Shown here in pieces: positions 1 through 64,000 of a stretch of 64,000 nucleotides of DNA. The notes beneath the pieces were generated by a model. The model made no database searches. It had not been told where the DNA came from and worked only from the letters and a program-made list of their open reading frames with translations. Numbering within the stretch: position 1 is the first letter of the stretch; every line of letters begins with the position of its first letter. The position numbers were made by a program, and so were the translations under genes. The stretch comes from Squalus acanthias (Eukaryota). The stretch lies in assembly GCA_030390025.1 (NCBI GenBank), contig CM059432.1, positions 11,346,001-11,410,000 of the forward strand, read 5' to 3'.

Positions 1-127
1 CATAACAAATACAGTGTTGCCAAGGAAGGTTGGGAAGGCTTTAGTAGATCATGAGTTTCAGTTGGCTAAAGTTTGGTATAGTGAGGTTTTACCTTGAAAG
101 TTCAAAGATACCAAATTTCTACTTAAG

Positions 128-312
128 ATAAAAACAAAAAATGCTGGGAATACTCAGCAGGTCAGGCAGCATCTGTGGAGAGAGAGAGAAACAGAGTTAA
201 TGTTTCAGGTCGATGACCTTTCCCCTCTCCACAGATGTTGCCTGACCTGCTGAGTATTTCTAGCATTTTCTGTTTTATTTCAGATCTCCAGCATCTGCAG
301 TATTTTGCTTTT
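128..312. repeat. Short fold-back repeat, probably from a Penelope-type terminal repeat, with a partial hammerhead-like motif
   Basis: ~55-bp inverted arms at 128-182 and 225-279 (..TACTCAGCAGGTCAGGCAGCATCTGTGGAGAG / CTCTCCACAGATGTTGCCTGACCTGCTGAGTA..). The minus-strand spacer reads AGGTC-ATC-GACCT-GAAAC. A related copy lies at ~22000-22125. Confidence 0.55.
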
Positions 313-2024
313 GTTCTACTCCAGATCACTTTGGTATGGTGAAATTCTAATCTATGTATTTTCTTATACTTTTTTCAGATTTTTTTTTCAGAAATCTTCT
401 CCAAAATTGATTAAGCTTTGGTGTATACATTTGGCATGAACAGTTAGTTCTTGAGACTGGGAAAAGGGATTGGTGTACAGTTTGGGACTGAGAGCTGTCA
501 GTGTGAGTTGTAAATGTGGAGTATGCTCGATAGACGCACACTCTCAACCTGGTGGAATAGAGTGCTCCTCTGTTACAATGGCTAAAAAACGTTAGTGCAC
601 AATTGTTGGCTACCTGGGGAGGGGTTGGCATAGTGTCAGTCAGTTGCAGCTGGAGTAGGGAACTAAGGACATCCAAAAATCGAACTTGACCTTAAGAGGA
701 ATGTTACTGTACAACAGACATCCATGTCGATTTTGTAATGCTATTCACATGTCATTGAAATATCTTGATTTTTTTTTTATGGGTTATATTGTATAACTAA
801 CTCCTTTTCTGTTTTTTTTGTATTTTATCTGAACTAAGTTTGCTCTATTTTGGAAAATTACAATAATCTAATTGCCAATGTTCCTAAATCATCAAGAAGG
901 TACACAAGTGTGCTCTGCTTGATTTTACAATTGTAAAATTAAAGTGAAATTGAAAAGTAGATTATTGGGAAGATTATTGCAGCTTCAAAGAATTTAAATA
1001 CTAGGAGTAAAACAATGAATGGAGTTTGTCACAGATAAATTTTGAGAGAGTTTGGTGGAAAGCCTTTTACTTTCCCCAGTTGAACTATTGTCATGTTTGC
1101 ATTCATTATCATCCTTGTCCATAAACAGCAGTAATTCAGTTTGAAGTAACTGAATTCAAAGGTGTTGAGTATTAATTTAAGCCTGTGTTTCCGCCTAAGC
1201 TGGTCTGATCTGGGTTTGGCGGTCTAACTACATGCATGCTGAATAATTGAACTCGAGTGGAAAAGCAAGGAGTCTAGACATGTCTGGTGTTGGTTTCTTG
1301 CATGACCCTAATTCTCAGGCTTTGTCAGAGATTAGAAGATATTTGGAAATGTAGGTAATTCAAGATGACAGTGGTATTATGAGTTAGGATTGCATTTGCA
1401 AAGGAACATTTTCATCTGGCCAAATACTAATTTGTGCACTTACGTAAACTATGACTTAAAATAATATAAATATGTAGATTTTAGTTACGTAAATTTTAGT
1501 AATCTGTGCTGCTATTATGGTAGACCATTTCTTCAATCCCTGCCCCACCCAGAAACCAGAAAACTGAAACTGAAATGCTATTTGTAATGTTCCTCATGCA
1601 TTAATTGAATTGTCAGTAAATCTGTTGTATTTTATTATAAATGTTAAAACATGAATTAGGATTTCTGGGACTTTGAATGCACATTATTCAGATGTTATTA
1701 ATGTCTATAAAGAGCATAAGTACCATAAATCTAAATAGTATTAAATAAATGTATTTAAGATTCAGGGTATTTCCGACCTTTTTAACAAGACTTCTGACAC
1801 ATACCAGCTGCTCTTGTACATCTGGGTGAATCATAGTGATTGTTGGTTTCCTGAAATTCCCAATGGCAACATTGAACTGCATGTGATGTTGTTCCAGTTT
1901 CATGAAGGGTATTTTTTTGTGATTACAATTCATGTGTTTGTTCAACTTATAGCAAACTTTTTCAGTCGAATCTAAGCCATTACAAGAGACGATCGTGGAA
2001 GAAATGAACCACGCCTGAGATTAG

Positions 2025-2312
2025 CCCATAGAATTTTACAGCACAGGAGGAGGCCATTCAGCCCTTCGTGCCTGTGTCAGCTCTTTGAAAGAGCTATCCA
2101 ATTTTGTCCCGCACCCCAGCTTTTTCCCCATAACCCTGCAAATCCGTCCTCCAAGTACATGCCCAATTGCCTTTTGAAAGTTCCGATGAATCTGCTTTCA
2201 CCACCCTTTCATGTAGTGCATTCTAGATTTTAACAACCCTCTGTGGAAAATCTTTTTCATGTCTCCCTTCTAGTTCGTTTGCCAATTATTTTAAATCTAT
2301 GACCTCGGGTTA
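2025..2312 (-). mobile_element. CR1 LINE 3' fragment
   Basis: Closely similar to the CR1 3' ends at 15897-16200 and 43975-44280 (CATAGAATTTTACAGCACAG..GGAGGCCATTC). Confidence 0.7.
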
Positions 2313-2448
2313 CATGTGTTATAATGTAGAAGATATGGCTTTTTCATGAATATAAATCCTTAATACAACATGAGAAGGAAAGTACGATATCTTGTACACA
2401 AATATTCAGTGCTATTATGCCTTAGTGGCAGCTGAGAGGCAGGCAACT

Positions 2449-2780
2449 TAGCCAATTATGTATCCACACTGCCACTGCCCCATTAATCCCATGGGCTTCA
2501 ATTTTGCTAACAAGTCTATTATGCTGTACTTTGTCAAACCCCTTTTGAATATCCATGTACACAACATCAACCACGCAACCCTCTCCGTTACTTCAACAAA
2601 GAACTCGATCAAGTTAGTCAAACACGATTTGCCTTTAACAAATCCGTGCTGACTTTCATTTATTAGCCCATACTTTTCCAAATGCCAATTATTGTGTCTC
2701 TAAGTTTCCCCACCACCGACGTTAAGCTGATTGGCCTGTAGTTGCCGGGTTTATCCCTCTCCCCCTTTTTAAACAGAGTG
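2449..2780 (-). mobile_element. CR1 ORF2 (RT) fragment; the same element appears to continue at ~4047-4339 and ~4756-5150
   Basis: ORF 2448-2681 has SQHGFVKGKSCLTNLIEFF. ORF 4029-4214 has PDGIHP..LATIFQSSLD. Both are CR1 ORF2 motifs also seen in the long copies. Confidence 0.8.
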
Positions 2781-3017
2781 ATTATTTCCAACGCATTTTT
2801 GACTCTCTGCACATGCACGTCCGTTTGGTACTGCGCATGCGCACTCGATCCGGTTGCGCTTGCGCAGTATCCAACGGTGCAGCAGCTGCGGCCTCCGTGC
2901 GGAGAAGGTCAGTTCTTAAATTGTTTGGTCAAAACATTTTATATTGTAGGTTTAAAAAGAAATTAGCGCAATACATCCCAGCTATGCGATTAAGCGTTTA
3001 ATCTTCTGGTTTCCTAA

Positions 3018-3610
3018 TGGAGGAGAGGGTATCAAAGGGGAGAGAGAGAGGAGAGGGGATTGAAGGGGAGAGAGAGAGGAGAGGGGTTCGAAGGGGAGAG
3101 CGAGGAGAGGGGATCGAAGGAGAGAGAGAGCGAGGAGAGGGGATCGAAGGAGAGAGAGAGAGAGGAGAGGGGATCGAAGGGGGAAGAGAGAGAGATGGAG
3201 AGAGAACGAAGTGGGGGAGGGAGAGAGACAGTTGAGGGGATCAAAGGGTGGGGAGAGGAGAGGGATCGAAGGGGAGAGGGGTTCGAAGGGGAGGGAGAGG
3301 GGATCGAAGGGGGGGAGAGGGGATCGAAGGGGGGAAGAGAGGGGACCGAAGGGGGAAGCGAGGGAGGAGAGGGGATCAAACGGGGGAGAGAGAGAAGAGA
3401 CTGAAGGGGAGAGGGAGTGGAGTCCGAAGGGGGAGAGGGAGAAGAGGTCGCAGGGGGAAGAGGGAGAGGGAGTGGAGACCGAAGGGGGGAGAGGGAGAGG
3501 AGGCCGAAGGGGGGGGGAGGAGGGGGAGGGGGAGGAGGTCGGAGGGGGGAGAGGGGGAGGGGGGAGAGGGGGAGGAGGTCGGAGGGAGGAGGGGGGAGGG
3601 GGGGAGGTCA
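3018..3610 (+). repeat. Purine-rich (G/A) degenerate tandem repeat, core GGGGATCGAAGG, grading into G-runs
   Basis: Repeated GAGAGGGGATCGAAGG(G/A)GAGAG units are directly visible. The overlapping ORFs are low-complexity Pro/Ser or Gly/Glu/Arg. Confidence 0.9.
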
Positions 3611-6027
3611 GGAACTTGTTGGTGGCTGGAGCACAGTGTGAACAGTGGGGAGGGGGAAAGAACATGATCCAGGTGTAAAGGAGGGGAGGATGAGAGCAAG
3701 AACGTGATTCAGCTCGGAAGATAGATCACGTTCTCCTGCCCTCTGTTAGGCCTGGATCACATTCTTCCACCCCCACCCCCATTACACCTGCACCACATTC
3801 GCCCTCTCCTCCCGTGTTTTCTGAATGCAGTCGTATTAGCACTGTGAGCTCTGCAGCCTGGCTGTCACAGTGAAAGGATCAAATTACACATTGCAAAGAT
3901 CTTGATTACTCAGGCAGGCAGGCTCTAATTACACATCCCAGGCAAACTGCTGGGTGTGTCTTGTCCTCCAAGTGGACCAATCAGAAATCTGGTATTCTCC
4001 TCCAAGGGGACCAATCATAACTTTAGTGTTACAAATAGTTACAGCCTTTTTTTAAACGGGCGTAACATTTGCAGTCCTCTGGCACGACCTCCATATCCAA
4101 GGAGGATTGGAAGATTGTGGCAAGACCCTCTGCAATCTCAGTCCTTACTTCCGTCATTAAGCTAGGATGTATCCCATCCGGACTGGGTGGCTTTTCTACT
4201 TTGAGGACTGCCATCCTTTTAAGTACCTCATCTATTTATTTTTATCCCATCCAATATCGCTACTGTCTCCTCCTTTACTGCTACATTGGCAGCATCCTCT
4301 TCTCTAAGTGAAGTCAGATGCAAAGTACACAATTTAGCACTAAGTTTAGGCATGCTTAAGGTGTCTGCAATGTTTTCTGCTATTTTGAAGCAGCTAGTTA
4401 GGTTGGCTACTGTCACAAAGTTTGGACCAATAATTAGAGATGGACAGAGGTTCAATAATCATATTGCTTACGACATACACCTGCGATACACATCTAGCAT
4501 GGCCTGGAATGGTCTGATACGGTGTTCTGGATCTTGAGTGTAAATCTATTATCTGTGTTTAGTTGTAGTTTGTGTTTACCTGGGAGGAGAGTAAATGCAA
4601 TCCAGACTGGACGATTGCAGATGTTACGCCCGTTTAAAAAATGGCTGTAACATCAAAGTTATGATTGGTCCCCTTGGAAGACAAGACCAGATTTCTGATT
4701 GGTCCACTTGGAGGACACGACACACCCAGCAGTTTGCCTGGGATGTGTAATTAGAGCCATGCCTTCTGCCTCCACAAGAATATCTTATTTTTAGTCCCTA
4801 ATTGGCCCCACCCTTTTTGACTACCCTTTTACTATTTATATGTTTATAAAGGACTTTTGGGTTCCCTTTTATGTTTGTCGCTAATCTATTCTCATACTCT
4901 GTCTTTGCCCCTCTTTTTTTAGATCTCCTCTATACTTTCTATATTCCGCTTGGTTTTCGACTGTATTATGTAACTTATATTTATCATAAGCCTCCTTTTT
5001 GTCTCATTTTAATCTCTCTCTTTTGTCATCCAGGGAGCTTTAGCTTTGGATGCCTGTCCTTTCCCTCTCGTGGGAATGTGTCTGTTCTGTACCCGAACCA
5101 TCTCCTCTTTGAAGGCATCCCATTGTTGAATTATTGTTTTGCCTACCAGTCATCTTTCTCCTTTTTCTTTATCTTTATCTTTGTCTGATTTGCTTCTCTC
5201 ACTTTTTCTTCCTTTCCTAACTCGCCTCCAAATTTCCCTCCTCAGATTTCTATCCTTCACTGTACCTCTCCATTTATCCTCATTCCTCTCGGATCCCTTT
5301 ATGTTCTTCTGCCTGAAGTATTTTTTCACAAACTTAAAACCTAGCAGCCTCTCACTAAATGTTGCAACTTCTCACTCAGCCAATTCATTCTTTTCTTTCA
5401 TCATTTAACCCTGCCTCCTATCTGAACTCAGTATTGTTTGCTGGCTGTCATATTGCAGCTGTAGCCTGTGATTAGCTGTTTTATTGTGTCACTTTGAGGA
5501 AGGGAGTAGCACTGATGCAAGTGTTTATGGATCTTGCACAGCTTGACAGTTTAAACTCTATTTTCCTGAGGCTGTACCCAGCCAGGATTGGATTTAAAAG
5601 GGATTGAAGTCTGCCAGAAAAGAAATCTCCATGCCTGAATTTACACTTAAGGTCCAGAACACCGTACCAGACCATTCCAGGCCATGCTAGATGTGTATCG
5701 TAGGTGTCTGTCGTAAGCAATATGATTTTTGAACCTCTGGCCATCTCTAATGGTCTGAACTTCGTGACAGTAGCCAACCTGACTAGCTGCTTCAAAATAG
5801 CAGAAAACATTGCAGACACCTTAAGCATGCCTAAACTTAGTATTAAATTATGTTGCTGCATAATCTACCGTTCGATAATGAGAGTAACAAAGTACATTTA
5901 TATGCATAGTTTAAAGACCTTTAATACACATATAATAAAATATGATTTGTAGAATAATATGATTTGGTCAAGTTCATGTTTCTGAATCTGTCTTCATTAC
6001 TTAAAGCCCTAAAGTCCTGGAATCATC

Positions 6028-6753
6028 GGCCCAGAAATTCTGTTCGCAGCCCTCCCGCGGGCGGAGGGCTGCGATCCGGAAAGATCTGCGCCTGGACCGG
6101 AGGGCTCCCGCGACGCACACACTTCCGTTGCTGTGCCTCTTCAATCTGCTGGTGTGCAGGGCACGCGTATCCCAGGGGCGCAGCTAGTTCGCAGCGTCCC
6201 TGGGATCACGTGGGCCATGGGGAGCCAATCAGAGCAGGGAATCTCCATTCATAGATTTGACAGGAAGACCTGTCAAATCTATGAATAGAGATCAGCCCCA
6301 AAACATAAGTAAAACTTCAAATACATTTTTTTTTTAAATCACATTTTTAAAATGACTATAAATTACATAAATTACATAATTGAAAAAAATAATTAAAGTT
6401 TTTAACGGGGCTAAAAATGAACTTACCTTTCTTTAAAGTATTTTAAAATGATGAATCAGTGGAAATTTTTTTATTTTAGTTTATTAAACTATTAGCCCGC
6501 TAAAAGCAGGCCTTGCGCCTGCTTTTCTAGGCGCAGCTGTTCCTGACTTACCTGGACTCAAGCCAGTGTGGAAAAAAACGGAAGTTTTTAACGTAAGGGC
6601 TGCCTATCCGGCGCAGGCGTTTGTCCAGTCAAGCCCTTTCTGCAGAGAATGGAAGTGCCGGTTTCCAGCGCATGCGTAAAACCGGCACTTCCGTTGGCCC
6701 TACGGGTGAGTATACAGTGCGTACCCACCCGTAGGGAACGGAATTTCTAGGCC
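6028..6753. mobile_element. Non-autonomous DNA transposon (MITE), possibly PIF/Harbinger-like
   Basis: Terminal inverted repeats GGCCCAGAAATTCTGTTC (6028-6045) and GAACGGAATTTCTAGGCC (6736-6753), 16/18 matching. GC/CpG-rich subtermini, AT-rich centre, internal hairpins. No clear TSD. Confidence 0.6.
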
Positions 6754-7420
6754 ACTATCTTTGTTGATTCTCTCTGAATTTTCCCCTTTCGAACAGTACC
6801 TTTTTTAAGATAGGATGCTCAAATGCACACTGTATTTTAATTGTGGTATTAACAGTGAGTTATACAGCTTTAAAATAATCTGCCTATTTTTTCTTTTACG
6901 TGTTCCCCATGTCCATCTCTCTCATTTCTCACTTTGCTTTATTTTCCTTCAGATCTATTGAGAGGCATTCCAATAGCTTAACATTGCCTGAATACTTATA
7001 ATGTGTGATCACCCAAATTGTTTTCCTTTTCCTCCTTTGCCACCAGAAACCCATTCACTGCTTCCACATTTCCTATTCCAGTGTGTACTTTCCTATATTT
7101 ATTGGCATTAAAATCCATCTACTTAGTTCCAGATCCTTTTGAAAACTTGTATTTTTATCAATATATTTTTCTCACATTCACCCTCCTAGACTACTCACAC
7201 AGGTGATACTGAGTGCATCTTTACTCACCCAATATCGAGGTAATCTGTAGCAAAACCAGGGTCAAATCGGAAACTCTCACCACTGTATTTCAGCTTACTT
7301 TGGTTATATCACAGGCCCTCACATGATCTTCTACACCTTTGGTATACCATAAAACTAGCACTTCATTAGACTAGTTAAAATGCCAAACAAATTTATTAAA
7401 CAGTAGTTAAGTGAACAGTA

Positions 7421-7530
7421 AAAGAAAGAACTTGCATTTATATAACGCTTTTCACGACCTCAGGACGTCCCAAAGCGCTTTACAGCCAATAAACTACTTT
7501 TAAAGTGTGGTCACTGTTTGAATGTAGCAA
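7421..7530 (-). mobile_element. SacSINE1/DeuSINE-like SINE 3' tail fragment
   Basis: Reverse complement of the tail of the full copy at 47667-48128 (..CCCAAAGCGCTTTACAGCCAAT..). Confidence 0.75.
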
Positions 7531-7533
7531 ATA

Positions 7534-7789
7534 GGCCGATGTAGCAGAGCCTGGTCTCCAATTGTCTTGGATCCCCTTGCCATTGGACCAAGACCTTGCT
7601 CTGTCAAGTCCATGTGGTAGCTGGTGTGCAATGGCCACCCCACGTTAAAAGAATTCACGCACAGGCATCTTCCACCCTTTCTGTGACAGAGACTGTAGGT
7701 CCCGCATTCGACTCATCAGTCACCTGATAACTCATTTTTAGTGTGGAAGCAAGTCATCCTCGGTTCCGAGGGACTGCCTAAGAAGAGAA
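7534..7789 (+). mobile_element. 256-bp retroposed insert with a 10-bp TSD, RTE-type 3' end (SINE or truncated LINE)
   Basis: GTAGCAAATA is duplicated at 7524-7533 and 7790-7799. The insert ends GAGGGACTGCCT-AAGAAGAGAA (short-repeat tail). The RTE assignment is from recalled similarity only. Confidence 0.6.
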
Positions 7790-8171
7790 GTAGCAAATAA
7801 ACACTCCAGATTTACAGTAGTCACAGGCTTAACAATCTCTCCTCGGGAGATATAAAAAAACAGCCGCCTCCACTGCACTAAACTTCAGTGAGAACTGGAT
7901 ATGGCTGAAGATCCCTGTTTTAACCTTATGTGGCGGTTCACTACTGACCCTCCATGATGTCTTTTGGCTTAACTGTATATTTCTGATAGCTTCAGATGGA
8001 CTACTCAATTATAGCAAGACAGGCTGAGATTATATTTAAAAATTTGACGAGACAAATTAAATTTAAATATGTATCTCTTAAACTCAAGTAGAGCTGCCAT
8101 TTAACATATTTAAAAACACTTATAGAATGTTTACATTTGAAATTGAATGCCTCAGCCCTCCCTCAGATAAG

Positions 8172-8782
8172 TTTTTTTTTTTATTCGCTTATGGGATCTG
8201 GGCGTTGCTGGCAAGGCCAGCATTTATTGCCCATCCCTAGTTGCCCTTGAGAAGGTGGTGGTGAGCCACCTTCTTAAACCGCTGCAGTCCGTGTGGTGAA
8301 GGTACTCCCACAGTGCTGTTATGTAGGGAGTTCCAGGATTTTGACCCAGCGACGATGAAGGATCGGCGATGTACTTCTAAGTCAGGATGGTGTATGACTT
8401 GGAGGGGAACTTGGAGGTGGTGGTGTTCCCATGCGCCTGCTGCCCTTGTCCTTCTAGGTGGTAGAGATCGTGGGTTTGGGAGGTGCTGCCGAAGAAGCCT
8501 TGGCGAGTTGCTGCAGTGCATCTTGTAGATGGTACACACTGCAGCCACGGTACGCCGGTGGTGGAGGGAGTGAATGTTTAAGGTGATGGATGGGGTGCCA
8601 ATCAAGCGGGCTGCTTTGTCCTGGATGGTGTCGAGCTTCTTGAGTGTTGTTGGAGCTGCACTCATCTGGGCAAGTGGAGAGTATTCCATCACACTCCTTA
8701 CTTGCGCCTTGTAGATGGTGGAAAGACTTTGGGGAGTCAGGAGGTGAGACACTCGCCGCAGAATACCTAGCCTCTGACCTGC
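8172..8782 (-). mobile_element. LINE family B (CR1/L2 group) 3' fragment
   Basis: ORF 8237-8791 (YKAQVRSVMEYSPLA..LDTIQDKAARLIG) is the C-terminus of a LINE ORF2. A-rich tail at 8172-8182. Many copies in the window. Confidence 0.85.
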
Positions 8783-11700
8783 ATATTGCAAGCATATTTA
8801 TTCTAGGGCTACTGTGTATCAATAAAAGTTGAGACATTTTCTGTTAGTGAACCTTGTTTTTAACCCTATTTATAACATAACAAAGGAAGAATACAATAAC
8901 AAGATACATCATAGACAAAAATGATTAGTTTTTAATCACAAGTCCACTTACACTAGTCACCTCTGGGCTATGGCGAAGTTAGCAGGGCAGTGTGATAATT
9001 TTGGATTGCGCTAATAAGGATCTGGCACAGACACAATGGGACAAATGGTCTCTTGGACTGTAAACCTATATGTTTCTACTTGGCCACATAACTTGGTTTC
9101 ATAAGAACATAAGAAATAGGAGCAGGAGTAGGCCATTCGGCCCTTCGAGCCTACTCCACCTTCAATGAGATCATGGCTGATCTTCTGCCTCAACTCCATT
9201 CACCGGCCCTATCGCCATATCCCTTGATGCCCTTACTAGTCAGAAATCTATCGACTTCTGTTTTGAATATACCCAATGACTAAGCCTCCACAACCCTCTG
9301 GGGTAGGGAATTCCAAAGATTCACCACCCTCTGTGTGAAGAAATTTCTTCTCATCTCAGTCCTGAATGGCCTACCCTTTATCCTGAGGCTGTGGCCCCTG
9401 GTTCTAGACTCCCCAGCCAATGGAAACATTCTCTCAGCATCCACCCTATCAAGCCCTGTAATAATTTTGTATGCTTCAATGAGATCCCCCCTCATTCTTC
9501 TGAATTCAAGAGAATACAGGCCTAGTTTACTCAATCTCTTCTCATACGACAGTCCCGCCATCCCAGGAATCAATTTCGTGAACCTTCGTTGCACTCCCTC
9601 TGTGGCAAGTATATCCTTCCTTAGGTAAGGAGACTAAAATTGTACACAGTACTCCAGGTGTGGTCTCACCAAGGCCCTATTTAATTGGAGTAAGACTTCT
9701 TTACTCCTGTACTCAAATCCTCTTGTAATGAAGGCCAGCATACTATTTGCCTTCCTAATGGCTTGCTGCACCTGCACATTCGCTTTCAGTGACTCATGTA
9801 CAAGTACACCCAGGTCCCTTTGAGCATCTGCATTCCCCAATCTTTCACCATTTAGGAAATACTCTGCCTTTCTGTTTTTTCTACCAAAGTGGATAACTTC
9901 ACATTTATCCACCTTATATTCCATCTGCCATGTTCTCGCCCACTAACTGAGCCTGTCGAGATCCCCTTGAAGCCTCTTCACATCCTCTTCACAACTGATA
10001 CTGCCACCTAGCTTTGTATCATCAGCAAATTTGGAAATGTTACATTTAGTCCCTTCATCCAAATCATTGATATAGATTGTGAATAGCTGGGGCCCAAGCA
10101 ACAATCCTTGCGGTACCCCACTAGTCACAGCCTGCCATCCTGAAAAAGACCCGTTTATCCCTACTCTTTGTTTTCTGTCTGTTAACCAATTCTCAATCCA
10201 TGCTAGTATATTACCCCCAATTCCATGTGCCCTAATTTTGTTCACCAACCTCTTGTGTGGGACCTTATCGAAGGCCTTCTGAAAATCCAGATACACCACA
10301 TCTACCAGTTCCCCTTTGTCTACTCCACAAGTTACATCCTCAAAGAACTCCAATAGGTTTGTCAAACAGGACTTCCTTTTCATAAATCCATGTTGACTCT
10401 GCCCAATCTTACTATTAGTTTCTAAGTGCCCAGTTATTGCATCCTTTATAATAGATTCCAGCATTTTCCCAACTACTGATGTGAGGCTAACAGGTCTGTA
10501 GTTCCCCGTTTTCTCTCTCCCTCCTTTCTTAAATAGCGGGGTTACATTTGCTATCCTCCAATCTGCAGGAACCGTTCCAGGATCTATAGAATTTTGGAAG
10601 ATGACAACCAATGCGTCCACTATTCCAATGGCCACCTCTTTTAAAACACTAGGATGTAGGTCATCCGGTCCTTGGGATTTATCACCTTTTAGTCCCATTA
10701 ATTTTGCTAGTACTGTTTTTTTACTAATAATTTCTTTAAGTTCCTCATTCTCGTCACACCCTTAGTTTTCTCGTATTTCTGGGAGGTTTTTTGTGTCTTC
10801 CTCCATGAAGACAGAAACAAAGTATTTATTTAATTTCTCTGCCATTTCCTCATTCCCCGTTATAAATTCTCCCGTCTCTGACTGTAAAGGACCTACATTT
10901 ACCTTCGCCAGTCTTTTCCTTTTTACATACCTATAGAAGCTTTTACAATCCGTTTTTATATTTTTCGGTAGTTTGTGCTCATATTCCATTTTCCTTTCTT
11001 TATCAATTTCTTGATGCCCCCTTTGCCGATTTCTAAAAAGATCCCAATCCTCAGGCTGACTGCTTTTTCTGGCAACTTTATAAGCTTCCTCCTTTGACTT
11101 AATACTAGCTTTAATTTCTTTTGTTCATGGTTGGATCACTTTTCCTTTTGGGTTTTTATGCCCTAGAGGAATCTGTGTTTGTTGTAAATTATGCATTATT
11201 TCCTTGAATGTTAGCCATTGTATGTCCACCTTCATACCTTTTAGTGTAGTCTCCCAATCTACCATGGCCAACTTGTCCCTCATACCCTTGTAGTTTCCTC
11301 TGTTTAGATTGAAGACCTTAGTTTCAGATTGGACTACATCACTCTCAAACTTAATGTAAAATTCAATCATATTATGGTCACTTGTCCCTAAAGGCCCCTT
11401 TACCATAAGATTATTGATTAGCCTGTTCCCTGGTTGGTTCCTCCACATACTGATCCAGGAAACCATCTTGCATGCATTCCAAGAATTTTTCCTCCATACC
11501 ATGAGTGGTAATTTGATTTGCCCTTGTTACATGCACTTCTCATTTCTTGATTGATACTGTGCCCTACATTACCACTACTGTTTGGTGGCCTATACACAAC
11601 TCCCGCCAATGTTTTCCGCCCTTTGCTGTTTCTTAGCTCCACCCAAACTGATTCCAGTTCTACATCACGATCTGCCGAGCAAAGATCTTTTATCTCTACC

Positions 11701-12459
11701 GTACCGATCTCATCCCTTATTAACAGCGCTACGCCACCTCCTTTTCCTTTTTGTCTGTCCTTCCTAAATGTTGAGTACCCTGGAACATTCAGTTCCCAGC
11801 TTTGGTTACCCTGCAACCATGTCTCTGTAATGGCAATTACATCATACCCATTTACTTCTATTAGTGTCATTAATTCATCCACCTTGTTGCGAATGCTACG
11901 TGCATTTAGATAAAGTGCCTTCAACTTTGCCTGGTTAATATTTTTCTGCACTTTGACCCTCTTTACTGTTGGCCTTTGTTTCTGCTGACTACTTTTCTAA
12001 CTTGCACTTCCAGCTTTGTTTCTCTCTGTTTTGGGCCCACACTTGGGTTCCCAGCCCCCTGACAAACTAGTTTAAATCCTTCCCAACAGCACTAGCAAAC
12101 CCCCCTGCGAGGATGTTGGTCCCGCTTCTGCCAAGGTGTAACCCATCCAGCTTGTACAGGTCCCACCTTCCCCAGAATCGGTCCCAATGCCTCAGGAATT
12201 TAAATCCCTCCCTCCTACACCATCTCTCCAGCAACGCATTCATCTGGTCTATTCTCCTATTGCTGCTCTCGCTAGCACATGGCACTGGGAGTAACCCTGA
12301 GATTGCTACCTTTTGAGGTCCTGCTTTTTAATTTATTTTCTAGCTCCCTATATTCTGCTTGCAGGGCCTCGTCCCTCTTTCTACCTATGTCGTTGGTACC
12401 GATATGGACCATGACCTCTGGCTGTTCACCCTCCCCCTTCAGAATGTCCTGCAGCCACT

Positions 12460-14807
12460 AAGGGGGCAAGCAACCGTCCTGTGTAATAACGAGACAGGAT
12501 TAATTAAAAATGTCCTAGTAAAGGATCCCCTTGGAATGAGTGACCATAACATGGTTGAATTCCATATTCAATTAGAGGGTGAGAAGGTTGGATCTCAAAC
12601 AAGCGTGCTAAGCTTGAATAAAGGAGACTATGAAGGTATGCGAGCGGAATTTGGTAGAGTGGATTGGGAAAATAGATTAAAGGGTAAGACGATACATGAT
12701 CAGTGGTGTACATTTAAGGAGTTATTTTACAACTTCCAAAAAAAATATATTCCACTGAGAAGAAAGGGTGTAAAAGAAAAGACAGTCATCCGTGGCTAAG
12801 TAAAGAAATTAAGGATAGTATTCGACTAAAAACAAGGGCTTATGAGGTAGCCAAATCTAGTGGGAGGATAGAGGATTGGGAAAACTTTAAAAGAAAGCAA
12901 AAAATAACAAAAAGATTGATTAAGAAAGGGAAGATAGATTATGAAAGTAAATTAGCAAAAAATATAAAAACAGATAGCAAGAGTTTTTATAGTTATATAA
13001 AAAGAAAAAGGGTGGCTAAAGTAAATGTTGGTCCCTTAGAGGATGAGACCGGGAAATTAATGGTGGGAAATATGGAGATGGCAAATACACTGAATGAATA
13101 TTTTGTATCAGTCTTTACAGTAGAGGACACTAAGAATATCCCAACACTGGACAAACAGGGGGCTATAGGGGGGGGAGGAGCTAAACATGATCAAAATCAC
13201 TAAGGAAGTGGTACTCGGTAAAATAATGGGACTCAAGGCGGATAAATCACCTGGACCTGATGGCTTACATCCTAGGGTCTTGAGGGAAGTGGCGGTAGGG
13301 ATTGTGGATGCATTGGTAATAATTTTCCAAAACTCCCTGGACTCAGCAAAGATCCCGGCAGACTGGAAAACTGCTAATGTAACACCCTTATTTAAAAAGG
13401 GCAGTAGACAGAAGGCTGGAAACTATAGACCGGTTAGCCTAACATCTGTGGTAGGTAAAATTTTGGAGTCCATTATTAAGGAGACAGTAACGGGACATTT
13501 GGATAATCATAATTTAATAGGACAAAGTCAGCATGGTTTTATGAAGGGGAAGTCATGCTTGACAAATTTGCTGGAGTTCTTTGAGGAAGTAACACACAGG
13601 GTGGATAAAAGGGAACCAGTGGATGTGGTGTATTTAGACTTCCAAAAGGCATTTGACAAGGTGCCACACAAAAGATTGTTGCTTAAGATAAAAAATCACT
13701 GGATTGGGGGTAATATTCTGGCATGGATAGAGGATTGGCTATCTAACAGAAGGCAGAGAGTTGGGATAAATGGTTGATTCTCAGACTGGCAATCAGTCAC
13801 TAGTGGTGTTCTGCAGGGGTCAGTGCTGGGTCCCCAACTCTTTACAATCTATATTAACGATTTGGAGGAGGGGACCGAGTGTAACATATCAAAGTTTGCA
13901 GATGATACTAAGATGGGAGGGAAAGTAGTGAGTGAGGAGGACATAAAAAATCTGCAAGGGGACATAGACAGGCTAAGTAAGTGGGCAGAGATTTGGCAGA
14001 TGGAATACAATACTGGAAAGTGTGAGGTTATGCACTTTGGCAGGAAAAATAGTAGAGCAAGTTATTATCTAAATGGCAAGAAACTGGAAAGTACTGCAGT
14101 ACAAAGGGATCTGGGGGTCCTGGTGCACGAAACTCAAAAGGTTAGTATGCAGGTGCAGCAAGTGATTAAGAAGGCCAATGGAATGTTGGCTTTCATTGCT
14201 AAGGGGATAGAATATAAAAATAGGGAGGTATTGCTTCAGTTGTACAAGGTATTGGTGAGACCGCACCTGGAATACTGCATACAGTTTTGGTGTCCATACT
14301 TAAGAAAAGACATACTTGCTCTCGAGTCATTATAAAGAAGGTTCACTCGGTTAATCCCGGGGATGAGGGGATGGACATATGAGGAGAGGTTGGGTAGATT
14401 GGGACTCTACTCATTGGAGTTCAGAAGAATGAGAGGCGATCTTATTGAAACATATAAGATTGTGAAGGGGTTGGATCGGGTGGATGCGGGGAGGATGTTC
14501 CCGATGATGGGTGAAACTAGAACTAGGGGGCATAGTCTTAGAATAAGGGGCTGCTCTTTCAAAACTGAGATGAGAAGGAACTACTTCACTCAGAGGGTGG
14601 TAGGTCCATGGAATATGCTGCCCCAAAAAGCTGTGGAAGCTACATCATTACATAAATTTAAAACAGAAATAGACAGTTTCCTAGAAGTAAAGGGAATTAA
14701 GGGTTACGGGGAGCGGGCAGGAATTTGGACATGAGTCTTATTGAATGGCGGAGCAGGCTCGAGGGGCCAATTGGCCTACTCCTGCTCCTATTTCTTATGT
14801 TCTTATG
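12460..14807 (+). mobile_element. 5'-truncated CR1 nested in the opposite orientation inside ORF1 of the host CR1
   Basis: ORF2 pieces 12359-14734 ([28 protein letters not shown]). Tail TTTCTTATGTTCTTATG ends ~14807. The host esterase sequence resumes on each side. Confidence 0.93.
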
Positions 14808-15494
14808 ACATCCTTGACCCTGGCACCAGGGAGGCAACATACCATCCTGGAGCCATGTCTGCGGCCACAGAAACGTCTATCTGTTCCCCTTACAATAGAA
14901 TCCCCTATCACTATTGCTCTCCCACTCTTTTTCCTCCCCTCCTGTGCAGCTGAGCCACTCGTAGTGCCACGGACTTGGCTCTTGCTGCATTCCCCTGAGA
15001 AACCATCTCCCCCAGCAGTATCCAAAACAGAAAATCTGTTGGAGAGGGAGATGGACCCAGGGGACTCTTGCACTACCTTCCTAGTTCTTTTCCTCTGTCT
15101 GGCGGTGCACTCTTTACCTGCGGTGTGACCACCTCGTTAAATGTGCTATCCATGAAGATCTCAGCCTCGTGGATGCTCCACAGTGACTCCAGCTCCTGCT
15201 CCGAAATGCGGATTTCGAGTAGCTGCAGCTGGAGACACTTCCTGCACACGTGTTCGCCATGGACACCGAAAGTGTCCCTGACTTCCCACATAGCACAGGA
15301 GGAGCACTCGACGCTGCCCTGCCATGTCCTATCCTTAATTTACTCCCTTTACTTCCTCTAAATTAAAGAATATTAAATACACTAGGGACCTTACTTTTAC
15401 TTTAACGACTGGACTGTAGAAATACTCACCAGGTCCTACTTACTAATCAGCTCCTTCCCTTCTGCTGACGTCACTTTCGAATGTTGCCTGTTTT

Positions 15495-15706
15495 GGTCCG
15501 CTCTCGCTGCTGCTCCCAATAGCTCGGTCTGGGCCTCGAGCCTCGGGCTTTATTTCCTCTCTCCTCCTTCGCCTGTTCCCTCACAAGTCGGTTAACTCTC
15601 GCGGCTGCTCCCAATAGCTCGGTCTGGGCCTCAAGCCTCGGGCTTTATTTCCTCGCTCCTCCTTCGCCTGTTCCCTCACAGGTCGGTCCGCTCTTGCTGC
15701 TGCTCC
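15495..15706 (-). repeat. 95-bp tandem monomers (~2.2 copies) in the CR1 5' region
   Basis: CTCTYGC.GCTGCTCC recurs at 15501, 15596 and 15691; the units are near-identical. Confidence 0.9.
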
Positions 15707-15896
15707 AAATTTATATATTGTTACTGATACCCTCCATATCATTTATAAATGGAAAAAACAAGAAGGCTCATCAGTGCTAGTAGGATTTAAATCTATATCC
15801 CGAAGATGACAGTACAGACTCACGTTTCCACCCAGCTCCTCCAAAAGGCCCATTTTGTAACCCATTGTACTAATCCGTGTAGTAGCGTTTGTTCGA

Positions 15897-16575
15897 ATCA
15901 TAGAATTTTACAGCACAGAAGGAGGCTAGTCATACCTCTTTAAAAGCGCTGTCAAATTTAATCCCACACCCCAGCTTTTTCCCCCAACCCTGCAAATTAG
16001 TCCTCTTTGAGTACATGTCCAATTGCTTTTTTGAACGTTCCTATGGAATCTGATTCCACCACCCTTTCAGGTAGTGCGTTCCAGATCTTAACCCTCTGAA
16101 AAATATTCTCCTCATTTCCCCTCTAGTTCTTTTGCCAATTATTTTAAATCTATGACCTCTGGTTGCTGACCTACTTGCCAGAGGAAACAGTCAAAACCCC
16201 TCATAATTTTGAATACTTCTATTAGGTGTCCCCTTGACCTTCTCTGCTCTAAGGAGAACAATCTCAGCTTCTCCAATCTCTCCACATAACTGAACTCCTT
16301 CATCCCTAGTATCATCCTGGTAAACGTCCTCTGTAACCTCTACAGGGCCTTGACATCTTTCCTGAAGTGTGCCCAGAATTGTGCACAATACTGCAGCTGA
16401 AGCCTCACCAGTGTTTTATAAAGGTTTAGCAGGACTTCCTTGTTTTTGTATACAACGCCCTTATTTACAAAGCCAAGTATCCCATATGCTTTCTTAACCG
16501 CCTTATCAACTTGCCCTGCCACCTTCAAAGATTTGTGAATATGTACCCTCAGGTCCCTCTGCCCTTGCACCCCCA
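15897..16575 (-). mobile_element. CR1 LINE 3' fragment
   Basis: ORF 16340-16576 QRDLRVHIHKSLKV..LYKTLVRLQLQYCAQFW plus a CR1 3' UTR. Confidence 0.85.
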
Positions 16576-19084
16576 CCCCCAGTTCTGATTCGTTCTGATT
16601 TTAAAGCACTTACAGCAGATTACAATAGAATGCTGTTTGCCTCAGAACTCTTTCTACATTTCAGTTTAATGGGGGGAGAAAAACAGAATAACCTATTGCA
16701 AAACAACTTGAGGGTAAAACACTTTCTATTTTTCTTCCCAGACAGTGCACCAATTACATCCAAGAAAGTAAGTGAGTGGTCTGTTTTAAATTCTCTGACA
16801 ATTGGAGTCTGAATTAGCTGCCAGGGGGTGGAAGAGGACTCTGGATTGAACCTCCTTCCAATGTTGCTCCCAAACTTAGCTGAGTTTGGCAAGTTCGTGG
16901 CATGGGAATAAAACATGTTCCCTGCTCCATTGCAAACATTACCTCTCAAGATTATTAAAAGCTTATTTAAATTTGTTTTATTTACATTCAGCACCCGTAC
17001 TTGGCTGGATCTTCAGAACCGGTTTAGACATGAGAAACAAGTCTGTTCAATAAATCTCATAATCTACTCTATCGTGGACTCTGAACCCCAGGGAAAGGTT
17101 CTGCATCGTTTCTCCCCATTTCTCGCAGAAAAAGTAAATCTCCAGAGAACCTTATCTAATGTTACACCACATTCTACATCTTACTTAGCATGGCATTTCC
17201 ATAGTCCCAGCGTAAGATTGGAAATTTAATCCACTGACGTAATATTGACTAAAAGTAAATCCAGTGTGAGAATTGCAAGTCTACATGGTTTGTTAGGTCA
17301 CTTATTGGACTGAGCCTGAATGTAAGATTGACTTCTGTGTTACTGCCAGAGCCACCATCTACAGTCAGTCTAATTGTAGGTTAGCTTTGCTTTGAGGACT
17401 TTGGCACTGTAGAAAATCCCACTGCAGCAGACTGATCATTGTATTGCTGATCTTGGTTCACTCAGGTCAGCACGCTGGCTAGACTCCAATAGTTTGTGAA
17501 TAATGAGGTATTAAACTGACCCATTTAGATTAACAATTAATACATTAACATTTCCCAAGGTGAAAATGCTGCTCATCAGTCTGCTTCTGAATAGTGCATT
17601 GCGTTTGTATGTAGACTACAGAAGTATGTCGTTAACGAAGATGGATTAATAATTATGCACTTATGAAACAGGCATTCATAGAAATTAATTAGGGGAACAT
17701 TTGAGCTTTTAAAAATTGGTGTAGACTCTGCAAACAAATGCATGTGTATTTGTGGTTTATATTGCTCTGCTGCAAGTTAAGTATTTTTTGCCATGTATTG
17801 GGTCTGTTGCAAGACTAGGATCCTCATTGCAGAGAAGTTCTGTGCAGTGCTGTTGTACTTCCCATATTATCACTTTCACAAGGCTTTGTTATTGATACAA
17901 GTCAAGTTGATACAGAAACCAAAAAGGAAAGAGTTCCATTATTGTGGAACAATTTCCAATATTTGTTATTTTCAACAATTTTGCAGTTTCTGCTGGTGCT
18001 ATGTATTATGCCTCGAAGTGTAAACAGGGTATAAATACCACGAGTGGTAAGTCAGTTCCAATGCTGTATTTATATTACAGAACTGTTTCCTGAAGTGGGA
18101 GGGAATCATTCATTTTTTTAATGTCCGGTGCAGTGGATTACCACGAAAAATGATGAAACCTGGGTTCTAAAAACATTGAGCTACTGATCTCAGCTGTGCT
18201 ATAGTGAGAAGATACTTGGAAGGATGGTCACTGTTGGAAACTCTTGCTGCATCTCTTTGCAGTTGGTTATAGAGCAATGCTGACTGGGTAGTATATAGTC
18301 TGAGGACACAGTGAAAGGAGAAATAAATTGTTTGCTCTCTTTAGTCTAATATACTGTGCTTTTATGCTCTGCAATAAAGGATCTTTTAAACATTGCATGT
18401 ATTTTTTAGTATGGCTGATCAGGTAGACCAGGGCTGCATGAAATCGTTTATCATAACTTATTCTGGCACTACCTGATAATACTATTACACCTTATCCTGT
18501 GGAAATAGTGAATTTAATCAACTGAGTTAACTATTAATCTGTTAGAGAAACAAATCTGTGAATTTAGCCTTGGAGATGTTAGCTGAGTGTCTTGCTGAAG
18601 GGAGCATTTGCTCAGTAATTAAAAATGTGAGCAGAATCAAGTTATAGAAAAGAATGAGAGAGATGCAGTAGAAGGTTACAACAGTGACATGGGAAAAACA
18701 GCTTTATGTTCAACAGGTATAACAAGCATGTGGGTTGACTTCAGTGTAAGGCTTTCCAAGTGCTGCCTATAGCCATTGTATCCTTGTTACACAAGTTGAA
18801 AACAAAGTTATACACATACCACAAATAGAATCTTTCACTTTGAATAGATTATGACAGATGTATGCTAAGCCGCATTTTACACCCTAAAATAATTTTACAT
18901 CAGAATCTCTGCTCTGTTTTGGTAGAATTACAGGATGTCTTTTTTTTAGTTTTGTTCTATGACAACATGTTCATTTTGGTGTTCTCTCAACATGAGGAAG
19001 AACTGGTACAACATTTCCCTCTTCCACTTCACTTCTCAACCAGCTAAGCACATTGCGGACCTTGCACCTCCTCAAGTTGTCGCA

Positions 19085-19805
19085 AAGCACTTTGCAATCA
19101 ATGGGTTGGTTTTAAATTGCTGCTGTTACATTGGAAAGTGTGACAGCCAATTTGCACACAGCAAGGTGCCATACACAGCAAGTAAATGACCAGATGATTT
19201 GTTCATTGTGGTATTTAGAGAGAAATGTTGCCCACAACACTTGGAGAGTTCCATGCTCCTTTTCAAATGGTAGCATGGATTTTTTTACATTTACATTTAT
19301 TGTCTCATCCAAATCACAGCACCTCTGATAATGCAGCATTTCCTCAGACCTGTACTGTCCTTGTTTTCAAATCCCTCCATGGCCTTGCCCCCTCCCTGTC
19401 TCTGTAACCTCCTCCAGTCCTACAACCCTCCGAGATATCTGCGGCGCTCAAATTCTGGCCTCTTGCGCATCCCCGATTTTAATCGCTCCACTATTGGCAG
19501 CCATGCCTTCAGCTGCCTAAGCTCTGGAATTCCCTCCCTAAGCCTCTCTGCCACTCTACTTTTCTTTCCTCCTCTAAGACGCTCTTTAAAACCTACCCAT
19601 TTGATCAAGCATCTGCCCTAATCTCTCTCTGTAGCTCGGTGTCAAATTTTGTTTGATAACGCGCCTGTAAAGCGCCTTGTGACGTTTAACTTTTAAATGC
19701 GCTATATAAATGCAAGTTGTTAACCTAGATTATGTGCTCAAGTGTGTAGTGGGGCTTGAACCTACGACCTTATGATTCCAAGGCAAGAGTGCTATCAACT
19801 AAACT
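19085..19805 (-). mobile_element. Degraded SacSINE1-like SINE split by an L2 3' fragment (+ strand, ~19356-19722)
   Basis: SINE body 19085-19355 and tRNA-like head 19725-19805 on minus. The insert ends GTAAAGCGCCTT..GCGCTATATAAATGCAAGTTGTT, like 61158-61420. Confidence 0.7.
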
Positions 19806-20334
19806 GAGATGACGATACAAGATACAATGGAAAAACATTTATTCGAAATAAAATGTAATTTTGATATTGCATTTTGCAACATTTTGTCCATTACAAATAC
19901 AGCAGTAAATCAATGACTCTTGCATACATATTGCTAAAATTTGCTAACCTAAACCATAGCAGAACTACTCAGTGCGGAATTACCATGCACAATCACCTTT
20001 GCACAGTCTGCTTTTGAAAATGTTTGAATTTGTCAACATCTATGTACACTGGGCAGATGATTCCAAACTACAGAGAAACCAGACTTCATTTTTCACAACC
20101 AAATAATAGAAATAAATCTTCAGTCCTCTGGCACCTTTTCCTCAATCGAGCACCTCATCATGCTCCATCTTTCTTGCCTCTCCTTCAAAATATTTGTTGT
20201 CTACCACCTGCAAGACCCACCCGATTTCTCCTCAATATCCTCCCAGCCTCTGTACGAAGCAACTCCCGAAACCTCTCCCTCCATATAAACTCTGCTACCC
20301 ATATTCATGGCCACACTGTTGAAACTAATAAATA

Positions 20335-20732
20335 AGAAAGGAAGAACTTGCATTTATATAACATCTTTCACATCCTCAAGATGTCCTAAAGCACTTTACA
20401 GGAAATTAGTCCTTTTTTTTGAAGGGTAGTCATTGTTGTTTTATAGGTAAATGTGACAGCCAATTTTCACACAGCAGGGTGCCACAGACAGCAATAAAAT
20501 GAATGACACGTTAATCTGATTTTGGTGGTGAGGGATAAATGTTGGCCAGGAAACCAAGCAAACTCCACCACTCCTCTTCGAGTAGTGCTTTGGGATCTTT
20601 TACATTCATCTGAGCAGAAGAATGGGATCATCTGAAAGATAGCAGCTCTGATAATGCAGTTTTCCCTCAGTACTTTACTGAAGTGTCAGTCTAGATTATG
20701 TGCTCAAGTCGTGGAGTAGGGCTTGAACCCAT
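20335..20732 (-). mobile_element. Degraded SacSINE1-like SINE
   Basis: Tail GAACTTGCATTTATATA through head CTAGATTATGTGCTCAAGTC..GGCTTGAACCC; matches the reverse complement of 47667-48128. Confidence 0.75.
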
Positions 20733-20787
20733 CTTGTGGCGTGCCCCATTAGACTTGTTAGTGCATGTTTAGGTTTTAAAAACATTT

Positions 20788-21460
20788 GCCCACGAAGTTG
20801 CTGGAAATACGAGCTGATAACGGTGGGGTGAGTGCAACAGGTCATCTGGGACCTTGGTGAACAATGGGACCAACAGTGTATCTCCTCAACCAATGCGATT
20901 AAAGGATTGAGAAATAAACTGAGGATGGACTGAGAAGGAGGGTAAATTAGAGTGGGTGAATTCAAAGTCAAGTCAGGTACAGAAAGAGAGGGAAAGAAAG
21001 ATTGGACTTCGACAGAGAGAAAAAAGAGACAAAGGAAAAGTAAGATTTTTTTTTAATTGACATTTTTTTAAATCTCCAACAACAATTCACGGAACCTGAA
21101 GGGATAAGACTCTACATTTTTAACTGTTCACTTTCTGGGGAAGAGATTGGCAGTCATTAACAATTATCATATCATTAAAAGGATACTTGTGCTGTTAATT
21201 AAAAGACTTGACTTTCTCTGGTGAGTTTAATGGCCAATTAATGTGCAAATGCAGCAACTTCATGAAAATTACAGGGAGGTTGAGGGCGAGATGCTGTTTT
21301 TGCGAAGCTAACAAATGAGCGGCGCAAATCGGCCAGCAACTTGTGGCGATTCGCAATTCACAGGGTATCGCTTCCTTGCCACAAGTTGCTGGCCGATTTT
21401 TTACATTAATAACGGCGTGCATTGTTCAGTCACTGTTATTTTTTCACAAAATTCTGGGCC
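20788..21460. mobile_element. Possible degraded MITE-like element
   Basis: Weak terminal similarity (GCCCACGAAGTTG.. vs reverse complement GGCCCAGAATTTTG..), resembling the TIR of 6028-6753. CpG-rich subterminal part. Confidence 0.3.
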
Positions 21461-21997
21461 AATGATTTTGATGAGGTCATAAGTGTGGCTGGTGTGGGAA
21501 ATGAAAAATTCACCTTGGTGTAATAGATTGAATTGAAGATGCATTGTTGGGGAAGAATAGAAGGAGCTTTACTCTGTAGGTGGCCATGTTCTGCCTGATG
21601 CTGCCTGAAGTGGAGAGATGTCCTTCACCTTAGCAAGCACAAAAATGCAAACACATGTCTAAAAATGCCTACATGTCATCTTTAATAAATACTTAGAAAT
21701 AATGTATTTTCAGGACCTTTTAACTTATAGTATTAATTAGTAACATGAGTAAAATGTCATGGAATTTAGAGCTGGAATCCGTTGAGACACTGGTAGTAGA
21801 TGCTTCTGTGAAACTTTAAATAAGATGCCAAGAAGTATATTGGCAGAATATAGATTTTAAAGTTATTAAATTTCAGTAAGTGTCCCCTGTGCAGTAAGTA
21901 ACTGTCAGGTCATCGTTCTTTAATATTTCCCAGATTGTTAAAAGTTATCTGAAATGTATTACTTCTAATATCTGCTCCAGAGTGATTAGCTTTTCAG

Positions 21998-22125
21998 TTT
22001 CTAATGAAGGGGCTTCACCTGAAATGCTTTCCTATCTTTCCCTGTACAGATACTTACTTACTTGCTGTGTATTTCCAGGATTTACTGTTTTTATTTCAGA
22101 TTTTCAGCATTTGCAGCAGCTTTAT
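21998..22125 (+). repeat. Degraded Penelope-type terminal repeat with a decayed hammerhead motif
   Basis: CTAATGA-AGG-GGCTTCA-CCT-GAAA at 22001-22024, followed by sequence homologous to 225-312. Confidence 0.45.
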
Positions 22126-22359
22126 CTTTCTGTTGACTTTTTGGCTCCGTTAGTTCGGTTGTTAAGACTACATTGATGAGAATGGCAGACTGATTCCATT
22201 GAAAACACTGGATTCTTGATTGGAGACCTGAGCTTGAGTACCAGCCTTCACTGAGATTGATAATGTGGTTTCTCTAAGAGGCTGAACTTTGCATATTGGG
22301 CAGGTAGTTTGTGGAAGGCAAAGGTGCCTGGTGGAGGGCTGGCTGTAAGTTCAAGTCAA

Positions 22360-22660
22360 AGAAAGAAAGAACTCTCATTTATATAACGCTTTTCACTACC
22401 TCAAGAGGTCCCAAACAGTTTAACAGCCAATGAAGTACTTTTGAAGTGTAGTCACTGTTGCAATGTAGGAAAAGCGGTAGCCAAAATGCACACCGCAAGA
22501 TCCCACGAACAGCTATGTGATAATAACCAGATAATCTGTTTTACGTGGTGTTGGCTGAGGGATAAATATTGGTCAGGACACTGGGAGCACTCCTTTGCTG
22601 CTCTTCGCAATAGTGCTATAGGATCTTGTGCATTCACCTGAGAGGGCAGGCAGGGCCTCA
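22360..22660 (-). mobile_element. SacSINE1-like SINE, 3' half
   Basis: Reverse complement matches the Deu-like domain and tail of 47667-48128. Confidence 0.8.
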
Positions 22661-22679
22661 CCACTGTACCTAAGCTTCT

Positions 22680-23251
22680 GGTCCTGACTCCCCAAAGCCT
22701 TTCCACCATCTACAAGGCACAAGTAAGGAGTGTGATAGAATACTCTCCACTTGCCTGGATGAGTGCTGCTCCAACAACACTCAAGAAACTCGACACCATC
22801 CAGGACAAAACAGCCCGCTTGATTGGCACCCTATCCACCACCTTAAACATTCACTCCCTCCACCACCGGCGTACCGTGGCTGCAATGTGTACCATCTACA
22901 AGATGCACTGCAGCATCTCGCCAAGGCTTCTTTGTCAGCACCTCCCAAAACCACGACCTCTTCCACCTAGAAGGACAAGGGCAGCAGGCACATGCGAACA
23001 CCACCACCTCCAAGTTCCCCTCCAAGTCACACACCATCCTGACTTAGAAGTATATCGCCGATCCTTCATCGTTGCTGGGTCAAAATCCTGGAACTCCCTA
23101 CCTAACAGCACTGTGGGAGTACCTTCACCACACGGACTGCAGCGGTTCAAGAAGGCGGCTCACCACCACCTTCTCGAGGGCAACTAGGGATGGGCAATAA
23201 ATGCTGGCCTTGCCAGCGACGCCCAGATCCCATAAACGAATTTTAAAAAAA
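22680..23251 (+). mobile_element. LINE family B 3' fragment
   Basis: ORF 22732-23187 EYSPLAWMSAAPTTLKKLDTIQDK..HHHLLEGN; 3' UTR GGCAATAAATGCTGGCC and A tail. Confidence 0.88.
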
Positions 23252-23604
23252 GCAACTGGTGTTCAGTAACTTGAAGACCTTGAAAACTGTACAGGCGACT
23301 TTTCTAAAGATGGATTAACAAGATACTGCACAATTTACGTTATATTCCCAGCTGTAGCTGAGACTGCACAAACTGTCTGGAAAGGCAGATATAGTAAGTG
23401 AATGATGCAAGTGACAGTTAAAACTGTTTAGAGTTCAGTCATTCAGAGACTGCTTTTTAATGTTATTGACCCAAATGATGTTTTTATTTTCAGCCTTGTC
23501 AAAATGACACTATCAATCAATTCAGTCAAAGATGACTGTAAAGTAACAGATATCAACCAACACATTTATCTCGGTAGCATCCCACTGCAATATTTAAATG
23601 ACAT

Positions 23605-23875
23605 AGAAAGAAGGGGCTTGCATTTATGCAGCATTCTCCTGTCTCGGGTGTCCAAAAGCCCTTTACCTACAATGAATTATTTTTCAGTCACTTGCTCTGT
23701 GGGCGAATGTAGCAGCCATTTTGAGCACAGCAAAATGTCTCAAACCGTAGTGAGGTGAATGAACATTTAATCTGTTTTTGATACTGTTAGTTGAAGCAAG
23801 ATCTTGGTGAGGACATTGGGAGATCCCCTTGCTCTTCAACTAGTGTCATGTGATCTTCAACATCCACCTGAAGCA
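23605..23875 (-). mobile_element. Highly degraded SacSINE1-like fragment
   Basis: CTTGCATTTAT..GCAGCCATTTTGAGCACAGCAA..CATCCACCTGA resembles the other minus-strand copies. Confidence 0.55.
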
Positions 23876-26584
23876 TAATGCATCAGCTATTGAGTTTTAT
23901 CCATGTTCCTAAAAACAATTGGTAGCAATCTGATGTGGAATATTTAAAACTACAGAGAACTCTTTGATAAAGCAAGAGTCTTTAATACAGTATTGAACCG
24001 CAGAACGGCTATATACTCACTAAAGGATAGTGTGTTTAAGTAAATTCAGATACAATTTTGAAGTCTGTATGTATTCAGTGAGAAGCTAAATGTTTTTGAG
24101 TATGTCCTCATCTATCACCAGGACATTCTAAACTGAAGTGCTGAGCATTTTACAACCCAGGACACAGGCTTCCAGCTATTCGATATTGATTGGCTCATGT
24201 TATGCTTGACACCACTGTCTTTTTTGAGACGTTCAGTGACTCCATAAATCCCCAAAAGTTGGTAGTACTATCCATGCGTAATGCCTCTGGGTCCTCTTTT
24301 CGTTACATTTTGTTGAGGGGGAAATAAGACTCCCGTTTGAGAATGTGCCTATTATTACACATATTTGAAACGGATACTGAAATAACAACCCTGTATTTTA
24401 TACTGAAGGAATTTGTTTTATTTTAAGTACTGTTTCATTTGAATGAACATAGGTTGGTGCTTTTGGCACCCTTTGTAGTTTTGTTGGCTCTGCCAATTGC
24501 AAAGATTATTTGCTAAACAATCTCTAAGAACAGATCAAATATTTATATTTCAACTCATCATTAAGGTTTGATTGAAATGCCTTCTGGATGATGCACAAAT
24601 TGGGTTAGTAGCATTCTTTTTCAACTGATTTGAAAAGGTTTGGCATTTGGTGCTCCCCACATCCACCCCCCACCACCCCCCCCCCCACTACATTTTCTCC
24701 TATTGTCTCCTGAAAGGAATGATTTTTGCTGGGCTGAAACTCCATGGGCAATGGCTATTCTCCATGTGTGTGTTTAAATTGTGTTTTAAAACATAAAAAA
24801 TGAACCCAAAAGAAACTAAAACAATACTTTGTGACTATTATGTACTCAAACTGAGATTTTATTTCATTTGAGCAATAGTCTGGTGAGGTCAGTAAATGGC
24901 ATTTTTTCTTCTGAAATCCATTTCTGTCTCACTAGTAAAAGACATGGTGTATACAGGTTGATGCACATATAGATAGCACTTCATAGCACCCCATGACCAT
25001 TCTGGAGACAATTTGTGGGTTATTCCGTTTCATCATTTTAATTACATTTGATTGAATATTTCAGTGCAGTTGATAATAAAAGTGATGGTGCAAATGGGTT
25101 TATGCCAGCATCCTTCCAATCAAGGAGAACTCCTTGGGTATTGCCTGAATCCCCAATGAAATTTAAAAGGAGTAAAAAAGAAAAAATATAATGTGGTCAA
25201 CAGTGCGACAACTCCCCATAGTCTAGTGAAACTATGTTTTATGCAGAGCTGACAGATTTCAAGATTTCATGCCTGCATAGGCTATTAGGTTATGCTTATC
25301 CTTTCGTTGCACTGCCTGGTGAAATGCTATAGATAACGGGAAATAGCTTATCTTGGATGAGTTTGAGCCGACAAATATGCCAGCCACTCAGAAAGACTAA
25401 TACAAACATGGCCTTGTGGGTGGAATGAAAATGAGCCTTGGACTGCCTTGTCACATCGGCAGCAGTCACTAACACAATTAGATTTTCATAGCATCCAGAC
25501 AGCTTGAGTATCTAATAACTGACTGTCTAGCCAATACATCAGCCTTCTGGGGCTGCACAGCTTTGCTTTGTCATTGTGTAGCAGCCAAGCCTAAATAAAG
25601 CTCAAGAAAGCCTCCCACTGCTTATCCAGTTTCAGAGTAAATAGATGTCAATATTTCTGTGTACTGTAGCTCTTGGATAATTATTTGGATTGCAGTGAAA
25701 TGTCTAATGGAACGGCTTTTTCCCATGAGTTTGAGATTAAAATTAGATAGTTAATCACCAAAGATGAAGACTAACTCGTGAATGTTCAGATCGGTTTGGG
25801 CAACCAAAATGTTCTTTGTGTGAGATGAACAGCTTGATTTCATGGCATAATTAGATTGAGGACATTGCTAAGTTATGCTGTTCCTTAAATAGAATAATTG
25901 AAGGAATAGAATCATATTTTTCATCATGTGTTGTTTACAACGATTTTGCTTTTCAGTATAAAGATATCCAAGTATAATATTTATAATGTAGACAGAGCCC
26001 TAAATACTCTTAACGACTTGTGTAACTGAGAACGAGCATTTACAACTTGTCCTGTTTCATTCCTGAGCAAGCGTATACTGGAAAAGCAAAATTTTTAGAG
26101 TGCCTAATACTGTACATTATTTGCTTCTACTGTATTCCATTTGTTTGTCTAACTGGTAAGGGTTAAGGCTGTGTCCTCAATGTAATCTGTTGGGAAAAAT
26201 ATTTTTTTAAATTGCAAGTATTGTTTCATTAGTACAGTGGTGAACAGTTTTGAGGTTAGGTTTTTTGGTTCTCCACAATCATGTGCGAGCATTATGTTCA
26301 TTAGATAAGTCCAGATGAGGCAATCTTGGCTTAGCCATCCAAATTTTTTTGAAACGCTTACATTTTTCCTCATCTATTCATCTAACTGTATCTTGAATTA
26401 ATCTAAGGTTTTTATATACCTGGAAGACCATTCCAAGTGTTCACTTTTTGCGTGAAGAATTTCTTCACAATTTCTGCTCTAAATTATTGTTTCACTCATT
26501 GCAGCCTGTGTCCAGTGTCTTGCCTTGAAGCAGTACTGCAAATTTGCCTTATCTGTGCCATTTACTACATTTTTAATTTGTCCT

Positions 26585-26915
26585 CTGGATATGGGCCGCA
26601 TTTATTGCCAGTGAAAAGGCAGCAGTAGGTCACCTTCTTGAGCGATTATTTTTACAACTGAGTGGCTTGCTAGGCCACATCATAGAGCATCTAGAGTCAA
26701 CTATGAAGTGTGGAATTGGAGTTTCATGTAGGCCTGACTGGGTAGGGATTATAGGTTCTCTTCGGTGAAAGACATTAGTGAACCAATCCGGCAGCTTTCA
26801 TGGTCATGTTTCTGCTGTCAACCCACAAATCACCAGATTTACTGAATTTAATTTCACAACTTTCCATGTTTGAACTCACTTCCCCATGGTTTCTAGTTCA
26901 ATAGCATAACCACTC
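26585..26915 (-). mobile_element. Degraded SINE family B
   Basis: CAACTGAGTGGCTTGCTAGGCC and GACATTAGTGAACCA are reverse complements of motifs in 31136-31436/35890 and 60190-60530. Confidence 0.55.
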
Positions 26916-28179
26916 ATTACTACTTTATCTTGTGTACTTCTGTAAGCTCCCCTGTTAGTTGCCTGCTTTCTCCATTCTTTTAACATAACTTAATTCTTTG
27001 AACCTAGGATCGATTTCATGATACTTCTGTCTACCATCTCTAAGGTTTGAATGTATCCTTCTATGTCCTGGTGGCCAAAACTAAACGCAGGTATTTAAGG
27101 TGCAGTCTGACCAGCTAAATATGACATCTTTAGACTTATGGTCAACTGATCTATCAATTTAGTTTAGCATTCTGCTGGCAATCCCATCACTGCTGAAGTT
27201 TTGGACAAAGGCAATTTGAGGTTTTTGGAGGTGAGGGTAGCAGAAATCAAGTTGATAGCAACAAACAAACATTTTAACAGTAGTCTTTGTAATCATCTTG
27301 ACTAGTATGGAATACACCATCATTCAAGGTCTGTTGTAAAGTTTCTAAAAATCTAATTTTCTAATTATCAGCTGAAAGACCACCTACTATTGTAATTTTT
27401 TGTTTTATTTAAGTTAACTGAAAAGCGATGTACAGGGTATGTGCACAGGTTTGGGGCATTCCAAATATGCACACGTGTTTGACTGCAAATTCCAAATCGC
27501 TGTTGAGATTAATTCCGGGGAGCCCCTGAGATTTTTGAATGCAACGGTTCTTTCCATTTTGTTTTCTTCTGCAATAACAGTTTACGGCAGTGTGTATAAT
27601 CATTTAGAACAGAAATAACAGCTGAGCATGTCATTTTTAATTTATTAAAACATTTAGTTAATGTGCTGTGCTGTAGAGTAATTGGAATCCCCATATAGCA
27701 AGTCCCAATCTTGCCCAGGTCATTGGAAGAAAGCAAGGTGACAGGTGGTGTAATTTCTTTGCCACTCCCAAGCCTAGTTTCAGCAACTTTAATACTTTAT
27801 TAAGAGATACAAGATTTAGCCTCTGCCTTATGTTATGCATGTACATCAATCATAGTAAGCAAGCATGTGATATGTCTATATACTTACAAGCAGACCTAGG
27901 ACGCCCTGAGCTTGATCTCTGGTGTCTTTAGTCCAAGCTGCCTGCCAGTTAGGATGCCCTAATGTTTATATTCAATAGTAAATAAACATTTCACCTGACA
28001 GGCCTCTGCCTTCCTGACTGTTTTCAGTGCGAAACTACAGCTGTAGCTTGACCCCTTTATTATCTGTGCTTCACAAGGTCGTGTTCCTTGCTGCCTGGCA
28101 AATCTCAGCTCCTCCCTTTCAGTATTTCTCCACCAACCCTAAACTAGCTCCTACTCTGACCTCGGCTTCCTACACTGTT

Positions 28180-28265
28180 CCAGTGAAGCTCAACGGAAGC
28201 AGGAGGAACAGCACCTCATCTTTGCAACCTTCTGGACTCCACATTGAGTTCAACAATTTCAGACC
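28180..28265 (+). mobile_element. Fragment of a second, older Penelope-like family (C-terminus of the GIY-YIG region)
   Basis: Translates with a frameshift to ..QRKQEEQHLIF / LQPSGLHIEFNNFR, resembling typical PLE ORF ends. Confidence 0.5.
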
Positions 28266-29174
28266 GCAGCTGTTGCTAATGATTCTGTGCTGTGTGAGCA
28301 ACTGTCTGCTGGGAGATGTGATTGTCTTTTCTTTACTCTTTTATCGATTTTTCTACTCCTCCTGCCCCGGTCTCCTTCTGAAGCTAATGACTTTTTGCTG
28401 GGACATGGTTCCAAGTATGCCGCTTGCCCTATGGTACCTTGCCTAAGTGACAATTTTTCATGTCTGGACTTTGACAATATTGTTGGTGTCATTTCACCGT
28501 CATAGCTGAGCAGTTGCTGTCCTTACCTGATGTCCGCGCGTGCATGAATTTCCAATGGAGTAACTGGATAGTGATCAGGATGGGACTTTCTCTAGTGCAT
28601 GGAGTGTCCCTTCTGCTGACCTGGGTGAGATCAGCTATCCTGGCATAAACCAAGAATTGCACCTGGGATTTTCCTGGTGCTCAGCTACTCAGAGCCTTAT
28701 ACAGACCGAAATAAATGAATCAGATCATTGTAGAAAGATTATTTGCATGTACCTGGAATGCAAACTGCTTCTCAACTGTATAGATTAATTGGTGTTGATG
28801 ATGACTTCACTGCAGGTAAAATAGTATGTTCCTGTTGACACAAAAAAGAATGTAACTTGATTAATCCTGGTCAGGTTGCTACTTCACTTGATCCCTTCAT
28901 TTCTTGATCATTCTAGAGAATTTTACAGTATGTTAGCAACAGGGCTATTGTTAGAATCTTCTTAAATATATTTCACATATTGCAAGGGCTTAAGTTAAAT
29001 GAATCTAATGGTATTTTCTGATCATTCCCAATTTTTATTGTCTCAGAACTATACCCATAATTATTTGCAGCTTTGAATCTATGCTCATACCCAATCCCTT
29101 AGAAGAACTTGTGATTATCCATTTTTATTATTCCCTGCTTCAGTCCATAAAGTGCTGATCTTACAATTGATTAA

Positions 29175-29322
29175 TAGATAGATTTTTGTTAACCAAAGGT
29201 ATTAAGGGATATGGGGCAAAGGTGGGTATATGGAGTTAGGTCACAGATCAGCCACGATCTCACTGAATGGCAGACCAGGCTCAAGGGTCGAAATGGCCTA
29301 CTCCTGTTCCTATGTTTCTATA
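29175..29322 (+). mobile_element. CR1 3' tail fragment
   Basis: AAGGGATATGGGG..GATCAGCCACGATCT..GGCCTACTCCTGTTCCTATG. Confidence 0.7.
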
Positions 29323-30719
29323 TATAATGAAAATATTTGCAAATTGTTACCAGTGCTTAAAACAAGCAAACAATGTTACATTTATTACTAAAATGGTAAA
29401 GGTGTGCTTTGTGTAATGTCTGATTCCAGTGACTGGGAACCCAATGTACTGTGCCACAGAGCCATGCAGCACAGGTTTACGTCCAAAGTATTGAGCAAAG
29501 AACCAGTTTTTGGTACTTAAGCTGTCTGGATGCTATGAAGATCTAATTATGTTAGTGATAAGTTGGTGTCTATGTGATAAGTTTTGTGGCAGGCTCATTT
29601 TCATTCCATTCATGCAGTCCTGTTTGTATTGAGTTCCCAGTGTCAGCTGTATTACTGTGAAGAAATGCTGAGTTGGATACCAGGTGTTTTCCCACAGGGA
29701 GGGAAGGAATTTTGAAGGAAATGCCACCTTGAGATAGTCTTGTACACCTCCTAGCAGATGATTTGAGATCAGCATTGGCATAGGCCTAAGAGCTTGTAGT
29801 TTGTGAGCTAATGAAGTTGTGCAGCACAAGGACATCCAAGCAATGGAACTGAATGAATATAGATTAAAAAGAGGCAGTCTCATTCATTAAAAAAAAATTG
29901 TCAATTTATAGTGAAGGAGTCAAAAGGAATTATCGCCTCTCCAAAGCTTTTGATCTTCCTATTACTTTCCTCTTCTTTTCTTCTGTTACAAAAAATAATC
30001 ATTCCCTGCAATTGAGGCTCTTTTTTTGGATGTGGGGAAATATAATTAAATGATTAAAATAAATTAAGTAATCAACCTGACCAGACCAATACACATTGTA
30101 TGTGCCTTTCTGTCACCTTTTCTAGTGCTGTGTCTACCAGGGCCAAGAAGGTGGAAAGTGGTGGGCTCCTGATACTGAACTGAATGGCCATGGGACTGAG
30201 GTGGCTCTCGACTCATGACAGCTGGCTCCTAGTATGGAGCCACTGCTCGTTGCGTATCTGGAAGGAGAGTCTGGGCATCCTGGTCTCGCCTGCCAGATTC
30301 CATTGCCATGGTGCTCCAATGGGGCCCTGGCACGTGCTGTTGTCTTGAGAGATGGCATCATCAAGCACTTAGACAGTAATCGCTGCCTAGGATAGTTGAA
30401 GGGAATTATCAACCACATCACACTCCAAGAATGTGTGGTTTGCAGAGTTTATAATTATTCATCAGTAGGTTTCTCTGAGTTGAACTAGAAAGTGTCTCCT
30501 TCATCCTGAGAGGATTTCAGAATTTCTTCTTTTTTCAAAAGTTTTTGAAACAAACAGGAGATTGAATTCTCAACTTTATTTCAGGCCAGTATAACAACCA
30601 CTTTGTAAATATTATGAGCTGCATCGTTTTTACCTCAGTTAGACATCACTTGAATAATAGCACCTGTTGTTTCTTTTGTTATTTTAAAATGCAAAACAAA
30701 AATTGTTTATTAAGAATGG

Positions 30720-30945
30720 ATTTCTTTATCTCTTTGGAATTCTCTACCCCAAAGGGCTGTGGATGCTGAGGCATTGAATATATTCAAGGCTGAGATTGGT
30801 AGATTTTTGGACTCATGGGGAATTGAGGGATATGGGGATCGGGCGGGAAAGTGGAGTTGAGCTCGAAGATCAGCCATGATCTTATTGAATGGTGGAGCAG
30901 GCTCGAAGGGCCGTATGGCCTATTCCTGTTCCTAATTCTTATGTC
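30720..30945 (+). mobile_element. CR1 3' tail fragment
   Basis: GATCAGCCATGATCTTATTGAATGG..CCTATTCCTGTTCCTAATTCTTATG. Confidence 0.8.
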
Positions 30946-31435
30946 ATTGGCTCGATGGCTGGTGTGATTGCAACCACCACCTGCTAGCCTTGAACACTGA
31001 ATTAGCAATGGACAGGAAGGCATGATTAAATGTGCCTTCCACTATATCCCCTAATGCCACCACAGCTTCAGTCCATGCTTCCATGGTCGCTGGCTGCCTC
31101 TTAGCTGGGGGATCTACTGCAGACCTATACGGGAATGGTAGCATAGTAGTATGTTACATGGACTAGCAATCCAGAGGCCTGGACTAATGATCCAGAGACA
31201 AGAGATCAAATCCCACCATGGCAGCTGGGAATGTAAATTCAGTTAAATAAATCTGGAATAAAAAGCTAGTATCAGTAATGGTGACCATGTAACCACTGGA
31301 TTGTTGGGGAAAGAAAACATCTAGTTCACTAACTTAGGAAAGGAAATCTGCCGTCCTTACCCAGTCTGGCCTATATATGACTCCAGACCCACAGCAATGT
31401 GGTTGACTCTTAACTGTCCTATGAAATGGCCGAGC

Positions 31436-34400
31436 AACATAAGAAAATAAGAAATAGGAGCAGGAGTTGGCCATTTGGCCCCTCGAGCCTGCTCCGCCAT
31501 TTAATGAGATCATGGCTGATCTGATCTTGGGCTCAGCTCCATTTCCCTGCCCGCTCCCCATAACCCTTCACTCCCTTATTGTTCAAAAATCTGTCTATCT
31601 CCACCTTAAATATATTCAATGACCCAGCCTCCACAGCTCTCTGGGGCAGAGAATTCCACAGATTTACGACCCTCTTGAGAGAAGAAATTCCTCCTCATCT
31701 CAGTTTTAAATGGGCGACCCCTTATTCTGAAACTATGCCCCCGAGTTCTAGATTCCCCCATGAGGGGAAACATCTTCTCTGCATCTACCTTGTCAAGCCC
31801 CCTCAGTATCTTATATGTTTCAATAAGATCACCTCTCAATCTTCTAAACTCCAATGAGTATAGGCCCAACCTGCTCAACCTTCATCTCAGGAATCAAACT
31901 CGTGAACCTTCTCTGAACTGCCTCCAATGCAAGTATATCCCTCCTTAAATAAGGAGACCAAAATTGTACGCAGTACTCCAGGTGTGGTCTCACCAATACC
32001 CTGTACAGTTGTAGCAGGACTTCCCTGCTTTTATACTCCAACCCCATTGCAATAAAGGCCAACATTCCATTTGCCTTCCTGATTACTTGCTGTACCTGCA
32101 TGCTAACTTTTTGTGTTTCATGCACCAGGACCCCCAGGTCCCTCTGTACTGCAGCATTTTGTAATCTCTCTCCATTTAAATAATAATTTGCTTTTTTATC
32201 TTTCTTACCAAAGTGGATAACTTCACACTTTCCCACATTATACTCCATCTGCCACATGTTTGCCCACTCACTTAGCCTGTCTATATACCTTTGCAGATTC
32301 TTTGTGTCCTCTTCACAACTTGTTTTCCCACCTATCTTTGTGTCATCAGCAAATTTGGCTACATTACACTCGGTCCCTTCATCCAAGTCATTAATATAGA
32401 TTGTAAGCAGTTGAGGCCCCAGCACTGATCCCTGTGGCATCCCACTAGTTACCGTTTGCCAACTGGAAAATGACCCATTTATCCTGACTCTCTGTTAGTT
32501 AGCCAATCCTCTATCCAGTCTAATATATTACCCCCAACCCCGTGAGCTCTTATCTTGTGCAGTAACCTTTTATGTGGCACCTTATCGAATGCCTTCTGGA
32601 AATCCATTTACACCACATCCACTGGTGCCCCTTTATCCACCCTGCTTGTTACATCCTCAAAGAACTCCAGCAAATTTGTCAAACATGATTTCCCTTTCAT
32701 AAAACCATGCTGACTCTGCTTGACTGTATTATGATTTTCTAAATGTCCTGCTACTGCTTCCTTAATAATGGACTCCGGCATTTTCCCAATGACAGATGTT
32801 AGGCTAACTGGTCTATAGTTTCCTGCTTTCTGTCTCCCTCCCTTCTTGAATAGGAGCATTACATTTGCGGTTTTCCAATCCGATGGGACCTCTCCAGAAT
32901 CCAGGGAATTTTGGTAGATTGCAACCAATGCATCCACTATCTCTGCAGCCACTTCTTTTAAGACCCTAGGATGCAGGCCATCAGGTCCAGGTGACTTGTC
33001 CACCTTTAGTCCCATTATTTTACCGAGTACTTTTTCTTTAGTGATAGTGATTGTTTTAAGTTCCCCCTCCTTATAGCCCCTTGATTATATATTATTGGGA
33101 TGGTTTTAGTGTCTTCTACCGTGAAGACTGATACAAAATATTTGTTCAAAGTCTCTGCCATTTCCCTGTTCCCCATTATTAATTCCCCAGTCTCATCCTC
33201 CAAGGGACCAATGTTTACTTTAGCTACTCTCTTCCTTTTTATATACCTGTAGAAGCTCTTACTATCTGTTTTTATATTTCTTGCTGGTTTACTCTCATAA
33301 TCCATCTTCTCTCTCTTTATTTTTTTAGTTGTCCTTTGCTGGTTTTTAAAAATTTCCCAATCCTCTGGCCTCCCACTAATCTTGGCAACATTGTATGCCT
33401 TTGTTTTGAATTTGATACCATCCTTTACTTCCTTAGTTAGCCACGGATGGTTCTTCCTTCTTTCTTACCCTTTAATCTATTTTCCCCAGTCCACTTTAGC
33501 CAATTCTGCCTTCGTACCTTTGTAATTGCCTTTATTTAAGATCAGGACACTGGTTTGAAACCCAACTTTCTCACCCTCCAATTGAATTTGAAATTCAACC
33601 ATGCTATGATCACTCTTTCCTAGAGGATCCTTTACTATGAGACCATTTATTAATCCTGTCTCATTACACAGTACCAGATCTAAAATAGCCTGCTCCCTGG
33701 TTGGTTCCACAACGTATTCTAGGAAACCATCCCAGATACACTATGAACTCTTCCTCGAGGCTACCTTGGCCAATTTGATTTGTCCAATCAGTATGAAGAT
33801 TAAAATCGCTCATGATTATTGCTGTACCTTTCTTACAAGCCTCCATTATTTCTTGATTTATACTCTGTCCAACAGTGTAGCTACTGTTAGGGGGCCTATA
33901 GACTACACCCACCAGTGACTTCTTTCCCTTATTATTTCTTATCTCCACCCAAACTGATTCTACATCTTGCTCTTCTGAGCCAATATCATTTCTCACTACT
34001 GCACTGATCTCATCCTTTATTAACAGAGCTATCCCACCTCCTTTTCCTTTCTGTCTATCCTTCCGAAATGTCAAATACCCCTGAATATTCAGTTCCCAGC
34101 CTTGGTCACCTTGCAACCACGTCTCTGTAATGGCTATCAGATCATACCCATTTATATCTATTTGTGTCGTCAACTCATCTATTTTGTTACGAATGCTGCG
34201 TGCATTCAGATAAAGAGCTTTTAATTTTGTCTTTTTACTATTTTTCCGTGCTTTGACCCCACTTTATGATGCACTCTTATTTTTATACATTCTGTCCCTT
34301 CCTGTCACACTCTGGTTACCATTACCCCCATCGCTACCCTGCTCTATTGCCTTCTTCTTTCTCTTTGACTTTTTTAATTCCCGCTCACCTGAACCCTCCC

Positions 34401-35885
34401 CCCCCCCCACTATTTAGTTGAAAGCCCTCTCTACAGCCCTAGTTATTCGATTCGCCAGGACACTAGTCCCAGCATGGTTCAAGTGAAGCCCGTCCCAATG
34501 GAACAGCTCCCTCTTACCCCAGTACTGGTGCCAGTGCCCCATGAATCGAAACCCATTTCTCCCACACCAGTCTTTGAGCCACGCGTTCATCTCTCTGATC
34601 TTATTTACCCTATGCAAATTTGCTTGTGGCTCAGGTAGTAATCCAGAGATTATTACCTTTGTGGTTCTGCTTTTTAATTTAGCCCCTAGCTGCTCATACT
34701 CCCTCAGCAGAACCTCTTTCTCTGTTCTACCTATGTCATTGGTACCTACGTTGGACCACGACAACTGGATCTTTCCTCTCCAGCCCAGAGGAGATGTCCT
34801 TAACCCTGGCAGCGGGCAGGCAACACAGCCTTCAGGACTGACGCTCTCGACTGCAGAGAACAGTATCTATCCCCTAACTATACTGTCCCCTACCACTACT
34901 ACATTTCTTTTTACTCCCCCAACTTGAATGGCCCCCGGGGAGGATGGACCCAGTGATATCAGACAGTGTGTGACCCGGGGAGGATGGGCCCAGTGAGATC
35001 AGACAGTGTGTAACCCGGGGAAAATGGGCCCAGTGAGATCAGACAGTGGGTAACCCGGGGAGGATGGGCCCAGTTAGATCAGACAGGGTGTAACCCGGGG
35101 AGGATGGGCCCAGTGAGATCAGACAGTGTAACCCGGGGAGGATGGGCCCAGTGAGATCAGACAGTGTGTAACCCGGGGAGGATGGGCCGAGTGTGATCAG
35201 ACAGTGTGTAACCACGGTGCTGTGGTCAGTTTGCTCATCCTCCCTGCAGTTCCTGCTCTCGTCTACACAGGGAGTGAGAACCTCGTACCTGTTGGACAAG
35301 TGCAAGGGCTGAGGCTCCTCCAATGCTACTTTCTGGATCCTCATACCTGCCTCACTCGTAGTCACACCCTCCTGTCCCTGACAACGGACCAAATTTGAAT
35401 TATTTAACCTAAGGGGTGTGACTGCCTCCTGGAACACAGCGTTCAGGTAACTCTTCCCCCTCCCTGATGTATCGCAGTGTCCGAAGCTCGGACTCCAGCT
35501 CATTAACTCTGAGCCGAAGTTCCTCAGGCCGCCAACACTTACTGCAGATGTGGTCGCTGTGGATCACACTGGTGTCCACCTGCTCCCAAATGCAACAGCT
35601 GCAACACATCGCCTGCCCTGCCATCTCTATTATATTTTATTTAATTAATTAGGTTTTCAAGTTTTGAAATATCAATTATCTATGTTTAGTTTTTAATCCT
35701 GGCTCTTAATTTAAACCAATGCCCAAGTTTGGAAAAGAGAGAGAAATACTCACCAAACAATCACTTACCTGCTTTCCTGTGACGTCACACTTTGATTTCT
35801 CCCCCCCCCCCCCCCCCTTCAGGTCGGTATGTGCAGCTCCCGGTTAGTTCCTTTTATCCTCGCTGGTGTCGCTCCTCAGATCCTA
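31436..35885 (-). mobile_element. Second near-full-length degenerate CR1 LINE (different subfamily)
   Basis: ORF1 35624-34414 (CCSC..CSKC zinc finger, coiled coil, VGTNDIG, WDGLHLN esterase). ORF2 34173-31606 ([42 protein letters not shown]). Tail at 31436-31456. Confidence 0.95.
34934..35211. repeat. 40-bp minisatellite, 7 units, inside CR1 ORF1
   Basis: CCCGGGGAGGATGGGCCCAGTGAGATCAGACAGTGTGTAA starts at 34934, 34974, 35014, 35054, 35094 (38-bp unit), 35132 and 35172. Confidence 0.95.
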
Positions 35886-36499
35886 CCCTCACCACTCAGT
35901 TGTCAAGCTCACCACCACCTTCTCAAGGGCAATTAGGGATGGGCAATAAATGCTCGCCTTGCCAGTGACGCCCACATCCCGTGAATGAGTAAAAAAAAGA
36001 CCTGAATGCAGCTGCCACTTGCTGTATCGGTTCCTGCAGAGCAGACATTGCCTCCTTAATGTTGTCGCAAATCAGAGCTGTGGATCTGTGAGATAAGACA
36101 AGTCACGGGAGATCACCCAAGAGCACTCATGGGCCTCCTGTGTTGCTGATTGCTGATACATGCATCTTTTGAGGCGAGTACCCATGAAGTCTGTGTCCCA
36201 GAATTCTGAAGTCCTCTGCTGCCTTCTACAGAGAAGTGACCACACTCTCCTCCACTTGCCATTCTTCTGGGTTCATCCATGTTTTGTGTCTCACCCAGTA
36301 AGCATTCCTGACCCCAGCTCACTAGCTCCCTCTCCCCAGTGCCAGTCTCTGCTGGTGCCTGGAACAGTTGAACCGAGTGACACAGGTGTGAAGTCGTCGG
36401 GAGGGGTTTGTTCTTGAAGATAGCGTGCTCTCAGAGGGGGACAGAAGAATAGGGCCCTGATTTTGGAACCTAAGTCAAGCCTCCCTCCTCACTCTTAGT

Positions 36500-36898
36500 G
36501 ATCATTTTAAATTGATGATTCCTCTTCATTGACACCTCAACCAGAGGAAATAATGTTTCCCTATTTACTCGATCAAAACTTTTCATAATTTTAAGAATCT
36601 CATCCTAGCCTTCTCTGCTGCAGTTGAAATAGTCCCTCAAAGTCCCTGAAATAGTATCTCAAAGCTTTTCTCAGAACTATAATTTCTCATCCCTGGTATC
36701 ATCTTGGTGAATCTACACTGTGCACCCTCTATGGCTTTAATGTCCTTTCTATAAGGGGGCACCCAAAACTGCACACAGTACTGTAACTGTGGCATAACCA
36801 ATGTTTTATGTAAATCTATCATTACTTCTTTACTCTTGTGCTCTATACCCCAATTTATAAAACCCAAAATGCTGTTCATTTTTTTTATATGGCTTTAT
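36500..36898 (-). mobile_element. Degraded CR1 3' fragment
   Basis: ORF 36637-36879 LGFINWGIEHKSKEV..LQYCVQFW. Confidence 0.75.
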
Positions 36899-36899
36899 C

Positions 36900-37075
36900 G
36901 CTGTACATGGCCTTCTTTGATCTCACAAAGGCCTTCGACATCGTCAACCATGAGGGATTATGGAGTGTCCTCCTCAAATTCGGCTGCCCTCAAAAGTTTG
37001 TCACCATCCTCCGCCTGCTTCACGACGACATGCAAGCTGTGATCCTGACCAACGGTTCCACCACAGACCCAATTC
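36900..37075 (+). mobile_element. RTE (BovB-like) LINE internal RT fragment
   Basis: LYMAFFDLTKAFDIVNHEGLWSVLLKFGCPQKFVTILRLLHDDM is characteristic of RTE-clade RT. Confidence 0.75.
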
Positions 37076-37232
37076 ATGATTTTTGGATACTAAGCAAATC
37101 GAGGGTTATGAGGATAGTGCGCAAAAGTGGAGTAGAGGTCGATGATCAGCCATGATCTTATTGAATGGCGGAGCAGGTTCAAACAGCTGAATGGCCTACT
37201 CCTGCTCCTATTTCTTACGTTCTTATGTTCTT
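37076..37232 (+). mobile_element. CR1 3' tail fragment
   Basis: GATCAGCCATGATCTTATTGAATGGCGGAGCAGG..CTCCTATTTCTTACGTTCTTATGTTCTT. Confidence 0.8.
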
Positions 37233-37274
37233 GTATATGTGTATATATAAACCAAATCTAAATTGGTGAGTCAT

Positions 37275-37460
37275 TGTTTTTTTCATTCGTTCTTCGGATG
37301 TGAGCATCACTGGCATTGTCAGCATTTATTGCCCATTCCTAGTTGCCCTTGAAAAGGTGGAGGTGGACCTTCTTGAACTGCTGCAGTCAGTGTGGTGACG
37401 GTGCTCCCACAATGTTAATCGATCGGGAGTTCCAGGATTTTGACCCAGCACCGATGAAGG
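37275..37460 (-). mobile_element. LINE family B 3' tail
   Basis: CAGCATTTATTGCCCATTCCTAGTTGCCCTTGA..GGGAGTTCCAGGATTTTGACCCAGC. Confidence 0.75.
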
Positions 37461-37549
37461 GTAGCTTCAGAAGGGGCTTGGTGTAAATCTGAGATACTGA
37501 GAACAGTCAAAGTGGGCACTGATTTACAGTGTGGTCCATTGTTTACAAT

Positions 37550-38250
37550 TGGTGTCCATAGCCACAGTGTGTCTCATCTTCCAGAGGTTTAAGAAATGAC
37601 CATAATCGGCCATGCAATGTTCTGAAATGGTTTAAAACGGATTATTGTTTCTGGGGTAGGTTGAAGTCTGGGAGTTATTTTGTGAAGTCAGCAATCAGGT
37701 GTTTGTTTGAAGTATTAGCATTGTCCCAGAACTCTTCACCTCAGGATTAAATGATGCTTTAATGGCATTTGCTCGATCCTAAAAAAGACTCCAGACTTGT
37801 CTTCAGAAGATTCTGGAGATCCTCATGAATTGGTAAGTTCAGGTTGACCATGGTTCAGTTGTACTCACGAGCTGTATATTTGTCTCTCTGAATGTTAGGT
37901 AGAGATATATGTGCAACGTGGGCAACCATTGAATGGATGCTGATTTTAGTGTTCCAGTTATGATTCTCATTGCGGTCTTAAGCTGCATGGCCAGAAATTT
38001 GGTATGTGCACTGCCTGTCCAGATTGGTGTGCAACATTCAGTAGTTGAGTATACAAGTGCTAGAGTGTGTTCGTGCATTGGTACCCCATGTTGTCCCCAC
38101 AAGTTTTCAAGCGAGGTTGATCCTTTAACCTTTATTGCAAGTCTTTTCCAGATGAGTTTTAAAAGTCAAGCTTCTGTCCAAAGTTACACCCCAATAACCT
38201 TGGGAGCAGGATCTTCATGCGATGCTCCTTTTACGTATTATTGAGTAACG
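37550..38250 (-). mobile_element. Degraded Ingi/Vingi-like LINE fragment
   Basis: ORF 37839-38102 LALVYSTTECCTPIWTGSAHTK..AMRIITGTLKSASIQWLP resembles the post-RT region of Ingi/Vingi elements (recalled similarity). Confidence 0.5.
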
Positions 38251-39339
38251 CAATGAATGTCATCAAATGGCTAACAGACATCATGTTGTTGATCTCCAGG
38301 TATGATTAACAACATGAAACTTATACACATGAATGGTAGTGATTACTCGAGAGATGAATCTACATATGGTGTGCCTTGAAGTATGGTTTCGTAAGTGAGG
38401 GCAGTTGGCAGGCTGCTTGGAATATGAGTACATCCTATTTATTTAAAGTGCAGAGTATTCCTCTAACAGCAGGAGCATTGATGCAAAATCATGAGAGGTT
38501 CTGAAACTAACAAATTAAGAATATTTGTGTGATTTTTATAATGACTGCCTGATCAGAACTGTCCTTCTATCAGGTTGTATGGAAACATTGTCCTGTATTT
38601 TGAATTTGTATAAACCTGTATTTCAGTCCAAATCATTAGTACTTTAATATTTGCAGATTTAAAGAAAACAATCAGGAAGTATATTGCGTCAATATACACA
38701 GCTTAAATCTAGCTATTAATAAATACCTAAAAATTGTCCACGATCCATCCTTTCTGGCACTCTGGCCCGCACTGACCACATGGTCATTAATACCCAATGG
38801 TCAGATGGTTAGTAGGGAATATATAGATGTCAAATTCATTGCATGTAGGCTGCCATCTTGTTCAGGGTCACAAGCTTTCTGCTACCCAGTCTCAGCTCAT
38901 GACTTCTGGCCTGAAGCAGCTAGGCCTGCTCCGGTTCCCAGACTTCACTGATCCTTCTTGGACCTGTCCTCATCCCCAGGCGGGACTGCTTCAGGTCCTT
39001 GACCTCTTCACTCAGGGTTACAACTCCATGTAGGCTCAGCCCAGACCCAGAACGTATCCACGCCTAACCCCAAGCCACGGGCTTCACCAGTTCTTCCTGA
39101 CACAGGGCTGTCTCAGGCATGGGACTTCACTGTTCCTTTCTGACCAAGAAAGCGCTCAATATTGAGTGAGCTCCACATGCTCAAAAGTAGCTTAGATCAT
39201 ATATCTGTGCTGAAATTAATATTTTCTTCATAGTTTTAAATGATGACATTCATAAAAAATGTGCCACTGGTATATTTTTACAGTAAACCATTTTATATTA
39301 TTTGATTTTTTTTGATGTATGGTAATACCTTTGGTGAGG

Positions 39340-39645
39340 CCAAACCCGCAACCTCTACCACCTAGAAGGACAAGGGCAGCAGACGCATGGGAACACCACC
39401 ACCTGCAAGTTCCCCTCCAAGTCACACACCATCCTGACTTGGAAATATATCGCTGTTCCTTCATTGTCGCTGGGTCAAAATCCTGGAACTCCCATCCCAA
39501 CAGCACTGCGGGAGGACCTTCACCTCACAGACTGCAGCAGTTCAAGAAGGCAGCTCACCACCACCTTCTCAAGGGCAATTAGGGATAGGCAATAATTGCT
39601 GGCATTGCTAGTGACGCCACATCCCATGAATGAATTTTTTTTAAA
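39340..39645 (+). mobile_element. LINE family B 3' fragment
   Basis: ORF 39319-39582 PLPPRRTRAADAWEHHHLQVPLQ..HHHLLKGN. Confidence 0.85.
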
Positions 39646-40218
39646 ACCCAGAACGAAAATGGCAACTATCTAATACAATACACTGATGTACGCCCTAATG
39701 GGCCACAATAAGATATGTGGAATGCTGGGAAAAATAAATCATTTAAATATGAGATCAGTTAGTTTTGTTCTGTATTAGCTTTTAAGTTTAATGTGTCAGG
39801 TGGACCGGGTGGTGCATATTGCCTATCATACACTTTCTGTTATCACATCTGTGGCTCCCTATCTCCAGTTCTAAGAAAGAATGCTTGTTTTTCTCCATAA
39901 TTGGGTAACTGACTGATACCGTTAGTTGATCAAAAGTCTGGGTACAGTGAATCTGAGGACTGAGTGTCAAGGGTACTGGTTGATACCTATGCAGTTTTGG
40001 AACGTGCAGTTCCTGAGAATGCAATTTTGTTAACGGATTGTTAACAATGAAGAAAAACACACATTCTCCAAACATATAAAAGTGACAATCAGTGAAAGTA
40101 TGTGTAAAGCATAGAGAGAGTGTGAAAGATGAACATAATTAAAAGAGGAGACACCATTTTTTTGTCCCTGAACAATACCACAAGGGAGCACCTAGTTCAG
40201 TGACTTCTGAATCTGTTC

Positions 40219-40258
40219 ACATTACATACATTATTGCCACATTACATACATTATTGCC
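40219..40258. repeat. Perfect 20-bp tandem duplication
   Basis: ACATTACATACATTATTGCC x2. Confidence 0.9.
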
Positions 40259-42124
40259 TCATTACACCAAATAATCATCTGAACTTTGTGTAAGAAATAT
40301 TGACTTGCTGGATTGTATTTGGTGCAATTAAACACTTCATGGCTGTATAGTTTCAGTAATCGTGCAGAACAATATGGGTAAACTCTGCTCCATTAATGCA
40401 AAACTGACAACCTGTAGAGGTAGAAGAGATGGATAAAAATAAACAACACAAATCTTAGATAAATGAATAAATGAGAAACAAAGCAGTACTTTACATGCAA
40501 GGTAGCATCTCCCAGCCAGGTGGCAACAGACATCATTATGCCTTATGTAACTTCTAGTGATTCCCTGAACCTTTAAGAGAAAGGAGAAAAAAGCACAGTG
40601 AATTAGCATCATCACTTCTAGTTTAGCACTCTGGGAATATACAGTTAGAGAGAAATAAAGGATAAACATTAACTGGAAAGAGAGCCATGTCCATAGACAG
40701 TTGTAATATTTGATCTTTATTTCTGAACTATTCCGTTTCCCTAGATAATGTGATGTACAGCTGTTTATTTTTTAAAGTACTTTATGGAGATGAAGATCAT
40801 GTGAAAATAATAGATGGCCTCCAAGGTCTCGTTAACTTGATGACATCATATTAGTATTAAATATCCATGCTTTTTCAATATAGACGGCTCTCTATTTGCC
40901 TGCTGGTTTTTGTTCTAGTGTGCACACAAGCCCAGCAGGAAATGAAATGGTTTTAATCACTGCTTCCAGATATTGATGATGGAAATTTCACTCAGGAAGG
41001 ATAGTGCAGCAGCCCTCATTCTGTGTAGGGTGAATGCTTCGTTGATCTGTTAAGTGAAAGAGGAAACGCTGCTTGTTCCCTAGTGTGACTGACATGCGCA
41101 GTTTTAAATATGATTTTTGAGATCTAAACGACTAAATCTTGAACACTGGAAAATAGTACAGTGGCATTTCAGAGAATGTTCCATTTGAAAATATGCGTGC
41201 ACGTTGTTGTCTTGTACATGTATATTTCAAAATCAGAAAAATGAATTCATCTGCAAAAGAAATTGACAAGAATGTTTAGTATATGAATATGGAAGATAAT
41301 GTCTAATACAAGCTGATATTTTCAGAGTCATGGTTATGAGGCAAGTAGCAAGAATTCGCTCTAAGCCAGGGTGTGTTGTCTCATTCGTCCGTTGGACTTT
41401 GCATACTACACTCATACTGTTCGAGCTTCCTTTGTGGTGAGCTGGCTGAAGAACTCAGAAGTTGAAATGTCTAGTCCCTTTCCTGTATATTTAAATTTAG
41501 TAAACAACTGGCAAAAAAAACCTACTTTGTCAAGCAAAAGGGGCAAGGCCCTAAGAATTGTTATGTTTCCACGGCACAATCAACATCCTGCCACACTGTG
41601 TGTTCCCTTCCACTGATTTCAGTTGATTTGCGGTCGTCGCAGTCTGCTGTCTCTGCCACAGCGTTTAAGTCTAGCACCTGGGTACTTGTGATATCTACAG
41701 TGTGTGCAGACATTGTGAAGCTTCACGCTGCCTCCGAGGTCTGCTTCCCTCCGGTAATATAACATGTTCAAGTGCAGTTGGATGTGCATCGCTGATTATG
41801 CAGAGTGATGAGTTGAATGTCACCACAGTGAAGGTTACGCAGTCAAATGACTGGATTTGGGAAAAAGGTAGCTCATTTTTAATCTGCTGAACTGATCTCG
41901 CAATAAGAGTAGCAATTTTCACAATAATTGTCGAGGTTTGATTTGTTTCAAGACTAGCTAGAATCAGGAGTTTGTTGAACTTTAACACCTAACTGTCAAA
42001 ATGCTGTCAAAAAAGCCATTTTCAGGGATGGCTGCTAATCATAAACATCTGCATTTGTTTTAAGTGTGATCTAGCCTGACAATTTTAAGCAAATTAGATT
42101 TTTTTTTCCTCTTTGTCGTTTCAG

Positions 42125-42279
42125 CTGAACAAGAATTTGTCAAGATAATCATCATTGTTGTGGTAATGACCGTGATGGTGGTTGTGATCATTTGCTTGCT
42201 GAACCACTACAAACTTTTAACACGGTCTTTCATCAACCGACAAAGTCAAGGCAGACGGCAAGAGGAAGCTTTGCAGCCA
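42125..42279 (+). CDS. LDLRAD4: Internal coding exon (transmembrane segment) of LDLRAD4/C18orf1, PMEPA1 family TGF-beta signalling regulator
   Basis: Polypyrimidine tract plus CAG acceptor (42122-42124) and GTAAGT donor at 42280; 155 bp, phase 1 to phase 0. Translates [64 protein letters not shown] and TRSFINR fit LDLRAD4 better than PMEPA1 as I recall them. Absent from the ORF track in this frame. Confidence 0.88.
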
Positions 42280-42894
42280 GTAAGTTCAACACTGTACACT
42301 TGCTGTTAAAATTGAAACTACTATTTTTACAGAATAAAAGTGTAGAAATATATATTGTAAACACAGTAACAGATTATTACAAAGGATCTTTTAAATATAT
42401 GCTGACTTTTGTTCCAAAACTTACTCATTCCACTGTTATGCAAATTTAATAAAGTGTTCGATAAGCTTGGCTTGGTTCTCAGGAAGTTTAAGAATGTGTC
42501 AAAATTGTGACTTTTTTTTAAAAAGAACCTTTATTGCTCCATTTTTGCCAAATGCACATCTGTTTGGAGGGTAGACATTGACTACTACAATTTTGAATGT
42601 ACAGTGTGTTTATGTAGTGAGGAAACCTGTTGAATTTGAAAAGTGAAATGCAGAGACTTCTGAAGGTTAGGAATTGCACATTTTCTGCATTAGAATGTAA
42701 GGCACAATTTACATAACGGTTTTGCTCAGAAATATCTGTGATTAACACACAGCATAAAAGTCTTTGGGTTCATTAGGTTGGGAATCTGCTTAAAGAGTAT
42801 AATTTGAGTTAACTTTTTTGTACTCAACTGATTACAGTGTAATTTAACGTCATTGGGAGTACATATCATTTGCATAACAGTAAATGAATGTATG

Positions 42895-43080
42895 AAGTCA
42901 TAGCCATAACGGCACAGAAGGAGGCCATTCGGCCCATCGAGTCCGTGCCGGCTCTCTGTAGAGCAATCCAGTCAGTCCCATTCCCCCACTCTATCCCCGT
43001 AGGCCTGCAAGTTTATTTCCCTCAAGTGCCTATCCAGTCTCCCCTTGAAAACATTGAGTGTCTCCGCTTCCACCACTTCC
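42895..43080 (-). mobile_element. CR1 3' tail fragment
   Basis: GGCACAGAAGGAGGCCATTCGGCCCATCGAGTC..CTTCCACCAC. Confidence 0.7.
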
Positions 43081-43974
43081 GTCGGCTTGGACTAGGTCTA
43101 GGTGAAAGAGTACGGTGTGCATCCAGGCATAGTTGTGAGAACATATGACTCAGCATAATATTTGCAATAAAGTAGATATATTATGATTTTAATGGTCAGC
43201 AGGGTGTCGTGTGGAATAGATTATTGGTGTACCAAAGCACTGTGCCACAAAATGGTGGAAAGCAAGCTTGCTTTCATGATTCCCCCTCTTTCCCCCACCA
43301 CCCGGCCCCCCACAATCAGAAGAAACTTAGTGAGGCTGTTTTTTGTCTACTGGTGTAAATCGGTTGTAAATGGTTAAGAACTGGTGCTAATCCCACTATA
43401 ATGGCAACATGATAATAGCACTCTCACTTCGAGTCAACTCATCTGCAAAATTATTCAAGATCTAGGTGCGGGTTTGGACAGGTGGTGGGAGTGCAAAATG
43501 GTGTGTAAGTGGAATTTAAAAGGATGGGGATAATTAAAGGAAATTGTCGCCATAGGGTGACAAAATTCTGACCGCTTTTATAGCAAGGCTCATAAAACAT
43601 TTCAACCCATTAGCCGCCTTTGCCAAGGCTGAAGGAACAGGGAATTAAGAAGTGACAGGCAAATATGAAGTGAAAGGAAACCCATGTGCAGGGATGAGTC
43701 TGCAAGAAAGTGACCGAGCAGCCCCAACACCCCCATTTGAATGGTTACTGAAGTGAAGGTAATGCTGCATGCAAAGAAGGTTGCCCTCTGCCCTATCCCC
43801 ATAAATCCACATTGCTGCAATGCCTAGAAGGAGGTAGTGGGGAAAGCTTCAGGCTGCAGCTGACCAGTACTGTCACTGGTTGTCAGATGCCTATGTTCAT
43901 GTTAGCAGCAGCTGGCCCAGCTCTGCATCTGGTTTCTGCTGGCCCATAGCCAGTGAAGACCATAATCCAGAGTT

Positions 43975-44757
43975 CGAATCGTAGAATCTTATAGTACAGA
44001 AGGAGGCCATTCGGCCCGTCGTGCCTGTGCTGGCTCTTTGAAAGACTCACCTAATTTAGTCCCACACTCTGCTTTTCCTCAGAACCCTGCAAATTAGTCA
44101 TCTTCAAGTACATATCCAATTGCCTTTTGAAAGTTCCTATGGTATCTGATTCCACTACCCTTTCAGGTAGCGTGTTCCAGATTTTAACTGCCATCTGTGT
44201 GAAATAATTTCTCCTCATTTCCCCTCTAGCTCTGTTGCCAGTTACTTTAAATCTATGACCTCTGGTTATCGACCCACTTGTCAGAGGAAACCGTTTCTTC
44301 CTACTTGCTCTATCAAAATCCCTCATAATTTTGAATACCTCTATTAGGACTCCCCTTAACCTTCTCTGCTCTAAGGAGAACAATCCCAGCTTCTCCAATT
44401 TCTCCACATAACTGAAGTCTGTCATCCCTGGTATCATCCTGGTAAACCTCCTCTGTACCCTCTCCAAGACCTTGACATCCTTCCTAAAGTGTGGTGCCCA
44501 GAATTGTACACAATACTGCAGCTGAGGCCTAACGAGTGATTTGTAAAGGTTTAGCATGATTACCTTGTTTTTGTATTTAATACCCCTATTTACAAAGCCA
44601 AATATCCCATACGTTTTCTTAACCGCCTTCTCAACTTGACCTGCCACCTTCAAGGATTTGTGAATATGCATTCCCAGGTCCCTCTGCTTTTGCACCATTT
44701 AGATTATACTGCCTCTCCATGTTGTTGCTCTCAAAGTGCATCACTTCACACTTATAG
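43975..44757 (-). mobile_element. CR1 ORF2 C-terminal fragment with 3' UTR
   Basis: ORF 44051-44698 LYKSLVRPQLQYCVQFWAPH..LGLFSLEQRRLRG..TRGHRFK. Confidence 0.9.
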
Positions 44758-45329
44758 TTGTCAGGTAGGTCCAAAAATGTCTGCAAATATGGTTTCTTAG
44801 CAGCTTGGCCGATGCAGACAATCAAGCTTTGTCGCTGATGATCACCCCAACTTGCCTTCTTTCATGGCATTATTGTGTAAAGCATGACTGCAATTGGAGT
44901 GTTTCTGAAGAACCAACCAGCATTATGGTTAGTCCTTGAGAGTTGATGCTTTCACATGCACTAATTATTTGCCAAAATAAGGTATGTTCACCTCTGCCTG
45001 CAGATGCAGGTATGTAGGAGCAAACAGCTGGGCATAGAATACCTCTCCTGCAGCCTGACCTGCCTGGTATCTCTACTGGTTCTTTGTTCCAAACACTGGA
45101 GATGGGGGTGGATTCCCATTGGGAACCACATTGATGCCAGAAATGGTGCTGGAGACGATAGTAATATTTTAACAATTGACTCTGACTGCAATTTTTCAAT
45201 CCTTCTTATCTTTAGATATATATATACTGTGCTGAGGACCCAAGAGAAATGTAATAAACTGCCTAATAACTTCAGCTGTGGGCAAACTCTTAGACCATAA
45301 ATTCAAGATCAACTTAGTGAGCTTAGATG

Positions 45330-47345
45330 ATCAACAACAGGCAAAATGGCTTTGTTAAAGGCAAGTTGTGTTTGACAAATTTCTTGGTGGTTTTTCAAAG
45401 CAATGGCTGACTACAGATTGAGGAATGCAGTAGATGTGTGTATGGATTTTCAGTAGATGTTAAGGGGTCTCACAGTATAACTTGTCACAAAAATTCAGGC
45501 TTATAGTATAAGAGGAAATGTTGCTACATGAGTAGAACGTTGGTTGATGGACAGGGAATAAAGAGTTATGGTTAATGGGCATTGCTCAGATTTGAGTAGG
45601 ATTCTTAATTGTGTGTGCCAGTGATTAATGCTGGGTCCACTTTTGTTCTCAGTTCCTTTTATTTTAATGTATATACCAGTTGAGAGGGTGGAGGATAATG
45701 ATCCAATGAGGGGAGAGGCAAATTGGAGGAAAGGAGTGAGATAAGGAGAAAGGAGAGGAGCCGAGGAGGAAGAATTCAGATTAGCTCTCGGGAGATTGAG
45801 GCATGGGACAGCTAGCCATTGAGGAGGAGAAATACAGCCGTACAGAAAGTGTTGTGGAATGAGCCAGTGGGCTGGCGTGGGGGGGGGGGGGGGGAGATGC
45901 AGCCAACAGTGAATTGTACTGACAGAAGACACTATTGCATCTTTTCTATGTCATTGTCATATCATTTAGAACTTCCTGGACTTGTCTGTTATCTGTTGGA
46001 TATGTGGAAATAAGGTTTTTTCATGCCTTCACAATGTGTGAATTGTTATGCATGGGGCAGTAATGACAGGGAAATTAGCCCTAGTGAGTTTAGCTCTCTC
46101 ATTTCTTTCAGTGACCCTCAGAACTTTCTTGTCTTGTTCTTTCTCCACTCCAAATACAGCATTCTACATGTTCTTTCTCCTTTTTATATGGATTGGCAAA
46201 TGAGTAGTAGTGCATGGGCAGGTATCTGTTTGGCAGTCAGTTACTAGTGGAGTGCCAAAAGGTTTATCATTTTTATAAATGATTTAGACAATGTAATTGT
46301 GTACAGTGTCCAAATTTGCAGAGAATACCAACTTGGGAACATTGGCAAATTCAAAAGGATCTTGACCAGTTTGATCAGTGGGCAGAGAAATGGCAGATGA
46401 AATTTAGTACAGGAAAATATAAGGTTATGAAATTGGGCAGAGGGATGTTTGTGGATTATGTGTTCAATGGGGAATGTACTTGAGCTATTGGAGCAAATGG
46501 AATGTTGGGATGCATAGCAAGGAGTATAACACAAATCCAGAGAGGTTATTTTAAAACAACATTTGGCCTTTGTGAGACCACATTTTAAGTACTGCATGCA
46601 GTTTTGGTCTCCCTATTTCAGAAAGAATGTATAATTATTGGAAAGGGAATGGTTGATCCCAGAACTTAAGGGAATGACGTTTGAGGAAAGATTGATTACC
46701 CTGGATCTTTTTTCTCTTGACAAGACTGAGGGGGAATGTGGTAGAAGTGTTTAAAACTATGAAAGGTTTGGATAAATTGGATCCAAGTAAGCTTTTCTGC
46801 TGTGTTCAGAATTTAAGCGCAAGAAATCCTATTTAAGGATAACACAAGAAAATAGGAAATGCAGGAGGAACTTTTCTACTAAAAGGCTAGTAAATATGTG
46901 GAACAGATTACTGACACAGGTATTGGAACAAGAAACCTAATTGGTTTCAAGAAGGAACTAGACAGGTTCTTATCTACAATGGGATTCAGGATTATTAGAA
47001 ATGCCCAAGGGAAATACTGTGGATAGGTGGGCTAGATGGACCAAAGGTCCTCTCCTGCCTGAAACTGTTACTAGTTTACTATCCATACTTTAACTCATTG
47101 CACTGTCTCTTAAATTAAGTAAAAATAATACTCCAGATGGGGTCAGACTAAGGCTCTGTACAACTGAAGCATCACTTCCTCGCTTTTGTATTACAACCCC
47201 CTTGAGAAAGGCCACCATCCCATTTGCCTTTCTGATTACCTTTTGTACCTATGCACTATATGATTTTCGTACATAGATACTCAAATTCCTTTGCTCCTCC
47301 AGAGCTCCTAGTTTCTCTTCATTAAGAAAATAATCTGATTTGTCT
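45330..47345. mobile_element. Cluster of old, highly degraded CR1 fragments (+ strand 45330-45660 and 46240-47080; minus strand 47130-47345)
   Basis: Residual motifs: GGCTTTGTTAAAGGCAAGTTGTGTTTGACAAAT; GTGAGACCACATTTTAAGTACTGCATGCAGTTTTGGTCTCC. Confidence 0.6.
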
Positions 47346-47666
47346 TTGAGCTAGTCCTGTTGCCCCTTGCAGTAAGTAAACACCATCTCTTGTGCTTCTT
47401 GACTTGTGTTCAAAAATGTTCTTGAAAATGTCAAATTTTTGCAACTAAAATGTAGAAAATCAGTTTATGTTCTGTTAGCTCGGGAGTGAACTGCATTTTG
47501 TGGTGTGATGCTGAGCCACATAGACCAGCAAGGGCCCAAGTTGAATTTTTGTTACATGTTGAAATAGCTAACCTCAGCCGGTGACAGCGGGGTTGTATAA
47601 TTATTCTTAGTGAACCTGACTGAGTAGATGAAAAATCATCCAGTTGCTATCAAGTAGCCTTTATAG

Positions 47667-48128
47667 TGTCAGCTGTGGCTCAGTGGGTAGCACTCTCGCC
47701 TCTGAGTCAGAAAGTTGTGGGTTCAAAGCCCACTCCAGAGACTGGAACACAAAATTTAGGCTGACACTCCCAGTGCAGTGCTGAGGGAGTGCTGCACTGT
47801 CGGAGGTGCCATCTTTTGGATGAGACATTAAACCGAGGCCCTGTCTGCTCGCTCAGGTGGACGTAAAAGATCCCATGGTACTATTTCGAAGAAGAGTAGG
47901 GGAGCTGTTGCCGGTGTCCTGGCCAATATTTATCCTTCAATCAACATCTAAAACAGATTATCTGGTCATTATCACATTGCTGTTTGTGGGAGCTTGGTGT
48001 GTGCAAATTGGCTGCCACATTTCCTACATTACAACAGTGACTACGCTTCCCAAGTACTTCATTAGCTGTAAAGCGTTTTGGGACGTCTGGTGGTCGTGAA
48101 AGGTACGATATAAATGCAAGTCTTTCTT
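47667..48128 (+). mobile_element. Full-length tRNA-derived SINE, SacSINE1/DeuSINE-like
   Basis: Pol III A box TGGCTCAGTGGG and B box GGTTCAAAGCC. Central AAAAGATCCCATGG..GGTGTCCTGGCCAATATT (Deu-domain-like). L2-like tail ..TATAAATGCAAGTCTTT. Confidence 0.85.
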
Positions 48129-49717
48129 ATTGGAGCCTTTGAACATCAGAGGAGAGAATTAGGTTGAGCTGTGATGCGTCCATACCATATAGCCTGCCTA
48201 TATTTGGTGCCCAGGTTCTCACATGAAAAATGGACACTTGGATAAGCTACAGCAGGTTTGCTGGAATTTCCCAGAATGAGTCCACTGCCTTTAGAATTGG
48301 AAGGACAAGGGAGGAAAAAGATCAATTAATTTATTGTAATTAAAGAAAATTTATATGAATTTCTAACTTGCTTTTATATTCAGTACTTCCAAAAGAACTA
48401 CCAAGAAACCAATTTTGTTTTTCAACCCTAGGCCGCAAACTACTCACCACTTGAAATGTAGTTACAAGCAATGAGCCCCGTAATTTTTTTTGGGCTGCGC
48501 GGCCTATTCAAAAGTCCACGGGCGCATGTTTTTTCCCAATTTAAAAGCAGTTTGCTGGCTGTGCGGGGGACCCCTGGAGTGCTGCCGTGCAGCTTAACTG
48601 GAGCATTGGTTACAAGCCTTTCTCACCTGAATTTTGCCCCTGCCCTCCTGTAGGTGACGTCTTGTACAGCAGTGGTTAAAGAGAAAATTGTTCATCGGCG
48701 CTCTGATTCCTCCCCTCCACAACCCTGTGTAATGTTTGACCTCTCCCGTAACCTTTTGAACTGCAGCTCAGTGATGTTAGCTTTAGCATTCATGCAATAA
48801 ACTTTATCGTGGTTTTTCTTAAAAGCTTCAGGGAGAGTTTGAGTAAAAGTCCTCAATGTGGATAGGTAGCCGAAAAAAAAGAGGCAAGGTCCATTTTATA
48901 CTAAATCATTTATAGGGCCAGTGCACTATGGCTGTCTGCTTTTACCATTAAAGGGATATTGTTTTTAACCGATACCATATTCTTATAATAATTTAGCGCA
49001 AATGGTGAAGGAAAACTTAAGTCCATTAACAACATTGGTGTAAGAATGAAATACAGAGGGATTGAGGTTTAGCCTCGAGTGCTAGCACAATCCAGTCCGT
49101 GTGGTACTTGCTGCCTCTCAAGTGACTGACAACACCTCTCAGCTGTGCAACTCCGCCAGCATGTGATATGCTGCCCTCGCGCTCCCCCGGCCCCCGACCC
49201 ACACTTCTCTTGCACTTACCCACATCAATCTCATACTCTACTCAAGAACTTTGGCTATATATTTTATGAAAAGCCTCTGGCAATCTCAAAAAGGGAGGGG
49301 AAAAAACATTTAAGTAAAATTAAAATCCAGAAGTAAAAGCATAGTGTTACATCTGGTCGCTACTACAGGAAGTAATGCTATAATGTTGGTCATGTTATCA
49401 ATTACTTTCTCTGCAGCTACTGATCTTGAACCACATAGTGGGAAGAATGTTGCTAACAATAGCTTTATTAATAGGTGGGCTACAAGCAGGTCTGCATCGC
49501 CTGCACATTACAGTAGAGGTTGAACTCTCAGCGTACTACAGACTTCACACAATTCAGAAACCCCCTCATTACAATCCTTGTTTCTGTAGATCTCATGTAT
49601 ACAGACAGTCCCCACCATCCAATGAAGCCTTAATTACTACTTTTTCTCTCTGCTCACTTTCACACTCTTGATTTCTCTTGATTCAACAACACGTGCAATC
49701 AGTTTGGCGCCACTTTA

Positions 49718-50195
49718 AAAAATTTGTTCATGGGATGTGGGTGTCACCGACAAGGCCAGCATTTATTGTCCATCCCTAAACGCACGTGAGCCGCCTTCTT
49801 GAACCGCTGCAGTCCTTGTGAAGGTACTCCCACAGCGCTGTTAGAGAAGTTGTTCCAGGATTTTGACCCAGCGACGATGAAGGAACGGCAATGTATTTCC
49901 AAGTCAGGATGGTGTGTGACTTGGAGGGGAACTTGGAGGTGGTGGTGTTCCCATGCGCCTGCTGCCCTTGTCCTTCTAGGTGGTAGAGGTCGCGGGTTTG
50001 GGAGGTGCTGTCGAAGAAGCCTTGGCGAGTTGCTGCAGTGAGTCTTGTAGATGGTACACACTGTAGCCACGGTGCGCCGGTGGTGGAAGGAGTGACTGTG
50101 TAAGGTGGTGCATGGGGTGCCAATCAAACGGGCTGCTTTCTCCTGGATAGTGTCGAGACTCTTGAGTGTTGTTGGAGCTGCACTCATCCAGGCTG
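49718..50195 (-). mobile_element. LINE family B 3' fragment
   Basis: ORF 49744-50271 AWMSAAPTTLKSLDTIQEKAARLIG. Confidence 0.85.
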
Positions 50196-50504
50196 AGACA
50201 GTGCGTTTTGGCAGGCTTTTTGACCATGGTTGGTGGAGGAAAGTATTGCGACTGAGCGATCTTCTTCTCACCTAATGTCAACGTGCTTGATGCTACTCTG
50301 GCTGAGATTAGTTAATTTAGCAGAAGCCAGGGATCAAACCTAGGACCTCAGTGCTCTATATGGCTGTGGAGTGCACTGGGTAGTACACTGCACACTAAGC
50401 CAGCAATGCTGCAAAGCTTCTATCAATAACATTCTGGCTGTTGGGATGTACAAGAGTGACCCAGGGTTTTGTTTTGTTTTGTTTTCCTTTCCCTCACCTT
50501 TGCA

Positions 50505-50685
50505 AAAGTGTTTAAGATGCTTTTAAGGGGAAGCTAGATAAGTACATGAGGGCGAAAGAAATAGAAGGATCTGCTGATGGGGTTAGATGAATTAGGGTGG
50601 GAGGAGGCTCATATGGAGCATAAACACCGGCATAGACCAGTTGGGCCGAATGACCTCTTTCTGTGCTGTAAATGCTATGTAATTC
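50505..50685 (+). mobile_element. CR1-type 3' tail fragment (related copy at ~60540-60690)
   Basis: GGAGCATAAACACCGGCATAGACCAGTTGGGCCGAATGACCT..CTGTGCTGTAAATGCTATGTAATTCT. Confidence 0.6.
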
Positions 50686-51403
50686 TGCTCAGTGTTTCCC
50701 AGTGCCCAGAGTTTCATGTACCAGTGCACCCTCTTTTTTTGTTGTTGTTCTGAGGCACGGAATCAGTTCTTTGAAAGCTGCCAAAGAAATTAAGAATTCT
50801 TAAAAGTCATTCATCTCTGGATTATAGAGTCCAAACAAACTTTGAACGTGTGAAGCGCCTTGGGACGTTTTTCTACGTTAAAGGTGCTATATAAATACAA
50901 GTTGTTGTTGACTAAAACGTAAGGACATAAATGATGTTGGCATCCTATATAATTCTGTTACCCCCCAATGCCACATCAGAGTGAAGCTGTGAACCTATAG
51001 GGTTACGTGATCGGTAACAGAAAAAGCTTAGTCTGGTCCGCTGGTGCAAATTTCAGAGGGATTCTGATTGGACGTCCTCCAAATGACCTGAGTGTCCGGT
51101 TGTAAGTTAGAAAACTATCTTTTAAAAAAAATTTGTCCTCTCCCAGATTGTTCCTGCCAGTAACCTTCTGGCATTCCACTGCACTCCTTCATCTGAGACA
51201 CAGATGGTTCTAGACCAGGGACTCGTACACAACCATGTAATGCAATTTTAGTGAAACAATGAAAGGCACAACAGGTGAAATAAAGTACATCTTTTTGCTG
51301 ATTTATAAAATTCCCTTCCTCATTCTACTGGCAAAAAACACTCTGGCAAAACTTGCCCATAGAAGGTAGTTTCAATGCTTGTCGAGGTTGGGATTCTGAC
51401 TCT

Positions 51404-53398
51404 TGAGGGGCAATTTTAACACGACCCGCCCGGTGGAAACCTGGCGGAGAGCAGATAAAATCGACCGGAGAGCATTTAAAATCGACCGAGTTAAGGTCCT
51501 GCCTGGATCCATTCGTCTTCAATTTTAAGGCATGTTTTGTTTACTTTCCTTATGGGCCCAGGATTAGCAGGAAAGCACTTCCGGGCCCCACAACAAAAGT
51601 TTAGGCATCTTCTGCCCTGGGCTCTCCCCTTCCCTCCCGCAAAACCCTTCCAAAACCCACTCCCGTGACTTTTTTTAAATTCGTTTTTATGGGATGTGGG
51701 CGTCGCTGGCAAGGCCAGCATTTCTTGCCCATCCCTAATTGCCCTTGAGAAGGTGGCGGTGAGCCACCTTCTTGAACCGCTGCAGTCCATGTGGTGAAGG
51801 TACTCCCACAGTGACGTTAGGGAGGGAGTTCCAGGATTTTGACCCAGCGACGATGAAGGATCGGCCGATATACTTCTACGTCAGGATGGTGTGTGACTTG
51901 GAGGGGATCTTGGAGGTGGTGGTGTTCCCATGCGCCCGCTGCCCTTGTCCTTCTAGGTGGAAGAGGTCGCGGGTTTGGAAGGTGCTGCCGAAGAAGCCTT
52001 GGCAAGTTGCTGCAGTGCATCTTGCAGATGATACACATTGCAGCCACGGTGCGCCGGTGGTGGAGGGAGTGAATGTTTAAGGTGGTGGATGGGGTGCCAA
52101 TCAAGCGGGCTGCTTTGTCCTGGATGGTGTTGAGCTTCTTGAGTGTTTTTGGAGCGACACTCATCTAGGCAAGTGGAGAGTATTCCATCACACTCCTTAC
52201 TTGTGCCTTGTAGATGGTGGAAAGACTTTGGGGAGTCAGGAGGTGAGACACTCGCCGCAGAATACCTAGCCTCTGACCTGCTCTTGTTGCCACAGTATTT
52301 ATGTGGCTGGTCCAGTTAAGTTTCTGGTCAATGGTGACCCCCCAGGATGTTGATGGTGGGGGATTCGCCGATGGTAATGCCGTTGAATGTCATGGGACGG
52401 TGGTTAGACTCTCGCTTGTTGGAGATAGTCATTGCCTTGCACTTGTGTGATGCGAATGTTACCTGCCACTTATCAGCCCAAGCCTGAACATCGTCCAGGT
52501 CTTGTTGCATGCAGGTATGGACTGCTTCATTATCTGAGGAGTTGCGAATGGCACTGAACACTGCAGTCATCAGCGAACATCCCCACTTCTGACCTTATGT
52601 TGGCGGGAAGGTCATTGATGAAGCAGCTGAAGAGGGTTGGGCCTAGGACACTGCCCTGAGGAGCTCCTGCAGCGATGATCTGGGGCTGTGATGATTGACC
52701 TCCAACCACCACAACCATCTTCCTTTGTGCTACGTATGACTCCAGCCAATGGAGCCTTTGCTGTTTCCAGTGTGCTCAGCCGTTTCTTGATATCACGTGG
52801 AGTGAATCGAATTGGCTGAATACTGGCTTCTGTGATGGTGGGGACCTCAGGAGGAGGCCGATATGGATCATCCACTTGGCACTTGTCTTTTGCACTTGTG
52901 TGCTGGGCTCCACCATCATTGAGGATGGGGATATTCATGGAGCCTCTTCCTCCCGTTAGTTGTTTAATGGTCCACCACCATTCACAACTGGATGTGGCAG
53001 GACTGCAGAGCTTTGATCTGATCTGTTGATTGTGGGATCGCTTAGCCCTGTCTATAGCATGCTGCTTCCGCTTTTTAGCGTGCATGTAGTCCTGTGTTGC
53101 AGCTTCCCCAGATTGGCACCTTATTTTTAGGTACGCCTGGTGCTGCTCCTGGCAAGTTCTTCTGCACTCCTTATTGCTTGCCAGCGAGCCTCCCTTTGGT
53201 GCTGGCTGGCGGCCTCCTGCTGCCTGAACTTTTGCTCCTGCCTGCTGACCAGCTGTCGCTTCCTACCCATTTTGGCGTGCTGCTGACCAGCAGCATGCAG
53301 ATGAGTCCCAGGAGTTAAAATCGCCTGGACCTCGGGGATGGTTTTCACTTACCTCGCCCCTCTCGCCCGAATCCCACTCCAAATTAAAATCGGGGCTC
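51404..53398. mobile_element. Possible GC-rich MITE-like element split by a LINE-B insertion
   Basis: Ends GAGGGGCAATTTTAA and TTAAAATCGGGGCTC are imperfect inverted repeats. CpG-rich flanks at 51404-51669 and ~53175-53398. Confidence 0.35.
51670..53170 (-). mobile_element. LINE family B, longer degenerate copy including RT
   Basis: AGAPQGSVLGPTLFSCFINDLP..GMFADDC (52530-52718), QQDLDDVQAWADKWQVTF, and the shared C-terminus. Confidence 0.9.
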
Positions 53399-53778
53399 TG
53401 TTGTCTAAATGGGAGTCAAGTGGTTTACAGCTAAAGCCACTAAACGTGCAACACTGGATTATATATTTACAGCTGTGGCTCAGTGGGTGGCACTCTTGCC
53501 TCTGAGTCAGAAGGTTGTGGGTTCAAGTCCCTCTCCAGAGATTTGAGCACATAATCTAGGCTGACACTCCAGTCCAGTGCAGTGCTGAGGGAGTGCTGCG
53601 GTGTCAGAGGTGCCGTCTTTCGGATGAGACCTTAAACCGAGGCCCCGTCTGCTCTCTCAGGTGGACGTAAATGATCCCATGGCACTATTTCGAAGCGGAG
53701 ATGCCGGTGTTGGACTGGGGTGGACAAAATTGAGAGGTCGCACAACACCAGGTTATAGTCCAACAGTTTTATTTTAAA

Positions 53779-53816
53779 TCACAAGCTTTCGGAGTTACAA
53801 CTCCTTCGTCGGGTGA
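53779..53816 (-). ncRNA. Minimal hammerhead ribozyme motif (left Penelope arm)
   Basis: Minus strand: TCAC-CCGACGA-A-GGAGTT-GT-AACTCC-GAAA-GC-TT-GTGA (stem I, CUGANGA variant, stem II, GAAA, palindromic AAGCTT). Confidence 0.65.
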
Positions 53817-54769
53817 AGTGAGGAGATACAGAATCGTCAAAGCATATATAGATCGAGAACAATGCATGTGTAACTTACAATTGCAGACAACTGAATTCAG
53901 TCATCCTGACTGTTTAGCTGCCGAGGTGTGATAAAGTTAATCAGGTCAGCCAGGAAGGTACCACATCAAAGACATAGCAAGATGCAACTGAGACAATGAG
54001 GTGGAATCGCATGGGGTCTAACGTGTCAAAAGCTGCCGTCTGTATGTAAAACGATTAACTTTAAAATTTTTACTTTTTTACTGGGAATCACATCTGTGAA
54101 CAAGCCAACAACGACTCGAGTCCGGCTCACGTCATGTATCGTGACATAAACCCAAGATCCCGATTGAGACCGTCTTCATGAGTGCGGAACTTGGCTATCA
54201 GTTTCTGCTCGATGATTTTGCGTTGTCGTGTTTTCCTAAGGCCGCCTTGGAGAACGCTTACCCGCAGATCCGAGGCTGAATGTCCTTGACTGCTGAAGTG
54301 TTCCCCGACTGGGAGGTAACAATCCTGCCTGGCGATTGTTGCGCGGTGCTCGTTCATACGTTGTCTCAGTGTCTGCATGGTCTCGCCGATGTACCATGCC
54401 GCGGTGCATTCTTTCCTGCAACGTATGAGGTAGACAACGTTGGCCGAGTCACATGAGTATGTACCATGTACCTGGTGGGTAGTGTCCTCACGTGTGATGA
54501 TGGTATCTGTGTTGATGATCTGGCATGTCTTGCAGAGTTTGCCGTGGCAGGGTTGTGTGGTGTCGTGGTCGCTGTTATCCTGAAAGCTGGGTAATTTGCT
54601 GCGAACGATGGTACTTCTGAGGTTAGGCGGCTGTTTGAAGGCAAGTAGTGGAGGCGTGGGGATGGCCTTAGCGAGGTGTTTGTCGTCATCGATGACATGT
54701 TGAAGGCTGCGAAGAACATGGCGTAGTTTCTCCGCTCCGGGGAAGTACTGGACGACGTAGGGTACCCTG

Positions 54770-55726
54770 TTGGTTGTGTCCCGTGTTTGCCTTCTGAGGA
54801 GGTCTATGCGATTTTTCGCTGTGGCCCGTCGGAACTGTCGATCGATGAGTCGAGCGTCATATCCCGTTCTTACGAGGGCGTTTTTCAGCGTCCCCTATGG
54901 ACAAGCCCTGCGAATACACAGGATCTGCTCAGACGAGGAGGAACGCGATGGACACCTACGGACGCTGAAAAACGCCCTCGTAAGAACGGGATATGACGCT
55001 CGACTCATCGATCGACAGTTCCGACGGGCCACAGCGAAAAATCGCATAGACCTCCTCAGAAGGCAAACACGGGACACAACCAACAGGGTACCCTACGTCG
55101 TCCAGTACTTCCCCGGAGCGGAGAAACTACGCCATGTTCTTCGCAGCCTTCAACATGTCATCGATGACGACAAACACCTCGCTAAGGCCATCCCCACGCC
55201 TCCACTACTTGCCTTCAAACAGCCGCCTAACCTCAGAAGTACCATCGTTCGCAGCAAATTACCCAGCTTTCAGGATAACAGCGACCACGACACCACACAA
55301 CCCTGCCACGGCAAACTCTGCAAGACATGCCAGATCATCAACACAGATACCATCATCACACGTGAGGACACTACCCACCAGGTACATGGTACATACTCAT
55401 GTGACTCGGCCAACATTGTCTACCTCATACGTTGCAGGAAAGAATGCACCGCGGCATGGTACATCGGCGAGACCATGCAGACACTGAGACAACGTATGAA
55501 CGAGCACCGCGCAACAATCGCCAGGCAGGATTGTTACCTCCCAGTCGGGGAACACTTCAGCAGTCAAGGACATTCAGCCTCGGATCTGCGGGTAAGCGTT
55601 CTCCAAGGCGGCCTTAGGAAAACACGACAACGCAAAATCATCGAGCAGAAACTGATAGCCAAGTTCCGCACTCATGAAGACGGTCTCAATCGGGATCTTG
55701 GGTTTATGTCACGATACATGACGTGA
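54770..55726 (+). CDS. Penelope ORF remnant: post-RT region plus GIY-YIG endonuclease; element-derived part starts ~54891
   Basis: PYGQALRIHRICS..; C-x2-3-C motifs; NIVYLIRC..WYIGETMQTLRQRMNEH..EQKLI..DGLNRD. No stops. The first ~40 codons are antisense of the left arm and the start codon is TTG, so translation is doubtful. Confidence 0.8.
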   Translation: MVVSRVCLLRRSMRFFAVARRNCRSMSRASYPVLTRAFFSVPYGQALRIHRICSDEEERDGHLRTLKNALVRTGYDARLIDRQFRRATAKNRIDLLRRQTRDTTNRVPYVVQYFPGAEKLRHVLRSLQHVIDDDKHLAKAIPTPPLLAFKQPPNLRSTIVRSKLPSFQDNSDHDTTQPCHGKLCKTCQIINTDTIITREDTTHQVHGTYSCDSANIVYLIRCRKECTAAWYIGETMQTLRQRMNEHRATIARQDCYLPVGEHFSSQGHSASDLRVSVLQGGLRKTRQRKIIEQKLIAKFRTHEDGLNRDLGFMSRYMT

Positions 55727-56038
55727 TCCGGACTCGAGTCGTCGTTGGCTTGTTCACAGATGTGATTCCCAGTAAAAAAGTAAAAATTTTAAAGTTAATC
55801 ATTTTACATACAGACGGCAGCTTTTGACACGTTAGACCCCATGCGATTCCACCTCATTGTCGCAGTTGCATCTTGCTATGTCTTTGATGTGGTACCTTCC
55901 TGGCTGACCTGATTGTTTATCTGCCGAGGTGTGATAAAGTTAGTCAGGATGATTGAATTCAGTTGTCTGCAATTGTAAGTTACACATGCATTGTTTTCGA
56001 TCTATATATGCTTTGACGATTCTGTATCTCCTCACTTC

Positions 56039-56075
56039 CACCCGACGAAGGAGTTGTAACTCCGAAAGCTTGTGA
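56039..56075 (+). ncRNA. Minimal hammerhead ribozyme motif (right Penelope arm)
   Basis: CAC-CCGACGA-A-GGAGTT-GT-AACTCC-GAAA-GC-TT-GTG, followed by AATAAA at 56081-56086. Confidence 0.65.
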
Positions 56076-57017
56076 TTTAAAATAAAACTGTTGGACTATA
56101 ACCTGGTGTTGTGCGACCTCTCAACTATTTCGAAGAGCAGGGGAGTTATCCCCGGTACAACACAAGAGCAGGGGAGTTATCCCTGGTATCCTGGCCAATA
56201 TTTATCCCTCAATCAACATAACAAAAACAGATTATCTGGTCATTATCACATTGCTGTTTGTGGGAGCTTGCTGTGCGCAAATTGGCTGCCGTGTTTCCTG
56301 CATTACAACAGTGACTACACTCCCAAACTACTTCATAGGCTGTAAAGCGCTTTGAGATGTCCGGTGGTCGTGAAAGGCGCTATATAAATGCAAGTCTTTA
56401 TTTTTTTTTTAGCTGTGGTATTTAATCCGTGGCTGATATATGTCAGCAGATTTTTAAATTTGTTTCCAAAATGCAAAATAATATTCTTATAAATTACATA
56501 ACAATGTTATTCTATAAATATCAAAATTGCCTTTCAGACTTCAATAAGTGTAGTTGTGGTGCTACATTTCAATGTTATGATTGCTTTCATTTTATTGAAA
56601 CAATAATATGATACTAAGAATAATGGATGGTAGAGAATAATTAACGTAATTTAATCATAAATTCCATTATCATCAACCACAAATGCAAAGATGGAATGGT
56701 TTATGTTGCAATCTGAACCTCTTAATTAAATTATTCAGCCTTATTTCTCACTTCCAAATATTTGTAGTTCTACATATTCTGTGAGATGCCTCTGAAAGCA
56801 TTTTACAGTTTCATTAGTATTGCATTATGCTACAAAGTACTAAAGACACAACACAACGCATGATTCTCCACACAGCGAATGCTCAACTTTACCGTGTAAT
56901 ATTAATGAGCAGTAACTGGGTGCTTCTCACAGGAGGTAAATAAAAGGCCAGCCCACTCCTGGCTCCTTCGTCTATCTCTTTTGTCATGTATTCAGTGTGG
57001 CATTGACAGGAGTGTGC

Positions 57018-58532
57018 GTCAGCCATGGCTCAGAAGGTTGTGGGTTCAAGTCCCACTCCAGAGACTTGAGAACAAAAACCTAGGCTGACACTCCAGTGCA
57101 GTGCTGAGGGAGTGCTGCACTGTCGGAGGTGCCGCCTTTCGGATGAGATGTTAAACCGAGGCCCCGTCTGCTCTTTCAGGAGGACGTAAAATTACACTGG
57201 CTGGTGTCTTACCTAGCACAAAGGAAGATGGTTGTGGTGGTTGAAGGTCAATCATCACAGCCCCCGGACATCGCTGCAGGAGTTCCTCAGGGCAGTGTCC
57301 TAGGCCCAACCATCTTCAGCTGCTTCATCAATGACCTTCCCTCCAACTTAAATCGGAAATGGGGATTTTCGCTGATGACTGCACAGTGTTCAGCGCCATT
57401 CACAACTCCTCAGACAATGAAGCAGTCCATGCCCACATGCAACAAGACCTGGACGACGTTCTGGCTTGGGCTGATAAGTGGCAGATAGCATTCGCGCCAC
57501 ACAAGTACCAGGCAATGACTGTCTCCAACAAGTAGAGTCTAACCACCGCCCCTTGACATTCAACAGCATTACCATCGCCGAATCCCCCACCATCAACATC
57601 CTGGGGGGTCACCATTGACCAGAAACTTAACTGGACCAGCCATATAAATACTGTGGCAAAAGAGCAGGTCAGAGGCTTAGGGTATTCTGCACGGAGTGTC
57701 TCACCTCCTGACTCCCCAAAGCCTTTCCACCATCTACAAGGCACAAGTAAGGAGTGTGATGGAATACTCTCCACTTGCCTGGATGAGTGCAGCTCCAACA
57801 ACACTCAAGAAGCTCGGCACCATCCAGGACAAAGCAGCCCGCTTGATTGGCACCCCATCTACCACCTTAAACATTCACTCCCTGTACCGTGGCTGCAGTG
57901 TGTGTACCATCTACAAGATGCACTGCAGCAACTCGCCAAGGCTTCTAAGCCAGCACCTCCCAAACCCGCGATCTCTTCCACCTAGAAGGACAAGGGCAAC
58001 AGGTGCATGGGAACACCACCACTTCCAAGGTCCCCTCCAAGTCACACATCATCCTGACTTGGAAATATATCGCCGATCCTTCATCGTCGCTGGGTCAAAA
58101 TCTTGGCACTCCCTACCTAAAGCACTGTGGGAGTACCTTCACCCCATGGACTGCAGCGGTTCAAGAAGGCGGTTCACCACCACCTTCTCAAGGACAATTA
58201 GGGATGGACAATAAATGTTGGCTTTTCCAGCGACGCCCACATTCGATAAACAAATTAAAACAAAAAATCCCATGGCATGATTTTGAAGAAGAGCAGGAGA
58301 GTTATGCACGGTGTCCTGGCCAATATTTATCCCTCAATCAACACCACTTAAAAAAACCTAGATTATATGGTCATTATCACATTACTGTCTGTGGGAGCTT
58401 GCTGTGCGCAAATTGGCTGCCGCGTTTTGTACATTACAATAGTGGCTACGCGCCAAAAGTACTTCATTGGCTGTAAAGCGCTTTGGGATGTCCTGAGGTC
58501 ATGAAAGGCGCTATATAAATGCAAGTCTTTTT
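57018..58532 (+). mobile_element. SacSINE1-like SINE (57018-57191 + 58268-58532) split by LINE family B
   Basis: Head ends GGACGTAAAA and body resumes TCCCATGGCA; the tail is intact. Confidence 0.85.
57192..58267 (+). mobile_element. LINE family B, 5'-truncated (RT to 3' end)
   Basis: AGVPQGSVLGPTIFSCFINDLP (57204-57488), MEYSPLAWMSAAP (57696-58214), A-rich tail. Confidence 0.9.
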
Positions 58533-59051
58533 TTAAGAAAATGTTTCTTTCCTGACACCTCAGTTGAGAGATCTATAGCATGCAAAAGATACGTAAGATA
58601 TGAAAAGTTGTGCACAGTCTATGCACAATTTCAAATCTAACAAATTAGTGAACTGAACTTTAAAAAAAAACTCAGAATTATATTTTTTAATTAAATTTTT
58701 TTTCTGGTTTCCTGCCTCCCCTCACCTGAAGGTCTGCTATTGCTGGAATAGTTTCATGAATGCTGGCAATCCGGCACTACCTCACCCACATGGTCATCAC
58801 TGGGTTATGTGACTATGCAGGGCATTGCAGGTGAGCCGCCCAATGTCCATAACTACACACTTTCCAGCATAGGTCATCGGGTAACAATCAGGAGCAGAAA
58901 CCTGGCTGATTTCATCTAGTCTCTCCCCTTCCAGCCTAGGAGCACTTGGGCCAATTGCAACATCCCAACTGTTGCACCAGCTCAGATTAACTGAAACTGT
59001 TGCCTGCTGGTCAATCTAACTTAATACCACATTAGCAGGTGCATTTACATA

Positions 59052-59537
59052 GTAATCATAGAAAGTTACAGCACGGAAGGAGGCCATTTCGGCCCATTGT
59101 GTCCGCGCCGGCCAACAAAGAGCTATCCAGACTAATCCCACTTCCCAGCTCTTGGTCCGTAGCCCTGCAGGTTAGAGCATCCCAAGTGCACATCCAAGTA
59201 CTTTTTAAATGTGGTTCGGGTTCCTGCTTCTACCACCCTCTCAGGCAGTGAGTTCCAGACCCCCACAACCCTCTGGGTGAAGAAATTTCCCCTCAAATCC
59301 CCTCTAAACCTTCCACCAATTACTTTAAATCTGTGCTCCTTGGTTTTTGACCTCTCTGCTAAGGGAACTAGGTCCTCTGTATCCACTTTATCTATGCCCC
59401 TCATAAATTTATACACCTCAATAAGGTCTCCCCTCAGCATCCTCTGTTCCAAGGAAAACAGACCCAGCCTATCCAGTCTTCCCTCATAGCTAAGATTGTC
59501 TACTCCCGGCAGCATCCTTGTAAATCTCCTCTGCATC
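59052..59537 (-). mobile_element. CR1 3' fragment
   Basis: ORF 59132-59536 QRRFTRMLPG..LGLFSLEQRMLRGDLIEVYK..FFTQRVVGVWNSLP. Confidence 0.9.
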
Positions 59538-60189
59538 AGTGCAACTGAAAGTAGGATTACTTAATTACATAGTAAATATTTATAAGGGTACATTAGTGTA
59601 GTGGTTCTGTTACTGGACTAGTACAGTCCCCACTACTTATCACAAGCAGCCGTATAGGTCGGACAAATAGCGCTAACCATTTGTCAGTACCATTGGAGTC
59701 GATTACAAAGGCACTGTTTATAACATGTTAAGCCTGCCGGCTAGTCCAGTAATTCACTAAATTCTTCGCACCTCGTTATATCTGTATTTAAATCCCTCCT
59801 TGGATCATTCTGTATCTGTTTTGAACCCATGATCTCTCTCATTAACAATCACCCATTCTGAACTAGAATCCTACCCATGGCTCAGTTACCGGTAAACTGT
59901 TGCAGAGATTTAAGAAATCCTGTCCCTCCTGCATTTTACCAGCTCACGATTCTTCAGTCGATAATTTGAAACATTGGAAAACCCTTGGTTTAAATCCTGG
60001 AAAAAATAACATCTGTTCATCCCTTTCCACGTTATATTCTGCTAGCAATCACCACGAGGACAGAATTGGAATCCAGTCAGCCATTTGTTTCCTTCTCTGT
60101 TCCCGTTCTCTCTCGGTGTCGCTAAAAGACGAAACACCGTCCAATGCTTATAGCGGGCTAATCGCATTAAGACCAATGCACCCGCTATA

Positions 60190-60530
60190 ACTGGTGGGGA
60201 CTGTAACTCAGAATGTGAGTTGAAATTCTACTATGGCAGTTTGAGGATTTGAATTCAGAATTTTTTTTAAAATCTGAAAATAAAGAAAGGTGGTATCTGT
60301 AAAAGTGACCATGCGGCTGTCTGATTGTTGCAAAAACCCAACTGGTTCACTAATGTCCTTTCGGGAAGGAAACCTGCTGTCCTTACCCAATCTAGCCTAT
60401 ATGTGACTTTAGTTGCACACCAATGTGGTTGATTCTTAACTGCCCACTGAAGTGACCTAGCAAACCACTCGGTGTAATCAACAACTGCTACGTGTAGCAG
60501 TTCAGGAAGAAGGCCCACCACCACCACCTC
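60190..60530 (+). mobile_element. SINE family B (degraded)
   Basis: CTGGTTCACTAATGTCCTT..GGAAGGAAACCTGC..CAATGTGGTTGATTCTTAACTG is shared with 31320-31436. Confidence 0.65.
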
Positions 60531-61157
60531 AGATAGCATTGAAGGGGAGGTTTGATACTTACATGTGGTTAAAGGGATATGGGGCTGGGTGCAAAGAAGT
60601 AATTAGAGTAGGAGGAAGCTCCTGTGGAGTATAAACACTGGCGTAGACCAATTGGGCCAAAAGGTCTCTTTCTGTGCTATAGATTCTATGGAAATTTCCC
60701 CGATAAGCCGCTGAAAATGGTAACTAGTTAAACTGTGTTTGAGAGTCACTTATGGTACGCTGTTCTGATTTTATCAGTTACTGTAAAATTGTGTTTTTGC
60801 AGTGAAATATTCTAATTTTAAGCAGTGGGGTTGGTTCTTTACCACAAAAGTTTCACATTACAAATGAATAATAATTAACATGAATATTTATGAGAAAATA
60901 GACTTTGGCATACTGAGTGCAAATTTAAGATGAATATATTTTATTTATCACTGTACATGATTATAAAGTACAGTTCTTAATTTTTTTAATAATATTGTGT
61001 CATCAACTTCTCCATCTAGGAGAACTCTAGAAACTACTTCTGTAAAAACATTAATTAGGAAATGGTTAAAGAGGTCCATAAGGGGTCTGTTAGGAAAGAG
61101 TAAGGTTCAGGTTTTTAATGGACATCATCTCCAATTCCTGTAGAGAAGCTGGACCGC

Positions 61158-61420
61158 TGGCCTCTTGAGCATCCCTGATTTTAATCATTCAACCATTGGC
61201 GGTCATGCCTTCAGCTGCCTCGGCCTTAAGCTCTGGAATTCTCTCCCGAAACCTCTCCGCCTCTCTACCTCTCTCCTCCTTTAAGACGCTCCTTAAAACC
61301 AAACTTTTCTCCTTATGTGGCTCAGTGTCAAATTTTGTTTGATAACACTCCTGTGAAGCGCCTTGGGACGTTTTACTACGATAAAGGCGCTATATAAATA
61401 CAAGTTGTTGTTGTTGTTGT
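61158..61420 (+). mobile_element. L2 LINE 3' fragment with a (GTT)n tail
   Basis: GCCTTCAGCTGCC..CTCTGGAATT..GTGAAGCGCCTTGGGACG..GGCGCTATATAAATACAA(GTT)n. Homologous to 19356-19722 and the tail at 50850-50910. Confidence 0.75.
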
Positions 61421-63117
61421 TCACTTGCACTTCTTGTGGTTTAACCAAGACTCGTAGCTTACCATTGTACAATTGTGAAGTGTGAACTCTTGACCTATCA
61501 CTGCATTGCAGGAACACTGGTACTCTGGATAGATCTTTGATCGCTTTTTATGGAATTTTATTTAAAATAAGTGCACCAAACATGGCTTTTTTAAAATCAT
61601 CTTGATTAAAAGTGTCAGTTAAAATACAAAGCAGTCAAGTTCTTTGTATAATGATTACCAAGAAATTAAAAGATTAATTTTCTAACCATTTCTCCAGTCA
61701 ACCTGATGACATACTGTGCCATTTTTCGAAGGTTTATTCAGTTCTATGTATTCTGTTAAAACTGTATTATTGGCCCTATATATTGTACACTTTGAGACAG
61801 TTATCTTCAATAGTCACATTTTTTTGTATGTGAAAATGGTGTACATGAATTTTTTTTTCAAAATTGTTTGGCCTAATTTAGTTTTGTTACATTCCAATTC
61901 CAAACTTCACCTACAAAAAATGTATTGTTTCAGAACACAGAAAAATTGCTGTGAACTTTCTGGCTATTGTACATTACAGAATGATTGTAGTACTTGGTAC
62001 AGTTCTTCTGGCTATTTTCATTTCATGCTGAAATTCAGTAACAGGAATAGCCCTTGAAGGAAAAAGTATATATTTGCTTCTCAAAATGATGCTGGACCAT
62101 TCCTAAACTATTGCTGGTGTAAGTTTTTGTTCCAGAAGTTTACATCTAACTAATGAGCATTTTATTGATAAAATTGAAATAAAAATGTTGAAGCAGTAGG
62201 GGGTTGCCTCAAATACAGTCTTTTGATTTATATTGTTGCAATGACCAGTCTAATTGAGGAAAGGATTGACACTGGAATTTAAACGCAAACTTCATTGTGC
62301 CTTTTTTTTAAAGGAAAGACTGCATGGGTTCGGTTTCTTTGGCCTGACAGGTGTCAGTGAAGAATGTTGCTTTTCCTCTTAGTTTGAGTCCTGTATGTTG
62401 TGTATCCAGGGTGAATGGCACTGCATTAATGATTTTTGGCATTTAATCTGGTAACTGCCTTGTCTTTGTTGAAGTATTCAAAATGTTCTAGCTATCGATG
62501 AACTATTATTGGAACCTTGATTATCCACCACAATGGAGCTTGGGAGGAATATGGTGCCACCAGTAAAGCATTTTAAGCCAGAATTCTTGATTCCGGCAGG
62601 TGGTGTTAGGAACACAGGAACAGGAGTAGGCCATTCATCCCCTCGAGTTGTTAACGTTCAGTGCATGAGGGCTTTTAAGATGGCTGATAAATTGCCTGTT
62701 CCAGCAATAGCAAAGGCAGAATAACAGAGATGGGTCAAAGAAAAAAATTGCTACCATCCCGAATCCCAGTGTTCCAACAATCTCAAAATTTCTCACATGA
62801 TGAAGAATGTAGATAACGAGAGCATGAATAATTGAAGTTGTGTTGCGCTGTTAACTTTTTTTTAAGTTGCTGTAATTTTATTGCAAAGTATATAAAGCAT
62901 TTAAAATAAACTTGTATTTCCAATTTATTCATTCTTTTAAATAGAAGAAATATTTCATGACCCAACAAATCCAATTGGGGGAGGGAGAGTTCTTTGGACA
63001 ATTGCCATTTTTAGTCTATGACATTTTGTTTCCATGCCGTAGAGTTAAACCTTGCTGTTTTGACTAGACAATACTGCAGGAGGTTGATTTTGTTAATGCT
63101 TTTGATTCTCTGTTAAC

Positions 63118-64000
63118 AAATTATAGACCTGTTAGTCTAACATCTGTTGTGAGGAAGTTATTGGAATCTATAATTAAGGACAGAATGACTGAGCACTTAG
63201 AGAAATTTGAGCTGATTAGAGAGAGCCAACATGGATTTGTAAAGGGTAGGTCATGTCTAGCGAACTTAATTGAATTTTTTGAGGAAGTAACTAAAGTTGT
63301 AGACAGGGGAATGTCTATGGCTGTAATTTAGAACATAAGAAATAGGAGCAGGAGTAGGCCATTCGGCCCCTCGAGCTTGCTCCACCATTCAATAAGATCA
63401 TGGCTGATCTTCTACCTCAACTCCACCTTCCCGCACTGTCCCCATATCCCTTGATTCCCTTAGTATCCATCTTTGTAGAGAATTTCAAAGATTCACAACC
63501 CTCCGAGTGAAGAAATTTCTCCTCATCTCAGTCCTAAATGGCCGACCCCCTTATCCTGAGACTATGACCCCTAATTCTAGACTCTCCAGCCAGGGGAAAC
63601 ATCCTCCCAGCATCTACCCTGTCGAGCCCCTTAAGAATTTTATATGTTTCAATGAGATCACCTCTCAATCTTCCAAACGCTATGGAATATAGGCCTAGTC
63701 TACTCAATCTCTCTTAGGACATCCCAGGAATCAATCTATTCATCCTTTGCTGAATTCTAAAATCCTCCCAAATCCTCAGGTTTACTACTTTTTGTGGCAG
63801 CGTTATAAGCTACTTCCTTTAATCTAATACCATCTTTAACTTCTCTGGTTAGCCACGATTGGACCACTTTTCCCATGGGGATTTTATTCCTTAAGGGAAT
63901 GTAAATCATTATGAATTATGAATTATTTCTTTAAATGTTTGCCATTGCTCTCCTCATGTCTTTAATCTAGTTTCCCAATCTACCTGAGCCAACGCGCCCC
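63118..64000. mobile_element. CR1 fragments: + strand RT piece 63118-63328 abutting a deleted minus-strand CR1 (63330 to window end)
   Basis: ESIIKDRM..SQHGFVKGRSCLANLIEFFEEV; GAACATAAGAAATAGGAGCAGGAG tail at 63331. Confidence 0.85.

What the first reader, a model, noticed from the sequence alone, without database searches (positions are those of the whole stretch)
53779..56075. Paired minimal hammerhead ribozymes with a variant core (CCGACGA)
Seen: both arms carry stem I, CCGACGA, a 6-bp stem II (GGAGTT/AACTCC), GAAA and palindromic AAGCTT in place of stem III. Established: PLE terminal repeats carry minimal hammerheads thought to cleave as dimers via palindromic stem III. The U4-to-C change is in both copies, so it was in the source RNA of a recently active element. 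Inference: either a tolerated core variant or cleavage is dispensable. The + strand copy lies in the host pre-mRNA sense but could be masked by pairing with the opposite arm.
Basis: partly seen in the sequence, partly recalled or inferred. Interest (0 to 1): 0.7.

Follow-up and report, generated by a model that had tools for sequence, protein, structure and literature searches.

The report
Jumping-gene ribozyme with altered core letter
A jumping gene in this genome carries the small self-cutting RNA motif known from its kind, but thousands of copies have one normally fixed letter changed and descendants likely changed it back more than once, so the variant likely cuts poorly and cutting is likely helpful but not required for spreading.

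Summary
Confirmed, with small corrections. Both arms of an ordinary inverted, 5'-truncated Penelope-like insertion carry a minimal type I hammerhead with core CCGACGA (U4C). Stem II is 5 bp with a tetraloop, and the + copy has a 1-nt insertion in stem I. The two motifs lie on opposite strands, so they cannot dimerise in one RNA. U4C is an inherited family state: 3,312 copies, about 13% of at least 25,942, also in both terminal repeats of a full-length open copy. Trees show one U-to-C origin and at least two returns to U, one founding the largest lineage (15,699 copies). Every other core base stays fixed. Short copies start at a TATA/Inr site 4 nt before stem I with a likely cap-derived G. No copy class starts sharply at the cleavage site, so uncut RNA is likely the usual template. 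Best reading (0.55): a slow ribozyme, dispensable per insertion and mildly costly over time. U4C is known from a viroid; I found no report in Penelope elements but could not read Lünse 2017. The scan already noted this variant on other DNA of this genome (e1-9851636). The host-intron claim could not be verified. Interest 0.42.

The parts
53684..53695 (+). Left target-site duplication (12 bp, 1-nt ambiguity at each end) inside a tRNA-derived SINE
   Evidence: SINE halves have other copies nearby (D3/D8/D2); SINE type recalled, not tested
53696..53729 (-). 34-nt PLE 'tail', present on this arm only; ends a few bases before the ORF start codon of full-length copies
   Evidence: one-sided 30-40 bp tail described in 10.1101/2021.04.23.441226
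53779..53816 (-). Minimal type I hammerhead, core CCGACGA (C4 at 53811), extra A, 5-bp stem II, GAAA, palindromic AGCU, predicted cleavage between 53783 and 53782, 4-bp stem I
53816..53850 (-). TATA box (53844-53850) and Inr; inferred transcription start at A53819
   Evidence: sequence; family 5' ends pile up at this A with extra G; same layout in A. vaga pLTR (PMC3846280)
54127..54894 (-). 5'-truncated ORF remnant: RT thumb end, CX4CxxC linker, GIY-YIG endonuclease
54891..55726 (+). 5'-truncated ORF remnant (about 70 nt longer than the other arm), linker zinc finger and GIY-YIG endonuclease
   Evidence: Pfam GIY-YIG E 3.6e-4, just under the curated cut-off; 97-98% to full-length L094/L088
55915..55941 (+). 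27-nt micro-inversion between 7-nt inverted repeats, specific to this arm
   Evidence: (D10)
56003..56038 (+). TATA box (56003-56009) and Inr; inferred transcription start at A56034
   Evidence: context; family evidence as for the other arm
56039..56075 (+). Minimal type I hammerhead, core CCGACGA (C4 at 56043), predicted cleavage after U56071, stem I reduced to 3 bp by a 1-nt insertion
56124..56135 (+). Right target-site duplication

Best explanation
This is the pLTR hammerhead of a Penelope-like retrotransposon in which core U4 has become C in a lineage that still made thousands of copies; the C form is likely a slow ribozyme, self-cleavage is likely not needed for each insertion, and the lineage likely regains U when CpG decay offers it. 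Shown: motif, inheritance, copy numbers, full-length C4 copies, fixed remainder of the core. Inferred from trees: one U-to-C origin and at least two returns to U. Inferred from junctions: capped RNA starts 4 nt before stem I, RT starts at the tail about 90-130 nt downstream of a hammerhead and usually copies through it uncut. Inferred from published mutagenesis, untested here: U4C lowers cleavage. At this locus both copies are likely inert, since each has no same-strand partner and would be buried in the arm duplex.
For: Inheritance: C4 843 vs U4 219, G5A 12, C7T 20 in this subfamily; 3,312 C4 copies family-wide. L094 has an open 892-aa ORF between two C4 pLTRs, and 9 of 18 scored ORF-start copies have C4. 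History: C4 clade bootstrap 100 inside U4 outgroups, with a ladder of 7 loop types (71 copies, position 4 and loop masked). The U4/G7 lineage is nested inside it (100/99, 50 of 58 eligible copies) and has 15,699 copies. U4 recurs on several crown haplotypes (four-gamete sites -39 and +40). Continued constraint: among recurrent haplotypes only N7, loop II, wobble-preserving stem II positions and H17 vary; 98.8% of 167 cells are paired, with one compensatory C-G to U-A change that arose within the C4 lineage. Uncut template: 809 copies start R-ACTT, G 86: A 14 of the 100 listed (hand count). 0 of 78 ORF-start copies begin at the cleavage site. Only 11 of 100 listed junctions near the site fall on it, against about 6.6 per neighbouring position, p 0.07. 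Literature: U4C strongly lowers activity in vitro yet permits viroid infectivity (PMC3088659); non-compensated CUGA mutants are low-activity (PMC9901934); hammerhead mutants do not affect PAc insertion in vitro (PMC11167929); Naiads spread without hammerheads.
Against: No cleavage was measured. If cleavage were irrelevant the rest of the core should drift, and it does not; the span of the C4 lineage is short (a few % divergence), so this is weak either way. Reversion is mutationally easy (CpG), few master elements are involved, and pLTR/body recombination could mimic it, so selection for U4 is not proven. 5'-OH cut RNAs may be degraded or circularised and leave no junction, and 48 of 78 ORF-start copies extend beyond one unit, which fits circles as well as tandem read-through. 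L094 has lost one linker cysteine, so open does not mean active. PAc cleavage is protein-assisted, which might rescue U4C.
Confidence: 0.55

Rival explanations
1. U4C is a fully tolerated core variant: the element protein or the dimer context restores cleavage, and cleavage (for example to make circles) remains required.
For: The rest of the core and stem pairing stay conserved through the C4 lineage; PAc hammerhead cleaves only with protein; viroid U4C stays infectious; more-than-unit copies exist for C4 (L094).
Against: Repeated returns to U4 while G5A (12) and C7T (20) never amplify; U4 and C4 copies of one subfamily differ in 5'-end pattern, so the change is not neutral; no junction peak at the cleavage site.
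Confidence: 0.2
2. Position 4 matters at the DNA level or as RNA scaffold, not for catalysis. It lies at +9 of the pLTR promoter, C creates a CpG and removes an E-box-like CACCTG, and C4 copies are then made mostly from read-through transcripts.
For: TATA at -31 and Inr directly upstream. Start-site G copies: U4 11 of 219 vs C4 6 of 843, p 9e-5. Junction within 9 nt of stem I: 12 of 32 vs 2 of 38, p 9e-4; all subfamilies 28 of 75 vs 12 of 90, p 5e-4. Penelope has an internal promoter (PMC2377424).
Against: C4 copies still start at the same A (12 of 843). The U4/G7 lineage has 4.3% R-starts (677 of 15,699), similar to my estimate of about 4% for all six-loop C4 subfamilies (11 of 100 listed), so U4 is not sufficient for a high rate. 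A TGACG half-site is not needed, since G7 lacks it. A DNA-level role does not explain stem II covariation.
Confidence: 0.13
3. C4 RNAs are catalytic cheaters. In the swapped double hammerhead one RNA's core cuts its partner, so abundant U4 relatives cut C4 RNAs in trans.
For: Stem I and the AGCU palindrome are the same in all lineages, so heterodimers are sequence-compatible; U4 copies are about 87% of the family; some insertions have arms from different subfamilies (L155, L224, L260), so different RNAs or templates meet in one insertion event.
Against: 0 of 18 arm pairs with a C4 arm join C4 to a different U4 subfamily. The double hammerhead (-15.9/-18.3 kcal/mol) is no more stable than two monomers and far less stable than an inactive stem II duplex (-26/-28.4).
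Confidence: 0.1

Closest known systems
Minimal hammerheads (min-HHR) in pLTRs of metazoan Penelope-like elements (Cervera and De la Pena 2014, PMC4209133)
   Same: Type I topology, short stem I, extra nucleotide between 9 and 10.1, G10.1-C11.1, palindromic 15-16 region, thousands of dispersed copies, pairs on opposite strands, many loop variants per genome.
   Different: Core U4C in an amplifying lineage. The paper's text names U3-A8 as its core variant; no CCGA core was found in parts 1-2 of 4 of the text or in 2 of 3 supplement files (conserved letters in the figure alignments may not be captured as text).
Natural U4C viroid hammerhead (cited in Perreault et al. 2011, PMC3088659, their ref. 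30)
   Same: Same core change; activity much lower in vitro but the replicon persists.
   Different: The viroid case is a full hammerhead with tertiary loop contacts that the authors propose offset the defect. Here the ribozyme is minimal, lacks those loops as far as the sequence shows, and sits in a DNA-encoded retroelement with thousands of copies.
PAc (Poseidon element of Anolis) hammerhead and internal RT initiation (Frangieh et al. 2024, PMC11167929)
   Same: Hammerhead near the pLTR/ORF junction, two RT start sites defining a tail, uncut RNA as main template, no ends at the cleavage site.
   Different: Here the ORF starts after the tail, about 125 nt past stem I, not at stem II; the protein has a linker zinc finger (Neptune/Nematis type); natural U4/C4 alleles exist.
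EN+ PLEs of Neptune/Nematis type with inverted 5'-truncated arms (Craig et al. 2021, 10.1101/2021.04.23.441226; Arkhipova et al. 2013, PMC3846280)
   Same: Single RT + C-terminal GIY-YIG ORF, CX2-5CxxC linker, DKG motif, pLTRs, inverted arm, one-sided tail, TATA plus TCACT Inr, short TSD.
   Different: Nothing structural. The cap-G pile-up mapping the start 4 nt before stem I was not in the passages I read.

Membership tests
PLE minimal type I hammerhead | Core CUGANGA ... GAAA ... UH | tested here: not met
   U4 is C in both window copies; all other core bases match. Filed as a variant, not a canonical member.
PLE minimal type I hammerhead | Stem II with G10.1-C11.1 and an extra nucleotide after A9 | tested here: met
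   5-bp stem, extra A; 98.9% paired, one compensatory and two wobble-preserving pairs over 19 hand-picked haplotype rows
PLE minimal type I hammerhead | Short stem I closing the motif | tested here: met
   4 bp (- arm), 3 bp (+ arm); invariant in the 19 rows except the + arm; TTAC/GTAA covariant form in 2 copies
PLE minimal type I hammerhead | Palindromic 15.1-16.1 segment allowing a dimeric stem III | tested here: met
   AGCU/AGCU, 4 bp, compatible with a nested double hammerhead, though not the minimum-energy dimer
PLE minimal type I hammerhead | Located in the pLTR of a PLE | tested here: met
   In both direct repeats of full-length L094 and L088
PLE minimal type I hammerhead | Self-cleavage as a dimer | not testable with these tools
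   No assay; only contigs, no raw reads, were available; genomic junctions show no clear peak at the site
Rfam hammerhead families | Covariance-model hit | tested here: not met
   No hammerhead hit at E<=10 in 52000-58000
EN+ Penelope-like element | Single ORF with RT and C-terminal GIY-YIG | tested here: met
   RVT_1 E 5.4e-9 in the 892-aa L094 ORF; GIY-YIG E 3.6e-4 (below cut-off) in the window fragment
EN+ Penelope-like element | pLTRs, inverted 5'-truncated arm, one-sided 30-40 bp tail | tested here: met
Neptune/Nematis clades | CX2-5CxxC zinc finger in the RT-EN linker | tested here: met
   CHGKLCKTC in the window ORF; definition
Neptune clade | RT phylogeny with reference Neptune elements | not tested
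   No named reference PLE sequences were fetched
Non-LTR retrozyme | Short non-coding tandem repeats each with a hammerhead | tested here: not met
   Copies are inverted arms or 3.1-kb coding units; definition

The most novel reading that the evidence does not exclude
Core position 4 is a naturally toggling, CpG-driven on/off switch of the PLE hammerhead whose state is recorded in copy shape. U4 RNAs cut at the 3' hammerhead, severing the RT-priming tail from the body, and so yield more short cap-started copies; C4 RNAs stay whole (or are cut only in trans by U4 relatives) and yield mostly long copies. This would be the first in vivo read-out of hammerhead activity in a Penelope element.
Probability: 0.15. 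Interest if true: 0.7.

Novelty: new variant of a known kind. Interest (0 to 1): 0.42.

Why it matters
What hammerheads do in endonuclease-bearing Penelope elements is described as unclear. This family supplies natural, nearly isogenic U4 and C4 alleles (full-length elements 98.5% identical) with thousands of insertion products each and at least two inferred reversions. That makes the question testable by simple cleavage, promoter and reverse-transcription assays. It also shows that core-based hammerhead searches miss thousands of real family members, and it maps the likely transcription start 4 nt before stem I. The locus itself is an ordinary dead insertion.

Tried and rejected
U4 copies as mere post-insertion CpG decay of C4: rejected, 219 U4 vs 12 G5A and 20 C7T. 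C4 as a private mutation or gene conversion between arms: rejected. A 6-bp stem II: rejected for the monomer; it exists only in an inactive intermolecular duplex. An intramolecular dimer between the two arms: impossible, opposite strands. A pile-up of 5' ends at the cleavage site: not found (p 0.07, and several hits are explained by TCAC microhomology). A TGACG half-site as the cause of start-site copies: not needed, since the G7 lineage lacks it and still has G 75: A 25 of 100 listed (hand count). First tree discarded: misrooted by the + arm micro-inversion; the + arm was left out. Rfam scan negative. Host gene: Pfam on 150 of 218 non-repeat reading frames gave one sub-threshold hit; RNA? contigs on 15,000-31,500 showed no GT-AG joint among the 15 listed of 178; direction unknown. 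RNA ends could not be read: all 22 runs were contigs. Lünse et al. 2017 (PMC5785218) was not held and may already list such variants; bioRxiv supplements were closed. Look-up of earlier findings by sequence was empty.

Full report
OBSERVATION. The window holds an inverted repeat of about 1.2 kb per arm (53696-56123) between 12-bp target-site duplications inside a SINE. The arms differ by about 8 substitutions, one indel and a 27-nt micro-inversion; the + arm carries the inversion. Each arm ends in a pLTR with the motif: stem I, CCGACGA, extra A, GGAGU-UGUA-ACUCC, GAAA, GC, UU, stem I. There are two matches and none is expected by chance. Folding gives a 5-bp stem II and a 4-bp (- arm) or 3-bp (+ arm) stem I. 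Rfam has no hit. The motifs are on opposite strands, so one RNA holds one ribozyme in sense, downstream of its own complement (arm duplex about -314 kcal/mol).

THE ELEMENT. Both arms are 5'-truncated pieces of a Penelope-like element (GIY-YIG remnant). Full-length relatives have an open 892-aa RT-EN ORF in a 3,114-nt unit: L094 has C4 in both pLTRs, L088 has U4, and they are 98.5% identical to each other and 97-99% to the window arms. L094 has lost one linker cysteine, so it is open but not shown active. The linker CX4CxxC places the family with Neptune/Nematis (definition; no reference tree). The inverted truncated arm and one-sided tail are standard PLE features.

C4 IS INHERITED. Exact 32-mer counts in the 3.7-Gb genome are C4 843, U4 219, G5A 12, C7T 20. 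C4-G5 is a CpG, so passive decay would give U4 and G5A about equally; U4 is 18 times commoner and must have its own sources. Family-wide, C4 has 3,312 copies of 10,243 with pyrimidine at N7, plus 15,699 U4 copies with G at N7: about 13% of at least 25,942 (exact patterns, lower bounds). Contigs of coded organisms A and B hold both letters at this position; loose ends in C and D show the U form. 58 of 59 head-to-head arm pairs agree at position 4.

HISTORY. With position 4 and loop II masked, 71 copies form a ladder: U4 outgroups, then a C4 clade (bootstrap 100) through loops CAGCAG, CAACAG, CAGTAA, TAGTAA(G), TTGTAA and TTTTAA, with U4 copies in the youngest crown. A body-only tree (50 of 58 eligible copies, midpoint root) nests the U4/G7 lineage inside the C4 clade (100/99). 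In the crown U4 shares minor alleles with C4 at two sites (four-gamete pattern), implying recurrent reversion or template switching. So: one gain of C and at least two returns to U (inferred; pLTR/body recombination is not excluded).

CONSTRAINT. Among haplotypes seen twice or more, variation is confined to N7, loop II, wobble-preserving stem II positions and H17; U4C is the only core change. In 19 hand-picked rows 98.8% of 167 cells pair. One pair changes on both sides (C-G to U-A, 5 rows) via a C-A intermediate inside the C4 lineage. The shuffle figure (8/500) is not a probability, since the rows are related. Stem I does not vary there; a TTAC/GTAA form occurs in 2 copies.

WHICH RNA IS COPIED. 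A TATA box lies at -31 and an Inr (TCACTT) puts +1 four nt before stem I, as in A. vaga pLTRs (PMC3846280). 5' junctions pile up there: 40 of 165 copies from loci not chosen for their junction start within 9 nt of stem I. 809 copies begin R-ACTT, G 86: A 14 of the 100 listed (hand count). In the 30 loci read, many of these G's also match the opposite arm, but G still leads (9 to 3 by eye) where it does not. Untemplated G is the accepted sign of a copied cap (PMC4859970). All 22 such TTGTAA copies read (of 23) are short and none runs into the ORF. They contain an uncut hammerhead. By contrast, 1,586 copies have junctions or indels from -3 to +8 of the cleavage site with no sharp peak: 11 of 100 on the site against about 6.6 per position, p 0.07. 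Of 78 ORF-start copies read (90 loci of 323 matches) none starts at the site, 1 starts at the cap site with G, and 48 run upstream beyond it. This matches PAc, where uncut RNA is the main substrate and hammerhead mutants insert normally in vitro. Caveat: cut RNAs could be degraded or circularised unseen.

U4 VERSUS C4. Within the TTGTAA subfamily, G-starts are 11 of 219 (U4) vs 6 of 843 (C4), p 9e-5; A-starts are 0 vs 6; junctions within 9 nt are 12 of 32 vs 2 of 38, p 9e-4. Against over-reading this: the U4/G7 lineage has 4.3% R-starts, close to my estimate of about 4% for all six-loop C4 subfamilies and below about 10% for the old U4 subfamilies. Copies are not independent, and short copies can be template-switch mosaics (L224, L229). 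The contrast suggests position 4 is not neutral but does not say whether through cleavage, promoter strength or source sampling.

MECHANISM. Most likely (0.55): U4C weakens the uridine turn and slows cleavage (PMC3088659, PMC9901934; not measured here). Insertion proceeds from uncut RNA, so C4 sources kept spreading, and a modest advantage of U4 lets CpG revertants expand. Rivals: protein-rescued full activity (0.2), promoter or scaffold role (0.13), trans cleavage by U4 relatives (0.1). At this locus the copies are likely inert. The host-sense claim could not be checked.

PRIOR ART AND WHAT I READ. PMC4209133: parts 1-2 of 4 and a search of 2 of 3 supplement files. PMC11167929: parts 1-2 of 4. 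PMC3088659: passages and section 8. 10.64898/2026.07.22.740005: part 1 of 5 and passages (supplements closed). Passages only: PMC6765202, 10.1101/2021.04.23.441226 (47), PMC3846280, PMC2377424, PMC9901934, PMC6155905, PMC3376415, PMC4859970. Lünse et al. 2017 was seen only as a reference line. Searches found U4C only in the viroid context and no report of it in a PLE or shark; the library lacks most subscription papers. Hammerhead numbering and the E-box/CRE labels are recalled. The scan had noted the same variant elsewhere in this genome (e1-9851636); my counts were made before I saw it.

VERDICT. Real; a new variant of a known kind. The locus is ordinary; the value is the natural U4/C4 allelic series for testing what PLE hammerheads do. 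Interest 0.42.

Noticed in passing
window 55915-55941 vs 53912-53938: A 27-nt micro-inversion between 7-nt inverted repeats in the + arm only; the segment therefore reads in the same direction in both arms.
   Followed up: partly
L155, L224, L260 and 14 further pairs: In 17 of 59 head-to-head insertions the arms carry different stem II loop types (13 of them short U4 pairs; 3 differ by several bases), suggesting two RNAs or template switches in one insertion event.
   Followed up: partly
L150, L152, L158, L167, L217, L227: Head-to-head pairs in which both arms start at the inferred +1 A and are joined through a single G/C pair, as if one cap-derived base links the two cDNAs.
   Followed up: partly
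L029, L053, L058, L077 and the window: In inverted pairs one arm usually ends at the first RT start site and the other carries the ~35-nt tail up to the ORF start codon, fitting two start sites used on opposite strands.
   Followed up: no
G000-wide: A U4/G7 sister lineage with longer stem II loops has 15,699 copies and supplies most full-length elements, including tandem arrays of 3,138-nt units (C2:211.21 Mb).
   Followed up: partly
29 of 78 ORF-start copies: Many near-full-length copies have 5' junctions between the hammerhead and the start codon (+21 to +119), denser than upstream; cause unknown.
   Followed up: no
window 51686-52751 and 57195-58250: A second, older inverted pair (about 90-96% complementary) of LINE-type fragments flanks the PLE insertion at a distance.
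   Followed up: no
window 2726-3000: GC-rich stretch with repeated GCGCATGCGC-like words, possibly a host promoter; not verified.
   Followed up: no
window 56133-56188: A 31-nt tandem duplication of SINE sequence just right of the TSD.
   Followed up: no
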